DNA from: an uncultured Erysipelotrichaceae bacterium
Lineage (GTDB): Bacteria > Bacillota_I > Bacilli_A > RFN20 > CAG-826
Length of the DNA: 64,000 nucleotides
Direction: 5' to 3'
NCBI GenBank assembly: GCA_902803375.1
Contig: CADCPN010000002.1
Coordinates: forward strand, 47,530 to 111,529
The number at the start of each line of letters is the position of its first letter. The first letter of the stretch is position 1. A program made the translations under genes and the position numbers. The notes beneath the pieces are model-generated. The model did not search any database, was not told where the DNA came from, and worked only from the letters and a program-made list of their open reading frames with translations. Positions 1 through 64,000 of this stretch are shown piece by piece.

Positions 1-789
1 GAATGCATCGTCTGTCAGAGAATCGACAGGGATGAGTACCCCGATTTCGTCTTCTTTGACGGCGCCGAAGGCTCCGTAAAAAAAGCAGACGTGTCTTCCA
101 TCACCTCGCTTTTCAGCCAAACGGCGCTAGAAGAGAAAGGCATCATGGTCTACGTCATCAACATGGTGGAGAACATGACCACGGAGGCCGCGAACTCTTT
201 GCTGAAGTTCCTGGAAGAACCTCCAGAGAACACCTATGCATTCCTAACCGCCCAAAACGAAGCGAAGATCCTTCCGACCATCATCTCTCGCTGCGAGAAA
301 ATCAGACTTCTCCTCGCCCCTAGAAGCGAGGTCATCTCTGAAGCGGTTGCCCTTGGCGTCGATAAAGGAGACGCGGAAATCCTTTCCTACTTCTATAACG
401 ATGCCAGCCTTGTGAAGTCCAAATCCGAAGGTGAGGACTATCGCAGTGCGAAAAACTGTCTGGATGGCTTCCTTGAAGCCCTCGTCAGCGGTAGAAACTT
501 TGCTAGATTCACAATGGAAAAAGACGTGATTCCAGTTCTAAAAGGCAAATCCGCTCTGCGCTTCTACTTCGATATGGTCGCCTTAGTACTTGAGGACGTG
601 GTCGCTATGAGCCGTGGCTCCGCCATTACCTTGTCCTCATATGCTACAATACTAAAAGAATTAGCCGCGTCCTTGCCTCACATCGAGACGACGCTCGTTG
701 ATGTCATGACCATGCGCAACGAAATCGAATTCAATATCAATCCCGGCCTGCTGCTTGCGCATTTGGTCGACGTAATTACAAGGGAGTAA
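1..789 (+). CDS. holB: DNA polymerase III delta-prime subunit, 5' partial (the reading frame is open from base 1).
   Basis: Frame 1 is open from nt 1 (ECIVCQRIDRDEYPD...). The ISRCEKIRL box is typical of the clamp-loader delta' C-terminal region. The stop codon overlaps the RBS/start of the next gene. Synteny holB-ricT-rsmI is conserved in Firmicutes. Confidence 0.65.
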   Translation, partial: ECIVCQRIDRDEYPDFVFFDGAEGSVKKADVSSITSLFSQTALEEKGIMVYVINMVENMTTEAANSLLKFLEEPPENTYAFLTAQNEAKILPTIISRCEKIRLLLAPRSEVISEAVALGVDKGDAEILSYFYNDASLVKSKSEGEDYRSAKNCLDGFLEALVSGRNFARFTMEKDVIPVLKGKSALRFYFDMVALVLEDVVAMSRGSAITLSSYATILKELAASLPHIETTLVDVMTMRNEIEFNINPGLLLAHLVDVITRE

Positions 790-794
790 GACCC

Positions 795-2060
795 ATGAGT
801 GAAAATAACGATACCTATTTCGTAGGCATCCGCTTCAGAGGAAGCGATAAATCCTACTACTTCTCCACAACCTTCAATGATCTCAAGATCAATGATTTGG
901 TTATGGTCGAAACCGTCTCCGGTTTGGAGATGGGCACGGTCTGCACCACCCCGGTCAGCACCGCCAACTATCACAGTGAACTTGCGCTTAAGCCAATTTT
1001 GCGTAAGCCGACCCAAGCTGACCTCGACGACTATAACTTTGCCATTGCCCAAAGCAAGAAGGCATTGCTAATCGTCCAAAAGGAAGCCAAGAAGCTTGAC
1101 CTTCCGATGGACTTCCTCGATGCGGTTTATAACCTAGAGGGCACCTACGTCACCATCACCTACACCTCCCCGGAAAAACGTGTCGATTTCCGTGAATTAC
1201 TCCGCAAAATCGCCCCGCTTTTGAAGGCAAGGGTCGAATTGCGCCAAATTGCATCCAGAGATAAAGCCAAAATGATCGGCGGTCTTGGCATCTGCGGTTT
1301 GCCGCTATGCTGCTCCACCTTCCTTAACCAGTTCGAGGGAATTTCCATCGCTAAGGCGAAGAACCAGATGCTCACCCTCAACATCCCGAAGCTCTCCGGA
1401 CCTTGCGGCAAGCTTATCTGCTGCTTGGCGTTCGAAGATGAAGTCTATACCGAAGCAAAGAAGGAATTCCCGCGCCTGGGCTCCGTCGTTCATCTAGAAG
1501 AAGGCGACTACACCGTCGATTCGATGAATATCATCTCCCGCAACGTCCGCCTCGCCAATTCCGACCGCAGCGACTTCAAGACCGTGAGCCTTGAAGACTA
1601 TCGTGCCATGGTCAACGGCACCTACAAACCGAAGATTGAGGTTATCAAGGCCCAGGAATACTCCTTGCCGGATTTTCACATTGCCCCCGCTGAATCTTTC
1701 GAGCGTGATGAAAAGGAAAACAATACCGCACGCCGCGATAATCGCAACGAACGCAGCAATAACAGCAACGGCAACCGCCGCGATGGGCATAAGAACGGCA
1801 GTAACGACCGGCATGACAGTCGCGAAAATCGCCGCAACGACCGCAACGATCGTAATGACCGGCGCAATAACGGCGGAAATAATCAAAACCGCAACCAAGG
1901 TAAGCAGCCTAACGGCAATAGCTCTCAGAACCGTCAGGGTGGTCAGAGCAACCAGAGGCAGGGAAATGGTGGGCACCACCATAACCACGGCCATAATCGT
2001 CCCAATAACCTCAACCGTGGCAATGGTGGAAATAAACCTGCCGACGGAGGCAATAAATGA
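795..2060 (+). CDS. ricT: PSP1-domain protein RicT/YaaT with a ~130 aa Asn/Arg/Gly/His-rich low-complexity C-terminal tail.
   Basis: Cys cluster GICGLPLCCSTF...LSGPCGKLICCLAFE is the PSP1 C-terminal domain signature. The tail is RRDNRNERSNNSNGNRRDG...HHHNHGHNRPNN. A 4-nt ATGA overlap with rsmI indicates an operon. Confidence 0.8.
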   Translation: MSENNDTYFVGIRFRGSDKSYYFSTTFNDLKINDLVMVETVSGLEMGTVCTTPVSTANYHSELALKPILRKPTQADLDDYNFAIAQSKKALLIVQKEAKKLDLPMDFLDAVYNLEGTYVTITYTSPEKRVDFRELLRKIAPLLKARVELRQIASRDKAKMIGGLGICGLPLCCSTFLNQFEGISIAKAKNQMLTLNIPKLSGPCGKLICCLAFEDEVYTEAKKEFPRLGSVVHLEEGDYTVDSMNIISRNVRLANSDRSDFKTVSLEDYRAMVNGTYKPKIEVIKAQEYSLPDFHIAPAESFERDEKENNTARRDNRNERSNNSNGNRRDGHKNGSNDRHDSRENRRNDRNDRNDRRNNGGNNQNRNQGKQPNGNSSQNRQGGQSNQRQGNGGHHHNHGHNRPNNLNRGNGGNKPADGGNK

Positions 2061-2920
2061 TTAAGCGCGAGCTTAATTTCGAGGGCACCTCCCCTCTGCT
2101 TTATCTCATCGCCACCCCAATCGGCAATCTCGATGAGATGACTCCGCGCGCACTGGCCGTTTTGAAAGAAGCGGATTACCTTGCCGCGGAAGATACCCGT
2201 AATTCCGGCAAATTGATGGCCCACTTCGGCATCGATAAGCCTTGGATTTCTTGCCACGAGCATAACGAACAAGAGGCAGGCGAGAGAATCGTCTCCCTTC
2301 TCCTCTCTGGCAAGAAAGTCTGCTACATGTCCGACGCCGGTTACCCGACGCTTAGCGATCCTGGTCAGCGCCTCGTCGCCAAATGCCTAGATAACGGCAT
2401 CAAGGTCTCCGTCACCAGCGGTCCTAGCGCCGCCATCGACGCCCTTGCTTGCTCTGGTCTTGATAGCGATCACTTCTACTTTCAGGGATTCTTATCCCCG
2501 AAGGAATCAGAAAGGGCAAACGAGCTAAGAAAGCTCGCTGCTCGCGATGAGACCATCATCTTCTATGAATCCCCGCACCGCATCACCAAGACCCTTGTGG
2601 CCATGGCTGCTGGGCTAGGGGATAGAAGAGCGGTCATCGCTAGAGAGTTGACCAAAGCCCATGAGGAATTCATCCGCGGCACGCTCTCCGAACTTGCCCT
2701 AGAGCCGGAAGAGTCATTACGCGGTGAGATGGTTATCATCGTCGAGGGCAAAGCCAAGGAGCTTGATGCCGAGAAGAGTGATAACGATATCGCCTCCGCG
2801 CTTAAGGCCGAACTAGACCTTGGCCATTCCGGCAAGGAAGCCGTCAAGAACGTCTCCGCTAATCTCGGCGTTGCGAAAAACCGCGTTTACACGGTTTACG
2901 TCGAATCGTTTAAGAAGTAA
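2057..2920 (+). CDS. rsmI: 16S rRNA (cytidine1402-2'-O)-methyltransferase.
   Basis: N-terminus LYLIATPIGNLDEMTPRALAVLKEADYLAAEDTR is the classic RsmI tetrapyrrole-methylase-fold motif. Length 287 aa. Confidence 0.9.
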   Translation: MIKRELNFEGTSPLLYLIATPIGNLDEMTPRALAVLKEADYLAAEDTRNSGKLMAHFGIDKPWISCHEHNEQEAGERIVSLLLSGKKVCYMSDAGYPTLSDPGQRLVAKCLDNGIKVSVTSGPSAAIDALACSGLDSDHFYFQGFLSPKESERANELRKLAARDETIIFYESPHRITKTLVAMAAGLGDRRAVIARELTKAHEEFIRGTLSELALEPEESLRGEMVIIVEGKAKELDAEKSDNDIASALKAELDLGHSGKEAVKNVSANLGVAKNRVYTVYVESFKK

Positions 2921-2921
2921 A

Positions 2922-2940
2922 AACGGATACCGTTTCCAAA
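2922..2940 (-). terminator. Hairpin aaacgg-ata-ccgttt followed by a T-run on the minus strand, read as the terminator for the YfhO-like operon.
   Basis: Perfect 6-bp inverted repeat. On the minus strand it is followed by TTTTTAC. It lies 5 nt beyond the YfhO-like stop codon. Confidence 0.4.
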
Positions 2941-2944
2941 TAAA

Positions 2945-5900
2945 CTACTGAGAGACCGTTAATTCGGTCTCTTTTCTTTTGCGTTTCACTTCCCCACGGA
3001 AAGAAACAAAGAGATAAGCAGAATAGCCCAGGATTCCAAAGATGCTTAGCAAGACGCCGGTCTTAAGCTTCGGGGTCTCGTAGACGAGATGATAGCTAAC
3101 CTTGCCCTTAGGCGCGACAAAACCGGTGAGGCCACCATCAAGGCGGAGCATCTGGCAATTCACCCTAGAGCCATCCTCTTTCTCAGCATAGGCATGCCAG
3201 CCCTCATCGTAGCCCATCTGGGTCTTAACGATGGTAGAGGCCTCGTATTCGGTGTGGAAAGAATAGCCATTGGTGATGGCTTTGACGTCTTTCAAAGCAG
3301 TGCTTCTTAAAAACGCCGCCTTCTCATCCATTTTAGCCTTCGGAACAATTGTGAATTGATAGTCGCTAGGATTCACAGAAGAGGTCGCGCCGGCGGAATA
3401 AGGCCAAATAAAAGCGATGGTTTTGACTTCTCCGGTGGCATAAAGGCCAATAGAGGAGCTTCTGCCTGCCCACCAGGCATTTAATCCAGCGGCAGCAACG
3501 TTGCCAAGGGTAGAGGCGTCGTAGCAAACGAGGCGGTCGTTGGCGTCGAACATCATGACCTTCGGCTGGGAATTGAAGCTGCTCTCGGTGATGTTGGTGT
3601 GATAAGTGAGCTGGAAATAGGCGCCATCTTCATCACAGAAAGAGGTGCCGTCATTTTTGGTGACAACGATATGATCGATGCCTTTCTTTGCGGTGGTGGC
3701 GGAGGTGAATTTGGCAGTGGCGCCATGGTGCTTGATGAAATAACCAGTGCCTTCAGAGCCATAGGGCTGGCCTTTATTCGGGAAGAGACGATCGCCTTCC
3801 ACAAGCGGCTCGTACTTATAGAAGCTCAAACCGCTGCTATAGGAAATTGTGGTAAGGCCAAAAGGATTGCCGCCGACCGTGGGGGCGGTAGCGTAGGCAA
3901 ACTCCTCAGGGAGAGTGACATCGTCATCGATGATGGCGCCGCTGACTAAGACCTCGTTCATGCGAAGGCTTTGTCTATGGGCATTATAGCTGCTTGGGGA
4001 GCGGGAGACCCAATCGGAAGAATAGGGGTTATCCTCATCGACGTTCATACGGTAAAGCATTGAGGGGTCAACGCCGTGTCCAAGGACGGGGAGATGATCT
4101 TCATCAACGCGATAGACGCGGTAGCGGTTGCGATCAGAGGAGGCTTCCTCGATTTCGCTCGCGCCGAAAGGAACGTTTTGGCCAACCCATTCATAGCGGT
4201 TGTCCCAATGGTTCTCCGTGACGTAGTAGCGATAGCCAAGGGCGACGTCCATGCCATATCTTCTATTGCGATAAGCGGCGCTCCAGCCATAGTTAACGAA
4301 GGTCTTCTCACCATAGGTGCCATCTTTCCCAGAATAGATAGAAGGCGGACACATCATGTAGTTCATGTATGCGAAATCCGTATCGGCATAGCTGATAAGA
4401 GAATGGAAGGAAGAAGAGCCAGCGGCGCCGGCAGCATATTGGAAGTTATTGGTGCCTTTGCCCTGGTCGAAATAGACGCGATAGTTAAGGTCACCCTGCT
4501 TCTTGATAGCCTCATTGGCGTAAACGGCAGAGGAGAGGTTCTCGCTTCCGCCCATGTAGGAGTTTTTGATCGACCACAGGCCATTGTAAAGGAAAGTCAT
4601 GTTTCCCATGACAATGGCCTCGACGGCAATGAAACCAAATAAGACGTGATCCAGCCACTTCCTGCGGTAGCCAATGACCATGATGACGCCTTCGACGCCA
4701 ACAAGGATCGCCTGGTAATAGAGATACCAATTCCTGGCTAAGCCGGAAATGGCTTCATCCGGCATGGAATAGCTAGTCGGATAATAGGTGACGTGGGTCA
4801 CGCCGCTGAAGGTCTTATCCTTCAACATCCAATAGATGCTGCAATAGGCAACGATGGTCAAGACGAGGGAAACAAGCGTGCCGGCAAAAGGAATCCAGCG
4901 CGGGCTGTCTTTGCGCTGGTCATAGGCCCAGCAGCCATAATAGACGATGGATGGAACCAAGACGAAATACCATCTGCCGTAGCCATTTCCGGAGAATGCG
5001 AAGAAGAAATAGTAGGCAAACGTCGTGAATAGGCAGAGCAAGCAGAAGAAAATGGCGACGATGTGGCTCCATTTCTTCTCTTTCAGAGAGAAGATGATGC
5101 CCTGGAAGAATAAAACAACGAAGGGCGTGTAGCAGAAAATACTGGCAGTCCAGGCATCATAGGTGGTGCCGGTGCTCTTAAGCAGTGGCAAAGCGGTGAA
5201 GCCGCCGGTCGGGAAGAAGAAAGAGATATAACCCATGATTTCGCGGCCTGGATTCTCGCCGACTTCGAGGAAGAAATAATAGAAGGCAGTTTTTAGGTCT
5301 CCCGCCTTTAGAGAGGATAGGAAAGCAGAAAGGTAGGCAGAGCCAATAGAGGTGGTACGACCAGTTAGGGAGCTCATGCGGAAGCTGGGCAGTAACACCC
5401 AAGCCCCAAGCAATAGCCCAAGGGCAAAGCCTCCTACGCCCAAAGAGATAACCTTAAAGTTATCAGCCTTATTCCTTTCCTTGATGGTGAGGAAATAGCG
5501 CCAAACGGCATAGATGACACCCCAGATGCAAATGGTAACGACGAGGAGGAAGCAAGAGAGCATCATCAAGAACAAGCCCCAAACGAGGCAGGAGATCTTC
5601 TTCTCCTTGATGGTCTTCTCAATACCCAAAAGAACAAGCGGAACATAGGTGAGGGCGCTGACGAACGTCGGGAAGCCCACCATGAAGTTCATGTAGCCGC
5701 TGAAGCCGATGGCAAGGGCGCCGAACCTGGCCGCGCCTTCGCTGATGCCGCGATAACGCAAAAACGCCTTCGCAAAGAAGACGGCCATCGTGATTTTGAT
5801 GATGGTCGAGAGGGCGAAAAGCTGGGGGACCCAGCTTCTTGGGAATAGCGACATCACGAGTGTGAAGGGATCAAACAGGCCATAGTATGCATTGGCGCCG

Positions 5901-6223
5901 ATATTGTCTTCGCCCAGGAAGGTAACCTCGCTCCAAAGCGGGAAGCTGCCCGTGGAGAAGAAAGTTCTCCACACGTCATGATAATGCTGTGCGAAAGGGA
6001 GGTACTGGTGGCTATAGTCCCAGTTCAAAGCCATGGAAAAAGAATTCTCGATTAAGCCATATCCGCACCAAGCAAAGCCGATGAGAACGACGACTAGACC
6101 GAAATAAAAATCGCTCTTCCAAGAGAAGAGGAAGGGGAAATGAAGTCTCCACCACGCATTGGTGAAGGCTTTTTCCTTTCTAAAGCTGCTAAGTCCTCTA
6201 TTCTCGCTAATTTGCCCGCTCAT
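2945..6223 (-). CDS. YfhO-family polytopic membrane protein, a putative glycosyltransferase/flippase-like teichoic-acid glycosylation protein. It has a large extracytoplasmic C-terminal domain.
   Basis: N-terminal block DYSHQYLPF..TGSFPLWSEVTFLGEDNIGANAYYGLFDPF matches the YfhO-family conserved pattern (aromatic-Q/H..GxFPLW..G.P..A). About 14 TM segments are followed by a ~600 aa soluble region. Length 1092 aa. Confidence 0.6.
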   Translation of the reverse strand: MSGQISENRGLSSFRKEKAFTNAWWRLHFPFLFSWKSDFYFGLVVVLIGFAWCGYGLIENSFSMALNWDYSHQYLPFAQHYHDVWRTFFSTGSFPLWSEVTFLGEDNIGANAYYGLFDPFTLVMSLFPRSWVPQLFALSTIIKITMAVFFAKAFLRYRGISEGAARFGALAIGFSGYMNFMVGFPTFVSALTYVPLVLLGIEKTIKEKKISCLVWGLFLMMLSCFLLVVTICIWGVIYAVWRYFLTIKERNKADNFKVISLGVGGFALGLLLGAWVLLPSFRMSSLTGRTTSIGSAYLSAFLSSLKAGDLKTAFYYFFLEVGENPGREIMGYISFFFPTGGFTALPLLKSTGTTYDAWTASIFCYTPFVVLFFQGIIFSLKEKKWSHIVAIFFCLLCLFTTFAYYFFFAFSGNGYGRWYFVLVPSIVYYGCWAYDQRKDSPRWIPFAGTLVSLVLTIVAYCSIYWMLKDKTFSGVTHVTYYPTSYSMPDEAISGLARNWYLYYQAILVGVEGVIMVIGYRRKWLDHVLFGFIAVEAIVMGNMTFLYNGLWSIKNSYMGGSENLSSAVYANEAIKKQGDLNYRVYFDQGKGTNNFQYAAGAAGSSSFHSLISYADTDFAYMNYMMCPPSIYSGKDGTYGEKTFVNYGWSAAYRNRRYGMDVALGYRYYVTENHWDNRYEWVGQNVPFGASEIEEASSDRNRYRVYRVDEDHLPVLGHGVDPSMLYRMNVDEDNPYSSDWVSRSPSSYNAHRQSLRMNEVLVSGAIIDDDVTLPEEFAYATAPTVGGNPFGLTTISYSSGLSFYKYEPLVEGDRLFPNKGQPYGSEGTGYFIKHHGATAKFTSATTAKKGIDHIVVTKNDGTSFCDEDGAYFQLTYHTNITESSFNSQPKVMMFDANDRLVCYDASTLGNVAAAGLNAWWAGRSSSIGLYATGEVKTIAFIWPYSAGATSSVNPSDYQFTIVPKAKMDEKAAFLRSTALKDVKAITNGYSFHTEYEASTIVKTQMGYDEGWHAYAEKEDGSRVNCQMLRLDGGLTGFVAPKGKVSYHLVYETPKLKTGVLLSIFGILGYSAYLFVSFRGEVKRKRKETELTVSQ
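2951..2982 (+). terminator. Rho-independent terminator for rsmI. It overlaps the last 8 codons of the convergent YfhO-like gene.
   Basis: gagagaccg-ttaattc-ggtctc stem-loop followed by TTTTCTTTT on the plus strand. Confidence 0.4.
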
Positions 6224-6585
6224 TCTTCGTCTGCTTTTTGCCCATCCGCAGAGGTTTCATTATCTTCCGGGTCGGGAGATTGCAAACCCACGGTGTCGCT
6301 AACGGGGATTGCAAAAGCGATTCCCTGTCCCTTCGTGTCCATTCCCGCGCCCTCATTCACGGCAAGGAGAACCTTATCGCGAATAGACCTCGGAACCAAA
6401 ATTATAACAATTTCCTTTTCAGGAGTAACGGCTACGCCGAAGAACTTTTCCACATCGGGACTGCCAGTGCCTCTAGCAGAGATAACGGTGCCGCCTCGAG
6501 CACCCGCTTGTCTAGCGGCGGTCATGACCAAATCCGTAAAGCCCCTGTTTACGATGCAGATAATGGATTCAAATGGTTCGTTCAT
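6220..6585 (-). CDS. PII-like (GlnB-fold) small signalling protein.
   Basis: 121 aa. Segment IVNRGFTDLVMTAARQAGARGGTVISARGTG resembles the PII-like proteins that accompany DUF1538 membrane proteins. ATGA overlaps with both neighbours. Confidence 0.55.
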   Translation of the reverse strand: MNEPFESIICIVNRGFTDLVMTAARQAGARGGTVISARGTGSPDVEKFFGVAVTPEKEIVIILVPRSIRDKVLLAVNEGAGMDTKGQGIAFAIPVSDTVGLQSPDPEDNETSADGQKADEE

Positions 6586-7004
6586 TGCTTTTTACCTCTG
6601 TGGAATAGACCTTTCTTCTCTTTTTTGGGTAGCGGCTTCTCAAAGAAGCGGTTATTGGAGAGCATCTTGTAGATCGATACCGCCATCACGGCCGTGATCT
6701 TCACGGAATAAGCAATTCCTTTCGCCATTTGCGAGACCGCGAACCTTTCTTCTAGAGTCTTCTTAACAATCGGCCAGCGGTCCTCGCGGATGATGGAATG
6801 AACCACCGTCTTTCTTCTATCGCCCGAGCCGGTGACTTCATAGAAATCATTGCTGGCCGTGCCACGGCCGTGGCTGAGGTAGCAGGCGTAGGCCTCATTG
6901 GCCTCAAAGATATCCGCGATCGATTCGCCCTGGCCCTCATTCACGATGACCGTAACGAAAAGCAAGGGGTGGATTCGATGGGTTCTGTCGTAATCTTTCG
7001 CCAT
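6582..7004 (-). CDS. Second PII-like protein, a paralogue of the downstream one.
   Basis: 140 aa. Segment VIVNEGQGESIADIFEANEAYACYLSHGRGTA is parallel to the motif in 6220..6585. A 1-nt overlap with the DUF1538 gene indicates translational coupling. Confidence 0.5.
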   Translation of the reverse strand: MAKDYDRTHRIHPLLFVTVIVNEGQGESIADIFEANEAYACYLSHGRGTASNDFYEVTGSGDRRKTVVHSIIREDRWPIVKKTLEERFAVSQMAKGIAYSVKITAVMAVSIYKMLSNNRFFEKPLPKKEKKGLFHRGKKQ

Positions 7005-8572
7005 TATGCCTCTGCCTCCTCTTCCATAAAGTGAATGACCTGCGCATCGTCTTCTTCCACAATACGCTTTCTCGCCTTAGCCAAGGCATTTGCTTTCTTG
7101 ATGCCCGAGACCAAACCCAGCGCCTGTAAGACAATCAACGGCATCATCGCCACCATAGCGACGAGGCCAAAGCCATATAGGTAAGGGTCGCTGCCCCTAG
7201 AGACCGCAAAGCCGATGCAGAAGGGCAAAACGAAAGTCGAGGTCATCGGACCTGAGGCGACGCCGCCGGAATCGAATGCCATTGCCGTATAGATCGGCGG
7301 GACGCAGAAGCTAAGGACAAACGCGAGGATATAGCCGGGAATCAGGTAATACATGATGTCGAATTCGAAATAGGAACGTACTAAGTGCAATGCGACGGCC
7401 GCGCCGATTGAAGCGGCCAGGATAGCCAAAACCGTGCCCTTTTTGATAGTGCCGTCGGTAATGTCTTGAATCTGCTGAACCAAGACATGGACAGCGGGTT
7501 CGGCTAAAACGCCGAATACGCCAAATAGGGAGCCAAGGATTAATGCGAACGGGAAGAACTTAGGGTCGCTACCAAAACTCATGCCCACCTTCTGCGCAAT
7601 CGGCATGAAGCCGTATTCGACCGCAGAGAGGAAGAGCACCAAGCCAAAATAGGTGTAGACCATGCCTAAAGTCACGCGGAGCACCATACGCCAAGAAAGG
7701 CGGATAAAAAGCAACTCGTAGACGATGAAGAACAGCAAAATGGGAACGACGCTCAAGGCGACGTTTTTAAGCGAATGAAGAAGGCCGTGGGCAATCATTT
7801 CGCCAAGCGAATCCGACGCCAAGGAAATGGAATAGGCATCGGGAAGGGCCTTGCCAGAGGCCTTCATGATACCGGCGATGATAATAACCGCGAGCACAGG
7901 CCCGACGGAGCAAAGCGCGGTAAGGCCAAATGCGTCTTCAGAGTTCTTCGAGCCATGGGTCGCAGCTAAGCCCAAGCCAAACCCCAACAGGAATGGAACG
8001 GTGACAGGGCCGGTGGTGACGCCGCCGGAATCGAAACAAATGGGCAGGAAGCGAGGATCGATCAAATACACCAGGGTGAAAGCCAAACCATAGAAGGCTA
8101 AGAACAAGGTGTTAAGGTTCATCTTGAAGAAGACACGGAGGACGCCAATTACCAAAAACGCGCCGACGCCGACGCCAATCGTCCAGACGATGACCTGTTC
8201 ATCGACGCCAATCTGCCCGGAAAGGACGGCCAAATCAGGTTCGGCAATCGTGACGAGGACGCCAAGGATGAAGGTCATGGCGATGACGAAGAAGAAATTT
8301 TTCTTCTTTACCAAAGAGCCGCCGATAAGCTCGCCGATCTCGGTCATTGATTGTTCAGTGCCTACGTTGAATAGGCCCATGCCCAGGATGATGGAGGCGA
8401 CGGAGATAAGAAAAGCCCAAAGCTCATTATTCGAGATGTAATACTGTTCCTTAAACGAGCCTTGGAGCCCATATTTTTGCACGAAAAAGAAGGCAAAAAT
8501 TAATACGGCAATCGGCGCAGTGCTAATGGCCGACTCCTTGAATTTAGTGAGCCAGTAATTAACTTTCGTCAT
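7004..8572 (-). CDS. DUF1538-family membrane protein with an internal duplication (two homologous halves).
   Basis: 522 aa and about 12 TM segments. The motif FDSGGVTTGPVTVPF in the first half recurs as FDSGGVASGPMTSTF in the second half. It is adjacent to two PII-like genes, a known but uncharacterised association. Confidence 0.55.
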   Translation of the reverse strand: MTKVNYWLTKFKESAISTAPIAVLIFAFFFVQKYGLQGSFKEQYYISNNELWAFLISVASIILGMGLFNVGTEQSMTEIGELIGGSLVKKKNFFFVIAMTFILGVLVTIAEPDLAVLSGQIGVDEQVIVWTIGVGVGAFLVIGVLRVFFKMNLNTLFLAFYGLAFTLVYLIDPRFLPICFDSGGVTTGPVTVPFLLGFGLGLAATHGSKNSEDAFGLTALCSVGPVLAVIIIAGIMKASGKALPDAYSISLASDSLGEMIAHGLLHSLKNVALSVVPILLFFIVYELLFIRLSWRMVLRVTLGMVYTYFGLVLFLSAVEYGFMPIAQKVGMSFGSDPKFFPFALILGSLFGVFGVLAEPAVHVLVQQIQDITDGTIKKGTVLAILAASIGAAVALHLVRSYFEFDIMYYLIPGYILAFVLSFCVPPIYTAMAFDSGGVASGPMTSTFVLPFCIGFAVSRGSDPYLYGFGLVAMVAMMPLIVLQALGLVSGIKKANALAKARKRIVEEDDAQVIHFMEEEAEA

Positions 8573-8587
8573 AATAGAAACAAGAAC

Positions 8588-9721
8588 TTATTTCTTCTTG
8601 CTTGCGGCACGAAGGGTGTAATGCGGTTTCGGAGCTCGCTTCTGTTGGGGTTTCTGCTCGCCGAAGCGGCGGGAAGCGGCGGCGCGCTGCTTGCCCTTCT
8701 TAATCTTGGTTTCGGCGCGGGTATCGCGCTCATTCTTTGCTTCGTGCTCCACCATCTTGGCTTTCTGCTTGGCAAACTTAGCATTGTCAGAGAAGACAAG
8801 CTTCTTAAATTCGATCGGCATCGGAGCGACAAAGTCATACTCCTTGCCATTTAGCGGATTGGTGAAGGTTAGCTTATAGGCGTGGAGGCCAAGGCGCTTT
8901 AACGGGTCAGTCGGCTCGCCATACTTGTCATCGCCAATGACGTAATGGCCAATATGGCCAAGCTGAACGCGGATCTGGTTCTTACGCCCGGATTCGATAT
9001 GGATATCAAGAAGGGTATAGGGGCCGCGTTCCTTAACGACTTTGTAGCTGGTGATCGCCAGTTTGCCCTTCGCCTTGTCTTTGGTGACGTAAACAAGCTG
9101 GAAATTATCCTGGGCAAGGTAGTCCTTCAACGTGTCGGAATCCTTTTCCATCTTGCCTTCAACGATCGCATAGTAAGCGCGGTCTTTGACGATGGACTGC
9201 CAAGAGTTCTGGAGGGCTTCGCGGGTCTGGTAGTTCTTGGCAAAGACGAGAACGCCGGAAGTATCTTCATCAAGACGGTGGACGACGAAGATTCTATCCT
9301 TCGGGCTCTTGGCCATGACATAATCGGAGACAAGACGATACGCGGTTCTTCCCTTCTCTCTTTCGGTTGCGACGGAAAGGAGGCCAGAGGGCTTATTGAT
9401 AACGATGAGGTCCTGATCTTCAAAGATGATCGGGAGGTCTTTGCGTTCATGCTTGGCGATGCGGTTCTTGGAGACCGTGACGACGTCTTCCGGATATAGC
9501 GGGGCATCGAATTGGCTGGTAGGAACGCCACCGACGGCGACTTGATGATGAGAAAGGAGGCTCTTAAGAGTCTTTCTCGGGGTATCCGGCATCTTGAAGG
9601 CGAGGAACTCTAGAAGAGTGGTCTCCTTATAGACTTCCCATTCCTTGATGGAATGAGGATCCACTAGGCCCTTTTCGCGCTTCTTCGCGGGTAATTTCGA
9701 TTTCTTATCGTTTTTGTTCAT
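8588..9721 (-). CDS. rluD: RluA-family 23S rRNA pseudouridine synthase (RluD-like) with an N-terminal S4 domain and Lys/Arg-rich terminal extensions.
   Basis: Catalytic motif HRLDEDTSGVLVFAKN. An S4-like segment lies before it. Basic tails are present at both ends (KKREKG..., ...KRAPKPHYTLRAASKKK). Confidence 0.8.
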   Translation of the reverse strand: MNKNDKKSKLPAKKREKGLVDPHSIKEWEVYKETTLLEFLAFKMPDTPRKTLKSLLSHHQVAVGGVPTSQFDAPLYPEDVVTVSKNRIAKHERKDLPIIFEDQDLIVINKPSGLLSVATEREKGRTAYRLVSDYVMAKSPKDRIFVVHRLDEDTSGVLVFAKNYQTREALQNSWQSIVKDRAYYAIVEGKMEKDSDTLKDYLAQDNFQLVYVTKDKAKGKLAITSYKVVKERGPYTLLDIHIESGRKNQIRVQLGHIGHYVIGDDKYGEPTDPLKRLGLHAYKLTFTNPLNGKEYDFVAPMPIEFKKLVFSDNAKFAKQKAKMVEHEAKNERDTRAETKIKKGKQRAAASRRFGEQKPQQKRAPKPHYTLRAASKKK

Positions 9722-9723
9722 GT

Positions 9724-10584
9724 TTATTCTCCGATGTATTTCTTTAGCTCCGGCAATAGCTTTATGGCGACGTCGTAGCCTTTTTGATAAAGGGCGTGGA
9801 GCTTTGCTTTATCCTTTTCCACCCTGCCGATTTCTACTTTCTCCTCAGGGGCGATGATGAAGACTTTCCCCTCCCTTTCCAAGCGGAAGAGCTCTTCCAT
9901 CTGACGGTTATAGAGGGCCTCGTATCCGTTGACGGCCTTCACGAATTCTGGGTAGCGATGGTACTTCCTCTTCGTGTAAAGGCGGTTGAGTTCCGTGCGC
10001 TTCTTCTTGCGGTAGCTGCGATCTCTTGTGAGCACGACAACCACTTTGCGGAAGCCATCTTCTATCGGCTTCTTAAAGGGCACAGAGGCAACGGGTCCGC
10101 CGTCCATATGCAGATGGCCTTCGACCTCAACGGGTTTGTTGATAATGGGCAGAGACGAGGAAGCGGCGAGCGCGGCCATGAAATCTGGCGTAACGCCCTT
10201 TTCAAAGTAATGGGCCTTGCCATCGTCCATGCCTGTGGTCGCGCAAAGGAAACGGGTCTTCGACTTATCGAATTCTTCTTGATTGAAGCTTCTAACGGAC
10301 TTTGGGACTTCATACATCAGGAAATCGAAATTGAAGAAATTGCCATCCTTGAGGTAGTTGTTCACGGAGGCAAACTCCTTCATCTGCATGCATTCTTCGA
10401 TGAGCCACGCGCCGCGGCCTTTGTCTTTGGCGAGGTAGTTGTAGGAAAGAAGAGCGCCGGCAGAGGTTCCAATAACATAGGGAAATTCGATGTTATTATC
10501 GATAAATGCGTCCAAAACTCCCGCGGCGAAAACGCCTCGAGTGCCACCGCCTTGTACCGATAATGCAATCTCTTCTCTTACCAT
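9724..10584 (-). CDS. Patatin-like phospholipase.
   Basis: Oxyanion hole GGGTRG and nucleophile elbow GTSAGA. The start is placed at the internal Met (MVREEIAL) rather than the ORF-track start at 10623, because the track start overlaps the divergent lipoprotein gene. Confidence 0.75.
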   Translation of the reverse strand: MVREEIALSVQGGGTRGVFAAGVLDAFIDNNIEFPYVIGTSAGALLSYNYLAKDKGRGAWLIEECMQMKEFASVNNYLKDGNFFNFDFLMYEVPKSVRSFNQEEFDKSKTRFLCATTGMDDGKAHYFEKGVTPDFMAALAASSSLPIINKPVEVEGHLHMDGGPVASVPFKKPIEDGFRKVVVVLTRDRSYRKKKRTELNRLYTKRKYHRYPEFVKAVNGYEALYNRQMEELFRLEREGKVFIIAPEEKVEIGRVEKDKAKLHALYQKGYDVAIKLLPELKKYIGE

Positions 10585-10610
10585 TGTCGATACAATGGTA
10601 CAATTTCCGC

Positions 10611-12206
10611 ATGCAACAACCAAAGAAAATCACCATAGTGCTAAGCGCAATTTTATTCCTCAGCGCTTGCGCCCCGGTCTCTCCGGCCGTTAGTTCGTCC
10701 TCTTCCGAGGGCAAATCTCCGTCCAGCGACACCTCTTCCCTTGAGGTCTCCTCAGTCTCCTCTGAAAGCTCATCCGCCAACAGAGAGAAGCATTCTGGCG
10801 TCTTCAAGTTCTACTGCGTCAATGACTTCCATGGATCTGTGTTGCCTGGATATGACGGCTATGGCCGCTTTGAATCTGGCATCAAGAAATACTTTGGAAA
10901 GCTCAAAGAGCTAAAGGACGCGGATCCTGAACATACAATCGTCCTCTCCGCAGGAGACATGTATCAGGGTTCCTTGGAATCCAACCTCAACTACGGCAAT
11001 CTCGTCACCGAGGCCATGAACGCCGTCCCCTTTGACGCCATGGCCATCGGCAATCACGAATGGGACTATGGCCAGCAGAGGCTAAAAGACAATATCGCCC
11101 TCGCCGATTTCCCGATGCTCGGCGGCAACGTCGTGAAATATGAAAACGGCGCAGCGACCACCACCCCTTGGTATGACGGCTTAGGCAAATCCACCATCAT
11201 CGAAAAAGCGGGCGTGAAGATCGGCATCGTCGGCATGATCGGCTATGGTCAAACCACTTCTATCATGTCCAAAGCAGTCGAAGATGTTTCCTTCGTTAAC
11301 CCTGAGCCCATCGCTCTTGCCGAAGCGCAACGTCTTAAGCAAGAAGAGGGATGTGAAATCACGATGCTCGTCATCCATGACGATGCAGACCAAGTGCTGG
11401 GCTGGGACGCTTATAGACAGCTAAACGCCTATTTCGACGGCGTCTTCTGCGGCCATAGCCACACTCGGAACAAGAAGATCAGCGATGGCGTCCCTCTCAT
11501 CCAGAGCTACTGCAACGGCCGCGCTTTCTCCCACATCGAAATCACCCTGACCGAAGGCCGGGCCAAAGCCAGCAACTACAATATCCAGACCGCAAGCGAA
11601 TCTTGGGAAGATAATTCCGCCATTGCCGCGGTTACCGACAAATATCTCGGCAAAGAAGACTACACGTCTCGCGCAAACGCCACTGCCGGCAACCTTACCG
11701 AGGCTATCGATAACAAAGGCGTCGCACGCTTAGGAGCCAGGGCAATCTACGAGAAATATCACGCTATATACCCTGATTTAGCATGCGCGATTGAAAATAA
11801 GCAAAGAGCAACTTTGCCAGCCGGCCCCGTCAAATATACCCAGCTCTACAAGTGCACTCCCTTCACCAATAACGTCATTATCATGAAAGCTCTCGGCAGC
11901 GAGATCAAAAGCGAAGGCGGCTACAACAACAACGTCGCATACGTCGGAGACCTATCCAAATACGGTTCTCTTGATGACGACAAGACCTACACCATCGCCG
12001 TCATCGATTACCTCGCTTACCATCAGGATGCCGAGAAGCGTTACAACTATTTCCCAGGCCTAGGGACTGGCGAAGACACCATAATCGAGGAATATGACGA
12101 CTATCCAATGGATATTTCCTTCGCTTATCTGGAGACCCTTGGAAACACCATTGATGCCTCTTTGTTCTCGGAGAGTGACCCTCATTTCACCGCCTATGCG
12201 AAATAA
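10611..12206 (+). CDS. Calcineurin-like metallophosphoesterase lipoprotein (5'-nucleotidase / 2',3'-cyclic-nucleotide phosphodiesterase family).
   Basis: Signal peptide with lipobox LSAC (MQQPKKITIVLSAILFLSACAP) and a Ser-rich linker. Motifs DFHG, GDMYQG and GNHEWDYG are present. The ORF-track start at 10506 is rejected because it overlaps the patatin gene. Confidence 0.7.
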   Translation: MQQPKKITIVLSAILFLSACAPVSPAVSSSSSEGKSPSSDTSSLEVSSVSSESSSANREKHSGVFKFYCVNDFHGSVLPGYDGYGRFESGIKKYFGKLKELKDADPEHTIVLSAGDMYQGSLESNLNYGNLVTEAMNAVPFDAMAIGNHEWDYGQQRLKDNIALADFPMLGGNVVKYENGAATTTPWYDGLGKSTIIEKAGVKIGIVGMIGYGQTTSIMSKAVEDVSFVNPEPIALAEAQRLKQEEGCEITMLVIHDDADQVLGWDAYRQLNAYFDGVFCGHSHTRNKKISDGVPLIQSYCNGRAFSHIEITLTEGRAKASNYNIQTASESWEDNSAIAAVTDKYLGKEDYTSRANATAGNLTEAIDNKGVARLGARAIYEKYHAIYPDLACAIENKQRATLPAGPVKYTQLYKCTPFTNNVIIMKALGSEIKSEGGYNNNVAYVGDLSKYGSLDDDKTYTIAVIDYLAYHQDAEKRYNYFPGLGTGEDTIIEEYDDYPMDISFAYLETLGNTIDASLFSESDPHFTAYAK

Positions 12207-12294
12207 GGAAAAAGACTCAAGCCCGAAATGGCTCTACATCTTCCCGATCTTCCTCGGGTTAATAGCCATCACGGCCATGGTCTTATTGATCGTC

Positions 12295-13200
12295 TTAAAC
12301 GGATAGGTGCTTCTGCAGGAAGCGAAGCATCGCATCATTAACAACCTTAGACTCCTCAAGCTGAAGGTCGGTTACGTTATGCACGTGAGCGACCTTTTTG
12401 TTTTCGCTTTGCAAATCCAGGAACTCGCTGGCGATAAAAGGGCGCTTCTCTAAATCGTTTTGCAGCCTTAGGGCTTCGCTCCTGATGAAATCGTTATTGC
12501 AGGTAGAGACGAATAGCGGGATCGATAAAGCGTCGATATGGGCATGAGGGGAGTATTTATCCAAGAAGTCATAGTCCTCAAAGCGCGGTCCATAAAGAAA
12601 GGTATTAGCCCCTTTCGTCGCATTCTCTTTTCCCGCGATGTGGGTGTAGTTATAAACGGGGCAATTCAGAAGGACGGCTTCAGGCTTGAAGCTGGAGATT
12701 AAGAACCCTGTGCCCTCTTCCACTTCTTTGCTGCAGCAGGCCTCGGCAAGCAATAAGGCCAGGTGGCCACCTGCGGAATCTCCCGTCAAAACGAAACGGT
12801 CTGAGGTTAAGCCGAATCCCTCAAGATGAGCCGTAAGGAAATCGATGGCATTCACCACATCGCCATAGAGGTTTTCGATGCCGCGGCTTCCATCATTCGG
12901 CACGTAATCGATGGATACGAAGTCATAGCCTTCCTCTAGGAAGACGGTGCCGAAAGGATAATTATCCTTTCTATCGCCGAAGATGTAGGCTCCGCCATGG
13001 ATATCCACGACGCAGACGTTCTTCCTATTCTCTTTGGCATAGTAAATATCCAGGCAATGTTTATCGTTGCCATCGCCGGCGTAGTTCACGTCGAACCGAT
13101 GCTCATAAAGGTCGAAACTTGGAAACCCCTTCCTTCTTTTCGCGTTAAGCCGGATGCAATATGCCTTAACCATTTTCCACATGAGCTTAGTTACTTTCAT
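12295..13200 (-). CDS. Alpha/beta-hydrolase fold esterase/lipase.
   Basis: HGGAY oxyanion motif and GDSAGG nucleophile elbow. Confidence 0.7.
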   Translation of the reverse strand: MKVTKLMWKMVKAYCIRLNAKRRKGFPSFDLYEHRFDVNYAGDGNDKHCLDIYYAKENRKNVCVVDIHGGAYIFGDRKDNYPFGTVFLEEGYDFVSIDYVPNDGSRGIENLYGDVVNAIDFLTAHLEGFGLTSDRFVLTGDSAGGHLALLLAEACCSKEVEEGTGFLISSFKPEAVLLNCPVYNYTHIAGKENATKGANTFLYGPRFEDYDFLDKYSPHAHIDALSIPLFVSTCNNDFIRSEALRLQNDLEKRPFIASEFLDLQSENKKVAHVHNVTDLQLEESKVVNDAMLRFLQKHLSV

Positions 13201-13208
13201 TGTCTTTC

Positions 13209-13985
13209 CTAGATGAGATGGAAATGCTCAAGGGCATGGACGATTCCATCGTCTTCGATGCGATCGGTGACGTAGTTGGCGGCTTCCTTCACTTCTGGTT
13301 TGCCGTTTCCCATGCAGACGAAGATGCCGGTCTCCTTCTCCATGGAGATATCCTGGATATCGTCGCCGAAGGAAATGGTCTCTTCCTTATTGATGCCGAG
13401 TTCTTTCAAGACGTCGACGATGGCGTCGCCTTTGGAATGGGGCTCGCCAGAGACATCGACCGCGCATTCGTGGAAGCGATAGTAATCTAGATGCGGGCGG
13501 ACGCTGAAAATCTCCTCATCGGATTCTTTTGGGGAGAATAGCAAAAGGCCCGTTGCGTCTTCGCCATGATAGCGATGGACGCGAGGCAATTGATATTGGT
13601 AAACGTAATGGTACCCATCGACATACTGGTTAGGCGGGGCGATGAGGAAACGAGACTGCGGGCAAACGATTTCCACGGTGTAGCCCATAGACTCCGCTTT
13701 ATGGCAAATCGCATACACGTCCGCCTTGTCCATAAGCAATTTTCGCACGCATTTCCTGCCGACGTGGGCGATGGCGCCTGCAGAGCAGATATAGCCATCC
13801 CAGTGAATGCCCAGATCGAAAATGCCGAATAGCTTCATGGAGTTATAGGGTCTAGCGGTGCAGATGAAGCATTTGACTCCCTGCTTCTTCAGCTTTTTGA
13901 TGGCCTCGATTCCAGAGGAAATGTACTGGTGGGAGGCGTGGTCATATAAAGTCCAGTCGATATCAAAAAATGCGGCTTTGATCAT
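13209..13985 (-). CDS. Cof-type HAD-IIB phosphatase.
   Basis: N-terminal FFDIDWTLYD (DxD motif) and C-terminal FGDDIQDISM. Confidence 0.75.
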   Translation of the reverse strand: MIKAAFFDIDWTLYDHASHQYISSGIEAIKKLKKQGVKCFICTARPYNSMKLFGIFDLGIHWDGYICSAGAIAHVGRKCVRKLLMDKADVYAICHKAESMGYTVEIVCPQSRFLIAPPNQYVDGYHYVYQYQLPRVHRYHGEDATGLLLFSPKESDEEIFSVRPHLDYYRFHECAVDVSGEPHSKGDAIVDVLKELGINKEETISFGDDIQDISMEKETGIFVCMGNGKPEVKEAANYVTDRIEDDGIVHALEHFHLI

Positions 13986-13988
13986 GGC

Positions 13989-15716
13989 TCAAAATTTTAA
14001 ATGGCTGTTTAGCTCTTGCATAGTCTTTTCGTCCACCTTAAGGATCTCTCTGTCATATGTGAGAAGGCCGTTCACCTCATCTTCGACATCGCTAAGTTGG
14101 GTGTAGATGGTGCACGTGAGTCCGGAAGAGGCGATTTGCGGCACGATATGCTGGGTATAGAGGTCAGAGATCTCCTTCGTTAAGGTTGCTTCATCCTTGA
14201 TGGATTTGTAGCCAAATCTCTTGCCAGGGAAGGTATGGCCTTCAATGGGCAAAGCATAGCCTCCGAACTCCGATAGAGACAAAGCTCTAAGGGATCCGCA
14301 TTGCATCTTTGGGGCGCGGAAATAGATATGGCGGGATAGGAAATCTCCACCGCCCTGGTCATACCAGCCGGAGGTGGAATCAATAAGGCGGGAAGAGTCT
14401 AGGGAACGCAACGCCGAGGTAAGCCTTAGCGAATCAAATTGTCCCCAGCCTTCATTGAATAGAGTCCAAACGGCGATGCAAGGGCAGTTATAGAGATGCC
14501 TGACCGTTGCGGAAAGATCGGATTCAAACCATTCACGGGATTTCGGGTTTTTCCTGCCCAAAAGCGCATACCGTTTCGTATCGTTTAACGAGAAATTGAG
14601 GAACGGGCGAACATAAAGTAGCAAATTCTTATATGGGGCGCCGCCATTGACCATGTCCTGGATGACAATCATGCCAAGACGATCACAATGGTAATACCAA
14701 CGGAGAGGTTCAATCTTGATGTGCTTGCGGAGGGTATTGAAGCCAAGGCGCTTCATGGTCTCGATATCATTGACCATGGCCTCATCGCTGGGCGGGGTTA
14801 AGCCGCCGTCGGGGAAATAGCCTTGGTCGAGGACGCCGCTAAGGAAATAGGGCTTGTTATTCAATCCAAAGACGCGATGTCCATTATGCTCAATAAGGCT
14901 AAATTTTCTCATGGCGAAATAGCTATGGACCACGTCGTCATTCACCTTTATCTCAAGGTCATATAGGTTAGGGTCTTCCGGGCTCCAGGGACGGAACAAA
15001 GAAGAGATGTCTAAGGTCACTTCGTTATCGGGGCCTAAGCTTCCTCTAGCAACAGTCTGGCCTTTGTAGGTGGCAGTAATGGAAGACGAACGGACCCTGC
15101 CTTCAAAGAAGACTTCCACATTGAGCTTCTGCTCATCGAAATCAGGATTGATCTCGATGTTCTTGATGACTTCGGATGGGACGCTTTCTAGCCACACACT
15201 CCCCCAAATACCAGAAGTCGGGGTATACCAGATACCTCCGCGCTTGCGACGTTGCTTGCCACGGGGGAAGACGTCGCTATCGGTATCGTCTTTGACATCC
15301 ACTAATAGTTCGTTATCACCATCTTTTAGTTCAAGACAGTCGACGGTGAAAGGAAGATATCCGCCTTCATGGTGGCAGATCTTCACCCCGTTTAGGAAAA
15401 CATCGGCAATCTGATCCACGGCATCAAAATGGATAAGGACTCTGCCTTTATTAAAGCCTTCAGGGAGGCGGAACATCTTGCGGTAATGAAGAACGGTGGA
15501 GGAGGTTACCTCTTCTTCGATTCCAGAAAGCGGGCTTTCCACAGAGAAAGGGACGATGATCTTTCGCGGATAGTATCCGTGATGGATGGGATCGTTATTC
15601 ATTTCGAACATCCACTCGCCATTCAAAGGAAAAAATGAATCGCGGCGAAATTGCGGATTCGGATATTCGGTCAAAGGCTTAGACAGATCTATTTTCCTGC
15701 CAAATCTTGTTTTCAT
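13989..15716 (-). CDS. Glycoside hydrolase, family 2-like (beta-galactosidase/glucuronidase-type).
   Basis: 575 aa. A sugar-binding-domain-like N-terminus is followed by a TIM-barrel segment with WTLFNEGWGQFD (NE acid/base-like). It is shorter than typical GH2 proteins, so the family assignment is tentative. Confidence 0.45.
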   Translation of the reverse strand: MKTRFGRKIDLSKPLTEYPNPQFRRDSFFPLNGEWMFEMNNDPIHHGYYPRKIIVPFSVESPLSGIEEEVTSSTVLHYRKMFRLPEGFNKGRVLIHFDAVDQIADVFLNGVKICHHEGGYLPFTVDCLELKDGDNELLVDVKDDTDSDVFPRGKQRRKRGGIWYTPTSGIWGSVWLESVPSEVIKNIEINPDFDEQKLNVEVFFEGRVRSSSITATYKGQTVARGSLGPDNEVTLDISSLFRPWSPEDPNLYDLEIKVNDDVVHSYFAMRKFSLIEHNGHRVFGLNNKPYFLSGVLDQGYFPDGGLTPPSDEAMVNDIETMKRLGFNTLRKHIKIEPLRWYYHCDRLGMIVIQDMVNGGAPYKNLLLYVRPFLNFSLNDTKRYALLGRKNPKSREWFESDLSATVRHLYNCPCIAVWTLFNEGWGQFDSLRLTSALRSLDSSRLIDSTSGWYDQGGGDFLSRHIYFRAPKMQCGSLRALSLSEFGGYALPIEGHTFPGKRFGYKSIKDEATLTKEISDLYTQHIVPQIASSGLTCTIYTQLSDVEDEVNGLLTYDREILKVDEKTMQELNSHLKF

Positions 15717-15788
15717 ATCTTGATTTATATCTTACCAAAAATGGTAAGAAGCGGTCCGTGATATACTCATCCCCGGAGGCAAAGTTAT

Positions 15789-16979
15789 ATGAAAATTAAC
15801 ACTATTGCGCAAAGAATCCGCGAATCTGGGGCTCAGGCCTGGGTCCTCGTGGATTACGAAAATAGGAATAAGACCTTGGTTTCCCTTTTAGGAAACAAAA
15901 TGCTCACCCGCAAGATCATCATGGTTATCCCAGCTGAGGGAAAGCCGTATCTCATTGCCCATTTCATCGATTCCGTCTTCTTGAAGGATGAGGCCACCAC
16001 CAAGAATTTCGATCTAAAGATCTATAAGACTTGGCAAGAGATGCTGCAAATTGAAAAGCAATCCCTTTCCTGCTACGAAACCGTCTTGATGGATATGAGC
16101 GAATATGGGCTTCTCCCTCGGGTCTCCCTAGCCGATTATGGCTCCGTCGAATATGTGAAATCCCTGGGTGTAAAAGTTAAAAGCAGCGCGGACGTGCTTC
16201 AATCTTTGACCGCAGTTTTCTCCGAAAGAGCATACGGTTTGCAGAAGAAAGCCGCCGAAATAACCTTGAAGATCAAGGATGAGGCCTTCCGCAAAATCCG
16301 CGATGACATTCTTTATAGCGGCGAGTCCGATGAGTATCGCATCCAGAAATTCATCTGCGACCGTTTCCATGAAGAAGGCATGGTTTACGATGATCCCGCC
16401 ATCGTCGCGGTTGGCCCGAATGCCAGCAATCCGCATTATGGCCCGGACGAGCACACCCATTCCCCCATCCATGAAGGGGATTTGATCCTCATCGATATGT
16501 GGGCGAAGATGGATGACCCAGAAGGCGTGTATGCCGATATCACCTGGATGGGATTTGTCGGCGAAGAGGTTCCGGAAATCTATGAAAATCGCTTCCAGAT
16601 TGCCAAAGCTGCCAGAGATGGCGTCATCGAATTCTTAAGAAGAGAACTTCCGAAGCGTCGTGTCGAGGCCTATGAGGCCGATGACGTCGCCAGGAAGATC
16701 ATCGCTGATGCAGGTTTTGGGGAATATTTTCTCCACCGCGTTGGCCATAACATCGCCGCCGATGTTTCTCCACACGGTCCAGGCGCAAATCTCGATAACT
16801 ACGAGAGCCACGATAACCGCGCATTGCTCGCCGGCACTTCTTTCTCCGATGAGCCAGGCATCTATGCCCCGGACTTTGGCGTCCGCACCGAGACGGACCT
16901 TTATAACGAAAACGGCGAGCTAGTCGTCGTTGCGGGATTGCAGGATCACGTCCTCCCAATCCTCGCCTTAAAAGATTAA
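15789..16979 (+). CDS. M24-family metallopeptidase (Xaa-Pro aminopeptidase/prolidase-like).
   Basis: HRVGHNIAADVSPHGPG and GTSFSDEPGIY are pita-bread-fold metal-ligand motifs. Confidence 0.8.
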   Translation: MKINTIAQRIRESGAQAWVLVDYENRNKTLVSLLGNKMLTRKIIMVIPAEGKPYLIAHFIDSVFLKDEATTKNFDLKIYKTWQEMLQIEKQSLSCYETVLMDMSEYGLLPRVSLADYGSVEYVKSLGVKVKSSADVLQSLTAVFSERAYGLQKKAAEITLKIKDEAFRKIRDDILYSGESDEYRIQKFICDRFHEEGMVYDDPAIVAVGPNASNPHYGPDEHTHSPIHEGDLILIDMWAKMDDPEGVYADITWMGFVGEEVPEIYENRFQIAKAARDGVIEFLRRELPKRRVEAYEADDVARKIIADAGFGEYFLHRVGHNIAADVSPHGPGANLDNYESHDNRALLAGTSFSDEPGIYAPDFGVRTETDLYNENGELVVVAGLQDHVLPILALKD

Positions 16980-17066
16980 TTGCCCGCAACAACAGAAAAA
17001 GGTGCCCCCTTGGTCATGGGACACCTTTTCCTTTGGAAAGGAGGATCTTTCGGCAAAGCTTCTAGG

Positions 17067-17498
17067 TTACTGGATAGCGATGCGATGGGACTCATCGACT
17101 TTCTTCGAAGATTCCTTCGGGAAGCTGATGGTAAGGACGCCATCCTTATAGGAAGCGTGGATATTCTTCTCTTCGACATCGCCGACGTAGTAGCTACGAG
17201 AGGCGCTGCCAGAGAAGCGTTCACGATGGATGAAGCCGCCCTTCTTGGCATCTTTATCTTTATAGGAACGGTTAACCTGACCTTCGACGGTTAGGTAGCC
17301 ATCCTTTAGATAGAGCTTAATGTTGTTCTTATCGAATCCCGGCATTTCAACTTCGAGAAGGTAATCATTGCCCTCCTCCTTAACGTCGGTCTTCATAGAG
17401 AGGTTACCAAAGTTCTCCGTGTTAAGGTCTTCATCGAAGAAGCCATCGAAGAGAGGATCAAGGAATCCTCCATTGTAACGAGTGACATAACGAGACAT
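17067..17498 (-). CDS. Hsp20/alpha-crystallin small heat-shock protein.
   Basis: 143 aa. Alpha-crystallin domain LEVEMPGFDKNNIKL...VLTISFPK with tandem CIRCE elements immediately upstream. Confidence 0.85.
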   Translation of the reverse strand: MSRYVTRYNGGFLDPLFDGFFDEDLNTENFGNLSMKTDVKEEGNDYLLEVEMPGFDKNNIKLYLKDGYLTVEGQVNRSYKDKDAKKGGFIHRERFSGSASRSYYVGDVEEKNIHASYKDGVLTISFPKESSKKVDESHRIAIQ

Positions 17499-17522
17499 AT
17501 ATTTGTACCTCCTAAATAGGTT

Positions 17523-17549
17523 TTAGCACTCTCGCTTCTCAAGTGCTAA
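17523..17549. promoter_or_regulatory. CIRCE operator copy 1 (HrcA binding site).
   Basis: TTAGCACTC-N9-AAGTGCTAA, one mismatch from the consensus TTAGCACTC-N9-GAGTGCTAA. It lies 25 nt upstream of the hsp20 start. Confidence 0.8.
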
Positions 17550-17568
17550 CTACATTTTAGTCACGTTT

Positions 17569-17595
17569 TTAGCACTGTCAAGCATTGAGTGCTAA
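17569..17595. promoter_or_regulatory. CIRCE operator copy 2.
   Basis: TTAGCACTG-N9-GAGTGCTAA, 19 nt upstream of copy 1. Confidence 0.8.
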
Positions 17596-17598
17596 TTT

Positions 17599-18084
17599 TC
17601 AGAAAAGTTTTTTAATTTCTCTAGATTTGATCGTGTCTTTTCTATCTAAAAATTTTTTAACTAATTCTCTAAGGACATCCGAAATCTCCTCGCAGTGGCA
17701 TGTAAAGTCGATGGTCAAGACGAATTTTGAGTCCTTCATTTTGAGCAGATGCTGCGTCATGTAGATGTTGATCTTCTCACAATATAGCCTCGTTGCCTGT
17801 TCCATGGGGATGCCGCGCCAAAACCCATAATAGAACTTGGCAACCTCCCATTTTGGCTCATTGATATTCACATCGGCAGGTAAGCCTATCGCCTCCGGCA
17901 ATAGCTTTTGTTTTGCGGCCGCGTAAAAGAGAATCGTCGAGTAAATCTCATTGGCTGCGGACGCGACTTCATTCACGGGGTTCTTCTTTCTTGGGTAGAG
18001 GTTGGCGTAACCATCGAAAAGCAGGTCCCCCGTATAGCGGATGAACTGATTGCATTGGTTCGCGTCTTCGTAAATTGCATTCAT
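17599..18084 (-). CDS. Hypothetical protein, no recognisable family.
   Basis: 161-aa ORF with protein-like composition. It ends just upstream of the CIRCE pair. Confidence 0.35.
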   Translation of the reverse strand: MNAIYEDANQCNQFIRYTGDLLFDGYANLYPRKKNPVNEVASAANEIYSTILFYAAAKQKLLPEAIGLPADVNINEPKWEVAKFYYGFWRGIPMEQATRLYCEKINIYMTQHLLKMKDSKFVLTIDFTCHCEEISDVLRELVKKFLDRKDTIKSREIKKLF

Positions 18085-18170
18085 TTGTTTTTGTCTCCTT
18101 CACTTTCCTTTTAGGGAGGCAAAATCAAAAAGGTATTCAAAAAAAGGAAATTCTTCTTATCATCACTTCT

Positions 18171-18623
18171 ATGATCAAAGATCCAAATTCCCTTTTATCG
18201 GCCATTGAAGCCCTTGCCCTAGATAACGAGCCTGAACTAAAGCTTGCCCATATGCTTAACGCCTTATCCGCGATTAAGCAGGAAATCCCTTCTTCTGCTT
18301 GGGTTGGCATTTACCTCAAGACTGACGGAAAGCTCATCCTCGGCCCCTTCCAAGGCACGCCCGCATGCGAGAGCATCCGCTTCGATAAAGGCGTCGTAGG
18401 AGTCTGCTATAGCCAAGGGAAAACTCTAGTCGTCCCTGACGTTACCAAATTCCCAGGCTACATCTCCTGCGACCCGATCGCCGCGCAGGAAGTATGTGTC
18501 CCAATGTGCGTTAATGGTGAAACGGTAGCTGTTTTTGATGTGGACTACCCCGCTGGTAATCCCATCGCAGATGATGCGGAAACATTAGAAAAAGCAGCCG
18601 CCTTATTGGCTAAGCTGCTTTAG
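18171..18623 (+). CDS. GAF-domain protein, free methionine-(R)-sulfoxide reductase (fRMsr/MsrC)-like.
   Basis: Pattern WVGIYL...GPFQG..AC..I.F.KGVVGVC...VVPDV..FPG.I.CD..AQEVCVP is typical of single-domain GAF fRMsr proteins. The start is set at the internal ATG 18171, because the track start at 18075 overlaps the upstream gene. Confidence 0.6.
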   Translation: MIKDPNSLLSAIEALALDNEPELKLAHMLNALSAIKQEIPSSAWVGIYLKTDGKLILGPFQGTPACESIRFDKGVVGVCYSQGKTLVVPDVTKFPGYISCDPIAAQEVCVPMCVNGETVAVFDVDYPAGNPIADDAETLEKAAALLAKLL

Positions 18624-19089
18624 TGAGATCAGCGAATTTGGCGCCGACGTAATTGGCTAAGGTATTCGGGTCTAGGCAGACCTGGAAGCCAACGCGGCCA
18701 CCAGATACATATATCTTGTCGAATAACTGAGCGGTCTCGTCTATCACGGTCGGGAACGCTTTTTTCATACCGATGGGTGAACATCCGCCATGGATGTATC
18801 CGGTAAGGGGCAATAACTCTTTTTGCTTGATGAGCTCAATGCTTTTTGCACCAACGGCTTTTGCAGCCTTCTTTAAATCAAGTTCGGCAGCAACGGGAAC
18901 GCAGAAGACGAAATACTCCTTCTTTTGATTCACGGTGACCAATGTCTTGAAGACGGAATCGACGTCTTCCCCAAGAGCTTGGGCGACTTTGGTTCCATTA
19001 ACGATGTCATTGGAATACTCCCTGGATTCATATTCGATGCTCGCGGCATCGAGGAGTCTCATGACGTTGGTTTTCTCTTTCTTTTCCAT
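18610..19089 (-). CDS. ybaK: YbaK/ProX-type aminoacyl-tRNA deacylase (Cys-tRNA(Pro) deacylase-like).
   Basis: 159 aa. TGYIHGGCSPIG matches the YbaK TGYxxGGxSPxG core. Confidence 0.7.
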   Translation of the reverse strand: MEKKEKTNVMRLLDAASIEYESREYSNDIVNGTKVAQALGEDVDSVFKTLVTVNQKKEYFVFCVPVAAELDLKKAAKAVGAKSIELIKQKELLPLTGYIHGGCSPIGMKKAFPTVIDETAQLFDKIYVSGGRVGFQVCLDPNTLANYVGAKFADLTKAA

Positions 19090-19172
19090 ACGGCGAATAT
19101 CTTAGGCAGGTAGATATCGATAATAAAGAAAAAGGCTTCCAATCAAGGAAGCCAATGGTCCTGTATCGGCGA

Positions 19173-19676
19173 TTACTTTTTGGAGACGAGGCCGGCGAAG
19201 CAAGCGGCAACACCACCAACGAGGGCGAGAATTGCAGCGGCCATCCAGTTGCCAGTGAGGGTCCAGGAAGTGCTTTCGGTATCAAAGCTGTTAGCAGCAG
19301 CGAAATTCATCGGTGCGAAGAAGAGCATAACGCCAGCGGCGATAAGAAGAAGAGCAGAGACAAAGGCAACCGCAACGAGGCCGGTGACCTTTTTCTTCTT
19401 AGGCTTAAGGCTGAGCAAAGCAGCGCCGCAGCAGCCGAGAGCGCCAACGATACCAAGGATCCAAGCAGTTAGGGCAACAGCGGAGAGGGCGAAGGCCTTG
19501 GTGCTGATGTGCCAGGAGCCAATGCTTCCTTCAACAGGGGCAGCGAAAAGAACATACTTCGGAGCGAAGACGCTGTTTCCAGCAGCAACGCCGCCGCCGG
19601 TCACAACGAGGATGACAGAGACGACCGCAAGGACAAATCCAAGTCCAGCGAAAAGAAGAGAACCGTATTTTTTCAT
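19173..19676 (-). CDS. Small hydrophobic membrane protein (about 4 TM), hypothetical.
   Basis: 167 aa rich in Ala/Gly/Leu/Val with a KPKKKK loop. Confidence 0.4.
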   Translation of the reverse strand: MKKYGSLLFAGLGFVLAVVSVILVVTGGGVAAGNSVFAPKYVLFAAPVEGSIGSWHISTKAFALSAVALTAWILGIVGALGCCGAALLSLKPKKKKVTGLVAVAFVSALLLIAAGVMLFFAPMNFAAANSFDTESTSWTLTGNWMAAAILALVGGVAACFAGLVSKK

Positions 19677-19764
19677 GGGTTATATAAACCACCTTTCGAA
19701 AGAGATTATGTAGGGAAAAAGATTAAAAGAAAACTACCAAAAAGCCTTTAGGTGTATAAATAAA

Positions 19765-19795
19765 CCCCCAAGCGTAAACTTAGGGGTCATTTTGA
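19765..19795 (-). terminator. Terminator hairpin downstream of the PIN-like/Lys-rich gene.
   Basis: On the minus strand, cccctaagtttacgcttgggg is followed by gtttatttat. Confidence 0.35.
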
Positions 19796-22066
19796 CTACT
19801 TAATATCCTTAAGAGCCTGGTTGAGCTTATCTTCGGTGAAGAAGAGGCCTTTCTTCTGCTCTGGGGAAGCTTGCTTAAGCAACTCGAGCATATCGTTAAC
19901 GTCTTTCACCTTATTTTCGGCTTTGTAATTCGGGTTAGCGAGATTGGCACGGAGGACCTTATCGGTCTTGGCTAAGAGAGCGGAATCGACCGCTACGGCT
20001 TTCTTTTCCTTGGCGGGCTTTTTCTCCTCGGCCTTTTTCTTGGAGGCAGCCTTTTTGGCCGGGGCCTTTTTCTCCTCGGTCTTTGGGGCTTCTTCCTTAG
20101 CAGGCTTTTCCGCCTTAGCCGCTTTCGCGGTCTTGGTGGAAGTCTTCTTAGCGGAAGCCTTCTTGGTTGGCTTTTCCTCTTTGACTTTTACCGGCGCTTC
20201 TTCCTTCTTTGCCTTGGCCTTGGCTTTGGTTTTTGCCTTGGCTTTCTTCGGTTCAGGTTTGGCAGCGGCAACGTCTTTCTTTGCGGCAGACTTGGTAGCC
20301 TTCATAGCTTCGAAGCGAGCAGATCTTTCAATCTTGTCTTTCATCTCGGGTTCCGGGATCATCGCCACAAGAGTCGCACCTTGCGGAGTGGCAGTTCCAA
20401 CAACCTCGGTAATTGCCGGTTCAGAGGCTTTTTGCAAGGATTTTTGGTCTTTGGAAGACTTTCTGCGGGCATTTGCCTTCACGTTGGCAGCTTTCACGCT
20501 ATCGCGCTCACGCTGGACGAGGAGGGTCTGAGGAGTGGCCATGTTCGGAGCCTGTTCAGGCTTGGATTCCGGTTTGCCTTCGGGGTTGGATTCAGGCTTA
20601 GCGGCCTTCTTCTTTTTCTTCTTGGCGGGTTTGTCTTCTTCAACAGGAGCGGGAGAGAGTTCCGTTTTGGCTTCAGGGAGAGTTTCGACAGGCTTTTCGG
20701 CCGGTTTGGTCTCTTCGACTTTCTCTTCCACAGGCGCTTCTTCCTTCTTTGGGAGAGGTTTGGGCTCGCTCTTGGGTTTGGAAATAGTAACGACAGGGGT
20801 TTCAGAACTTATGGCTAGGTAAACGCGGTATCCGCCTTTACCCTTTTCGGCTTTGAAGCTATAGCCTTTCTTAGCAACGATCGCGACGTCTTCCTTCTCG
20901 AGGATGGAGGTTAGTTCCTCAAGGATGGATTTCTTGTCGGCGATAGTCGCATCGATCGGACCATGGACACCCGCGAAATACGGGACGGATGCATCACGGA
21001 ACATGACGCCATAATGGGCAGCGACCTGCTCTAATGCGTAGTCTAGGCCATGGCCGAAGCCATACCAAAGTTTTTTCGCTGGGGCGGCGGCCGGCGCCAA
21101 GAGGGTCGCAGGAGCGACTTCCTCTTTCTTCTCTTCGACCATCGAGGCAACAGGTTCTTCAACCTTTTTCGTCTCCACGGCCTTGGGAGCGGCCTCTTTC
21201 GGGGCCTCATCTTTCTGTTCAACCTTAGGCTGTTCTTTCTTCTGCACGGCCTTGGCGGGGGCAGCGACTAGTTTAGCGCGCTCCGCTTCAAGGGCAGGTA
21301 TGTCGTAATTTAGCTTCAAGCTAGCAAGGGCCTCGCCGGCATTGCGTAAAAGCGCAAGCTGGGCATCGATGTCCTTGATCTTTCTATTGACCAAATAATT
21401 GGAGTTGCCTAGGCTGGCGCGGAGACGGAAATCTCCGTTTTTGATCTCATCAAGAGTGGTGTCAGATTTCTTGATGTCTTTCTTCGCTCCGTTGTCATTG
21501 CGGGGAGCGTTCGCTTGCGAAGATAGCCTTTTATCTTCGTGGGAATTGTTCATTGGGCGACGATTTTCGCCTCTGTTGGGTATGAGATCACCATTGGTAA
21601 TGATCTTGAATACGGCAACGCGGTGGCCACGCTGAGAAGCTAATTCGTTTAGGTTTAGCAAATCAGTGGCTAACTTCTTGTCTTGAGTGATAACTAAGAT
21701 TTTGGAGTGCAGGCGGTCAGTCGAAACCCTTACATAAATCGCGTTATCTGCAAAATTCTCGTTTTTCTCTTTTAGAATTTTGATTGGTTTGTTCAGCCAA
21801 TGACGTCCTAGGATATGCAATGCGCGTTCAGCGGCAATTCGCTTATCCAAGTCCCCATCATTCTTAGAATGCTTGATCAATTCGTCTTCACATTGCTTGA
21901 GAATGTAAACGGGAACGCGGGGCTTGCAATACTTTTTGGCCCTTTCTAGAACATCCATCCACTCAGGGAAGTCCTCGTCCATCAATGAGCAAGTGTCCAC
22001 AAGAACATAGTTATAAGGTTGGATAACCTTAGCTAGGTCTGAGGCTTTTTTCTCATCTTTGTACAT
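19796..22066 (-). CDS. Mosaic protein with an N-terminal PIN-like nuclease domain, a central globular region, two copies of a ~30-aa repeat and a long Lys/Ala/Glu/Pro-rich histone-H1-like region.
   Basis: 756 aa. N-terminus YVLVDTCSLMDE...VITQDKKLATD has PIN-like acidic residues. Repeats are LRASLGNSNYLVNRKIKDIDAQLALLRNA and LRANLANPNYKAENKVKDVNDMLELLKQA. The tail contains KAKAKTKAKAKAKKEEAPVKVKEEKPTKKASAKK. Confidence 0.5.
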   Translation of the reverse strand: MYKDEKKASDLAKVIQPYNYVLVDTCSLMDEDFPEWMDVLERAKKYCKPRVPVYILKQCEDELIKHSKNDGDLDKRIAAERALHILGRHWLNKPIKILKEKNENFADNAIYVRVSTDRLHSKILVITQDKKLATDLLNLNELASQRGHRVAVFKIITNGDLIPNRGENRRPMNNSHEDKRLSSQANAPRNDNGAKKDIKKSDTTLDEIKNGDFRLRASLGNSNYLVNRKIKDIDAQLALLRNAGEALASLKLNYDIPALEAERAKLVAAPAKAVQKKEQPKVEQKDEAPKEAAPKAVETKKVEEPVASMVEEKKEEVAPATLLAPAAAPAKKLWYGFGHGLDYALEQVAAHYGVMFRDASVPYFAGVHGPIDATIADKKSILEELTSILEKEDVAIVAKKGYSFKAEKGKGGYRVYLAISSETPVVTISKPKSEPKPLPKKEEAPVEEKVEETKPAEKPVETLPEAKTELSPAPVEEDKPAKKKKKKAAKPESNPEGKPESKPEQAPNMATPQTLLVQRERDSVKAANVKANARRKSSKDQKSLQKASEPAITEVVGTATPQGATLVAMIPEPEMKDKIERSARFEAMKATKSAAKKDVAAAKPEPKKAKAKTKAKAKAKKEEAPVKVKEEKPTKKASAKKTSTKTAKAAKAEKPAKEEAPKTEEKKAPAKKAASKKKAEEKKPAKEKKAVAVDSALLAKTDKVLRANLANPNYKAENKVKDVNDMLELLKQASPEQKKGLFFTEDKLNQALKDIK

Positions 22067-22154
22067 TTTTTGGTTAGTTCCTTTTCTTAAGTGTTAACCT
22101 CCGTTGCGTATTATACACAAATATACGGGTGACCTTGCTAGGGTAAAGCAAAAC

Positions 22155-22181
22155 GAAATCCTCATTTGCAAATGAGATTTT
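22155..22181 (-). terminator. Probable terminator of the opp operon.
   Basis: Imperfect palindrome gaaatcctcatttgc/aaatgagattt. On the minus strand it is followed by cgttttgcttt. Confidence 0.35.
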
Positions 22182-22238
22182 GCAAAACGGGATCCCAAAT
22201 AGGGACCCCGTGCATGCTTAATTGATAAATGATAACAG

Positions 22239-24017
22239 TTATTTCTCTTTTTTCTCAGAAGCCTCTTCCTGCTGAAGTTTAGACTCCTGCGGAATGAGGC
22301 CTTTGGTGAAGAGAGGCTTGCCATCTTTCATCTCCTGGCCGTGTTCGTAGTAGATCACTCCTTCATCTATGAGCCTAGCTTCTTCGCGATAGGCGGCTAG
22401 TTCCTCGTCATTGCAGAGGATCCAGTGTCCCGGCAAGACTTCCTGGAAAGTCGGCTTCTGTTTGGAATAGTCGTGGGCGATGGCCGGGTTATAGATGATT
22501 CTCTGGCGGCGCTTCTCCGAGAGCGGGTTAGGCTGAGGGATGGCGGAGAGAAGAGACTTGGTATACGGATGCAGCGGATGCTTGAAGAGTTCATCCGAGG
22601 TGGTGAGCTCAACCATATCGCCGAAGTACATAACGCCGATGCGCTGGCAGAAATACTTAACGGTGGAGAGGTCGTGGGCGATGAAGATCATCGTTAGGCC
22701 CATCTCATCTTTAAGCTCGTTAAGGAGGTTGATGATCTGGGCACGGATAGAGACGTCGAGAGCGGAGATCGGCTCATCGCAGATGAGGAGCTTCGGATTC
22801 ATGATAAGCGCACGGGCGATGCCAATACGCTGTCTCTGGCCGCCAGAGAACTCATGCGGATAACGGGAAGCATGCTCTGGAACAAGGCCAACCTTCTCAA
22901 GGATTTCCACAGTCTTCCTGTGGTTCTCGGCACGATTATGATGGCCTTGGATTCGCAAGCCTTCCTGAATGATGTCCTCAACGGTCATACGAGGGTCGAG
23001 GGAGTCCACGGGATCCTGGAAAATCATCTGGATTTCGTTTAGGAGGGCACGCGGAGCGTGCTTATTATCGTAATGGATCTGACGGATCTTATCCTTTTGA
23101 TGTTCGACGACAAGGGCGTTTCTTTCCTTAAGGGCCTTGATCTGCTTGGCGTAATCCTCATGGATCGGCTTAGCCTGATCAGGAGTGAGGCCAGCAACCT
23201 TCTCAGCTTCCTCTTTCCTTAGCGCGGCGACCTTCTCCTTGCAGTGAATTCGGGAGTATTTGATCTCCTTGCGGTTCCATCTATCGCCGGCGCCGATGCG
23301 GTAACCTTTGAAATAAACAGAGCCAGAGGTGATGTCGTAGAGGTGGATGATGGAGCGACCGGTAGTGGATTTGCCACATCCAGACTCGCCGACAATGCCG
23401 AAGGTCTCTCCTTCATAGACGTCGAAGGAGACATTATGGACGGCTTTGAGCTTCACCTGGTTCGGCCAAGTGCCGAAGTGGAAGAACATACGCATGTGAC
23501 GAACGGCGAGGAGCTTATGGTCATCCACAAGCTTATGCTTATAGGTCAATTGCACGAGTTTGATGTCGAGTTGAGTCTTCTCGAGCTCTTCCTTTAAGGC
23601 TTTGAGCTCATCGTCGATCGGAGCGAGTTCTTTCGCCTTCTCTTCCTTCGAAAGGGAGGATAGAGATGCGGATTTCGATGCCCGCTCCTTCTTCTTTTCA
23701 GAGATTTTAGCTTTGAGGTCAGCCGCCTTTTTGTGGTTGGAGGCTAGACGCTGGCGCTTCTTCTCCTCCGCTTCCTTTTTGCGGGCGCGGTATTCAAGTT
23801 CGGGGATTTCGACGGACCCAGCATGATGCTGGGTTCTTTCATCCTCGTTCTCATCGCGAAGAATGTTGCCGCCACCGGTTTCGATGGAGGTGGCTTCTTC
23901 GAAGGCAGGGGAGTCGGCAGGATTGCCTTTGTTTAGCTTAGCGGCTTCCTCAGCCTTTTTTCTAGCGGAGGCGCCCTTGAGGTCACCTAGCGGCTTATTC
24001 ATGTTTTTATTTGGCAT
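22239..24017 (-). CDS. oppF: Oligopeptide ABC transporter ATP-binding protein OppF with a ~175-aa coiled-coil N-terminal extension and a ~150-aa insertion between Walker A and the signature motif.
   Basis: Walker A GESGCGKST. Signature FSGGQRQRIGIARAL. Walker B LLICDEP. The C-terminal oligopeptide-ABC domain is present. The insertion is Lys/Glu-rich. Confidence 0.8.
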   Translation of the reverse strand: MPNKNMNKPLGDLKGASARKKAEEAAKLNKGNPADSPAFEEATSIETGGGNILRDENEDERTQHHAGSVEIPELEYRARKKEAEEKKRQRLASNHKKAADLKAKISEKKKERASKSASLSSLSKEEKAKELAPIDDELKALKEELEKTQLDIKLVQLTYKHKLVDDHKLLAVRHMRMFFHFGTWPNQVKLKAVHNVSFDVYEGETFGIVGESGCGKSTTGRSIIHLYDITSGSVYFKGYRIGAGDRWNRKEIKYSRIHCKEKVAALRKEEAEKVAGLTPDQAKPIHEDYAKQIKALKERNALVVEHQKDKIRQIHYDNKHAPRALLNEIQMIFQDPVDSLDPRMTVEDIIQEGLRIQGHHNRAENHRKTVEILEKVGLVPEHASRYPHEFSGGQRQRIGIARALIMNPKLLICDEPISALDVSIRAQIINLLNELKDEMGLTMIFIAHDLSTVKYFCQRIGVMYFGDMVELTTSDELFKHPLHPYTKSLLSAIPQPNPLSEKRRQRIIYNPAIAHDYSKQKPTFQEVLPGHWILCNDEELAAYREEARLIDEGVIYYEHGQEMKDGKPLFTKGLIPQESKLQQEEASEKKEK

Positions 24018-25752
24018 AGCTAGATTCCTCCTCTAAGGCTTTCTTGATACGCTCGCTGACGATCTTCGGGGGCTCGACGTGCTCGGCTCCTGGGTATTCA
24101 AGCCAGGAAGCGACGAAGTGGGTCGGGGAGACCTGGAAGAACGGCGGCTGGTATTTGTAATCGATGCCGAGGGCGTATCTGTTTCTATCGGCAAAGGCAT
24201 CGCCGACCGGCGGATAGATCATATCCGGAGGGGTGCCGGGGATGGCCTCGAGCTTTTCCTTGGAATCAATGTCAGGGATGGACGAGAGCAAAGCCCAGGT
24301 ATAGGGGTGACGCGGATCGAAGAAGATCTCCTTATCCGTGCCGTATTCGCAGATCTTGCCAGCATACATGACGGCGACGCGGTCGGCCATGTTGGCGACG
24401 ACGCCGAGGTCGTGGGTGATGAAGATGACGGACATTTTACGCTCAGCCTTGAGCTTGTTGATAAGTTCAAGAATCTGGGCCTGGATGGTGACGTCAAGGG
24501 CGGTAGTCGGCTCATCACAGATGAGGATGTCCGGATTCGCGGTTAGGGCAATTGCGATGACGATACGTTGTCTCATGCCGCCGGAGAACTCGAACGGGTA
24601 CTGTTTGAAGCGGCGTTCCGCCTGCGGGATGCCAACCTCCTTCATAACCTTGATGGCGCGGCGTTTGGCCTCAGCCTTGGTGATGCGGATGGCATTCTGA
24701 TATTCGCGCTTGGCGGCGATGACTTCTTCGTTAGCAGTATCGAAGTCCTTGGTAAGGGCGGCGCGCTTCTCTAATAGCGGGGCAAGCACTTCCTTTTCCT
24801 TGGCAACGATGGCCTCCCTCCTCTTTCTTAGGAAATAGGTGAGGTAACGGCGGGTTTCATATACAAGTTTGGTCTTTTTGATTTCGGAATCGACCTTCTT
24901 GACCTTCTCCCAGTTAACGCCTGGGCGGATGGCTTCGCGCTTGGCGGTCGCGGCAGCAACCTTCTCATCGCGAACTTTCTGCAAGCCCTTTTTCCAGGCA
25001 GCGGTCTCGACCTTGGCTTCCTTTTTGCGAGCATCAAGGGCGGCCTTTAGGCCTGGAGCGACGCGCTTATACTCGGCTTTCGCCGCAGCGCTTCTCTCCT
25101 GGCATTCCTTCTTCTTGGCATTAAGGAGAGCCTTCGCCTCCGCTTTACGCGCGGCGATTTTCTCCTTATCGCCAGTGGCGATGATTTCATCGGTCTCCTT
25201 TTTTAGCTGGGAGGCGTAGTCGTTATATTGGTTTTCTGCGAGTCTAATCTCGGAATCGCGAGCAGCCGCAGCGTTCTTATAGGCAATAAGCTCTTTGGAG
25301 ATGAGCTCCTCGTAATGGTTCTTCTCCATGTTGGAGTTGATCAACATGGTCTCCGTGATCTGCTTGCCGATGCGAACGATTGGGTTGAGGGAGGAAAGAG
25401 GGTCCTGGAAGATCATGCCGATCTTTTTGCCGCGGATGCGGATGAACTCCTCTTCGGAGATCTGCAGGAGATCCTCTCCCTGATACATGATGGAGCCGCC
25501 TTCGATGAGGGCATTCTTGGAAAGGATGCCCATGATGGCTTTGGAGGTGACGGATTTGCCAGAGCCAGACTCTCCGACGATGCAGAGGGTCTCGCCGCGA
25601 TATAGGTCGAAGCTGACGCCGCGGACGGCCTGAACTTTGCCATTGTCGGTCCTGAAGGAGATCTTAAGGTTCTTGACCTCAAGGGCCTTTTCCTTTTTGG
25701 AAAGGTCATTTCCCTCTTCGATGATGTTTTTGTATTGTTCTTTGAAGTCCAT
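24007..25752 (-). CDS. oppD: Oligopeptide ABC transporter ATP-binding protein OppD with a ~230-aa coiled-coil insertion.
   Basis: Walker A GESGSGKSV. Signature FSGGMRQRIVIAIAL. Walker B ILICDEP. The insertion between the Q-loop and the signature is a heptad-like E/K/A-rich segment. Confidence 0.8.
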   Translation of the reverse strand: MDFKEQYKNIIEEGNDLSKKEKALEVKNLKISFRTDNGKVQAVRGVSFDLYRGETLCIVGESGSGKSVTSKAIMGILSKNALIEGGSIMYQGEDLLQISEEEFIRIRGKKIGMIFQDPLSSLNPIVRIGKQITETMLINSNMEKNHYEELISKELIAYKNAAAARDSEIRLAENQYNDYASQLKKETDEIIATGDKEKIAARKAEAKALLNAKKKECQERSAAAKAEYKRVAPGLKAALDARKKEAKVETAAWKKGLQKVRDEKVAAATAKREAIRPGVNWEKVKKVDSEIKKTKLVYETRRYLTYFLRKRREAIVAKEKEVLAPLLEKRAALTKDFDTANEEVIAAKREYQNAIRITKAEAKRRAIKVMKEVGIPQAERRFKQYPFEFSGGMRQRIVIAIALTANPDILICDEPTTALDVTIQAQILELINKLKAERKMSVIFITHDLGVVANMADRVAVMYAGKICEYGTDKEIFFDPRHPYTWALLSSIPDIDSKEKLEAIPGTPPDMIYPPVGDAFADRNRYALGIDYKYQPPFFQVSPTHFVASWLEYPGAEHVEPPKIVSERIKKALEEESSYAK

Positions 25753-25755
25753 GGT

Positions 25756-27726
25756 TTAGTCCTCCCCCTTAAGAGACGGGTTAAAGGCATCGCGTAGGCC
25801 GTTTCCGAACAGGTTAAACGAAATCATCATGAGGGCCATAATGGCCGATGGGAAGATGATGAGTACCGGATGGGTTCCAAGGTATTTTTGGTTCTCGGAC
25901 AAGGTGACGCCGAAGGAGCTGAGGCCTGTTAAGCCTAAGCCCAAGTAAGAGATGGTCGCCTCAGAGAAGATAACCGACGGAATCATCAAGACAGAGCTCG
26001 TGATGATGGTGCCGATGGCATTCGGAAGGATGTGGCGGAAGATGAGACGCATATCGCTAGCGCCCAAGGTGCGGGCCGCGAATACGTACTCGCGGTCCTT
26101 GAATCGATAGAACTGCGTACGCGTGACGCCGGCCGTTCCGATCCAGCCGGTGATGCATAGCGCCATGACGAAGACGCCGAAATTGCTGCCCCATTTGATG
26201 ATGAAGATGGTCATGATGACGATCCAGGGCAAGGAGCCGAGGATCTCAGTGAAGCGCTCCATCAAGATATCGGTCCAGCCGCCGAAGTAGCCAGCGATGG
26301 CGCCCCAGACGAGGCCGAAGCTAAAGGTGATAAGCATGGTAGCGACGCCCATGAGCAAGGAGGTACGTAGACCAGCAAAGCTGAGCTTAAGCAAGTCTCT
26401 GCCAAGGGAATCGGTGCCGAATAGGTGAAGCGGCATGCTGGTGTAGCCGAGCATGCGGTACTTGGAGACGGTGCAGATGTAGCTGAAGTAATAGACGCCC
26501 TTACGTCCGGTGACCGAGAAGTCCTCGATGGCGCGGATTGGGCAATTGGCATCATCGAGGATTGTGAAGGAATCAATGAGGGCCTTTCGGGCGGCATCGC
26601 CCCTATCGCTGGCCTTAAAGGCGGCGATATCCAAGCTCATCCAGCCTTTGTTGATGTAGTTGGTAAGGTCGCTTTCGGCAACGGTGTAGCCCTTCTGGAG
26701 ACCATAGGCGTTGTTGTAGGTATCGAAAACGAAGGTGACGTATTTGATGGATGCGCCATAGAGGTTGGCGTCATGCGGGCTGCCTCTCCACTGGGAAGCG
26801 ACTTCGCTCTTGGCGTAAAGGGACTGGTTGGCATCGGTGCAGGAGACCTTGGTGAGGGCGGCTGCAACGGTTGCATTCCCCGAGGTAGTGGATAGAACCG
26901 CCTTCTTCACGAACAAGGCGCCATCATAGGAGGCATTGGCCTTGAGGCGGAATTCGATGTGAAGGTCAGTCAAGGTATTGACGGCAAAGCCCTTAGCAAC
27001 GTCTTCGGCGCTAATGGAATAGGTTCCCACCTCGTAAGAATAGTCCTTCACGGGGACTTCGATGGTGTCGTCTCCGTTTGAAGCAACGAGGAAGATGCCA
27101 TATTCACCCTGAACGCCGCCGGCGTAATCCTCAGGGATTTCGGAGGTTTCCGCGGTAAAGGAGAGGGGATTTGCGGCCAAATCGTAGCTTCCAAGGGAAA
27201 CACTGGTCAAAACGGAGGAGTCCGTGTCTTCGGAGTTTGCGGTTAAGACCATGTTGCCGCCTTTGGCGTACTTGTTGACCGCATTGGAGGTGCCTTCGAC
27301 AGGTTCGCTCATTGAAAGGATGCTGTCGCCCTTGTCCTCGTATTCCGCCGGCATGTCGGCATCGGTGTTATAGACGCGGGTGATGGTCGTGGTGCCATCC
27401 CACCAGCCGGTTCCAGCCGCGAATAGCTTCGGTTCGAGGAAAGTCTCCGTCGGGAAGTTGTCGTTGGAGGAAACGCCATAGGGGATGGTGGCAGGAAGGA
27501 TGATGGCGCCAAGGATCAAGACGCCGAGGACAATTGCACCAGCGATGGAGGATTTGTTCTTGGAGAAGCGACGGATGGCATCCTTGAAGAAAGTCGTCGG
27601 CTTCGTCTGCATCTTCCTATCGTGGATCTGCTTTTCCTTTGGAACGATTTTGAGGTCTTTCTCATCAATGGAAACGGTGTGTTCCGTGCCAAGGGAGTCA
27701 AAATAAGTAAAGTCTTTGTTTTCCAT
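25756..27726 (-). CDS. oppC: Oligopeptide ABC permease OppC with a large (~400 aa) extracytoplasmic N-terminal domain.
   Basis: C-terminal permease core with EAA loop AARTLGASDMRLIFRHILPNAIG. Length 656 aa. Confidence 0.75.
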   Translation of the reverse strand: MENKDFTYFDSLGTEHTVSIDEKDLKIVPKEKQIHDRKMQTKPTTFFKDAIRRFSKNKSSIAGAIVLGVLILGAIILPATIPYGVSSNDNFPTETFLEPKLFAAGTGWWDGTTTITRVYNTDADMPAEYEDKGDSILSMSEPVEGTSNAVNKYAKGGNMVLTANSEDTDSSVLTSVSLGSYDLAANPLSFTAETSEIPEDYAGGVQGEYGIFLVASNGDDTIEVPVKDYSYEVGTYSISAEDVAKGFAVNTLTDLHIEFRLKANASYDGALFVKKAVLSTTSGNATVAAALTKVSCTDANQSLYAKSEVASQWRGSPHDANLYGASIKYVTFVFDTYNNAYGLQKGYTVAESDLTNYINKGWMSLDIAAFKASDRGDAARKALIDSFTILDDANCPIRAIEDFSVTGRKGVYYFSYICTVSKYRMLGYTSMPLHLFGTDSLGRDLLKLSFAGLRTSLLMGVATMLITFSFGLVWGAIAGYFGGWTDILMERFTEILGSLPWIVIMTIFIIKWGSNFGVFVMALCITGWIGTAGVTRTQFYRFKDREYVFAARTLGASDMRLIFRHILPNAIGTIITSSVLMIPSVIFSEATISYLGLGLTGLSSFGVTLSENQKYLGTHPVLIIFPSAIMALMMISFNLFGNGLRDAFNPSLKGED

Positions 27727-27728
27727 AA

Positions 27729-28766
27729 TTACTTCTTAGCCCCCATTCTGATGCGAGGATCGATGAACCCGTAGGAGAGATCCAGGAAGACTCCCGCCAC
27801 AAGGCCGATAATGGTGTAGAAAGCCATATCCGCCATTAGGACGTTGTAGTCGTTGCTATTAACGGCAAGGATGTAGAGAGAACCGATACCGGAGATGCCA
27901 TATAGCGATTCAAGAATCATTGAGCCGGATAGCAGGCCAATGACTTCGGAAAGGATGCTCGGAAGAATCGGGACCATGGCGTTACGCAAAGCGTGACGGA
28001 CGATGGTCTGGTTTTTGGTAAGGCCCTTGGTGCGGGCAAGAAGAAGGTAATCGGAGCTCATGACCTCAGTAAGCTCGGCGCGGGTGAAACGGGTGTAGCC
28101 GCAGATGGAGCCGAAGCTGAGTGCCATAACGGGAATGACGTAGGAGCGGACCGCGACGCCGAAGGAGGTTCCTTTGGCGACGGACCATTGCGAAGGCAGC
28201 CACCCCGTGTCATAGGCAAGCCACTTCATGAGGAAGGTGATAATGATGAAGGAAGGGATGGAAATGAAGATCATAACCAAGGTAGAGATGATATGGTCGG
28301 TCATCGTGTTCTTCTTTAACGCCGCCCATATGCCTAAGCCAAGGCCGGCCGGGACGGAAATGAGAACGGACCAGATGTTGATCTTAATGGTAAGGGGCAA
28401 TCTCGAGCCGATGATCTTGACGACATCGACGCCAAGCATGATGGAGGAAGAGGTTCCCCAATCGCCGTGGACGACGCCGTTAAGCCAGCTGATGTACTGC
28501 TGCCAGGCCGGTCTAACGTAAAAATAGTGATCAACGCCAGAAGCATCCCTAAAATGCTCCAGCATCGTGCCGTAGCCTGACTGTTCGCTCGTGAAGTCGA
28601 GGACGAAGCCCTTGTTGGTCTGATCTAGATAGTAGGTTAGACGCATCGCTTCCTGGCCAACGGCCTTTGAGAACGGCAGCATTTTCATGAGGAAGAATGT
28701 TGCGGTCAGGATGATGAACGTCGTCACTACGGCCAACAATAATCGTTTAATCGTGTATTTGACCAT
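27729..28766 (-). CDS. oppB: Oligopeptide ABC permease OppB.
   Basis: EAA loop LARTKGLTKNQTIVRHALRNAMVPILP. 345 aa and 6 TM. Confidence 0.8.
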   Translation of the reverse strand: MVKYTIKRLLLAVVTTFIILTATFFLMKMLPFSKAVGQEAMRLTYYLDQTNKGFVLDFTSEQSGYGTMLEHFRDASGVDHYFYVRPAWQQYISWLNGVVHGDWGTSSSIMLGVDVVKIIGSRLPLTIKINIWSVLISVPAGLGLGIWAALKKNTMTDHIISTLVMIFISIPSFIIITFLMKWLAYDTGWLPSQWSVAKGTSFGVAVRSYVIPVMALSFGSICGYTRFTRAELTEVMSSDYLLLARTKGLTKNQTIVRHALRNAMVPILPSILSEVIGLLSGSMILESLYGISGIGSLYILAVNSNDYNVLMADMAFYTIIGLVAGVFLDLSYGFIDPRIRMGAKK

Positions 28767-28855
28767 ATGACATCCTTTCCAGGGTATTCAATGCAATTTA
28801 CCACCAGTATAAATATGCACAAGATAGTAATTTTGCGTCATTGCAAGAAGTGACA

Positions 28856-28890
28856 AAGAGGCGGCGTCCTGTTTCAGGGCGTCGCCTCTT
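28856..28890. promoter_or_regulatory. Intercistronic 14-bp-stem hairpin between oppA and oppB, a candidate mRNA-stability or attenuation element.
   Basis: aagaggcggcgtcc-tgtttca-gggcgtcgcctctt. It is not followed by a T-run on the minus (coding) strand. It sits 36 nt after the oppA stop codon. Confidence 0.45.
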
Positions 28891-28927
28891 GCATTTAGAA
28901 AAAAAACAAGATAACGGAGTTTTTTGA

Positions 28928-31558
28928 TTAGGCCTTGGCCGGGAAACTGACTCTATCAGAAACGTAACCAGAACCAGTGGATTCAGCTCCACCGACGTTC
29001 ATGGTCATGCTGTAATCAATCTCAATGTTCATGCCATCGACAGCGTCGACAATGTCCTTCGGGACCTTGACTTTGATGGTGTCTTCGCCGTCATCAACGA
29101 CGAGGCCATCATCCATAGGCTTGCCGGTGTCATCATCATAGGCGGCAAGGACGTACTTCTGGTCATCGTCATAGACATAGACGTTGGCGATAGAAATTCC
29201 GAGGTTGCCGGCAGCGGCATCAGCAGCGAAGGCTGCAAGAGAGGTCGCAAGGGTGTACTTGATTTCGAAGTTGAAGCTGCCATCGGAGGCAATAGAGCCA
29301 TCGGTAATGGTGTAGTCAACCGGATCAACTTCTTTGCCATCGACTAGCAAGACGCCAGAGTCGGCGGCTTTCCAGAGGGTATCGAAGGACCAAGCATAGC
29401 CATCATAATCGAGATACTCATCGTCAATAACGGAAGTATCCGGGCCCCAGTTGAGGGTGAAGCCAGAAGAGTTGTTGGATTTGAGGACTTCCATGAAGTT
29501 GAGCGGGTTCAAGGTGTTGCCGGAGATGGAGCCGAAGCCCAAGTCGAACTGGCCAACCATGAGGTGCTTGTAGTAGACATCGGACCAAACGGCATCAGCG
29601 GCCTGCTTGACGACTAGCTTAACTTTTCCACCGCAGACGGCTTCGTTGTTGAAGGCTTCGGTGATGTACTTAACGATTTCAACGCCGGACTGCTGGATCT
29701 GCCTCTCATACATCCACTGCATGTTGATGCTGATTTCAGTCGGATTCTCAGTGGTGCCGAGTTTAATATCGCCAGAGGCGACGAGTTCTTCGACAGCGGC
29801 CTTGAAGCACTGGATCGCGATTTCTCTGCTGTAACCATAGGTCTTAGCAACATCATCGCCCCAATAGCTTTCTAGAGCAGCCTTGTGCTCATCGGTCACG
29901 TCATAGGAGATACCATTCTCCGGATCGCTCATATAAGCGGAAGCGAAGTAGTCGACAGACGGGACATAGCCACGGTTCTGGGCATAGGTGAGACGGTCGA
30001 TGGAGAACATCAAGCCATCGAGGAAGTTCTGGTTGGACATCCACGGCTTAACATCCCAATAGTTAGCCTCATCGGTTTGAGCAATGGAACCATTCTTGCC
30101 AAACTTATCAACCCACTGTTCTTTGGTGCAGGAGTTGATGTTGAGCTTGAAGGTAGAATCGCCCGGAACGGAGGTGGTACGTGGGTCGTTTTTGTACTTG
30201 CCAAGGAAGTCTAGCGGGATGCCCGCGGAGTCAAGCTTGCCGGCGAGGAATTCGTTGAAGGCAAGGTTGGAGTCGGTAGAAACGCCCGGAAGGATCGCAG
30301 TGTGGATGCCAGGGATGGAATAGAGGTTGGAATCGGCTTTGGATTCGTACCAGTTCTCATTTCTCTTGAAGGTGATGAGGGAATCTTCCCAGGTCTCTAG
30401 GTAGTACGGGCCAACGGATAGAGAGTTATCAACAGGGGAGAAGCTCATATCCTTGTTGTAACCCTTGAAGTTGGTCGGGTTGGCGCCGTTATCGGTGACA
30501 AGGTTCCAGAACTCCATCGGGAAGGGAGAATATAGGCCGGACGCGAGGTTATACATCGCGTTGAACGGGTTGGTCGGGGTAGCGAGCTCGAAGATGAGGT
30601 AATCACCCTTAGAATCATGGCCAGTGTGAATACCAGAGATATCGGTAGCTTTTCCGTTATAGAAGTCGGCCGCGCCCAAGATAGCGCCGGTGCCAGTCTT
30701 GGCAGCAAGCTCACCGCCACGGTAGTAACCGTTGGCCTTGGTAAGCATGACCTTGAACGGGGTCACATAATCTTCAATGGTGGTATATCTGCCATCGAAG
30801 GCCTTACGGGAGGCATCGGCGGAAGCATTGCGATAGGCAACTCCGCCTTCGGCTCCGGTGCGGACATGGAACTTCCAGGAAGTGGCAAGGGTGTTGGAAT
30901 CATAGCCAGCGACTTCGGTGAAGTTGCCATCAGAGCCCTTAACGACCGGTATCGGACGATCATCGGTGGAGAGGCTTCCCTTCCAGTCATAGCCGTTCTT
31001 GGCGGCATTCATCTTGGTATCCCAATAGCTGCCGGAGATGTTGGCATCGAGGTCGGCGACCTGGGAACCATCGGTGTTGAGGCCGAGGATGCTGTTCGGG
31101 TTGCTCGGCTCATAGTTGTGGAGATAACGCTTGTAGGCGGCGTTGGTCTCGGCATCAAGGTCTTTGGTGATCTTGCCATCGCGGAGGATGGAGAAGCCAT
31201 AGCCGGTGATGTAGTTCTCAGTGCCTTTGGTGATACGGTCGTTATACATGACGTAACCGCCGTTCTCATATAGAGGAAGACCGGTTAGGTAGTTGTTAAC
31301 GGCATAGGATTCGAGTTTGCCGAGGATCTTAGTCTTCTCTGCATAGGACTCGCCTACGTAGGAAGCAAGGCCGGACTTCGGCTCGAGTTTGTCATCCGAG
31401 GATTCAGCTGGGGAGCTGGTCGGGGTGACACTGGAAGTGCCAGGCTCAGAGGAGGCAGCACTGGACCCAGGTTTTTTCTGCGGAGCACCGCAAGCAGCCA
31501 ACGTGACTCCGGCGAGTAAGGCAGAAACCCCAAGGGCGAATAACTTATTAGATTTCAT
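28928..31558 (-). CDS. oppA: Oligopeptide-binding lipoprotein OppA (family 5 SBP), unusually large.
   Basis: Lipoprotein signal MKSNKLFALGVSALLAGVTLAACG followed by a Ser/Pro/Glu-rich linker. It is the first gene of the opp operon. Length 876 aa. Confidence 0.7.
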   Translation of the reverse strand: MKSNKLFALGVSALLAGVTLAACGAPQKKPGSSAASSEPGTSSVTPTSSPAESSDDKLEPKSGLASYVGESYAEKTKILGKLESYAVNNYLTGLPLYENGGYVMYNDRITKGTENYITGYGFSILRDGKITKDLDAETNAAYKRYLHNYEPSNPNSILGLNTDGSQVADLDANISGSYWDTKMNAAKNGYDWKGSLSTDDRPIPVVKGSDGNFTEVAGYDSNTLATSWKFHVRTGAEGGVAYRNASADASRKAFDGRYTTIEDYVTPFKVMLTKANGYYRGGELAAKTGTGAILGAADFYNGKATDISGIHTGHDSKGDYLIFELATPTNPFNAMYNLASGLYSPFPMEFWNLVTDNGANPTNFKGYNKDMSFSPVDNSLSVGPYYLETWEDSLITFKRNENWYESKADSNLYSIPGIHTAILPGVSTDSNLAFNEFLAGKLDSAGIPLDFLGKYKNDPRTTSVPGDSTFKLNINSCTKEQWVDKFGKNGSIAQTDEANYWDVKPWMSNQNFLDGLMFSIDRLTYAQNRGYVPSVDYFASAYMSDPENGISYDVTDEHKAALESYWGDDVAKTYGYSREIAIQCFKAAVEELVASGDIKLGTTENPTEISINMQWMYERQIQQSGVEIVKYITEAFNNEAVCGGKVKLVVKQAADAVWSDVYYKHLMVGQFDLGFGSISGNTLNPLNFMEVLKSNNSSGFTLNWGPDTSVIDDEYLDYDGYAWSFDTLWKAADSGVLLVDGKEVDPVDYTITDGSIASDGSFNFEIKYTLATSLAAFAADAAAGNLGISIANVYVYDDDQKYVLAAYDDDTGKPMDDGLVVDDGEDTIKVKVPKDIVDAVDGMNIEIDYSMTMNVGGAESTGSGYVSDRVSFPAKA

Positions 31559-31587
31559 AGTGAATTTCTCCTTCGTCTAATGTCCAG

Positions 31588-31615
31588 AATTTATTGCCCG
31601 TACAATTATTGTCAA
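31588..31615 (-). promoter_or_regulatory. Candidate sigma-70 promoter for the opp operon.
   Basis: On the minus strand: TTGACA, a 16-nt spacer, TAAATT, and then GGAG 8 nt before the oppA ATG. Confidence 0.35.
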
Positions 31616-31721
31616 CGCAGTTTTGAAAACTTTTTTTCCGATTTTTAGCGCTTTCACGCTAGGTATAAAATCGCATTTTCGTTCACTCAAAAAAAATAGT
31701 TCACAAAATGAACAATCCGTT

Positions 31722-31774
31722 ATTTATATATAAAAAGGTGACCAGTTGACGCCAGGAAACGGGTCATGGTCACC
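31722..31774 (-). terminator. Rho-independent terminator after the small membrane protein gene.
   Basis: GGTGACCA...TGGTCACC 8-bp stem. On the minus strand it is followed by TTTTTTATATATAAAT. Confidence 0.45.
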
Positions 31775-31827
31775 ATGAGAAACAAGTCAACGATAAACTC
31801 GGTAACTCGATAATACTGTAAGCGCTT

Positions 31828-32247
31828 TCAGAATTGATATCCGAAGACGGTGAAGCAAAGAATTGCGTCTATAACGAAGGCTAAGAACATCGTTAAGCCC
31901 AGGGAAAGGAACGGCCAAAGGTATGGAAGGCCATGCTGTCTGGCTTCCTTTTTGGCTTCCACATACCCCACGTAATCGCCATACTTCTCATCACGGGCAT
32001 TCGGGACCATATGGATGAAGACGCTCCTAAGGCCATAGGAGACGAAATCAAACGCGCCGAAATGGCCAAGGAACATCAACGCGGCAAAGGCCAGCAAGAC
32101 GACAGAGGGAATCAAGAAAGCATCCTGGAGGCCCATTGGGCTATAGTTCTGCTTTAGGAAGAAGACCAAGCTGAATAAGCCGCCAGCCAAAAAGACGGCG
32201 GCGATCCACAATGCGATTTTTGCTTTTGTTTTCTTATCCATAAGCAC
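31828..32247 (-). CDS. Small integral membrane protein (4 TM), hypothetical.
   Basis: 139-aa hydrophobic ORF with a basic N-terminus MLMDKKTKAK. Confidence 0.4.
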   Translation of the reverse strand: MLMDKKTKAKIALWIAAVFLAGGLFSLVFFLKQNYSPMGLQDAFLIPSVVLLAFAALMFLGHFGAFDFVSYGLRSVFIHMVPNARDEKYGDYVGYVEAKKEARQHGLPYLWPFLSLGLTMFLAFVIDAILCFTVFGYQF

Positions 32248-32306
32248 TCTCCAAAAATAGCTGTGAGGAAAATCTTAACTGCTAAAAAGGGAATTGGAAG
32301 ACTGCG

Positions 32307-33650
32307 TTATTTCCTTTTCGCCTTGGTTTCCTCTTCGCGATGAGTTCTCTTCCACTCTTTTATGGCTTCAAGCCTTGGTCCGTATTTCGATTCTAGACCT
32401 TGGGTGGTCGGCTGATAGTAAACCGTGCCCTCTAAGTCATCTGGCAGGCAGACCAAAGTGGTAAGCTTGGCCGGATTGTCATGGGCATATTGATAGTTTT
32501 CCCCATAGCCGAGATCTTTCATCAGGCGAGTCGGAGCATTTCTAATCTGCAAAGGGACGGGCTCTGCCATTCTCTCATTCGCGTCCTTCTTCGCCATTTC
32601 ATAAGCGACGTAGCAGGCATTGCTCTTAGGAGCCATCGCCATATAGATAACCGCTTCAGAGAGGGCGGACGTGCATTCAGGCATGCCGATAAGATGGCAG
32701 GCATCCGCGGTCGCCATGGCGACGCGAAGCGCCGCTGGATCGGCTAATCCGATATCTTCGCTGGCGAACCTGACGACGCGTCTAGCGATGTACATAGGAT
32801 CTTCACCGCCTTCTAGCATTCTCGCTAACCAATATACGGAAGCGTCGGGATCGCTGTTTCTCATCGATTTATGAAGGGCGGAGATGATGTTGTAATGTTC
32901 ATCGCCCTTCTTGTCGTAAAGGAGGGTCTTCTTTGACGTCACTTGTTCCAATAACTCCTTGGTGACGTTCACCTCCCCATTTACGGAATCGCTATTAAGG
33001 ATGACCATCTCCAAGACGCTTAGGGCGGCTCTGGCGTCGCCGTTGGCAAAATTTGCGATAAAGGCCAATTCCTTATCCCCAATATTCACCTTCATATTGC
33101 CGAAGCCCTTAGGGGATGAAATCGCACGGCGTTGAACCTCCACCAAATCCTCGGTAGTCAATGGCTGCAGCACGAAAACGCGGCAGCGGGAAAGCAACGC
33201 GCCATTAACCTCGAAAGATGGGTTTTCGGTGGTGGCCCCGATAAGGATGATGGAACCTTTCTCCACATACGGCAAAAAGGCATCTTGCTGCGCTTTGTTG
33301 AAGCGATGGATTTCATCCACGAAGAGAATGGTTTTCTCCCCAAGCATGCGTGCATGCTCCGCCTCTTCCATAACGGCTTTGATTTCTTTGATCCCGGAGG
33401 TAACCGCGGAGAAATTCACGAAGTGGCTCTTCGTAGAAGATGCGATGATGCTCGCAAGCGTGGTTTTGCCAACTCCCGGCGGGCCCCAGAAGATCATTGA
33501 GGAGACGGCGTCGTTCTCAATCATCTTTCTCAAGGCGCGTCCTTCGCCAATCAGGTGTTTCTGCCCAATGAACTCATCAAGGCTCTTTGGGCGCAACCTC
33601 TCGGCAAGGGGTTGGTTTTCCTTTATCTCAAATAGGGAGGTCTGTTCCAT
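32307..33650 (-). CDS. rarA: Replication-associated recombination protein A (AAA+ ATPase RarA/MgsA).
   Basis: Walker A FWGPPGVGKTTLA. Walker B ILFVDEIHRFNK. A C-terminal MgsA helical domain is present. Length 447 aa. Confidence 0.85.
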   Translation of the reverse strand: MEQTSLFEIKENQPLAERLRPKSLDEFIGQKHLIGEGRALRKMIENDAVSSMIFWGPPGVGKTTLASIIASSTKSHFVNFSAVTSGIKEIKAVMEEAEHARMLGEKTILFVDEIHRFNKAQQDAFLPYVEKGSIILIGATTENPSFEVNGALLSRCRVFVLQPLTTEDLVEVQRRAISSPKGFGNMKVNIGDKELAFIANFANGDARAALSVLEMVILNSDSVNGEVNVTKELLEQVTSKKTLLYDKKGDEHYNIISALHKSMRNSDPDASVYWLARMLEGGEDPMYIARRVVRFASEDIGLADPAALRVAMATADACHLIGMPECTSALSEAVIYMAMAPKSNACYVAYEMAKKDANERMAEPVPLQIRNAPTRLMKDLGYGENYQYAHDNPAKLTTLVCLPDDLEGTVYYQPTTQGLESKYGPRLEAIKEWKRTHREEETKAKRK

Positions 33651-33687
33651 GTCTACATTATATATGCATAAAGAAAGAACGCCCTAA

Positions 33688-33722
33688 GCAGGCGCTTAGA
33701 GGCGTTCCATTCTCTTTGGTTT
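33688..33722 (-). terminator. Terminator hairpin downstream of the DUF1508-repeat gene.
   Basis: gaacgcc-ctaagcaggcgcttag-aggcgttc. On the minus strand it is followed by tttctttatg. Confidence 0.35.
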
Positions 33723-33729
33723 GTCTCGC

Positions 33730-35334
33730 TTATTCGGCAGCTTTGGTGGTGTCGATGAGCTTGGCGTCTCCGATGAAGTTGCGAACAGAGGTGGCGGCAG
33801 AGATGGCGGAATCCTTAGACGGATAGGTTTCGCCCATGATCATGACGGCTCCGTTGTCGGAGAAGACCTTGAACTGATAGCGGTTCTGCTTATCTCTGGA
33901 GATGGTCATAGAGCCGGCAAGGACTTTGGCCTTGACCTTCTCGATGGCGCTGAGAACAGCGTTCTTGGAGGAATAGGTGGAGGTGACGAACAAGACAGCG
34001 CCGTTGGAGGCGATGAGCTGACCGATCCACTTCTTGGTCTCTTCATCGATAGAGACTTCGACTTTGCCGTTCTTGGTCGGGGTGACCGGGGCGAAGTCGA
34101 TGGTCCATTCGCGGACTTCTTCTTCCGGGATCTCGTCGAGGTCGACGATCTTCTTGGCATCATAGAAACGCTCAACGGAATTCAAAGCGTTCTGGGCGTT
34201 GACGGCGGTCGGATAGATTTCGCCGGCGACGACTAGGCGGGAATCGTTGGCCGTGAAGATACGGAACTGGCTGTAGCCGTTCTTATCGGTGATGATCTTG
34301 GTGGTTCCGCCCGGGACGTTCTTCTTTAGGGTGGCGATTCCAGCCTTGGCGCCCTCGCGGGTCTTATAGCCATTGGAGACGATGAGGATTTCACCGTTGT
34401 TGGCTTTTAGGCGATATTTGAAGAATCCAGCTTCCGGGAAGACTTCGTATTTGCCGACGACTTTGGACTCTTTGGCTTTGGCTTTCGGGGCAGCGGCGAC
34501 AGCTGGCTCTTCCTCGACAGGGGCAGACTCTTCAGCGGTTTCCGGGGCAGACTCTTCGGCGACGGGCTCTTCGGACTTTTCGTCGGCAACGGATTCTTCA
34601 GCCTTGCCTTCGGCCGGCTTCTCCTCTGGCGCTTCTTCCTTCGTTTCGGGCTCGATAGCCTTAGCAGCGGATTTCTTGGCTTTGGCTTTCTTGGCGGGTA
34701 GAGCCTTCATTTCTTCCTCAACAGGGGCAGCCTCTTCGGCGACAGGTTCTTCCTGCTTCGGTTCTTCCTTGACCGGCTCTTCGGGCTTTTCTTCCTTAGC
34801 AGGTTCTATAGCGACAACGGCTTCTTCCTGCTTCGGTTCTTCCTTGGTTTCTATAGCGACAGGTTCTTCGACTTTCTCTCCGGTGGCCGGTTCCTCGGCG
34901 ACGATAGTAGCTTCCTTCTTACCGGAAAGGCCAAAGACGATAGAAAGAATCATGGCGATTAGGCCAAGTAGACCTGCAACGCCAGCAAGGATGGCGTGAA
35001 CCTCTGATAGGCTGGCCTTAATGTCTCTGACCGGGGTCAAAGCCATAAGTCCACCGACGATGCCGATCAAGGCAAGGAATGCCGGAAGGACAAAGGCCGG
35101 CTTCTTCTTGGCGAGGACCAAAACGAGGGCCACGACGAAGAGAAGGGCTCCGCAGACGCAGCCAACGCTGAGCGTGAGGGCAAATTTTCCCTCACCCTGG
35201 AAAGCGAGTCTGGCGATGTTCTCGCCAGCAAAGGTGACGTTGAAGCCAACTAAGGCGAGTGCCACGACTGCAAGTGCGGCAGCCACGGCCGCGATTGCAG
35301 TCGTGCAGATGAATTTTCCTTTCGTGTTTTTCAT
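33730..35334 (-). CDS. Membrane-anchored protein with an N-terminal TM bundle, an acidic Pro/Glu/Lys/Ala-rich linker and four tandem DUF1508 (YegP/UPF0339) repeats.
   Basis: Four repeats: FKYRLKANNGEILIVSNGYKTREGAKAGIATLK; FRIFTANDSRLVVAGEIYPTAVNAQNALNSVERF; WIGQLIASNGAVLFVTSTYSSKNAVLSAIEKVK; YQFKVFSDNGAVMIMGETYPSKDSAISAATSVRNF. The start is set at MKNTKGK (35334), upstream of 3-4 TM helices. Confidence 0.55.
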   Translation of the reverse strand: MKNTKGKFICTTAIAAVAAALAVVALALVGFNVTFAGENIARLAFQGEGKFALTLSVGCVCGALLFVVALVLVLAKKKPAFVLPAFLALIGIVGGLMALTPVRDIKASLSEVHAILAGVAGLLGLIAMILSIVFGLSGKKEATIVAEEPATGEKVEEPVAIETKEEPKQEEAVVAIEPAKEEKPEEPVKEEPKQEEPVAEEAAPVEEEMKALPAKKAKAKKSAAKAIEPETKEEAPEEKPAEGKAEESVADEKSEEPVAEESAPETAEESAPVEEEPAVAAAPKAKAKESKVVGKYEVFPEAGFFKYRLKANNGEILIVSNGYKTREGAKAGIATLKKNVPGGTTKIITDKNGYSQFRIFTANDSRLVVAGEIYPTAVNAQNALNSVERFYDAKKIVDLDEIPEEEVREWTIDFAPVTPTKNGKVEVSIDEETKKWIGQLIASNGAVLFVTSTYSSKNAVLSAIEKVKAKVLAGSMTISRDKQNRYQFKVFSDNGAVMIMGETYPSKDSAISAATSVRNFIGDAKLIDTTKAAE

Positions 35335-35846
35335 AAAATTTCTCCCTTTTATGTTTTTTGGAAAACAACAGTCTATATTGTCCTCATTTTTTGGGTTTCT
35401 TACAAGAAGCAGGAATTTTTTACTCTTTCTCACATATAAAAGAGGTGATAGGTGCATCGATTTTTGTGTGAAAGCATTTTTTCCTGCCGGGAAAGTGAGT
35501 GGTTTTTGTATAGATACGCGTCTGTTTGAGCAACGACCACGTTCGCCATGAATGGGAAGAAAAAAGCACAGCGAATCTCTCCGCCATGCTTGATTTCGGC
35601 TTTAGCCAGAAGGGGTGATATGATTCCTCTTAGTCAAGAGGTGGGCGTCCATGGTCAGCCATCAGGATTCCCAAGCGGTTAGGTTGGGCATTCAACACCG
35701 GCGTCTCCAGTCAGGACTCCCTAGATATCAAAATGTAGGGGAACAATGTTCCTTCTGGCCCACTAGAATTGCTTCTAGCAAGACCATTATATATCCCGAA
35801 CTTCTCCAATAGGGAAGGGGGAAGGCTAAGATGAAACAAATGCTTA

Positions 35847-38800
35847 TTATTTGGACTTCTTAGAGTTGGATTTTGTAGCAGGAATCTTAGCTTTTTGCTC
35901 TTTTTCCCTAGCAATTTCCTCTTTCTCTTTTTCTGCCAAAGAGGCCTTCATTTTAGCGATGCGCTCTTCTGTTTTGCGCTTTTTCTCCTCTTCCGCTAAT
36001 TTTTTGCTTTCCTCTACTTTCTTGGCCTCTTTCTTTGCCTTCGCCTTCTTGGCGATGGAGACAATGAGCCAGACAAGGAGAACGAGAACGGCGCCACTAG
36101 CGGCTGCCAGGGTTAGCCATGCCCAAGTCGGAAGAATTTCCTTCTTGGCCATTTCGTAGCTGAAGCGTTCGCCGGTGGAATAGGTGAAGAGATAGCGGCC
36201 AGAATCATACTTGGAGTCGATCTTGGCGAGCTTAGCGCCGCTTCCTTTATAAAGAGTGGCGCCTTCTTCCATCTCGAGCTTCACGTTAACGTCTTTGACG
36301 CTAATCTCCTTGCCGTCGCAATAGAAGCGGAGGATATAGCCATCATAGGTTTCTTCCAAGATGACGGAGGTGCCTTTCTTGAAGAGGCCGGTGACGATGA
36401 CTTTGGAATCGGAAGTGAAGAGGCTGGTGGAAACCTCTTCGTAGCGGGCATAAACCTTCATGGAACTATCCACATCGCTAGGGAGATCCCAAGATGCGAA
36501 GTAGGAGGCCTTGTCGCCAGAGTAAATCATGTAGCCATCTTTTTCAGAGGCATAGAGGAAAGCCGGGGCTTCCTTGATTTTTTCGCCTGCGAATAAGCGG
36601 ACATAGGAGTTAAGGGAATAGGCATCCTTATTGAGGGAGCCGTCTTCCTTATAAAGATCGCCATTCTCCTCGCGGAATTCCATGAAGGAGACAAGATATG
36701 CGATTCGAGAGTTCTTCTTCGCGACCTCGCTCATCTTGTCCTTATGGGCGTCGAAGAGGGATTTGAAGGAGGATTCGTCGCCATAGGCGTCGTTATCCTT
36801 AACCTCTTCGAAGCAGCGGAGTTCTGGATAGGCTTTGCTATCTTCTCCTGCCTGATAGGCTTCGGCGTCGAAGTGGAGACTTAGATTCGGGGAAAGAGAA
36901 CCGTTGGAAGCAAGGGCTTCAGGAGCGAGGGCCTTGGCTGCGTCATCGTAGGAGGAATCATATTCCGCTTTATCGATGCCGCCTAAGGAACCGACGTAAT
37001 AGTTCCACTTGATGGAGGTGGAGAAAGAGTTGGTAGCGGAGACGAAGGTGGTAGCCTCGCCTAGGAGCGCGCCTTTATGCGCGGAGGCATCCTCATTGAG
37101 AATCTCAACGTTGCTGATGCAGGAGGTCATGTCGCCAGAGAGGGTGCCGGCGATGCCGCCGACATAATCTTCGCCGGAAACTTCGGCGGAGGAATAGGAA
37201 GAGGCGACGTTTAGCGCGACGCCGGCGATGCCGCCGACGTGCTTTTTGCCTTCGACTAGGCTAGAGGCAAGGCATTCTTTGATGCTGCCTTTGGCCATGG
37301 AGCCGGCGATGCCGCCGACGTTCTCGCCGACGCTGCCTTTAACGTGACCGTTGTTGAGGGAATGGGTAAGGGAAAGATCGGCAGAGCTATTGAAGCCGAT
37401 GATGCCGCCGACGTTGCTCTTGCCGAGGACTTCGCCATAGTTTGCGGAATAATCCACAACGGCTTTGGCACCGTCGTATTGCTCATCAAGCTCTTCTTCG
37501 TTTGGGAAATATTCCTTCATGAAGCCTTCATAGCCCATGGCGTTGAAATACTTCTCTAGATCGGCGTTATTCTGCTCAACTTTGCCATAGTAGCCGGAGA
37601 TGCCGCCGACATAGCGGTCTGCGGTGACGGAGGCATCGTTGGTCGCGAAATAGATCTCGCCGTTGCTGACGCCGGCGATGCCGCCGACGTAGATCGCGGA
37701 GTTAGATGAAGACACACTGGCCTTATTTTCAACATCGGAGATCTTGCCAGCGCTATATCCGGCGATACCGCCGAGGTTGACGAGGGTGATGTTCTGGTTG
37801 CTGGATTGGCCGAGCAGGGTACCTTCATTTTTGCTGGAGGTGATCTCGCCTAGGTTTAAGCCAGCGATGCCGCCGACGTCGTTGGCGCCGGAGGTAACCG
37901 CAGTAGAGGTAATCTTGGCAAGCTTGCCATAGCGGAACTGCTTGGTGCTGTCAGAAGTCTCATTGTCCTTATATTCGCTGCGGCCGTTCTCTGCGGCAAA
38001 GCCGACGTAACGTCTGCCTTTTAGGAGGCCGGAGATGGAACAGGAATAGACTTCGCCATAGTTATGGCCAATGACGCCGACATAGTCGTTATCAAGGCAA
38101 TCGAAGTGAGCGTTCTCGATGTTCAGCCTTTCAACGCAGCCATCTTTGGCAAGGGTATTGAAGATGTTATAGGAGGAGGAATTCTTGTCGAAATAGACGT
38201 TGCGGAAAGAATGGAATCCGGCATCAAGGGTGCCCTGGAAATAGGAAATCGGGGTAAGGGAGGTGCTGGAGAAATCGATGTCATTAGTAAGGCGGACGAT
38301 CTTTTTCTGGCTATAGGAGGCGGAGGCGTTGCACTTATCCGCGAATTCATTCCAGCCCTTCGCCGTTGAGATGAGAACCTCTTCGGTGTCTTTCTCCGGG
38401 TCGACTTTCGAGAACTTGTAGTGGCGGCCTAGGCCATAGACGTGTTCCTCGGAAAAGAGGAGAGTGTAGTCACCCGCATCCTCGATTTCGATGTGCTTGG
38501 TGCCGTTTTTGTATTTGTTCTCACCATCGGTGATGTAGAAAGACATGCCGCCCCGCGGGACGACGAGGTCATAACGATATTGCTTGTAGTCCTCTTCGTA
38601 ATACTCCTGAGATTCGGTGATTTCCTTCATCTCGTATTTGTCGTCGAGAAGGATGTCGCCGTTGTCGCCATAAAGATATCCGTTGAGGTCAGAGGCGATG
38701 TAGAAGCCATTATAGGAGGCGGTCTCTTCCTTATAGGTCACCGCGACGTTGTTATCTACGTCAGTGAAGGAGAACGTGTACCAGCCGCGGTCGGCGATGG

Positions 38801-39833
38801 TAAGGGTCATGGAGGCCTTTCCCTTTTTGTCCTCGTCTTCGCCTAGCCTCTTATAGCCGCCTTCTTCCTTCTCGTAGACGGAATAGTGGAGGACGAGGTC
38901 CTCTTCGCCGACATAAAAGGGTTCCGAGTTGTAGGTGGCAGGAGAGAGGACGGATTCATCGCGGGTTAGGGAATAACCCTTTTCGGTATTGGAGATGTCC
39001 GTAGGCTCAGCTTTGGTAAGAAGGTTTTCGTGAAAAGAGAGGAAATAGGCGGGGGCGTCTTCGATGTAGATGTGGTACTGGTAATCAGAACCGGTGCCGT
39101 AATTGCCATTCTCATCGAAGAGGAATTTCTGTAGGCCCACTTCCTTGCCAGGGGTGAAGAGGATGCGGTAGCTGCCGTCGGCGGAGATCACATGGGACTC
39201 CTTCTCATAGGCGACGACATCGTCCTTCTTCAAATCGATGGAAGAGATGTAATAGCAGTCGTAGGCGCTTTGATAAGGATTATAGGTGAGAGGCGTATCC
39301 GTTCCGTTCACGGAGATGGAGTACTCCTGCTTCTCGTAAAGCTTATAGGTGACGTGGCTAGAGGTGGCTTTGAAGCCATCCTTCTCCTCGTTATAGGTGG
39401 TCTTGGGATTGAATCTGACGGTATAGGTCAAAGCGGTCTTCTCATCGCTGAGGAAAGACTCGCCTTTGCTGTCGCCATAGCGGCTGCCATCAGAGCCCCC
39501 GACGTAGAAGGAGGTGCCGGTGGGGAGATAGACCTCATCCAGCTCATACTCGCCATCATCAAGAAGGGTCATCTTGTGGGAGCTGCGCTTGGCATAGTTC
39601 TCGGTGCTGATGCAGACGAAATAATCGTAGACGGGCGCTTCTTCTTCCTCAGCCGATGTATCCGGGCTTTCAGTATCGCTCGGGGTGTCCTCACCCTCAG
39701 CCGAGGTTCCTTCGGATGGAGTATCATCAGCTTTCACGGTTAATGGGCTAGAGGGCATCGCCGAGATGGCGAGGCCGCTTAGCAGCATTAAGGCGGAAAG
39801 AGTCATCAATTTTGAGGCTTTAGTCATTTTCAA
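35847..39833 (-). CDS. Giant (1328 aa) secreted/surface protein with a signal peptide, an acidic linker, Gly-rich repeats carrying a recurring VGGIAG core (GLUG-motif-like), a single C-terminal TM anchor and a ~65-aa Lys/Glu-rich cytoplasmic tail.
   Basis: Signal MKMTKASKLMTLSALMLLSGLAISAMP. Repeat cores VGGIAGLNLGEI, LGGIAGYSAGKI, VGGIAGVSNGEI, VGGISGYYGKV, VGGIIGFNSS, VGGIAGSMAKGS, VGGIAGVALN and VGGIAGTLSGD. Anchor WAWLTLAAASGAVLVLLVWLIVSIA followed by KKAKAKKEAKK.... Confidence 0.6.
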   Translation of the reverse strand: MKMTKASKLMTLSALMLLSGLAISAMPSSPLTVKADDTPSEGTSAEGEDTPSDTESPDTSAEEEEAPVYDYFVCISTENYAKRSSHKMTLLDDGEYELDEVYLPTGTSFYVGGSDGSRYGDSKGESFLSDEKTALTYTVRFNPKTTYNEEKDGFKATSSHVTYKLYEKQEYSISVNGTDTPLTYNPYQSAYDCYYISSIDLKKDDVVAYEKESHVISADGSYRILFTPGKEVGLQKFLFDENGNYGTGSDYQYHIYIEDAPAYFLSFHENLLTKAEPTDISNTEKGYSLTRDESVLSPATYNSEPFYVGEEDLVLHYSVYEKEEGGYKRLGEDEDKKGKASMTLTIADRGWYTFSFTDVDNNVAVTYKEETASYNGFYIASDLNGYLYGDNGDILLDDKYEMKEITESQEYYEEDYKQYRYDLVVPRGGMSFYITDGENKYKNGTKHIEIEDAGDYTLLFSEEHVYGLGRHYKFSKVDPEKDTEEVLISTAKGWNEFADKCNASASYSQKKIVRLTNDIDFSSTSLTPISYFQGTLDAGFHSFRNVYFDKNSSSYNIFNTLAKDGCVERLNIENAHFDCLDNDYVGVIGHNYGEVYSCSISGLLKGRRYVGFAAENGRSEYKDNETSDSTKQFRYGKLAKITSTAVTSGANDVGGIAGLNLGEITSSKNEGTLLGQSSNQNITLVNLGGIAGYSAGKISDVENKASVSSSNSAIYVGGIAGVSNGEIYFATNDASVTADRYVGGISGYYGKVEQNNADLEKYFNAMGYEGFMKEYFPNEEELDEQYDGAKAVVDYSANYGEVLGKSNVGGIIGFNSSADLSLTHSLNNGHVKGSVGENVGGIAGSMAKGSIKECLASSLVEGKKHVGGIAGVALNVASSYSSAEVSGEDYVGGIAGTLSGDMTSCISNVEILNEDASAHKGALLGEATTFVSATNSFSTSIKWNYYVGSLGGIDKAEYDSSYDDAAKALAPEALASNGSLSPNLSLHFDAEAYQAGEDSKAYPELRCFEEVKDNDAYGDESSFKSLFDAHKDKMSEVAKKNSRIAYLVSFMEFREENGDLYKEDGSLNKDAYSLNSYVRLFAGEKIKEAPAFLYASEKDGYMIYSGDKASYFASWDLPSDVDSSMKVYARYEEVSTSLFTSDSKVIVTGLFKKGTSVILEETYDGYILRFYCDGKEISVKDVNVKLEMEEGATLYKGSGAKLAKIDSKYDSGRYLFTYSTGERFSYEMAKKEILPTWAWLTLAAASGAVLVLLVWLIVSIAKKAKAKKEAKKVEESKKLAEEEKKRKTEERIAKMKASLAEKEKEEIAREKEQKAKIPATKSNSKKSK

Positions 39834-42195
39834 TATCCTCCTTTGGGGTATAGGTGATCATGAAGCGACCAGACTTGCGTTTTTTAAGGATCTCTCTGCC
39901 ACGGGAGAAGGCGTTCTGCTTCTCGGAGAGGGCCGTCTTGTCGATGAGGGGGTCCCATAGCAAGATGAGGGCCGGCATGACGAGAAGTGCGCTGGCGATG
40001 GAGATTAGGCAGCCACGGCATAGGCAGGAGCCAAGGGTGGCGATGAGCGGGTCACCGACGATGACGCCGATGAGGAAGCTTGCGGAGATAAGGATCGTGC
40101 CAGAGGTAAGAATGGTCGGGAAGCTTTGGTTGATGGAATCGATGATGGCCTGTTTCTTATCCGTATAGGTCTTGCGAAGCTCGGTGTAGCGGTTGGTGAT
40201 GACGATCGCGTAATCGATGGTCGCGCCCATCTGAATGGCCGAGACGATGAGGTTAACGAAGAAGTAACAGTTGATTCCGGTTAAGAAGAAATAGGTGAAG
40301 TTGATGAAGATGGCACCCTGGATGACGAGACATAGCGGGAAGGGGATGCCCCAGTTCTTGAAGGTGATGACCAAGACGACATAGACGAAGACGAGGGTGA
40401 GGATCGTAACGACGAGGTTATCCTTGGAGAACGTCTTGTTGAGGTCGTAGTCCGCCATCGCGTTGCCAGCGAAGATGACGTCGGGGTACTTGCCTTTGAT
40501 GGTCGTATTCAGACGTTTGATGAGAGCGAAGGTCTCAGGTGCTTCTTCCGCCGCGCCGATCTCGAAGACGACGCGGGAATAATTCGGGCCGATGAGCTGC
40601 TTTTCGGCATCGGTGATCTGACGTTTGATGTCGTTATAGGAGTCGATGGCATCAGGCTTATCGTTGAGGGAGGCGCGGATAAGCTCATCATGGGAGAAAG
40701 CAACGTCGCAGAGGTCGAGGAGCGAGACCTTATAGTCAAGCTTGTTGGCCTCATAGATCAAGACCTCCTCCGCGGAATCGCGGGTGTCCTCTTTGCAAAG
40801 CATGGCGTAGCCGGAGTAGATCTTGTCGCTGGCGGCATAATCGATATTGATGAAATCGGCGAACTGCTTGTAGTTGATCTTCTCGGGCAGGTAGTAGCTG
40901 ATGTCGTTTTTGGTAATCTGGGTATTGGCGATGCCCTGCGCCTTTCTCACAAGCGGCTCTTCGGAGACGGTATTGAGGATGTCTAATTGCTCAGCGTAAT
41001 CATTGCCAGGCATGACGATGACGAATTGAGTGCTGTAGCCGAAGACGTTGCTGATCTCCTTTTCGGCGATCATCGCGCTGGAGGGGCGCTCGGTATCGAT
41101 GGAGTTCTCCGCGTAGACGTAGGTGACTTTGTTAGAGGCATATAGGCAGACGCCAGCGAGGGCGATGTAGAGGAAGGGCATGACCCATTTGGTGTGGCCC
41201 GCGAATTTGCCGAGGAAGTTGACCTTTGGGACAAGGGATTTGTGCATCGTCTTGGAGATCGGCTTATCAAACATCAAAAGCAAGGCCGGCATGACGAAGA
41301 AGACGGAGACCATGCTCCAGACAATGGACTTGGCGAGGACGATGCCAAGGTCAGCGCCCAGCTTTAGCGACATGGTGCAGAGGGCAAGCATGCCGGAGAT
41401 GGTGGTAAGGGAGGAGCCGAAAATTTCAGGAATGGCTTTGCTAAGGGCATTCACCATGGCCGTTTCGGAGTCACGGGTGAACTGTTTTTCCTCCTGGAAG
41501 CGGTTTGCCATGATGATCGCGTAGTCGATGGCTAACGCCAGCTGAAGGATGACGCACACAGACTTTGAGACAAAGGATATCGTTCCTAGCCAATAGTTCG
41601 TACCCATATTGAACAAGGCGGCGATGCCGAATGTGGCCAGGAATACTGGAACCTCCATGAAGGATTCTGAGGTAATCAGCAAGACGACGATGATGATAAT
41701 GACGACGAACACCAAGACGAAGTTAATGGACTGCTGAAGGGTATCCGCGTAGTTATCCGTCAAATCGACGGAGACGTAATACTCATGGTCTGAGAGGAGG
41801 GTCTTGATGGTATTGAAGGCGTTGACCGTGATCGGATCGTCTTCCGTGCCTTCAAAGGTAACCGTGTATTTGGCGCAGGCATCCTTGTAATAGTCCGGGG
41901 TGTTATAGAAGTCGAACGGCTTCACGCCTTCGACGTCTTTGATCTTCTCATAGAGGTCGTGGGCCTCTTCATAGGAGATGTTCTTAACCATGAAGCTCGT
42001 AGAGCCGAAGGTATAGAACTCCTTGTCCATGATGTCGAGCGCGCGGCGGGTATCGGTGGTCTCATCAAGATAAGAGGAGATGGAATATTCGACTTTGGTC
42101 TGGGTCATACCATAAACGCAATAGCCGGCAAACCCAAGAAAAAACAGAAGGATGATCTTTCGGAATTTAACAACGAACTCAGCGATTTTTTTCAT
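39820..42195 (-). CDS. MMPL/RND-superfamily membrane transporter (YdfJ-like).
   Basis: 791 aa. Two 6-TM bundles (~aa 160-330 and 600-770), each preceded by a large extracytoplasmic loop. A 14-nt overlap with the downstream giant-protein gene indicates co-transcription. Confidence 0.6.
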   Translation of the reverse strand: MKKIAEFVVKFRKIILLFFLGFAGYCVYGMTQTKVEYSISSYLDETTDTRRALDIMDKEFYTFGSTSFMVKNISYEEAHDLYEKIKDVEGVKPFDFYNTPDYYKDACAKYTVTFEGTEDDPITVNAFNTIKTLLSDHEYYVSVDLTDNYADTLQQSINFVLVFVVIIIIVVLLITSESFMEVPVFLATFGIAALFNMGTNYWLGTISFVSKSVCVILQLALAIDYAIIMANRFQEEKQFTRDSETAMVNALSKAIPEIFGSSLTTISGMLALCTMSLKLGADLGIVLAKSIVWSMVSVFFVMPALLLMFDKPISKTMHKSLVPKVNFLGKFAGHTKWVMPFLYIALAGVCLYASNKVTYVYAENSIDTERPSSAMIAEKEISNVFGYSTQFVIVMPGNDYAEQLDILNTVSEEPLVRKAQGIANTQITKNDISYYLPEKINYKQFADFINIDYAASDKIYSGYAMLCKEDTRDSAEEVLIYEANKLDYKVSLLDLCDVAFSHDELIRASLNDKPDAIDSYNDIKRQITDAEKQLIGPNYSRVVFEIGAAEEAPETFALIKRLNTTIKGKYPDVIFAGNAMADYDLNKTFSKDNLVVTILTLVFVYVVLVITFKNWGIPFPLCLVIQGAIFINFTYFFLTGINCYFFVNLIVSAIQMGATIDYAIVITNRYTELRKTYTDKKQAIIDSINQSFPTILTSGTILISASFLIGVIVGDPLIATLGSCLCRGCLISIASALLVMPALILLWDPLIDKTALSEKQNAFSRGREILKKRKSGRFMITYTPKEDIEND

Positions 42196-42353
42196 TTTCT
42201 CCTCCTGTACGTTTATTGATATTGGTGTATTGTTATGTACACAGCTGTAATTGCTGCGTCATAACCATACACAACAAGACCGCATGGTCAACCAGCCAAG
42301 GGCTGAACATTATAACATGCTGTATAGTTATCAATATAGGAAGGAAATATTGT

Positions 42354-42947
42354 ATGAGTGAAACCAAAGACGACGTTCGCGTTAGAAGAACCAAGAAATC
42401 CCTGCGCCTAGGACTCATGGAATTATTGAAGGAAGAGCCCTTCGAGAAGATCTCCGTCAAAGACATCTGCGAGAGGACCATGATCAACCGCATGACCTTC
42501 TACGCGCATTACAAAGATAAGTATGACCTCTTAGACGATGCGATCAAAACCCTAGGGCAAGACATCTGGAAACAGTCGGTGAAGGAATCCGTCCTCGACT
42601 TCAGAGTCGATGGCCCGGCCGTCGCCGCGAAGGTCTCCGCCAACGTCATCGAGACCTGCTACAACCACCGTGATGAGATCTTCTCCATCACCAATTCCAA
42701 TAACGGGCTCGCCAGCCAGGTCCTCATGACCTCCATCACCGAGCTTGTCACCAAGCTATTCGACTCCATCGAGCAGCATTACCACCTCCGTTATGACAAG
42801 GGCTTCATGGTCAGCTTCCTCGTCGGCGGATATTCCGGTATTGTCATGCATTGCCTCGAGCAGAAGACTTTCGACAAAGCAGTCGTTGAAAGAACCTTCT
42901 ACCAGGTTGTCAATGATGCCCTCAAAGGCGGCGTCGTCACCAAATAA
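42354..42947 (+). CDS. TetR/AcrR-family transcriptional regulator, divergent from the MMPL gene.
   Basis: HTH region RRTKKSLRLGLMELLKEEPFEKISVKDICERTMINRMTFYAHYKDK. The start at 42354 follows AGGAAGGAAAT. The track start at 42216 is rejected. Confidence 0.7.
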   Translation: MSETKDDVRVRRTKKSLRLGLMELLKEEPFEKISVKDICERTMINRMTFYAHYKDKYDLLDDAIKTLGQDIWKQSVKESVLDFRVDGPAVAAKVSANVIETCYNHRDEIFSITNSNNGLASQVLMTSITELVTKLFDSIEQHYHLRYDKGFMVSFLVGGYSGIVMHCLEQKTFDKAVVERTFYQVVNDALKGGVVTK

Positions 42948-43103
42948 GGTCACCCGTTCATCTATTTTTGGCGTTTCTCGTTGTGGAGGGACGCCTTTTT
43001 CCAACGTTTCGTTATCTTTGCCATGCTAAGGCAAACAATCAGTCGGTATTCTCATTGACTAAAGAAGTGCTTGGTCTTATGTTTCCCTTGATGGGGAACT
43101 AGT

Positions 43104-43994
43104 ATGAAGAACTATATAATCAGCTGCACTTCTACCGTCGACCTCTCCAGAGAGCATCTAGAGAGCCGCGATATCAAGTTTATCGCCTTCCACTTCAATC
43201 TCGGTGGCAAGGACTATGAGGATGACTTAGGCAAGTCCATCCCGTTCGTCCAATTCTATGCCCGCATCGCCAAAGGCGAGATGACCAAAACCTCCCAGCC
43301 CGCGACGGGAAACTATGTCGAATACTTCAAATCGCTTCTAGAGAAAGAAAACAAGGATATCCTCCACGTCTGCCTTTCTTCTGGCCTCTCTGGCGACTTC
43401 AATTCCGCGACCCTCGCCGCGAATATGGTCCTCAGCGACTTCCCGAACAGAAAGATCATCGTCGTCGATTCTCTCGGTGCTTCTTCTGGCTACGGCCTAT
43501 TGATGGATAAGCTCGCCGACCTTCGCGATGAAGGCATGGGCTTTCTAGAGTTGGCCTCCTGGGCCGAAGAGCATAAGCTCGAAGTCCACCACTGGTTCTT
43601 CTCTACCGATCTCAAGTATTACGTCAGAGGCGGAAGAGTCTCCGCCACCAGCGGCTTCATCGGCAATCTTCTCCACATCTGCCCGCTTCTCAACATGGAC
43701 GATCAGGGACACCTCTGCCCCAGAGAGAAAGTTCATGGCAAGAAAGCCGTTATGAAAGCCATCGTCGAAAAGATGAAGCAGTTCGCCGAGAACGGCCTCG
43801 AATATGCGGATAAGGTCTATATTTCCATGTCCGCCTGCATGGAGCTCGCCGAACCCGTCGCCAAGATGGTTGAGGAAGCCTTCCCGAAGATGAAGGGCAA
43901 GGTTGAGATCAACAATATCGGCACCACCATTGGTTCCCATACCGGTCCAGGCACCGTCGCCCTCTTTTTCTGGGGCAGCAAGCGCGGCGCTTAA
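43104..43994 (+). CDS. DegV-family fatty-acid-binding protein (FakB-like).
   Basis: Typical DegV N-terminus YIISCTSTVDLSREHLESRDIKFIAF. Length 296 aa. Confidence 0.8.
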   Translation: MKNYIISCTSTVDLSREHLESRDIKFIAFHFNLGGKDYEDDLGKSIPFVQFYARIAKGEMTKTSQPATGNYVEYFKSLLEKENKDILHVCLSSGLSGDFNSATLAANMVLSDFPNRKIIVVDSLGASSGYGLLMDKLADLRDEGMGFLELASWAEEHKLEVHHWFFSTDLKYYVRGGRVSATSGFIGNLLHICPLLNMDDQGHLCPREKVHGKKAVMKAIVEKMKQFAENGLEYADKVYISMSACMELAEPVAKMVEEAFPKMKGKVEINNIGTTIGSHTGPGTVALFFWGSKRGA

Positions 43995-44045
43995 TCGAAG
44001 ATAAGAAAAAACGTTAGATGCATTTGTGCGCCTAACGTTTTCGTT

Positions 44046-44777
44046 TTACTTAATCGCTTCCGCTTCTTTGCTTTCGCGCAGGAAAGCATCTTCATCGCCA
44101 AGGCCAGCGCTCTTCAGCATCATCATGCCTAAGAGGAATCCGCCTTGATAGATGATATTCACGGAGATCTGAATCCAAGCCCATTCGTAATAACGCTTGG
44201 TGGAAAGATATCCCATGGATACCATCGCGAGGATGGAGATGATAAACAACACGGCAGCGCCTGGCTTCTTCATGCGGAAGGCCATATAGGTGAGCATGAT
44301 AAGCATGCCGGTCGCGCCGATGACCATGATCACGATGAAGGGGAGGGAGGATTCATAGACCTTCGCTTCCGCAAACGCCGCGGCGAGGATTAAGGGAAGG
44401 GAGATCGTTCTCACTTTCGTATAGTTTTTGTTGTGCTTGGTAAACATGCCTACCAACGCTAGGAAGATAACCAAGAACCCCAAGGACTGCGTGCTCGTGA
44501 ATTGCTTATCGAGAATCACGTAATCGATGGAGGCGATGCCGAGGAGGAGCTTATGCATCGCCTTTAAGACGCCAGCCACGAAGATCATGACCGAGCCGCT
44601 GGCGAGGAGGGCATAAGCCCCCTTCACCATTTTGTTATAGAAGCAGCGGAGCATGATGACTCCTCCTGCTAGAAACAGGCAAACAGGAACAAGGTCGTAG
44701 ATGGCCTGAAGAGCCATTCCCCAGCCGGGGGCTTCTCCAAGAGGGGTCTCAGTGAGGAAGGTAATCATACAATCCAC
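44046..44777 (-). CDS. Integral membrane protein (about 7 TM), hypothetical. It is the last gene of the TetR-led module.
   Basis: 243-aa hydrophobic ORF with a 13-nt overlap with the DUF1295 gene. Confidence 0.4.
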   Translation of the reverse strand: MDCMITFLTETPLGEAPGWGMALQAIYDLVPVCLFLAGGVIMLRCFYNKMVKGAYALLASGSVMIFVAGVLKAMHKLLLGIASIDYVILDKQFTSTQSLGFLVIFLALVGMFTKHNKNYTKVRTISLPLILAAAFAEAKVYESSLPFIVIMVIGATGMLIMLTYMAFRMKKPGAAVLFIISILAMVSMGYLSTKRYYEWAWIQISVNIIYQGGFLLGMMMLKSAGLGDEDAFLRESKEAEAIK

Positions 44778-45610
44778 TTCCAGTTGATGATGCTCTTAAC
44801 AGGGATGAGGCGGAAGAGGATTGGGGTCTTCTTCACATAGGCTTGGTATTCAATGTCTTCGCCATAGCTCTTGTTCTGTCTCTTCTCAAGACGCTTGGCG
44901 CCGGAAAGCATGACATAGACGAGGCAAAGGTAGCCGAAGATGGCGACAACCCACTGGGCCCAGCCATTGAGGCAGTTGCAGCCAGAGACGAACACGCCGG
45001 TCCAGAACAAGATTTCGCCGAGGTAGTTCGGGCAGCGGACATAACGATAGAGTCCGGTGTCGACGAAACGCTTCGGATTAACTTTTTTGGCGGCGGATTT
45101 CTGGTGGTCAGCGGTGCTCTCAAGGATGAGGGCAAAGACCATGATGGCGGCGCCGAGCAAGGGAAGAACGATGTTGGCAGTGCCTTCATATTGTTCGTTC
45201 ATCGTGCGATAGAAGATCGGCGAGACTTCACAGACATAAAGGACGATAACGGAGATCCAAATCGTGAAAAGGACAAAGAACGGTACCTTCTTTTCCTGTT
45301 TCTTGTCATAGATTTTGTCAAATCTCTTCTTGAAGGAAGCGGACTTGGCTTCGCGATAGATCAAGAAGCCAGAGAGACGGCAGCCATAGACGATGAGGAG
45401 GGCGCTTAAAATGAATCCCTGCCATCCCATAGACGGCATAAGCGGAGTGAAACTCATGACCATCATGGAGATGGAGAGCATGGCAATGGCGATGCCGTAG
45501 CCAACGCTCATGAAATAGACGAGCTTATAGAATCCGATGGCGCATCCTAACGCGGCAACGATAGCAAGGACAGCGATCGCCAGCGGAAATGCGGCTTGGA
45601 GAGCTTCCAT
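44765..45610 (-). CDS. DUF1295-family membrane protein (steroid 5-alpha-reductase / ICMT-PEMT-like methyltransferase fold).
   Basis: GLYRYVRCPNYLGEILFWTGVFV matches the GLYRYSRHPNYFGE family motif. 281 aa and multiple TM. Confidence 0.55.
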   Translation of the reverse strand: MEALQAAFPLAIAVLAIVAALGCAIGFYKLVYFMSVGYGIAIAMLSISMMVMSFTPLMPSMGWQGFILSALLIVYGCRLSGFLIYREAKSASFKKRFDKIYDKKQEKKVPFFVLFTIWISVIVLYVCEVSPIFYRTMNEQYEGTANIVLPLLGAAIMVFALILESTADHQKSAAKKVNPKRFVDTGLYRYVRCPNYLGEILFWTGVFVSGCNCLNGWAQWVVAIFGYLCLVYVMLSGAKRLEKRQNKSYGEDIEYQAYVKKTPILFRLIPVKSIINWKWIV

Positions 45611-45613
45611 GTC

Positions 45614-46468
45614 TTATTTCTCCTTCGGATAACGGGACTTGATGTATTCGGCAAAGCTGAGGTTGCCATACATGGTGTCGCCGACGAGATCATGGGTGAG
45701 GGTCCACTTGGAGAAGCGGATGAGCGCTTCTTTGTTTCCGCCTTCCTTCTTGGCCTTCTTGGCGAGTAGGTCAAAGAGGAACGCAGGAGCCCTAGAGATC
45801 TTGCAGGGCTTGCCGGCAGCGGCGAAGAACATCTCCGCGATCTGCTTGTAGGTGTAGGACTCTTTGCCGCCGATGGAATAGGTCTTTCCGTCGTCTTCGA
45901 TGTGCTTGACGATGAAATCGGCGAGGTCGGTGGTGTCGATGACGTTGCAGGGGAAGTCCTTATGGCCGAGGAGGGTGACTTTGCCCTTCTCAATCATCGG
46001 CATGAAGACCTTGGCGATGTCATAGAAATATCCGGTCGGGCGGAAGATGACATACTTAAGTCCAGAAACCTTTAGCTTCTCCTCGAACTGATGCTTGGCT
46101 TCGAGCATCGGGACGTTCGGGTCGCTATCGCATTTAATGACAGAGACATAGCCGAAGTTCTTAACGCCCGCGGCTTTGGCTTCCTTGAGGATGGCAAGGT
46201 TGCCATTGAGGTCGATGTCGTAGTTGGAGAGGGTCTTGCTCTTGCCGACGAGACCGACGGTGGTGATGACGGCGTCGCAGCCATCGCAGGTGCCCTTAAG
46301 GGTCTCCGGCTTGGTGACGTCGATGATCTTGGTTTCGAATTTGCCTTCGTACCCTGGCATTTCCTTTGGTTTGATATCGCAGGCGACGACGCTGTGGCCA
46401 GCATCGATTAGATGGCGAAGGATGTCGCTTCCGAGGTTGCCGAAAGCGCCAGCTAACATAACTTTCAT
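45614..46468 (-). CDS. NAD(P)-binding Rossmann-fold oxidoreductase (NmrA/atypical-SDR-like).
   Basis: N-terminus MKVMLAGAFGNLGSDILRHLIDAGHSVVACD is a GxxGxxG dinucleotide fold. Confidence 0.5.
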   Translation of the reverse strand: MKVMLAGAFGNLGSDILRHLIDAGHSVVACDIKPKEMPGYEGKFETKIIDVTKPETLKGTCDGCDAVITTVGLVGKSKTLSNYDIDLNGNLAILKEAKAAGVKNFGYVSVIKCDSDPNVPMLEAKHQFEEKLKVSGLKYVIFRPTGYFYDIAKVFMPMIEKGKVTLLGHKDFPCNVIDTTDLADFIVKHIEDDGKTYSIGGKESYTYKQIAEMFFAAAGKPCKISRAPAFLFDLLAKKAKKEGGNKEALIRFSKWTLTHDLVGDTMYGNLSFAEYIKSRYPKEK

Positions 46469-46489
46469 GATGGAATGGGTCCCTTCTTT

Positions 46490-47416
46490 TTACTTCTGTT
46501 TCTCTTTGGCGCGCTTGTCGTTGATGATTTTCATCTCCGCAGGGGTGATGACCTTAACGCCGTTTTCTTCGGCCCACTTAACGCAGCCTTTCAAAGCGGT
46601 CGGGAGGAAGATTCTCGGGACCTTGACTAGCATGGCGAGGGCATCGTCGGTGAACTGGACTTCGGTCTGGAGGCGCTTAGCGGCATAACGGACGCTGGAG
46701 ACGTCGGTTTCACGGACGGGGAGAAGCTCCGGGCGCGGCTTCTTGAACGGGGAGCACCAGACGTTCTTGGAATCGCGGTAGCCATAATCGACAGGAACGC
46801 GTGGGAATCCTTTGGCGGTGACGCCGTTGATGATGGAGTTTGCATACTTCTCCTTCATGAGGATCTTGTCGATGCGAAGGATGAAGTGGCAGCCGAACTT
46901 GGAGGTGATGCCATTGAAATCATGGTACGGGCCTTCGTAGCCATCAAGCTGACCCGGTTGATCGTTTTCAGCGTGGTCAAGTTCTCTCATCCAGGTGCAT
47001 TCGATTACCTGATAGGACTCGGTGACGACCTGCGGGAACTTCTCATCCGGATGCTCAGCGGCCATTTGCCCGTCCTCGAGGTGGAACTTGCAGTTCTTCA
47101 TCTTCTCGGCGGTGGTATCTCCAGGCCAGCCCATACGGACGGCTTCTTTGAAAAGCTTCTTGTCATCGGGGAAGAAGTTAATGGTGCACTTGCCAGTGCG
47201 AAGGATGTTCTGGGCGGTGTTGCTGGAGTTGCGGCACTCTAGAAGCATGGCGTAATACTCTTTGCCGGCGATGTAATACGGGGCGATAAGGGAATACGGG
47301 CCAAGGTTGGTTTCCCCGTTTTCGGCAAGGGTGCCAATCATGACTACCGGCATCGGGTAGAAGAGAGAGGTCTGATAGAAGTTATCGACCGGTCTAAGAT
47401 TTTTGAAGCTGCTCAT
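46490..47416 (-). CDS. Flavin-reductase-like (FMN-binding split-barrel) domain protein with a ~150-aa C-terminal extension.
   Basis: N-terminal RPVDNF...PMPVVMIGTLAENGETNLGPYSLIAPY...NSSNTAQNILRTGKCTINF matches the flavin reductase-like domain pattern. A 4-nt overlap with the TetR gene. Confidence 0.45.
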   Translation of the reverse strand: MSSFKNLRPVDNFYQTSLFYPMPVVMIGTLAENGETNLGPYSLIAPYYIAGKEYYAMLLECRNSSNTAQNILRTGKCTINFFPDDKKLFKEAVRMGWPGDTTAEKMKNCKFHLEDGQMAAEHPDEKFPQVVTESYQVIECTWMRELDHAENDQPGQLDGYEGPYHDFNGITSKFGCHFILRIDKILMKEKYANSIINGVTAKGFPRVPVDYGYRDSKNVWCSPFKKPRPELLPVRETDVSSVRYAAKRLQTEVQFTDDALAMLVKVPRIFLPTALKGCVKWAEENGVKVITPAEMKIINDKRAKEKQK

Positions 47417-47946
47417 TTGTTTCCTCCTGTAAGTGCTTGTTGGGCAAGATTGAGCATTGTGTCGGCGTTCAGCCCTTCTTCGATGGCTGCGCGAATCACG
47501 ATTTCGGCTGAGGCGTTAATCAAATCTCCGCTTGGGCTAATGCCTAAGACAGCCACTTCTTTTTGAATCAGGGCGGCAATCGCGCTGCGGAAGATCTTAT
47601 GTCCTTCCTTCATGCGGCTTGGTTCCCCATTCATCGAGAAGAAGGCATCCTTATGGTCATTCTCGAAGTCAGTGATCGCCTGACGGACGTCGTTTAAAAA
47701 CTTATCTAATGCCACGCCTGCTTCGATTTCTTTCTCAAGGCCGGAGTAGACGATGGTCCATTCCTCAAGGAAAAGGGCGACGAGCAGGTGCATCTTATCG
47801 GGGTAGTAGTTATAGACGCTGCCGATGGAGACGCCTGCGCGTTTGGCGACGCAGCGGATGTTGAGACCGTTGCCGCCTTTCTCAGAGAGTTCTGCTCTTG
47901 CAGCGGCTAGGATGCTCGTTTTTGGATCAGTTAGGACCTTTGGCAT
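47413..47946 (-). CDS. TetR-family transcriptional regulator, the first gene of a five-gene minus-strand module.
   Basis: ILAAARAELSEKGGNGLNIRCVAKRAGVSIGSVYNYYPDK is a TetR HTH. Confidence 0.7.
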   Translation of the reverse strand: MPKVLTDPKTSILAAARAELSEKGGNGLNIRCVAKRAGVSIGSVYNYYPDKMHLLVALFLEEWTIVYSGLEKEIEAGVALDKFLNDVRQAITDFENDHKDAFFSMNGEPSRMKEGHKIFRSAIAALIQKEVAVLGISPSGDLINASAEIVIRAAIEEGLNADTMLNLAQQALTGGNK

Positions 47947-48379
47947 ATCTTTTTGAACACGTTCAATTTGAGTCTATTATTCACGCTTTATTGATACAAT
48001 ACCGTTATCGTATTACCGATATAATTTTGCTGTTTTAGCCTATCCCAATAGAAATAAATTTAAAGAAAGAACAAAAGTCCCTTTTTATTTTTCACTTTCG
48101 GAACTAGAAATTTTTTTGGCAAACAAAGGAAACTGCAAAAATTTCGGTGGTTTCGATAAACTTTATAAAAGGTTTATGGAAACTTTGGTAACAGCTCAAG
48201 TTCCCTAAAAAGTAAGCGCTTTCTCGTTTTAGGCTTTTCTTCGACCAGCCCTAGCTTTTTTCGCGTTGTGTAAACGCTTTCATATCGATATAATCGCCGA
48301 TGTATTAATTACGGGATATAAAGGCTCGTGCACTTATAGGCAGGCACGCCTGGCATATCCCGAAGAAAGGAAAATGCAT

Positions 48380-49948
48380 ATGGCTACCTCAAAAGTCACT
48401 TATGCGCCGGGCACTCGCCCGGCAACCAAGAAGATCATGTGGATCTTCGCCATCGGCCAGATGGGTTGGGAAATCTTTGCCGGCATCATTGGCAACTGGT
48501 TGGTCGCTTACTTCCAACCGACCACCAGAGACGGCCTCCCGCAGTTCATCCAGCAGGGAACCGTTTGGTGGGTTCTCACCGTCATCGGCGTCATCACCGC
48601 CATCGGCCGTATCTTCGACGCCGTTACCGACCCGCTCGTGGCGAATTGGTCCGATAACAGCAAAAACAAGCGCGGACGTCGTATCCCGTTCATGTTCTGG
48701 GCTACCTTCCCGCTAGCGATCATCACGGTCCTCATCTTCGCCGTTCACATCCCTGAAACCGTTGCGAACTACCAGATCTGGAACGCCGTTCTCCTCGCGG
48801 TTCTTCTCTTGGGCTTCTACTTCGCCCTCACCTGCTACTGCACTCCGTACAACGCATTGATGGCTGAGCTCTCCAAGACCCCGGAAGATCGTATGTATAT
48901 TTCCACCGCGATCTCCCTAACCTTCATCGTCGGCAACCTCTTCGCCTTCGTTCCGTCCGCCGTCGTCGGTGGTCTCAAAGGCGTTATGTCCGCCGCCACC
49001 GCCTACAACGTCGTCTTCATCGTCCTCGCCGTCATCGGCGTCGTCTGCTGCCTATTGCCGACCCTTCTCATCAAGGAACCGGAATTCGTTACTCCTGTCG
49101 CCGAAGAAAAGAAGTCCAATGTCTTCAAATCCTTGGGCGCTACCTTCAAGAACAAAGAATTCATCGTCTTCGTCATCTCCGATATCTGCTACTTCATTGG
49201 TCTAACCATGTTCCAGACCGGCTTGCAGAAATACGTCGTCACCCTCTTCGGCCTCTCCGAAGGCTGGACCACCTATTTGCTCGGCATCATGACCTTGCTC
49301 TCCGTCGCCCTTTACTTCTTCGTTACCCCGCTAACCAAGAAATTCGGCAAGAAGAAACTTCTCATCACCGCCTTCATCTGGTTCGCCGTCGTCTTCCTAG
49401 TCGCTGCTCTTGGCGTCTCTGGAACCGTCACTTACTACACCGCTGCTAACGACGCTTCCGTCGCTACCCTCGCCTCTGCTGGCGTCCTTAAGATGCCTGG
49501 CATCGTCCTTGGCCTATTCGTCGCCGTCTTCGCCGCTTTTCCGATGGCAATCCTTGGCATCTTGCCGCAGTCCATCGTCGCCGACATCGCTGCCGAAGAC
49601 ACCATCAAGACCGGCGAAAAGCGTGAGGGTATGTTCTATGCCGCTCGTACTTTCGCCTTCAAAATGGGTCAGTCCGTCGCCATGGTCCTCTTCTCCACCT
49701 TCGCCATGATCGGTGCCTTCGAGGGCTATAGCCGCAACGTCTACACCGAAGCCAATGGTTCTGAGACTGTTGAGTTCATCAAGGGCTCCGTCGTCGATGG
49801 CAACGGCTATCGCATCGCCCTCATCGTTGCCGCCGCCTTCGTTATCCTTGGCGCCATCGTCATCTCCTTCTACAACGAGAAGAAGGTTAACGAAACCATC
49901 GCCAGCGCTACCAAGCTCGCCGAAAGACCCGCCGAAGAAGCTAAGTAA
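48380..49948 (+). CDS. MFS-type (GPH-like) cation symporter.
   Basis: About 12 TM, G-rich TM1-2, loop WSDNSKNKRGRRIPF (an MFS/GPH D-R-K loop analogue). The start is set at ATG 48380 (or 48374) after AGGAAA. The track start at 48266 is rejected. Confidence 0.6.
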   Translation: MATSKVTYAPGTRPATKKIMWIFAIGQMGWEIFAGIIGNWLVAYFQPTTRDGLPQFIQQGTVWWVLTVIGVITAIGRIFDAVTDPLVANWSDNSKNKRGRRIPFMFWATFPLAIITVLIFAVHIPETVANYQIWNAVLLAVLLLGFYFALTCYCTPYNALMAELSKTPEDRMYISTAISLTFIVGNLFAFVPSAVVGGLKGVMSAATAYNVVFIVLAVIGVVCCLLPTLLIKEPEFVTPVAEEKKSNVFKSLGATFKNKEFIVFVISDICYFIGLTMFQTGLQKYVVTLFGLSEGWTTYLLGIMTLLSVALYFFVTPLTKKFGKKKLLITAFIWFAVVFLVAALGVSGTVTYYTAANDASVATLASAGVLKMPGIVLGLFVAVFAAFPMAILGILPQSIVADIAAEDTIKTGEKREGMFYAARTFAFKMGQSVAMVLFSTFAMIGAFEGYSRNVYTEANGSETVEFIKGSVVDGNGYRIALIVAAAFVILGAIVISFYNEKKVNETIASATKLAERPAEEAK

Positions 49949-49965
49949 TCATTTGTTTCACAGAT

Positions 49966-49999
49966 AAGACCTCTGAGTTAATTAGTGGTCTTTTTTTTT
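49966..49999 (+). terminator. Rho-independent terminator of the MFS gene.
   Basis: aagacc(tc)...(gt)ggtctt hairpin followed by T9. Confidence 0.55.
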
Positions 50000-50162
50000 C
50001 ATCAAATCGCCAAACTTCCATCTATCGGATTTTCCTTTTTCACAAAGTGGCAAACGAAAAAACCATAATAGGGTGCTACTCATTTCGGAAGGATTCCCAT
50101 GAAGAAGCGAGGCCTTAAGATCTCCGAGGATGCGATCCTCATCTTGATTCACTGCTTGCAAC

Positions 50163-50215
50163 AAAAAAGAAAGGCCAGGAAGCTAGTTCAGCTAGTTCTG
50201 CTTCTTGGCCTTTTT
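50163..50215. terminator. Bidirectional terminator-like hairpin overlapping the 3' end of the YjbR-fusion gene.
   Basis: aaggccaggaagc...gcttcttggcctt with A-rich 5' and T-rich 3' flanks. Confidence 0.3.
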
Positions 50216-50914
50216 GATTGTGCCTATCGCATATTCGCGGCTTTTTTCCACAAGCTCATAGAGCCTTTCGTCGCTCATGGAGTCGTCTAAGAGAATCGAG
50301 ATCCACATCGCATGGCTCATGTGGTAGCAGGGATAGACGCCTTTTTCGTTTTGGATAAGCGAAGGGATGAGCTTTGGATCTGCTTTGATGTTCATCACAT
50401 CCACGAGGTCCATCTTCTCCTCTTCGGTAAGGTTTTTCTTCTGCTTGGTGAGCTTTAGCCTCGGGATATTCATGATCAATGCATACCATTTACGGTTAGC
50501 AGCATAACGGAAGACACCATAGTCATCCCCTTCCCAGGGGAAATCAGGCTCTTCGCCATAGGCTTCTCTCACATGCTCCACGAAACGGTTGGATTGAGGG
50601 GAGGCAAACAGCTCTTTGTGGAAGCATTTTCCCGCGATATCGCCAAGCAGGGCTTTGTATTCGTCTCTAGCCGCGGTCACGAAATTGCCAGTCGCGTTGT
50701 CCGCGCGCAAAGGCGCATATTCATCCCCAGTATCGGCATCGATGACTCGGCCGCTCACCTCGCCGTTTTCAAAAACGGTGATTTCGGCCTTCAGGCCCGT
50801 CTCTTCCAATGTTTTGGAGTAAACATACCCCTGGGCAGTTTTCGCAAAGCCATAGGCCTCTAAAGCAGCAAAGTCAGGCTTTGCCCTTCCGAATATTCTC
50901 TTCTCGATTTCCAT
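50192..50914 (-). CDS. Two-domain protein: an N-terminal ~110-aa unknown domain fused to a C-terminal MmcQ/YjbR (DUF419)-like domain.
   Basis: C-terminal half ...GVFRYAANRKWYALIMNIPR...VMNIKADP...GVYPCYHMSHAMWISILLDD.MSDERLYELVEKSREYA fits the YjbR pattern (KwFA..., H.nk.W..v.ld). Confidence 0.45.
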   Translation of the reverse strand: MEIEKRIFGRAKPDFAALEAYGFAKTAQGYVYSKTLEETGLKAEITVFENGEVSGRVIDADTGDEYAPLRADNATGNFVTAARDEYKALLGDIAGKCFHKELFASPQSNRFVEHVREAYGEEPDFPWEGDDYGVFRYAANRKWYALIMNIPRLKLTKQKKNLTEEEKMDLVDVMNIKADPKLIPSLIQNEKGVYPCYHMSHAMWISILLDDSMSDERLYELVEKSREYAIGTIKKAKKQN

Positions 50915-50963
50915 GCCGATAATGATAACAAAAAACCAAGGCCGAGGGCTTTGGGCGTTGTCT

Positions 50964-52214
50964 TTATAGAATCTTCTTGATCCTAGAGATCATGAAGCGT
51001 CCTTCTTCCTCTGTTAGGCCAGAGAAAGCAAGACGGATGGAATCGTCGTTCATCGGAACGACATAGATGTGTTCCTTCTTCAGCTTTTCAGCGACTTCGA
51101 AGGCGTTTTTGGCCTTCATCGTCAAAAAGAAGCCAGACATGTATGGGAAATGTGGGATGCCAGCGCGGTCCATTTCCTCTAAGAACATCCTTGATCTCTT
51201 GGCGAGAACGTCTTTATTAAATTCGATTTCCTCATTTAGCCGTTTATGAAGGCTAGAATCCTTTAGAACCTGGGCAACCGCGTATTGGGCGGAGCCAACA
51301 GGAACGGAATAAGTGCCTCTAGCCTGAGCGCCGAAGGCGCGTTTGATGCCAAGCATTTCTTCTTCGTCGTGAGCCAAGGCGATAAGGGCGCCAAGCCTTA
51401 AGCCGTATAGGCCAAAAAGTTTGCTGCAGCTAAAGGCCACAAGGGGAAGGAAGTTCTTCTGGCCTTTGACGAGTTCATCGAACAAAGCGAAATGATGGCC
51501 AGGGTCGGAGTAGAAGGAAAGATAGGCGATGTCAAACAAGACGGTGAGCTTGCCTTCTTTTCCAACTTCATCAAGCATGAGGAATAGTTTTTCGTACTCC
51601 TTCTCGTTCATGCAGTAGCCAGTCGGGTTCTGGCAGGGGTCATTGATGACAAGAAGGGCGGATTTGCCCGCAGCGAATTCCTTGTTGATGGATTCGCGGA
51701 TGGCCCTTATATCAAGTCCGCCTTCTTCCGTGAACATGTTATAGGTGGCGAAGTTATCTTTAGCCTTCTTGGCGATCAGCATGTAGTTGGTCCACATGAC
51801 GCTGGGAAGAAGAACGGTCTCGCCCTCCTCAAGGAAAAGGTTGAAGGCGATGGAGATGGCGCCGGTGCCGCCTAGAGTGGAGCCGATGAAGGGATGATAG
51901 AGCTTGTTGATGGTCTCTTCCTTGTCGCCAAAGACATAGGAGAAGACGCCTTTTAGGTATTCGGGGTCGCCATAGACGTTAGGATAGCCCAGCGCACCGG
52001 TGATATTATTTCTAAGGGATTCATCGATAAGCGGGACCTTGCCGAGGGTCTTATCCTCATCCAAGAACGTTCCAATGCTGGCGTTGACGACTTTGTTGCC
52101 TTTTCTCGCGTCTTCCTTTGCCTCACTAGCGATGGCGATGATGTCGGTTTTGCTGACGCCGCCTTCACTTCTTTTTGCAACAAATTTCGCCATTGTGGAG
52201 CCTCCTATTTCCAA
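50964..52214 (-). CDS. Class I/II PLP-dependent aminotransferase (aspartate/aromatic-like).
   Basis: PLP lysine context FSCSKLFGLYGLRLG (SxSK). 416 aa. An N-P-T-G motif QNPTGYCM is present. Confidence 0.75.
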   Translation of the reverse strand: MEIGGSTMAKFVAKRSEGGVSKTDIIAIASEAKEDARKGNKVVNASIGTFLDEDKTLGKVPLIDESLRNNITGALGYPNVYGDPEYLKGVFSYVFGDKEETINKLYHPFIGSTLGGTGAISIAFNLFLEEGETVLLPSVMWTNYMLIAKKAKDNFATYNMFTEEGGLDIRAIRESINKEFAAGKSALLVINDPCQNPTGYCMNEKEYEKLFLMLDEVGKEGKLTVLFDIAYLSFYSDPGHHFALFDELVKGQKNFLPLVAFSCSKLFGLYGLRLGALIALAHDEEEMLGIKRAFGAQARGTYSVPVGSAQYAVAQVLKDSSLHKRLNEEIEFNKDVLAKRSRMFLEEMDRAGIPHFPYMSGFFLTMKAKNAFEVAEKLKKEHIYVVPMNDDSIRLAFSGLTEEEGRFMISRIKKIL

Positions 52215-52799
52215 GGACGATTAATCATAGTGCTTAAATAAAAAAAGTCACCTGATTGTCTATGTTTTCCTTTGCCCTCCCCTACATGAAGCCTATACTA
52301 CGTCCAGGGAAATGGTGTTCTTCCCGGCTACTAGCAAAACCGCCTTTCTGGGCTGATGGCGTCTGTCTCTGTTTTTCGCCTAGGCAGACGGCGGGCCGGA
52401 AAGGATTTTTCATAGGAGCTTCTTCCTTTGCTTAGGGATCATTCTTCTCGTTGGAGGGCTATTGGGGTTCCTGCTAAAAAGATTCGCCTGGCGTCGCTCC
52501 TAGGCTAACTTGCCTTAGGCATATTCCTCAGCTGCTTCGGATTCAGTAACCAGGAATTGCTCGGCATACCCTCTCAAAGAAGAAAGATCGCTTTAGGAGC
52601 GATTCTTTTGAAGGCGGGCTTCTCGACCTTGGCAACCGCCTGGGCAACGAGGCGATCATCGCCTCTGGCAATATCGTCTTATCCGTGGCCGTCTTAGCCA
52701 TCCTGCTCACCGCAGCGATATCCGCGGTGATTGTGGATCTAACTATACGAAGCTAACAAGGAAAGAAATTGCTCCCATTTCAGAGGAAAAAACGGCAAA

Positions 52800-52849
52800 A
52801 GAGTAAAAAAGGACTACGTTTCCCAATTTCTGAGGAAATGTAGTCCGCT
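52800..52849 (-). terminator. Rho-independent terminator of purB.
   Basis: GGACTAC(G/A)TTTCC inverted repeat. On the minus strand it is followed by TTTTTTTACTCTTTTG. Confidence 0.5.
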
Positions 52850-52853
52850 TTCA

Positions 52854-54155
52854 TTAGTCTAGGAGGCTAGGAATGCGGGAATAGACTTCTTTGGTACGGC
52901 GAAGGTAGTAGGCCTCGTCGAACAGAGAATCCAATTCTTCCTTGCTGAAAGCGTTTTGAATGAGCGGAAGCTTAGCGATGGCGTCCTTGAACGGCTCGCC
53001 GCCTAACGAAGCGGCGATCGCATAAGGCTGAATCGCGTCATAAGCCACTTCTCTCGCCACGCCTTTTTCCACAAGAGTATTGAGGACTCTTTGAGAGAAG
53101 ATAGCGCCTTTGGAAAGGTCGATGTTCCTCTTCATTCTTTCCGGATAGACTTCGAGATTGTTGATGACTCCGGCCATGCGGGCGGAAGCATAATCGAAGA
53201 GGATGATGGAATCGATGAAAGCGACTCTTTCCACAGAGGAATGGCTGATGTCTCTTTCGTGATAGAGGGCGTTGTCCTCCATGATGGAGGTGAGGTAGCC
53301 ACGGATCATGCGGGCGCAGCCAGTGATGTTCTCGCTGGCGATGGGGTTGCGCTTCTGCGGCATAGCGCTGCTGCCTTTTTGGCCTTTGGAGAAGCCTTCG
53401 GCAACCTCGTTGATCTCCGTTCTGGAAAGATTGCGGATTTCAACCGCGATCTTCTCCTCGGTAGAGATGAGAATCGCTAAGGCGGAGGCATATGCCTCAT
53501 GGAGGTCACGCGGCAGAACCTGGGTGGCAATGGCAGAGGACTTTAGGCCGAGCTTCTTCGCGACAAGGTCTTGGACCTCTGGAGCGATATTGGCAAAGTT
53601 GCCCATAGCGCCAGAAAGCTTGCAGGCCTCCAGCTCAGCTGCGGCGACTTTGAATCTAGCGACCCCGCGCATCAATTCATCGTAGTAATTCGCCCATTTA
53701 AAGCCGAAGGAGATGATCTCTCCATGCATGCCATGGGTGCGGCCGATGCAGGGGGTATTCTCATAGGCAATGGCCTTATCCTTGACCGCCTTCAGCAAAG
53801 AATCTAGGTGCGTGAGGATAACGGCATTGGCTTTCTTATAAAGCAAAGACATCGCCGTATCGACGACGTCGGTGGAGGTCAATCCATAATGGACCCACCT
53901 CTTCTCCTCGCCGAGGCATTCGCTGATCTGGCGGGTGAAGGCGACGACGTCATGACGGGTGATCTCCTCGATCTCCTGGATGCGCTTAACATCGACTTTG
54001 GCTTTGGCCTTGATGGCCTCGTAGTCAGAAAAGGGGACGACGCCTAATTCGACATAAGCCTCTAAGACGGCGAGTTCAATCTGCCAATAAGCCTCGAAAC
54101 GGGACTCATCAGAGAAGAGATTCTCCATCGCCTTGTTCGTGTAACGCTCAATCAC
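52854..54155 (-). CDS. purB: Adenylosuccinate lyase.
   Basis: Fumarate-lyase signature GSSAMPQKRNP. YGLTSTDVVDTAM is also present. Length 433 aa. Confidence 0.9.
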   Translation of the reverse strand: MIERYTNKAMENLFSDESRFEAYWQIELAVLEAYVELGVVPFSDYEAIKAKAKVDVKRIQEIEEITRHDVVAFTRQISECLGEEKRWVHYGLTSTDVVDTAMSLLYKKANAVILTHLDSLLKAVKDKAIAYENTPCIGRTHGMHGEIISFGFKWANYYDELMRGVARFKVAAAELEACKLSGAMGNFANIAPEVQDLVAKKLGLKSSAIATQVLPRDLHEAYASALAILISTEEKIAVEIRNLSRTEINEVAEGFSKGQKGSSAMPQKRNPIASENITGCARMIRGYLTSIMEDNALYHERDISHSSVERVAFIDSIILFDYASARMAGVINNLEVYPERMKRNIDLSKGAIFSQRVLNTLVEKGVAREVAYDAIQPYAIAASLGGEPFKDAIAKLPLIQNAFSKEELDSLFDEAYYLRRTKEVYSRIPSLLD

Positions 54156-55435
54156 TTGAAGAGCTCCTCGCGAATGATGGTCTGCTTATGGTCTGGACCA
54201 ACGGAGACCATGGCCACGGACACGCCAAGGGCCTTTTCGATTTCTTCCACATACCTCTTGGCGTTCTGTGGGAGATCGTCGTAGTTCAAAACGTTGGAGA
54301 TATCCTCTTTCCAGCCAGGGAGAGTGACATAAACCGGCTCCACCTTGGAATAGGAAGGAACATCGCAGGGCATGTAGTCGATAAGCTTGCCATCAATCTT
54401 ATAGCCGGTGCAGACTTTGATTTGATCAAGGCCACCTAAGACGTCTAGAAGCATCAAGCCAACATGGGTGATGCCAGAGATCTCTTTGACGTAGCGCAAA
54501 ACCGCAAGGTCAAGCCACCCGACGCGGCGCGGGCGCTTAGTGACGGTGCCATATTCATGGCCCTTCTCACGGATTTCGTTGCCAATCTCATCGAATAGCT
54601 CGGTCGGGAAAGGACCTTCGCCGACGCGGGTGGTATAGGCTTTCATAACGCCGAGAACTTCGTTGACGACGGTTAGCGGGAGTCCAGTGTTAACCGGGAT
54701 GGCGGTCGCTAACGGAGAGGAAGAGGTGACATAAGGATAAGTGCCATGGGTAAGGCAGAGCATCGCGCCCTGAGCGCCTTCAAATAGGACCTTTTTGTTT
54801 TGCTTTAGGCAGTCGCGAAGATAGGCGGAGGTGTCGGTGATGAACGGAATTAGCGAGGGCATGACCTCGTGAAGTTGCTTTAGGATGTCTTCTTTCTTGA
54901 AGGGCTCAGCACCATAGGCAATAAGTTCGCGGTTCTTGATGTTAAGCGCACCCTCAAGGCGGGATTCGAGCTGCTTCTCATCAAGAAGGTCGCCCATGCG
55001 TAGGCCTAAACGAGCGGCTTTGTCCTCATAGCAAGGGCCAATGCCGCGTCCGGTGGTGCCGATTTTAGAATTGCCAAGCATCGCCTCACGGGCGTGATCG
55101 ATGGCAACGTGATAGGGCAGTAGCATAGAGGCCCTATTGGAGATGAGAAGATTGAACTTGGTAACGCCTTGCGCCTTTAGTCCTTCTATCTCCTCCACCA
55201 GCGCGAACGGGTTGATGACCATCCCGTCAGCGAGGACGTTAACGACGTCTGGATTGAAAATGCCGCTTGGAAGAAGGCGAAGCGCATAACGCTTGCCGTC
55301 TCTGACGATGGAATGCCCAGCGTTGTTGCCTCCTTGAGAACGAACGACGACTTCTGCGCGCGAGGCGAAATAATCGGTAAGTTTTCCCTTACCTTCATCG
55401 CCCCATTGCATTCCTTCGATTGCCAATGTGCTCAT
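54152..55435 (-). CDS. purA: Adenylosuccinate synthetase.
   Basis: N-terminal GMQWGDEGKGK P-loop and GTTGRGIGP. The start is set at MSTLAIEG (55435) after AAAGGGGA. A 4-nt overlap with purB. Confidence 0.9.
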   Translation of the reverse strand: MSTLAIEGMQWGDEGKGKLTDYFASRAEVVVRSQGGNNAGHSIVRDGKRYALRLLPSGIFNPDVVNVLADGMVINPFALVEEIEGLKAQGVTKFNLLISNRASMLLPYHVAIDHAREAMLGNSKIGTTGRGIGPCYEDKAARLGLRMGDLLDEKQLESRLEGALNIKNRELIAYGAEPFKKEDILKQLHEVMPSLIPFITDTSAYLRDCLKQNKKVLFEGAQGAMLCLTHGTYPYVTSSSPLATAIPVNTGLPLTVVNEVLGVMKAYTTRVGEGPFPTELFDEIGNEIREKGHEYGTVTKRPRRVGWLDLAVLRYVKEISGITHVGLMLLDVLGGLDQIKVCTGYKIDGKLIDYMPCDVPSYSKVEPVYVTLPGWKEDISNVLNYDDLPQNAKRYVEEIEKALGVSVAMVSVGPDHKQTIIREELFK

Positions 55436-55554
55436 TGATATAAATCCCCTTTGCTTTTTGGTGTGTAACAAGGGATAGGCTTATTACTTACGGATTGTAG
55501 CACCGTAACATTTTCTAAATGCTTGTAAGCGCTAACAATTTCTTAGTCAAATCT

Positions 55555-56493
55555 ATGACATTGTCGATAAAGAAAATAAAAAGTCCCGATGAGGCTGGCA
55601 TTCTTTTCCATCAAAAGCCATTGTTATTGCGTTATAATCAACGCAGTTCCATGGTCTTGTTTCTGCTTTGCACAACATTGGGTCTAATCTCGTCGCTAGT
55701 GACGTACTTCTTAACCCCGTTATCCCAGAACCCGTATTACCTTTTCCTGCTTCTTGTCTTCATCCCCGCCTACGGAACGGCGGCATTCCTATTATTCGCG
55801 GGCATACTTGCCTTATGTTGTCCTTTTATCCGCCTCGACAAAGAGGTGAAACATCCGCATTGGTTTGCCTATTGGGCAATCTGCCAAGTCATTTGGATGG
55901 TCTTCTTCTATCTTGGCGTGAACGTGCATGTGAATGGAAAAGAGAAATTGCCGAATGGCAAGCGATTCCTGCTTGTCAGCAACCACCGTTCTAACTTTGA
56001 TTTCCTCTGCGTCATGGCCAAGCTCCCTTCCATGAAAGTCATTCCCATCGCCAAGAAGGAGACGGAAGATTACTTCGTGGCAGGCAAATGGTCGCATTTA
56101 GCAGGATTTATCCCGTTAGACCGCAACGACGCCTACAAAGGTTTGAAAGCCATCATCAAGGCGATAAACTATGTGAAGGGTGGCGAGGCATCCATCTATG
56201 TCGCCCCTGAAGGAACGCGAAGCAAGAATGGAAAGATGGGTGAATTCCATGCCGGCTCCTTCAAAATCGCCGAGAAAAGCAAACGCCCAATCGTCATCGC
56301 CTGCATCGCCAATACGGAAAAGATCCGCACCCGCTATTTCCGCGGCATTACCAACGTATATTTCGACATCGTCGATGTTATCGATAGCGACAAGGTCGCG
56401 GCAATGAATACCATCGAGATGGCTGAATATTCAAAAACCAAAATACAGGAGCATTTAGACCGCTACCACAAGGAGGAGACAACCAATGCTTAA
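55555..56493 (+). CDS. plsC: 1-acyl-sn-glycerol-3-phosphate acyltransferase (PlsC-like LPLAT) with N-terminal TM helices.
   Basis: HX4D motif VSNHRSNFD and VAPEGTRS. The start is uncertain (55519, 55555 or 55651). Confidence 0.7.
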   Translation: MTLSIKKIKSPDEAGILFHQKPLLLRYNQRSSMVLFLLCTTLGLISSLVTYFLTPLSQNPYYLFLLLVFIPAYGTAAFLLFAGILALCCPFIRLDKEVKHPHWFAYWAICQVIWMVFFYLGVNVHVNGKEKLPNGKRFLLVSNHRSNFDFLCVMAKLPSMKVIPIAKKETEDYFVAGKWSHLAGFIPLDRNDAYKGLKAIIKAINYVKGGEASIYVAPEGTRSKNGKMGEFHAGSFKIAEKSKRPIVIACIANTEKIRTRYFRGITNVYFDIVDVIDSDKVAAMNTIEMAEYSKTKIQEHLDRYHKEETTNA

Positions 56494-57358
56494 ACTATTC
56501 ACCGACACCGATTGCGATATCGATGAAAAGATTGCCAAGGAACACGACCTTGGCCTCATCTCCATGCCTTATATCGAAGACAATAAGGAGATTAAGCCTT
56601 ATGTCGACTGGCATGAATTCGATTCTCACGCCTTCTATGACAAGCTAAGAAAAGGAGAGCTTGCATCGACCTGCGGCTTATCCCCGGATAATTACATTGC
56701 CTATTTCGAGCCGGTCTTCGAAAAGGGAGACGACATCCTTTATGTCCACTTCTCCGCGAACATGACCTCCACGTTCAACGCGATGCGTTTGGCCCTTCTT
56801 GAGCTTCAGGAGCGCTATCCAGAACGCAAGTTCTACGACATCGACTGCAAGGCCATCACCATCGGCGCCCGCGCCATCGTCGAAGACATCATCGAGATGA
56901 AGGAAGCCGGAAAGAGCGTGGAAGAGATCATGAAGTGGGCCGAGACCGAAGTCGACCACTATGCCTGCTACTTCTACGTCGATAACCTTCGCTTCTTCGC
57001 CAAATCTGGACGCGTCTCCGGCATCTCCGCGACCATGGGTAACCTTCTAGGCATCAAGCCGATCATCAACATGGATTCTAACGGCAAGATGGATGCCGTC
57101 ACTAAGGCGAAGGGCAGAATCAACGCCATGAATAAGGTCCTTGATTACGTTGAGGCCCTCCAAGACGACATGAAAGGCCACCGCGTCATCATCGCTAACA
57201 CCGATACCCCGGCCTGGGCCGACAAATTCACCGCCCTCTTCAAGCAGAGATTCGGCGATGACTACAAGTTTGAATTCCTGCAGGTCAACCCGACCGCCGG
57301 CGCTCATTGCGGACCGGATACCATTGGTATCTGCTTCCACGCGAAATCCCGCGAATAA
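56486..57358 (+). CDS. DegV-family fatty-acid-binding protein, the second copy in the window. An 8-nt overlap with plsC.
   Basis: MLKLFTDTDCDIDEKIAKEHDLGLISMPY is typical DegV. Length 290 aa. Confidence 0.8.
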   Translation: MLKLFTDTDCDIDEKIAKEHDLGLISMPYIEDNKEIKPYVDWHEFDSHAFYDKLRKGELASTCGLSPDNYIAYFEPVFEKGDDILYVHFSANMTSTFNAMRLALLELQERYPERKFYDIDCKAITIGARAIVEDIIEMKEAGKSVEEIMKWAETEVDHYACYFYVDNLRFFAKSGRVSGISATMGNLLGIKPIINMDSNGKMDAVTKAKGRINAMNKVLDYVEALQDDMKGHRVIIANTDTPAWADKFTALFKQRFGDDYKFEFLQVNPTAGAHCGPDTIGICFHAKSRE

Positions 57359-57399
57359 GGCGAAAATATCCCCATCGGATTGCTCTGACAGGGGATTTT

Positions 57400-58191
57400 T
57401 TATGCCTTGTTGAAGTTTTCTTTGCCAACGTCACAAACGGGGCGGGTCCAGTCTTCAGGAAGATCTTCAAATGCCACATTTCCGTTCTCGGCGGGGTCAT
57501 AGAGGTATCCATAGACGCCACAGACATATTTGCCGGTAGCGGTCTTGTAGACGATTTCTCCTACCGGTTTGGAAGCGGGCGGATTCAGCAGGTCGACAAC
57601 CTTTAGATTCTCAAGGTTCTCATAGCCAAGCGGGGTGTGGGTGGAAAGGTAGACGGTCGGGTGATCTTTTATGAATTCTCTGACGTTATCCAAAGTAACC
57701 CTCGCAGCCGGCAAGTCTTCAAAAACGATGGAGAGCTTATTCTCATAAAGGGCTTCATCGGTATAGGTGACGTCGCCGTGTATCATGAAGAATAGGCCAT
57801 CCTTTTCAGCGATGATGATATTATTGCCTTTGGTGTTTCCTTTGGCCTCTATCATATACACGCCCTCAACGATTTTCTCGCCGCACGGGAAGTTGTAATA
57901 AGCGCCATTGGCGTAAGTCGGGCGAATGATGTTCTCACCCTTTAGCTCCATGGCATCCGCATCTTCGGCGCCGATATAGATCTTGGCATTGGGGAAAGCG
58001 CGGAGTTCGCCGGTGTGGTCAGCGTGCTTATAGGTAACAAGGATCTTGGTGACCTGCTCACCGGTTTTCAAGACGACGGCTTCGTCATCGATGGCCTTGC
58101 GGCCTTTGGCTTTGTATATTACAGTCCTGTTCCTTTTTCGCTTCTCCTTCTTAAGGATTGACGGATAGTAAGTGCCCAAGCAAAAACGCAC
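57400..58191 (-). CDS. MBL-fold metallo-hydrolase.
   Basis: HADHTGE (HxHxDH-type) motif. 263 aa. Confidence 0.6.
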
Positions 58192-58253
58192 ATAAAAAAT
58201 ACTTTTCCCAAAAAAGGAAAGAATGCGTGGCTAGCGCCTTCTTACAGGCTTTC

Positions 58254-59618
58254 TTACCAAATCTCGACGATTTGCTCGGGGCGGCGATACATCATATTGG
58301 TTTCATCAAGCTCGTAGGTCTTGATGAATTCCGGGCAATTGCTGAACAAGGCGTCCACTCTAGCCGCACCCCACGGGTGCACGTCATCCAAGCATTGGTC
58401 TAGATATGTGCTTCTCGTGGTTTTCGACATGAAGTTCTTTGCAAGGGTAGCGAAACATCTCTTGTAGTCGAAATCCTCCTTTTTAGCAGCCAAATCCATC
58501 GTCAAAGCAAGGCCACAGCTATCAGCGACGGCTTCGCTGACGACAAGGTCGCCGTTGGTAAGAATGCCAGGCATCGCCTCGAATTCAGAATAGTGCGCCG
58601 CAACTTTTTCAGCCTGGGCGGCGAAGTAGCTATAGGCTTGGCTGGACAAGATGGAGTTGTTCACGATTTCGCCTTTGTAGTCGTACATGACGCCACTAGT
58701 ATCCACGGAGTGGGAGATCTCGTGGGAGAGAATAAGGCCATATAGGGCAATGATGTTCTCCAAATCGGACTCACAGGGTCTGCTGAGCAAGAATCCTGCG
58801 GTGAGAATGACGTCATTGAGATAGGGAATGTTGAAGCAATTCGGCTCCAAAAGGTTCGTGACATAAGCGGATAGCAAGCCAAGTCCATGGCTATCGCTGT
58901 TCTCACTCATCAGTTCAGCTAAGATTGCCCACTTTGACCTGTTGTGTGCGGCGATATAAGCGGATAAAGAGGTGAATTCCTCCGCCTTCGCCATGTAATC
59001 GCCAATCGGGAATTCCTTGCCGTCAGCGTTAAGGCCAATGACCGGGGCGGTCGCTCTCATCTTCTTTTCAAGATTGGCTCTAGAAGCATCATCAAGCCAT
59101 TCTTTGCCGGGCAATCTTTCCACATAGGCATCGATAAGCGAGTGGAAGAAAGAATTGATCGTTGAAGTAAGGGTTTTATATTCCTTGGTCCCTGCGTAGT
59201 AGCAGAGCGTCTCATTGTTGATATAGGTTGGATAAAAGTCATACACGTCCGCCGCACTTTTTGGGTTTTTCGCCCCATCAAGCGTTCTGGCGTCAGAAAG
59301 GGCGTCCGCGAAAAGAGGACTAAATTCTTCAACGAAATTTGCGATGGTCGCGGCTTTTAACGACTCAATTTTTCCTTCTGCGCATAAATCGCGATATGTT
59401 TTGACGGTGGCACGGGAATAAACGAAGTTTTTCTCCGCGCTTAGGCCAGCCGCCTCAAACACATCCCTATAGTCAAAATTCAGCACAGTGAACTCGTTCT
59501 TGTCTAAGCTGAAGTGATCATATACGCCACCATCTCTGAATAAATGGGTCTTCATTTCCGAAGAGAAATCGTTATAGCCTTTGCTTAGATCGGAAACCCT
59601 CGATTCGGAAAGATTCAT
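58254..59618 (-). CDS. M13-family (neprilysin/PepO-like) zinc metallopeptidase, with a short N-terminal region relative to canonical M13 enzymes.
   Basis: HEISH zinc motif, downstream SEAVADSCGL (the GENIADNGG equivalent) and C-terminal ...VHPWGAARVDALFSNCPEF...EIW, an M13-like ending. Confidence 0.65.
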   Translation of the reverse strand: MNLSESRVSDLSKGYNDFSSEMKTHLFRDGGVYDHFSLDKNEFTVLNFDYRDVFEAAGLSAEKNFVYSRATVKTYRDLCAEGKIESLKAATIANFVEEFSPLFADALSDARTLDGAKNPKSAADVYDFYPTYINNETLCYYAGTKEYKTLTSTINSFFHSLIDAYVERLPGKEWLDDASRANLEKKMRATAPVIGLNADGKEFPIGDYMAKAEEFTSLSAYIAAHNRSKWAILAELMSENSDSHGLGLLSAYVTNLLEPNCFNIPYLNDVILTAGFLLSRPCESDLENIIALYGLILSHEISHSVDTSGVMYDYKGEIVNNSILSSQAYSYFAAQAEKVAAHYSEFEAMPGILTNGDLVVSEAVADSCGLALTMDLAAKKEDFDYKRCFATLAKNFMSKTTRSTYLDQCLDDVHPWGAARVDALFSNCPEFIKTYELDETNMMYRRPEQIVEIW

Positions 59619-60589
59619 TGCTTAAGCGCCTTTTTGAATTGGGCGGAGCTGATTTGAGGTTGGTAAGCATCGAAATACAGCGTGTTCCCTGCACGAGTTT
59701 CATAGGCGTAGGTGGGGCATAAAAGCGGAGAGAATCCATAGTCGGATATGCATTTCACAGACGTATCCCACCATTCCTCTGCAGTTGTCGGCTGATCTAG
59801 GAAAGTAATGATCGGTTCGGCACCGCAAAGGCCTTCACCTTTGTTTACGAAGAGATCGATTGCTTTGGTCAAAGCTTTTGCAGAATCGCTGTCTTCGCTT
59901 TCCGCTTCTTTCATATAACTAAGAGTATTGGCACGGATAGCCTCGGTATCGATGATATTGTTTGCGCTATAGGTATCGTTGGGGCCTATTTCCTCTCCGG
60001 ATTCAAAGAGGAAATCATAATTCATAGCCACCCCGAAGCTTTCTTTTTCGTTGGTACCAATATAGCCGTGGATTCGGCTGATGACCTGCTTGGCAAAATC
60101 GATGGTCACCGACTTGTTTGGGGCATAAGTTTCTTCTCCCCAAAGGCCATAGCCCCGCATCCACTCAAGGGCTTCGTTGCTTTCGGGAGAGAGGGCTCCG
60201 GAAATCTCTGGCCTTTGAAAATATCCTTCATAGGCGCGGGATCCTTTTAGTTCTGGCATGACGTCTTGAAAGGCATGCTGAAGCAAGATGAGGAGATTGC
60301 CCTGGGACTTCTTGCAATCTGCGGTTAGGCCACTTTTCTCAAGAAGTTCAGAAGGTTTATAAGTGGTGCCGTTATACTTTGCAGCCTCTTGGGAGACGAG
60401 GTCAACGAGGCTTTTCCCGCTTTCCTCGGACTCATGGCTTAAGCTTTCTTCCTCCCCGAAAGAAGATGCTGACGATTCCTCTTCGCTTGAAGAAGCGGAG
60501 GAAAACTCCGGCGCAGGGTTCCGGGCGCAGGCGGTTAGAGCGGTGAGGCTCAGAGCCAAGATAAATATCTTTTTCATATTACTCTCCAC
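59615..60589 (-). CDS. Lipoprotein, hypothetical. Its stop codon overlaps the start of the M13 peptidase gene.
   Basis: Signal/lipobox MKKIFILALSLTALTACARN, then a Ser/Glu-rich linker. Confidence 0.5.
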   Translation of the reverse strand: MESNMKKIFILALSLTALTACARNPAPEFSSASSSEEESSASSFGEEESLSHESEESGKSLVDLVSQEAAKYNGTTYKPSELLEKSGLTADCKKSQGNLLILLQHAFQDVMPELKGSRAYEGYFQRPEISGALSPESNEALEWMRGYGLWGEETYAPNKSVTIDFAKQVISRIHGYIGTNEKESFGVAMNYDFLFESGEEIGPNDTYSANNIIDTEAIRANTLSYMKEAESEDSDSAKALTKAIDLFVNKGEGLCGAEPIITFLDQPTTAEEWWDTSVKCISDYGFSPLLCPTYAYETRAGNTLYFDAYQPQISSAQFKKALKQ

Positions 60590-60764
60590 GCGGTTGGGTC
60601 CGACATCTAATGGGCTTAGCTAAAGCCAGAGGCTTATTAATGTTCAGCATGTATTATAGGGCGGCGGTTTTAATTCACCTCATTATTTCCTTGATATGCA
60701 TTCTTAATAGAATGGCAAAAGAAAATGACCCTCGCTTAAGTGGCGAGAGCCATCTTCGCTTCCT

Positions 60765-61400
60765 TTAGAATCCGAGGTTATCGTTAACGAGAATCACGTG
60801 GATTCTTCCAGCGTGCCTAGAGTATCTCGTGAACAGGAATTGGCAGCAGATCGTATCTGGGGAAAGGCAATTCATGCATGCGCCAGTTTTGGTGCACGGG
60901 GTAGTTAATCCAAAACGCTGCGCGTTCGTGGTAGCCGCTTCGTTTCTGGCGCGTTTTAATGCGGCATCAACGTCTCCTGCAACTTTATTCATGCCAACGA
61001 TTAGGATGACCTTCTTCGGGCCATAGGCGAGCGCGGAGACACGGTTGGAATTGCCATCGATATTCACGAGGACGCCATCGACAGAAATCGCATTCACGCT
61101 GGCGAGGAACACGTCGGCATCATAGGTGAGAAGGTCGGCTTTCCTTTTGTCTTCGCCGGTGAGCTTCTCGCGATTAACGAATTGATAATTCCCTTTTTCG
61201 AGGGCGTCGTTCAAGCCGATTTCATTCACGGACACGGAGCCGCCGCGACCGACTTTCGATCCCTCCGGAATAAGAGAAAGGGCGATCTGAAGCGCTTCTG
61301 CTTTGCTGTGGGCGTAATAGCCAGTCATATTTCTCTTTGCGAGGTTTTTGATAATGGTCTCCGCTAGGAGATCGTTTCTTTTGATTTTGTTTTCGTTCAT
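60765..61400 (-). CDS. LUD-domain (LutC/YkgG-like, DUF162) protein.
   Basis: N-terminal pattern LLAETIIKNLAKRNMTGYYAHSKAEALQIALSLIPEGSKVGRGGS and C-terminal ...GVLVNIDGNSNRVSAL are typical of the LUD family. The start is set at MNENK (61400) after AAGGATAAAACG. Confidence 0.55.
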   Translation of the reverse strand: MNENKIKRNDLLAETIIKNLAKRNMTGYYAHSKAEALQIALSLIPEGSKVGRGGSVSVNEIGLNDALEKGNYQFVNREKLTGEDKRKADLLTYDADVFLASVNAISVDGVLVNIDGNSNRVSALAYGPKKVILIVGMNKVAGDVDAALKRARNEAATTNAQRFGLTTPCTKTGACMNCLSPDTICCQFLFTRYSRHAGRIHVILVNDNLGF

Positions 61401-61710
61401 CGTTTTATCCTTCAAAACAACTATAGCCGCCTTCGGCAAAACGAAAAAGAAGAGAACTTAGGCTCTCCTCCTTCGGATTAATAATATTCCTGCGCCTTTC
61501 TCCCTTGTTGACGATAATTTGGAAGAATGATTGCGCTTCGTCCACATGAATACCCTTTTATTCAAAATCGCATCGGCAATAAAGATGTAGCCAAATCCTT
61601 AATTCATGCCGCCCACGTTTTTCTGAAGTCACAAAGAAAAGCGGCGCCCCGCTTGACTATCATCGCAAGCAAGGGCACCGGCTTCGGGTTATTTGTTTTT
61701 CAGTTTTAGG

Positions 61711-61983
61711 CTAACAATCTTTTCGACGCGCCTCATCATCATTAAGTTGTACCTTTTCGGAGGCCTCGTCGTCAGTTTCTTGCGACAATTTCCCGGTCTT
61801 CGGTCCGCCGACGTGCCGCTTGAAGTCCCTGCCGTCCTTATCGTCCGAAAAACCAGTCTTGTAGACAAATGTGATCTTTGGAGGGTCCGCATTTCCGCTA
61901 TCATCATAGCCGCCGATAATTGTAGTCCACGTTTTTATTTCTCTGGCTGAGGGGGGGAGATCAGATGGCGAGTCTAACCTCAT
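61711..61983 (-). CDS. Hypothetical small acidic protein (low confidence).
   Basis: 90-aa ORF with no recognisable motif. Confidence 0.2.
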   Translation of the reverse strand: MRLDSPSDLPPSAREIKTWTTIIGGYDDSGNADPPKITFVYKTGFSDDKDGRDFKRHVGGPKTGKLSQETDDEASEKVQLNDDEARRKDC

Positions 61984-62011
61984 GAGTCTTCGTCGTTCGC
62001 GTCACGAGAAG

Positions 62012-62054
62012 ATACACTGCGAACGCGGAGACTGATAAAAGGCAGCCCTCGAAT
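62012..62054. terminator. Strong bidirectional terminator downstream of the relE-like gene.
   Basis: ctgataaaaggcagc-cctcgaatggagag-ctgccttttatcag is a near-perfect palindrome with A/T flanks. Confidence 0.5.
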
Positions 62055-62070
62055 GGAGAGCTGCCTTTTA

Positions 62071-62406
62071 TCAGTCATAGAGATTCATTCTGTTTAAGAC
62101 CTTAAGTTGGTCACTCCTTGCATAAATCACATTCAGGACATAGACCCTTCCGGATACTGCATCCGGGCGATAGTAGATGAAGAAGTTCTTCGCGCCGATC
62201 TTACGCGCGCCTCTGGAGTGCCATGGCTCACGTTCCTCCGGCGCAATGCTGTCTGCCATGTAGGAAAGCTTCTCCATCTCCTTGCGGATGACTCGGATGT
62301 AATTTAAGGCGACATCAGGTACCAGCAGGGTTTCCGCTATGTAGTCTCTGATCTCATGAAGGTCTGCTTCCGCATCCGGTGTGACGATGATCTCATAGGA
62401 GTCCAC
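62071..62406 (-). CDS. relE: Type II toxin, RelE/ParE family.
   Basis: 111 aa. The C-terminal block FFIYYRPDAVSGRVYVLNVIYARSD is RelE/ParE-like. It abuts the antitoxin gene with no gap. Confidence 0.75.
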   Translation of the reverse strand: MDSYEIIVTPDAEADLHEIRDYIAETLLVPDVALNYIRVIRKEMEKLSYMADSIAPEEREPWHSRGARKIGAKNFFIYYRPDAVSGRVYVLNVIYARSDQLKVLNRMNLYD

Positions 62407-62703
62407 TTATCCAAGGCTCTTTTCCAGATCATCGAACACACCCCCAAGCGGTCTGCCTTCGCCTGCAGCCGATTGGGCATAGCTGTGCTGAAGTTTTGCG
62501 TCAAGCTCCGCATTCGACATCGCATCCAATGTTCTTGGCTCTGACGGAACAGTCAGTGAGAATGGAATGCCATGACGATAAATGATCTGACGGTACAGTG
62601 AATTGATGACAACAGAGACGGGAATTCCAAGCTTTTGCAAGATGTCTTCCGCTTCATTTTTTACATCGTTTTCAACACGAGCGCTTACTGTTGAATCTTT
62701 CAT
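62407..62703 (-). CDS. relB: Type II antitoxin, RelB/DinJ family.
   Basis: 98 aa. SARVENDVKNEAEDILQKLGIPVSVVINSLYRQII is a RelB/DinJ ribbon-helix-helix pattern. Confidence 0.75.
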   Translation of the reverse strand: MKDSTVSARVENDVKNEAEDILQKLGIPVSVVINSLYRQIIYRHGIPFSLTVPSEPRTLDAMSNAELDAKLQHSYAQSAAGEGRPLGGVFDDLEKSLG

Positions 62704-62739
62704 ATGATTTCATCTCCTGTTTTTAAAAATGCAGTTTGT

Positions 62740-62760
62740 TGTATTGCTGATTGCAATACA
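62740..62760. promoter_or_regulatory. Palindromic candidate operator upstream of relB.
   Basis: tgtattgc-tgatt-gcaataca within the AT-rich region about 40 nt upstream of the antitoxin start. Confidence 0.4.
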
Positions 62761-62953
62761 TATTATATTGCCTGTTTGTGATTTTATACATTAACAGGGA
62801 CAGTCAAAATCTCTACGACCCTTTCCCTCGAAAAAAGACGCGGGGTCTTCTGTGCGAAAAAACAAAATCAAACAGGTAATGACCCAATCCTTATGTCTAT
62901 TACGTAAATGGCGAACCAGCAGTATCCTGTGTGCCTGGCTGTCCCTTGCGATA

Positions 62954-63275
62954 ATGAATGCCGACACGATGATCTCAGATGGTATCCAGGCACGGCTCGA
63001 TAAGCTGCAGAAGGAGCTCATCCGAAAGGCCAACAGCAGGCAGGACTCCGATGCTAAAGCCGATGAAACCTTTCTGCTGCGCAGGCAAAAATCACAGGCC
63101 GAGGCAGACACGCGTAGCAGCGAGAAGACGCAGAAACGCATCGCCGGGCAGGAAACTGACATCACAAAGTTTGATGAGGCTCTGGTCAAAAAATCTCATC
63201 GAGAAGATCACCGTCTTTGCCAACCACTTCGCCGTGGAATTCAAGTCCGGCATCACACTCGGTATCGAGGCATAA
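62954..63275 (+). pseudogene. Small coiled-coil ORF interrupted by a +1 frameshift at an A6 run near 63190. It could be a pseudogene, an assembly error or a programmed slip.
   Basis: Frame A ...DITKFDEALVKK continues in frame B as NLIEKITVFANHFAVEFKSGITLGIEA* after caaaaaatc. Both segments are protein-like. The antisense ORF 62791..63189 is Ser/Cys/Arg-rich junk. Confidence 0.3.
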
Positions 63276-63340
63276 AATGACTCCTCGCCATTGAACTTAA
63301 ATAGTAGTGAGGAACCTGTTTTTCTTTTAAAGGCCTGTTG

Positions 63341-63607
63341 TTATTTCATCTTTGCAAATACATCACCAATATCCCCATCGATGCAGATGCTCCTGTTTGC
63401 AATTTCATCCGGACAAAATGCCTTGCCATAATTGATACATGCATGCACTGACTTTTCATTTGCCAGTGTCATTTGCCAGAAAGGATACTTCACAATAACA
63501 GGTGTATTAGCTCCAACGCCAAGCTCCAGATAAAGCACATGAAGGCCCTCATGTCTGCGCAGGAAGTCCGCATATGCCGCCGATGTCCAAAGATACATTA
63601 TCATCAC
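63341..63607 (-). pseudogene. Short (88 aa) ORF resembling only the C-terminal end of a SIR2-like (DHS-like NAD-binding) domain. It is a possible gene remnant and the call is tentative.
   Basis: LELGVGANTPVIVKYP...ACINYG...DEIANRSICIDGDIGDVF is compared with the SIR2 C-terminal pattern VGTSL.V.P.....IN.E.T..D..AD..I.G..GEV. No upstream N-terminal domain exists in frame. Confidence 0.25.
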
Positions 63608-63610
63608 TTT

Positions 63611-63662
63611 TTGTAGAATATAATCGACATTTATTGATTATTATTGTAGAATATACTCGACA
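63611..63662. repeat. Two 19-bp direct repeats (one mismatch) spaced 33 bp apart, between the SIR2-like ORF and the AAA ATPase gene.
   Basis: ttgtagaatataatcgaca (63611-63629) and ttgtagaatatactcgaca (63644-63662). Confidence 0.45.
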
Positions 63663-63675
63663 AAAAGATAGAACT

Positions 63676-64000
63676 ATGGATCACGAAACACTCAAGCAAA
63701 TCATCTTTGACCAACATGAAGTTATCAAGAAATCTCAAATCGTAAATCGTGATTACGTTTTTGATAAAAACGCCAACTACGTTCTTATCGGTCTAAGGCG
63801 TTCGGGTAAATCAACGCTTCTATACAAACGAGTCCAAGATCTCGTTTCGAGCGGAGTGGATTGGAAGCAAATTATTTACATCAATTTTGACGACGAACGA
63901 TTGCTCGGCTTTCAAGCTAGCGATTTTGAAGACATTTTGCTTACCGCTGAAGAAATCACAAGTCAAAAACATTACTTCTACTTCGACGAGATTCAAAATA
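63676..64000 (+). CDS. AAA+ ATPase of the COG1373 (AAA_14 + DUF4143) family, 3' partial (it runs off the window).
   Basis: MDHETLKQIIFDQHEVIKKSQIVNRDYVF...YVLIGLRRSGKSTLLYKRVQDL... has the P-loop GLRRSGKST. Its N-terminal layout is typical of DUF4143 ATPases. Confidence 0.6.
   Translation, partial: MDHETLKQIIFDQHEVIKKSQIVNRDYVFDKNANYVLIGLRRSGKSTLLYKRVQDLVSSGVDWKQIIYINFDDERLLGFQASDFEDILLTAEEITSQKHYFYFDEIQN

Follow-up and report, generated by a model that had tools for sequence, protein, structure and literature searches.

Within the window, the stretch of 64,000 nucleotides of DNA that was analysed, three genes are arranged about a short divergent control region. An MMPL-family RND transporter of 791 residues is encoded on the minus strand (39820..42195; PF03176). 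The next gene on that strand encodes a giant type-I membrane protein (35847..39827; open reading frame and external gene call), 1,326 residues long when read from an ATG. On the plus strand is a TetR-family regulator of 197 residues (42354..42947; TetR_N match and external gene call), and the 158 nucleotides between the regulator and transporter genes (42196..42353) constitute the control region. All three open reading frames were found where the original prediction had placed them, with translations as it described. The regulator had been given as 243 residues; the most likely start, ATG 42354 according to the external gene call, shortens it to 197.

A terminator-like hairpin with a T-run, identified by consensus scan only, occurs 3′ of the TetR gene (42970..42995, plus strand) and forms the boundary with the DegV gene 3′ of it. 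On the minus strand the first terminator-like hairpin downstream of the operon (35564..35591) is immediately 3′ of a 6S-like RNA and, because it directly follows that RNA, may belong to it and not to the operon. The 6S-like RNA was itself considered as a part of the operon and rejected; it was not found downstream of the cassette in three related loci (L003, L008 and L009). DegV/FakB, DUF1508 and RarA were likewise considered as conserved parts of the module and none was found in related loci.

The 3′ end of the MMPL gene and the start of the giant gene meet at a translational-coupling junction (39820..39843, minus strand). A strong Shine-Dalgarno sequence, AAGGAGGA (39843-39836), is placed inside the 3′ end of the MMPL gene, 9 nucleotides before ATG 39827. 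This ATG overlaps the MMPL stop codon TAA (39822-39820), the 8-nucleotide overlap being ATGACTAA. External gene calls give a giant protein of 1,326 residues with the N-terminus MTKASKL and, because of these calls and the Shine-Dalgarno sequence, ATG 39827 is most likely the start of the gene. The length of 1328 residues stated previously is correct for the maximal open reading frame, which begins at TTG 39833, but not for this likely start. The same applies to the 14-nucleotide overlap first reported, which is true only of the TTG frame; the likely value is 8. A consensus scan of the window revealed no sigma-70-like promoter and no terminator between the two genes, and the separate promoter that would have spoken against a shared transcript is not seen at the junction. 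The gap from MMPL to giant gene, measured in about 20 distinct loci, ranges from -68 to +20 nucleotides. Judged from the nucleotide sequence, the giant gene is translationally coupled to the MMPL gene.

The transporter matches PF03176 over two stretches with an E-value of 9.6e-43 (146.8 bits against a cut-off of 20.5). Members of the MMPL family are expected to have twelve TM helices in two pseudo-repeats of six, the first helix of each being followed by a large extracytoplasmic loop. Hydropathy analysis suggests about 12 TM segments together with two large extracytoplasmic loops, of about 125 and 240 residues. The hydrophobic clusters are at about residues 14-32, 157-309 and 594-746, and TM7 (about 337-357) is under the hydropathy threshold used. 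In MmpL3, Asp-Tyr pairs in TM4 and TM10 form the proton relay. Here such pairs occur in the fourth and tenth hydrophobic segments, D224-Y225 (41526-41521) within LALAIDYAII and D661-Y662 (40215-40210) within GATIDYAIV, and the DY motif is present in at least 110 of 120 MMPL homologues. A strong PF03176 match and intact DY pairs give the pump the look of a functional protein. No named subfamily includes it, as its scores are far below the NCBIfam cut-offs for the MmpL3 TMM exporter (28.7 against 1400), HpnN, BstA, HAE3 (TIGR00921, 140.2 against a curated 351.9) and actII (TIGR00833, 147.4 against a curated 874.7).

The giant protein begins with a signal peptide (about residues 3-35, the hydrophobic segment being residues 9-27), followed by an acidic linker rich in Asp, Glu, Ser, Thr and Pro (residues 36-66, DDTPSEGTSAEGEDTPSDTESPDTSAEEEE), the two together encoded by 39636..39827 on the minus strand. 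The linker is variable or absent among homologues. An AlphaFold2 (AF2) model of residues 66-1244 has a mean pLDDT of 81. In the model the strands of an N-terminal all-beta region span residues about 67-480 (38394..39635, minus strand). This region is rich in invariant tyrosine, tryptophan and glycine, shares 36-45% identity among homologues and is missing from two 'short' members of the family (L026 and L030). Foldseek returned low-probability matches only for it, to beta-sandwich or beta-trefoil modules.

A right-handed beta-helix of the GLUG type follows (residues about 485-955; 36969..38381, minus strand; PF07581 and AF2), modelled mostly with pLDDT above 90. Eight or more VGGIAG repeats had been predicted, and eight exact [V]GG[I]xG repeats are present, at residues 653, 687, 716, 742, 808, 839, 866 and 891, spaced by 25-34 residues with one gap of 66. 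Scanned alone, the repeat region matches PF07581 over four stretches (E 8.1e-6, 26.4 bits against a cut-off of 20.5). The full-length protein scanned against Pfam gives no GLUG match, and three of nine family members match GLUG as full-length proteins. A conserved helical excursion of 40 residues (756-795; 37449-37568) interrupts the helix and has grown to about 330 residues in the Monoglobus homologue. The best fold match in the PDB by Foldseek is 3n6z (E 2.3e-3, probability 1.0), followed by the IgA1 protease structures 7uvl and 7jgj (probabilities 0.99 and 0.97, E up to 8.7e-2); we caution that the query was the whole chain and that the top matches, 3n6z and 7uvl, reach E-values of only 2e-3 to 5e-3. 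GLUG beta-helices nevertheless rank best, in support of the suggested resemblance to a GLUG or beta-solenoid fold. For the repeats the only matches are to the GLUG motif and to beta-helices, and so they do not place the protein in a well-characterised adhesin family; the GLUG beta-helix is a structural module without a defined function of its own.

The membrane-proximal C-terminal domain (residues about 956-1235; 36129..36968, minus strand; AF2 and profile search) consists of a long helix and then two beta-sandwich modules, and is the signature of the family. A profile search among 1.84e9 proteins retrieved 64 representatives at E<=1e-3, 30 of them at E<=1e-30; the family is tiny and was seen only beside an MMPL gene. 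The chain ends with a TM anchor (residues 1242-1260; 36054-36110) and a cytoplasmic tail of 66 residues, 22 of them lysine and 14 glutamate (35850-36047), anchor and tail together occupying 35850..36110 on the minus strand. Signal peptide, acidic linker and a single C-terminal TM helix, all previously proposed, are borne out by translation and hydropathy. The K/E-rich tail of about 65 residues is real in the window protein but is not a trait of the family. Tails longer than 50 residues occur only here, in the two short members and in the Monoglobus homologue, and those of other relatives are 6-29 residues long. All complete homologues have a C-terminal TM helix followed by a basic tail, although the sequence of the helix is poorly conserved (11-42% identity). 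None of the complete partners lacks a signal sequence or lipobox, the beta-helix, the C-domain or the C-terminal TM helix, and it is on this basis that we place the partner next to the extracytoplasmic loops of the pump.

Does the giant protein belong to a known class? Searches of Pfam, NCBIfam and PDB sequences gave neither a match to a catalytic family nor one to RND accessory proteins (MmpS and HlyD-type membrane-fusion proteins), and the profile of the giant family has no sequence match in the PDB. A reading as an IgA1 protease was rejected, since Pfam gives no M26 match and an HExxH motif is absent from the entire sequence. A sortase-anchored adhesin was also discarded, since the protein has no LPx[TSA]G motif and ends instead in a TM helix and charged tail. 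A role in anti-phage defence was rejected too, as the three proteins give no match to PADLOC models at E<=1e-3.

The regulator matches TetR_N (E 7.4e-7, 29.3 bits against a cut-off of 24), with the HTH at about residues 22-61, and TetR_C_8 weakly (both Pfam). The ligand domain gave nothing informative: similarity to PDB entries is at the level of the HTH only, to the DhaS-like 4mk6, and the match to the DhaS model is below threshold, for which reasons no ligand can be inferred. TetR homologues with 28-42% identity occupy the same divergent position in most loci, though the arrangement is usual and not universal, being missing upstream in two (L019 and L042).

On the minus strand the control region contains a -35 element TTGACC (42291-42286), a -10 element TATGGT (42269-42264), an inverted repeat with arms GTGTATGGTTATG at 42272-42260 and CATAACAATACAC at 42237-42225, a degenerate palindrome of the ATAC-N4-GTAT type, ATACACCAATAT (42230-42219), and the Shine-Dalgarno sequence of the MMPL gene, AGGAGGAG (42206-42199). 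The -35/-10 pair and an AACAATACACC element are common to the window and its closest relatives (L003 and L009). ATAC-N3-5-GTAT occurs in eight of 17 homologous intergenic regions, as against 0.3 expected from shuffled sequences (maximum 3), although the window's own copy is a degenerate one. It is a candidate operator, at which the TetR protein would repress the operon.

The survey of related genomes covered the eight first homologues, fourteen species-level MAGs, metagenome loci, two loci approached from the MMPL gene (P0080 and P0016), four remote members and Monoglobus pectinilyticus (NZ_OY725729.1, 3684-10530). The giant protein was the entry point to most loci, and the two approached from MMPL are the only ones that bear on whether this MMPL subfamily ever occurs without the partner; a search for MMPL relatives gave 7,603 hits at E<=1e-20. 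In every examined locus with upstream sequence (about 25 distinct loci) the giant gene is directly 3′ of the MMPL gene, and the adjacency that had been put forward is therefore conserved throughout. Identity across these loci extends down to 25-30% for the giant protein and 39% for MMPL. The four remote members share 25-30% and 39-50% identity, respectively, and keep the adjacency. The pair is strictly co-inherited over this deep divergence. Flanking genes differ between loci, and the partner varies in length from 975 to 1,500 residues. Some cassettes have lipid-related genes close by. In the window these are DegV and DUF1295; L003 has patatin, L038 has Lit and L001 has a GDSL lipase. Genes for glycosyltransferases or polymer synthesis are not among the conserved neighbours in the related loci examined. 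The carriers are uncultured Firmicutes of the gut and rumen (Clostridia-type bacteria), one MMPL cluster being represented on hundreds of metagenome contigs, and a record that bears the name of the cultured species Monoglobus pectinilyticus. The homologue in that record is a 'hypothetical protein' in RefSeq. A literature search found no paper linking GLUG and MMPL, and only incidental mentions of GLUG alone, in keeping with the earlier view of the module as uncharacterised.

On the basis of these observations we consider that the locus may be a two-gene operon under a divergent TetR repressor, encoding a proton-driven exporter of an amphiphile or lipid and an obligate extracytoplasmic partner; we assign this reading a probability of roughly 45%. 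The first gene would encode an exporter, driven by the proton motive force, of a membrane-active amphiphile or envelope lipid. The second, translationally coupled, would supply a Sec-exported partner anchored by its C-terminal TM helix. The predicted ectodomain has beta-sandwich modules at its distal end, then the GLUG beta-helix as a rigid part and a beta-sandwich domain close to the membrane, and would stand beside the pump on the outer face of the membrane. By analogy with MmpS and MmpL, the partner is most likely an extracytoplasmic accessory, which might act as docking site, acceptor or scaffold for the extruded substrate. The regulator would respond to the substrate, or to an amphiphile related to it, and both genes would then be derepressed. 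What the pump exports, its physical contact with the partner and the role assigned to the beta-helix are what we infer from the locus. Pump and partner would act together, either in export or in the formation of a surface structure. We argue for a joint function, one that no known system explains, because the coupling to a partner of 975-1,500 residues persists across deep divergence.

Might the two proteins simply be expressed together and work independently? The pump would then be a TetR-regulated efflux system for fatty acids, bile acids or plant compounds and the giant an autonomous adhesin or glycan-binding protein, switched on by the same envelope stress but not connected with the pump either physically or mechanistically. 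The ectodomain modules, beta-helix and beta-sandwich, are indeed typical of surface adhesins and carbohydrate-active enzymes, and the beta-sandwich modules match accessory domains of glycoside hydrolases in Foldseek. The giant also has its own Sec signal peptide, the sequence of its TM helix is not conserved and its N-terminal region is dispensable in some members. Genes that are not linked in function rarely keep translational coupling over such distances, however, and here the overlapping-codon adjacency holds in all loci, at identities as low as 25%, although the flanking genes are all different, with the C-domain family found only beside MMPL. We regard independence as unlikely, though it carries appreciable weight. 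Were it correct, the finding would be a FarRE-like efflux operon together with a new family of surface proteins.

Two further explanations were considered, and we hold both to be improbable. The MMPL protein might be a biogenesis factor that, like SecDF, uses the proton motive force to pull, fold or release the beta-helical ectodomain of 1,200 residues, the giant then being its 'substrate'. Pump and giant are paired strictly one to one, with translational coupling, and long beta-helices often need assistance to fold. SecD/SecF and SecDF models also match the transporter weakly (E 3.3e-6 and 1.1e-5), but MMPL and HAE3 models match it far better (E 1e-41 to 1e-43), and the weak matches reflect the RND transmembrane core common to these proteins. 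A TetR switch suggests a small-molecule signal, and short members with a much smaller ectodomain still keep the pump, and both points weigh against this reading. Similarly doubtful is an envelope-polymer module, in which MMPL would export a glycolipid or lipid-linked polymer and the beta-helix protein would modify that polymer as an extracytoplasmic enzyme (for instance a lyase, epimerase or transferase) or hold it at the surface as an anchor. Many polysaccharide-active enzymes have a right-handed beta-helix, pectate lyase 3vmv and phage tailspikes are among the weak fold matches, and the lipid-related genes beside some cassettes would suit such a module. The lack of a catalytic family match in the searches described, best folds that are non-catalytic GLUG helices (3n6z and the IgA1 protease), and neighbourhoods in which genes for glycosyltransferases or polymer synthesis are not conserved all argue the other way.

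A more ambitious reading, which we think rather unlikely, is a new RND machine of single-membrane bacteria, in which the proton-driven transporter is permanently joined to a long, rigid extracellular beta-helical arm that carries or receives the exported lipid across the wall or is itself assembled by the pump. If true, this would represent a new class of RND accessory in a small, lineage-restricted envelope system of gut and rumen Firmicutes. Except in mycobacteria and S. aureus, little is understood of the RND/MMPL pumps of Gram-positive bacteria, and their accessory proteins are few and small. The cassette may bear on how these bacteria cope with amphiphiles derived from host or diet, or on how they build their surface. 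It is experimentally reachable, because it is found in a record labelled as the cultured M. pectinilyticus.

The GLUG motif PF07581 is common to the giant protein, to 3n6z, which is the beta-helix of the 'putative IgA1 protease' BACOVA_03286 of B. ovatus, and to the N-terminal domain of streptococcal M26 IgA1 proteases. In the IgA1 protease the GLUG helix is a rigid module for substrate binding and gating, and it binds protein, not lipid (PMC7695701). The giant lacks the M26 domain and HExxH motif of that enzyme as well as any match to Pfam G5 or LPXTG. Its beta-helix extends over about 470 residues compared with about 270 in these GLUG relatives, and it possesses in addition the conserved helical excursion and a TM tether of its own. 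SecDF is a member of the RND superfamily, like the pump, and uses the proton motive force to act on the outer face of the membrane, but the model matches are many orders of magnitude weaker than to MMPL.

Among proteins of solved structure the mycobacterial MmpL5 and MmpL4 come closest to the pump (E 1.5e-12). MmpS4 and MmpS5 are single-pass accessory proteins with an extracytoplasmic beta-rich domain, encoded beside an MMPL pump. MmpS has about 140 residues, an upstream gene and an N-terminal anchor, whereas the partner described here is about ten times larger, is encoded downstream, is anchored at its C-terminus and has a GLUG beta-helix at its core; no sequence relationship was found between the two. 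In gene layout the nearest parallel is FarR/FarE of S. aureus, in which a TetR-family regulator is divergent from an MMPL-type RND pump that provides inducible efflux of fatty acids (PMC10019231). The window has the same layout, again in Firmicutes, with a TetR-family gene transcribed divergently from the gene for an MMPL/RND pump. We know of no giant partner co-transcribed with FarE. The pump of the present cassette, by contrast, is always followed by a beta-helix protein of 975-1,500 residues with a TM anchor.

The three open reading frames of the original prediction, the partner (giant) at 35847–39827 (-), the MMPL pump at 39820–42195 (-) and the TetR regulator at 42354–42947 (+), are present and their translations are as it described. 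The 791-residue pump is clearly an MMPL/RND transporter, matching PF03176 with an E-value of 9.6e-43. The divergent gene encodes a protein of 197 residues, most likely starting at ATG 42354, whose TetR_N helix-turn-helix scores 29.3 bits (cut-off 24). The overlap of pump and giant genes is real, but is 8 nt (ATGACTAA) rather than the proposed 14 nt. A strong Shine-Dalgarno sequence, AAGGAGGA (39843–39836), is positioned 9 nt before ATG 39827 and just 3 nt from TTG 39833; this spacing, together with database entries that give the 1,326-residue form with N-terminus MTKASKL, favours ATG 39827 as the start of the giant and therefore the shorter overlap.

By hydropathy, the pump appears to have two blocks of hydrophobic segments, as expected, and two large external loops. 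Asp-Tyr pairs are retained in the fourth and tenth segments (Asp224-Tyr225 and Asp661-Tyr662), a motif common to at least 110 of 120 homologues, and this pattern fits an active proton-driven transporter. The pump falls into none of the named NCBIfam subfamilies, scoring far under the cut-offs of MmpL3, HpnN, BstA, HAE3 and actII, and its nearest solved relatives are MmpL5 and MmpL4 (E 1e-12).

The giant carries an N-terminal hydrophobic signal segment followed by an acidic linker rich in Asp, Glu, Ser, Thr and Pro, eight exact VGGIxG turns (residues 653–891) and a single C-terminal transmembrane helix (residues 1242–1260), all as predicted. The proposed relationship to GLUG repeats is also borne out, since the repeat region scanned alone matches PF07581 in four stretches (26.4 bits against 20.5); no GLUG match was reported when the full-length protein was compared with Pfam. 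A Lys/Glu-rich tail does exist in the window protein, with 22 Lys and 14 Glu among 66 residues, but a long tail is not a feature of the family.

An AlphaFold2 model of residues 66–1244, calculated with nine input sequences, averages 81 in pLDDT and exceeds 90 across most of the repeat region. It comprises an N-terminal all-β region (residues ~67–480), a long right-handed β-helix (~485–955) interrupted by a conserved helical excursion of 40 residues (756–795), then a long helix and two β-sandwich modules (~956–1235), with the transmembrane anchor C-terminal to these. The top Foldseek match in the PDB is the GLUG β-helix of Bacteroides ovatus BACOVA_03286 (3n6z, probability 1.0, E 2.3e-3), and streptococcal IgA1 protease (7uvl, 7jgj) is also among the top matches; viral fold matches involve the same helix type. 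In IgA1 protease the β-helix is a rigid, non-catalytic module for substrate binding and gating (PMC7695701). An M26 domain, HExxH and LPXTG motifs are all absent from the window protein. When its C-terminal domain is modelled separately (pLDDT 67), the only likeness is to generic β-sandwich accessory modules of glycoside hydrolases. A profile of the giant family gave zero matches to PDB sequences.

Two architectures occur in the family, a long form of approximately 1,220–1,500 residues and a short form of approximately 975 residues without the N-terminal region; the β-helix, C-terminal domain and transmembrane anchor make up the invariant core. Two short members (L026, 10475–13420 and L030, 6252–9173) have a Ser/Glu-rich linker in place of the N-terminal region. 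The former possesses a lipobox (LASC), an example of a lipoprotein, and would thus be anchored at both ends, by lipid and by transmembrane helix. The homologue from Monoglobus pectinilyticus (L043, NZ_OY725729.1, 9420–12959; 1,179 residues) also lacks the N-terminal region, has a long Lys/Glu/Asp-rich cytoplasmic tail and carries a Ser/Asp/Leu-rich insertion of ~330 residues, probably helical, at approximately the site of the 40-residue excursion in the window protein. The excursion seems to be an arm of variable length.

The 158-nt intergenic region contains, on the MMPL strand, −35 (TTGACC) and −10 (TATGGT) hexamers at 42291–42264, a 13-nt inverted repeat with arms over the −10 and the 5′ leader, and the MMPL Shine-Dalgarno sequence. 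The hexamers and a AACAATACACC element are common to the window and its two closest relatives. An ATAC-N3-5-GTAT palindrome occurs in 8 of 17 homologous intergenic regions, against 0.3 expected from shuffles (maximum 3), and is plausibly the TetR operator; the window copy, ATACACCAATAT (42230–42219), is degenerate. Likeness of the TetR protein to solved structures is confined to the helix-turn-helix region and therefore no ligand can be inferred. TetR is absent upstream of the cassette in two loci (L019 and L042, leaving L001 out of judgement), so the regulator is usual, not obligatory.

An initial homology search with the giant returned eight relatives (34–99% identity), all on contigs with a gene for an MMPL protein of approximately 800 residues directly upstream and, wherever the sequence extends far enough, a divergent TetR gene. 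A survey with each species represented by a single genome contributed another 14 MAGs, labelled as uncultured Bacillales, Christensenellaceae, Clostridia, Candidatus Coproplasma and others. By tblastn, all MAG loci with enough flank are ordered TetR, MMPL (52–69% identical), giant (34–43%), and the window neighbours DegV, DUF1508 and RarA were never found there; a metagenome scan agreed with this. An exhaustive search with a C-terminal domain profile identified 64 representatives among 1.84 billion, 30 of them at E ≤ 1e-30. The four remote members examined (giant 25–30% identity, MMPL 39–50%) all lie directly behind an MMPL gene, as does the giant in the annotated record of the cultured species M. 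pectinilyticus, where RefSeq labels read TetR/AcrR regulator, MMPL family transporter and, for the partner, "hypothetical protein". Pump homologues are plentiful (7,603 at E ≤ 1e-20), and in both loci examined from the pump side, one belonging to a cluster that spans 225 index blocks (hundreds of contigs), the partner lies downstream. Over ~20 distinct loci the distance from MMPL stop to partner start ranges from −68 to +20 nt; one locus (L028) appears frameshifted. These comparisons, the main result of the analysis, show the two structural genes to be an operon-like unit, co-inherited with translational coupling kept while the surroundings changed. In two unrelated loci the cassette directly adjoins genes of integrative or mobilisable elements, namely a serine recombinase, TnpW and a Mob_Pre relaxase (L024, 2242–7200) and a VapE-like gene, Tn916-Xis and a tyrosine integrase (L041, 1–2000). 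Given these neighbours and the scattered taxonomy under which the host MAGs are labelled, the cassette may have spread horizontally.

Directly downstream of the giant gene is a full-length match to 6S/SsrS RNA (RF00013, model positions 1–187) at 35599–35764 (-). Its 26.9 bits (E ~1e-3) fall below the gathering score of 46.4, but conserved core motifs are retained and the 292-nt stretch folds better than shuffles (z −2.7). A divergent 6S RNA gene thus probably lies between the giant and DUF1508 genes. A strong terminator-like hairpin (12 bp and a T-run, 35591–35564 (-)) follows immediately and for that reason may terminate this RNA rather than the operon. The element is absent downstream of the cassette in all three relatives searched (L003, L008 and L009). 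The next gene, 33730–35457 (-), encodes an odd membrane-tethered form of the small domain of unknown function DUF1508, a 534–575-residue protein with N-terminal hydrophobic segments, a long Glu/Pro/Lys/Ala-rich low-complexity linker and three DUF1508 repeats (PF07411, E 9e-29). Elsewhere in the window are a fluoride riboswitch (RF01734, 52299–52372 (+), 40.6 bits against a gathering score of 34) and an Opp-type ABC transporter operon (19796–31558 (-)) with unusually large subunits, the ATPases of 592 and 581 residues matching ABC_tran in two stretches and one permease having 656. The flanking 876- and 756-residue proteins have zero Pfam matches at E ≤ 1e-5; one of the two may be a divergent substrate-binding protein.

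Lipid-flavoured genes adjoin TetR at 43104–46468, a DegV/FakB-like gene (+) then, on the (-) strand, those for a 243-residue protein with no Pfam match, a steroid-reductase-like DUF1295 protein and an NmrA/NAD-binding protein. The set is not conserved beside the cassette in other loci. Lipid-related neighbours of some loci, DegV and DUF1295 in the window, patatin (L003), Lit (L038) and a GDSL lipase (L001), hint at a lipid theme, but these neighbours are likewise not conserved across loci.

The conservation of the system is striking; the mechanism we infer, on the most economical reading and with a probability of about 45%, is a functional pair. Driven by protons, the pump would export an envelope lipid or a membrane-active amphiphile, the giant would be its membrane-anchored extracytoplasmic partner alongside, and a substrate-sensing TetR repressor would switch both genes on. 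That pump and adhesin are independent and merely have a promoter in common we consider less likely. Two further readings are improbable to an equal degree: that the pump assists biogenesis of the giant in the manner of SecDF, and that the two form a polymer or glycolipid export module with the β-helix as enzyme or anchor.

The original interpretation is supported, with corrections to the overlap, TetR length and Lys/Glu tail, and the pump–giant system is testable in a cultured species. The parts are each of a known kind, TetR, MMPL pump and GLUG β-helix; the searchable literature contains no description of an MMPL pump obligately paired with a partner that is giant, β-helical and anchored by a transmembrane helix. 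The idea of a pump plus accessory protein is paralleled by mycobacterial MmpS/MmpL. In layout, the parallel is FarR/FarE of Staphylococcus aureus (PMC10019231).
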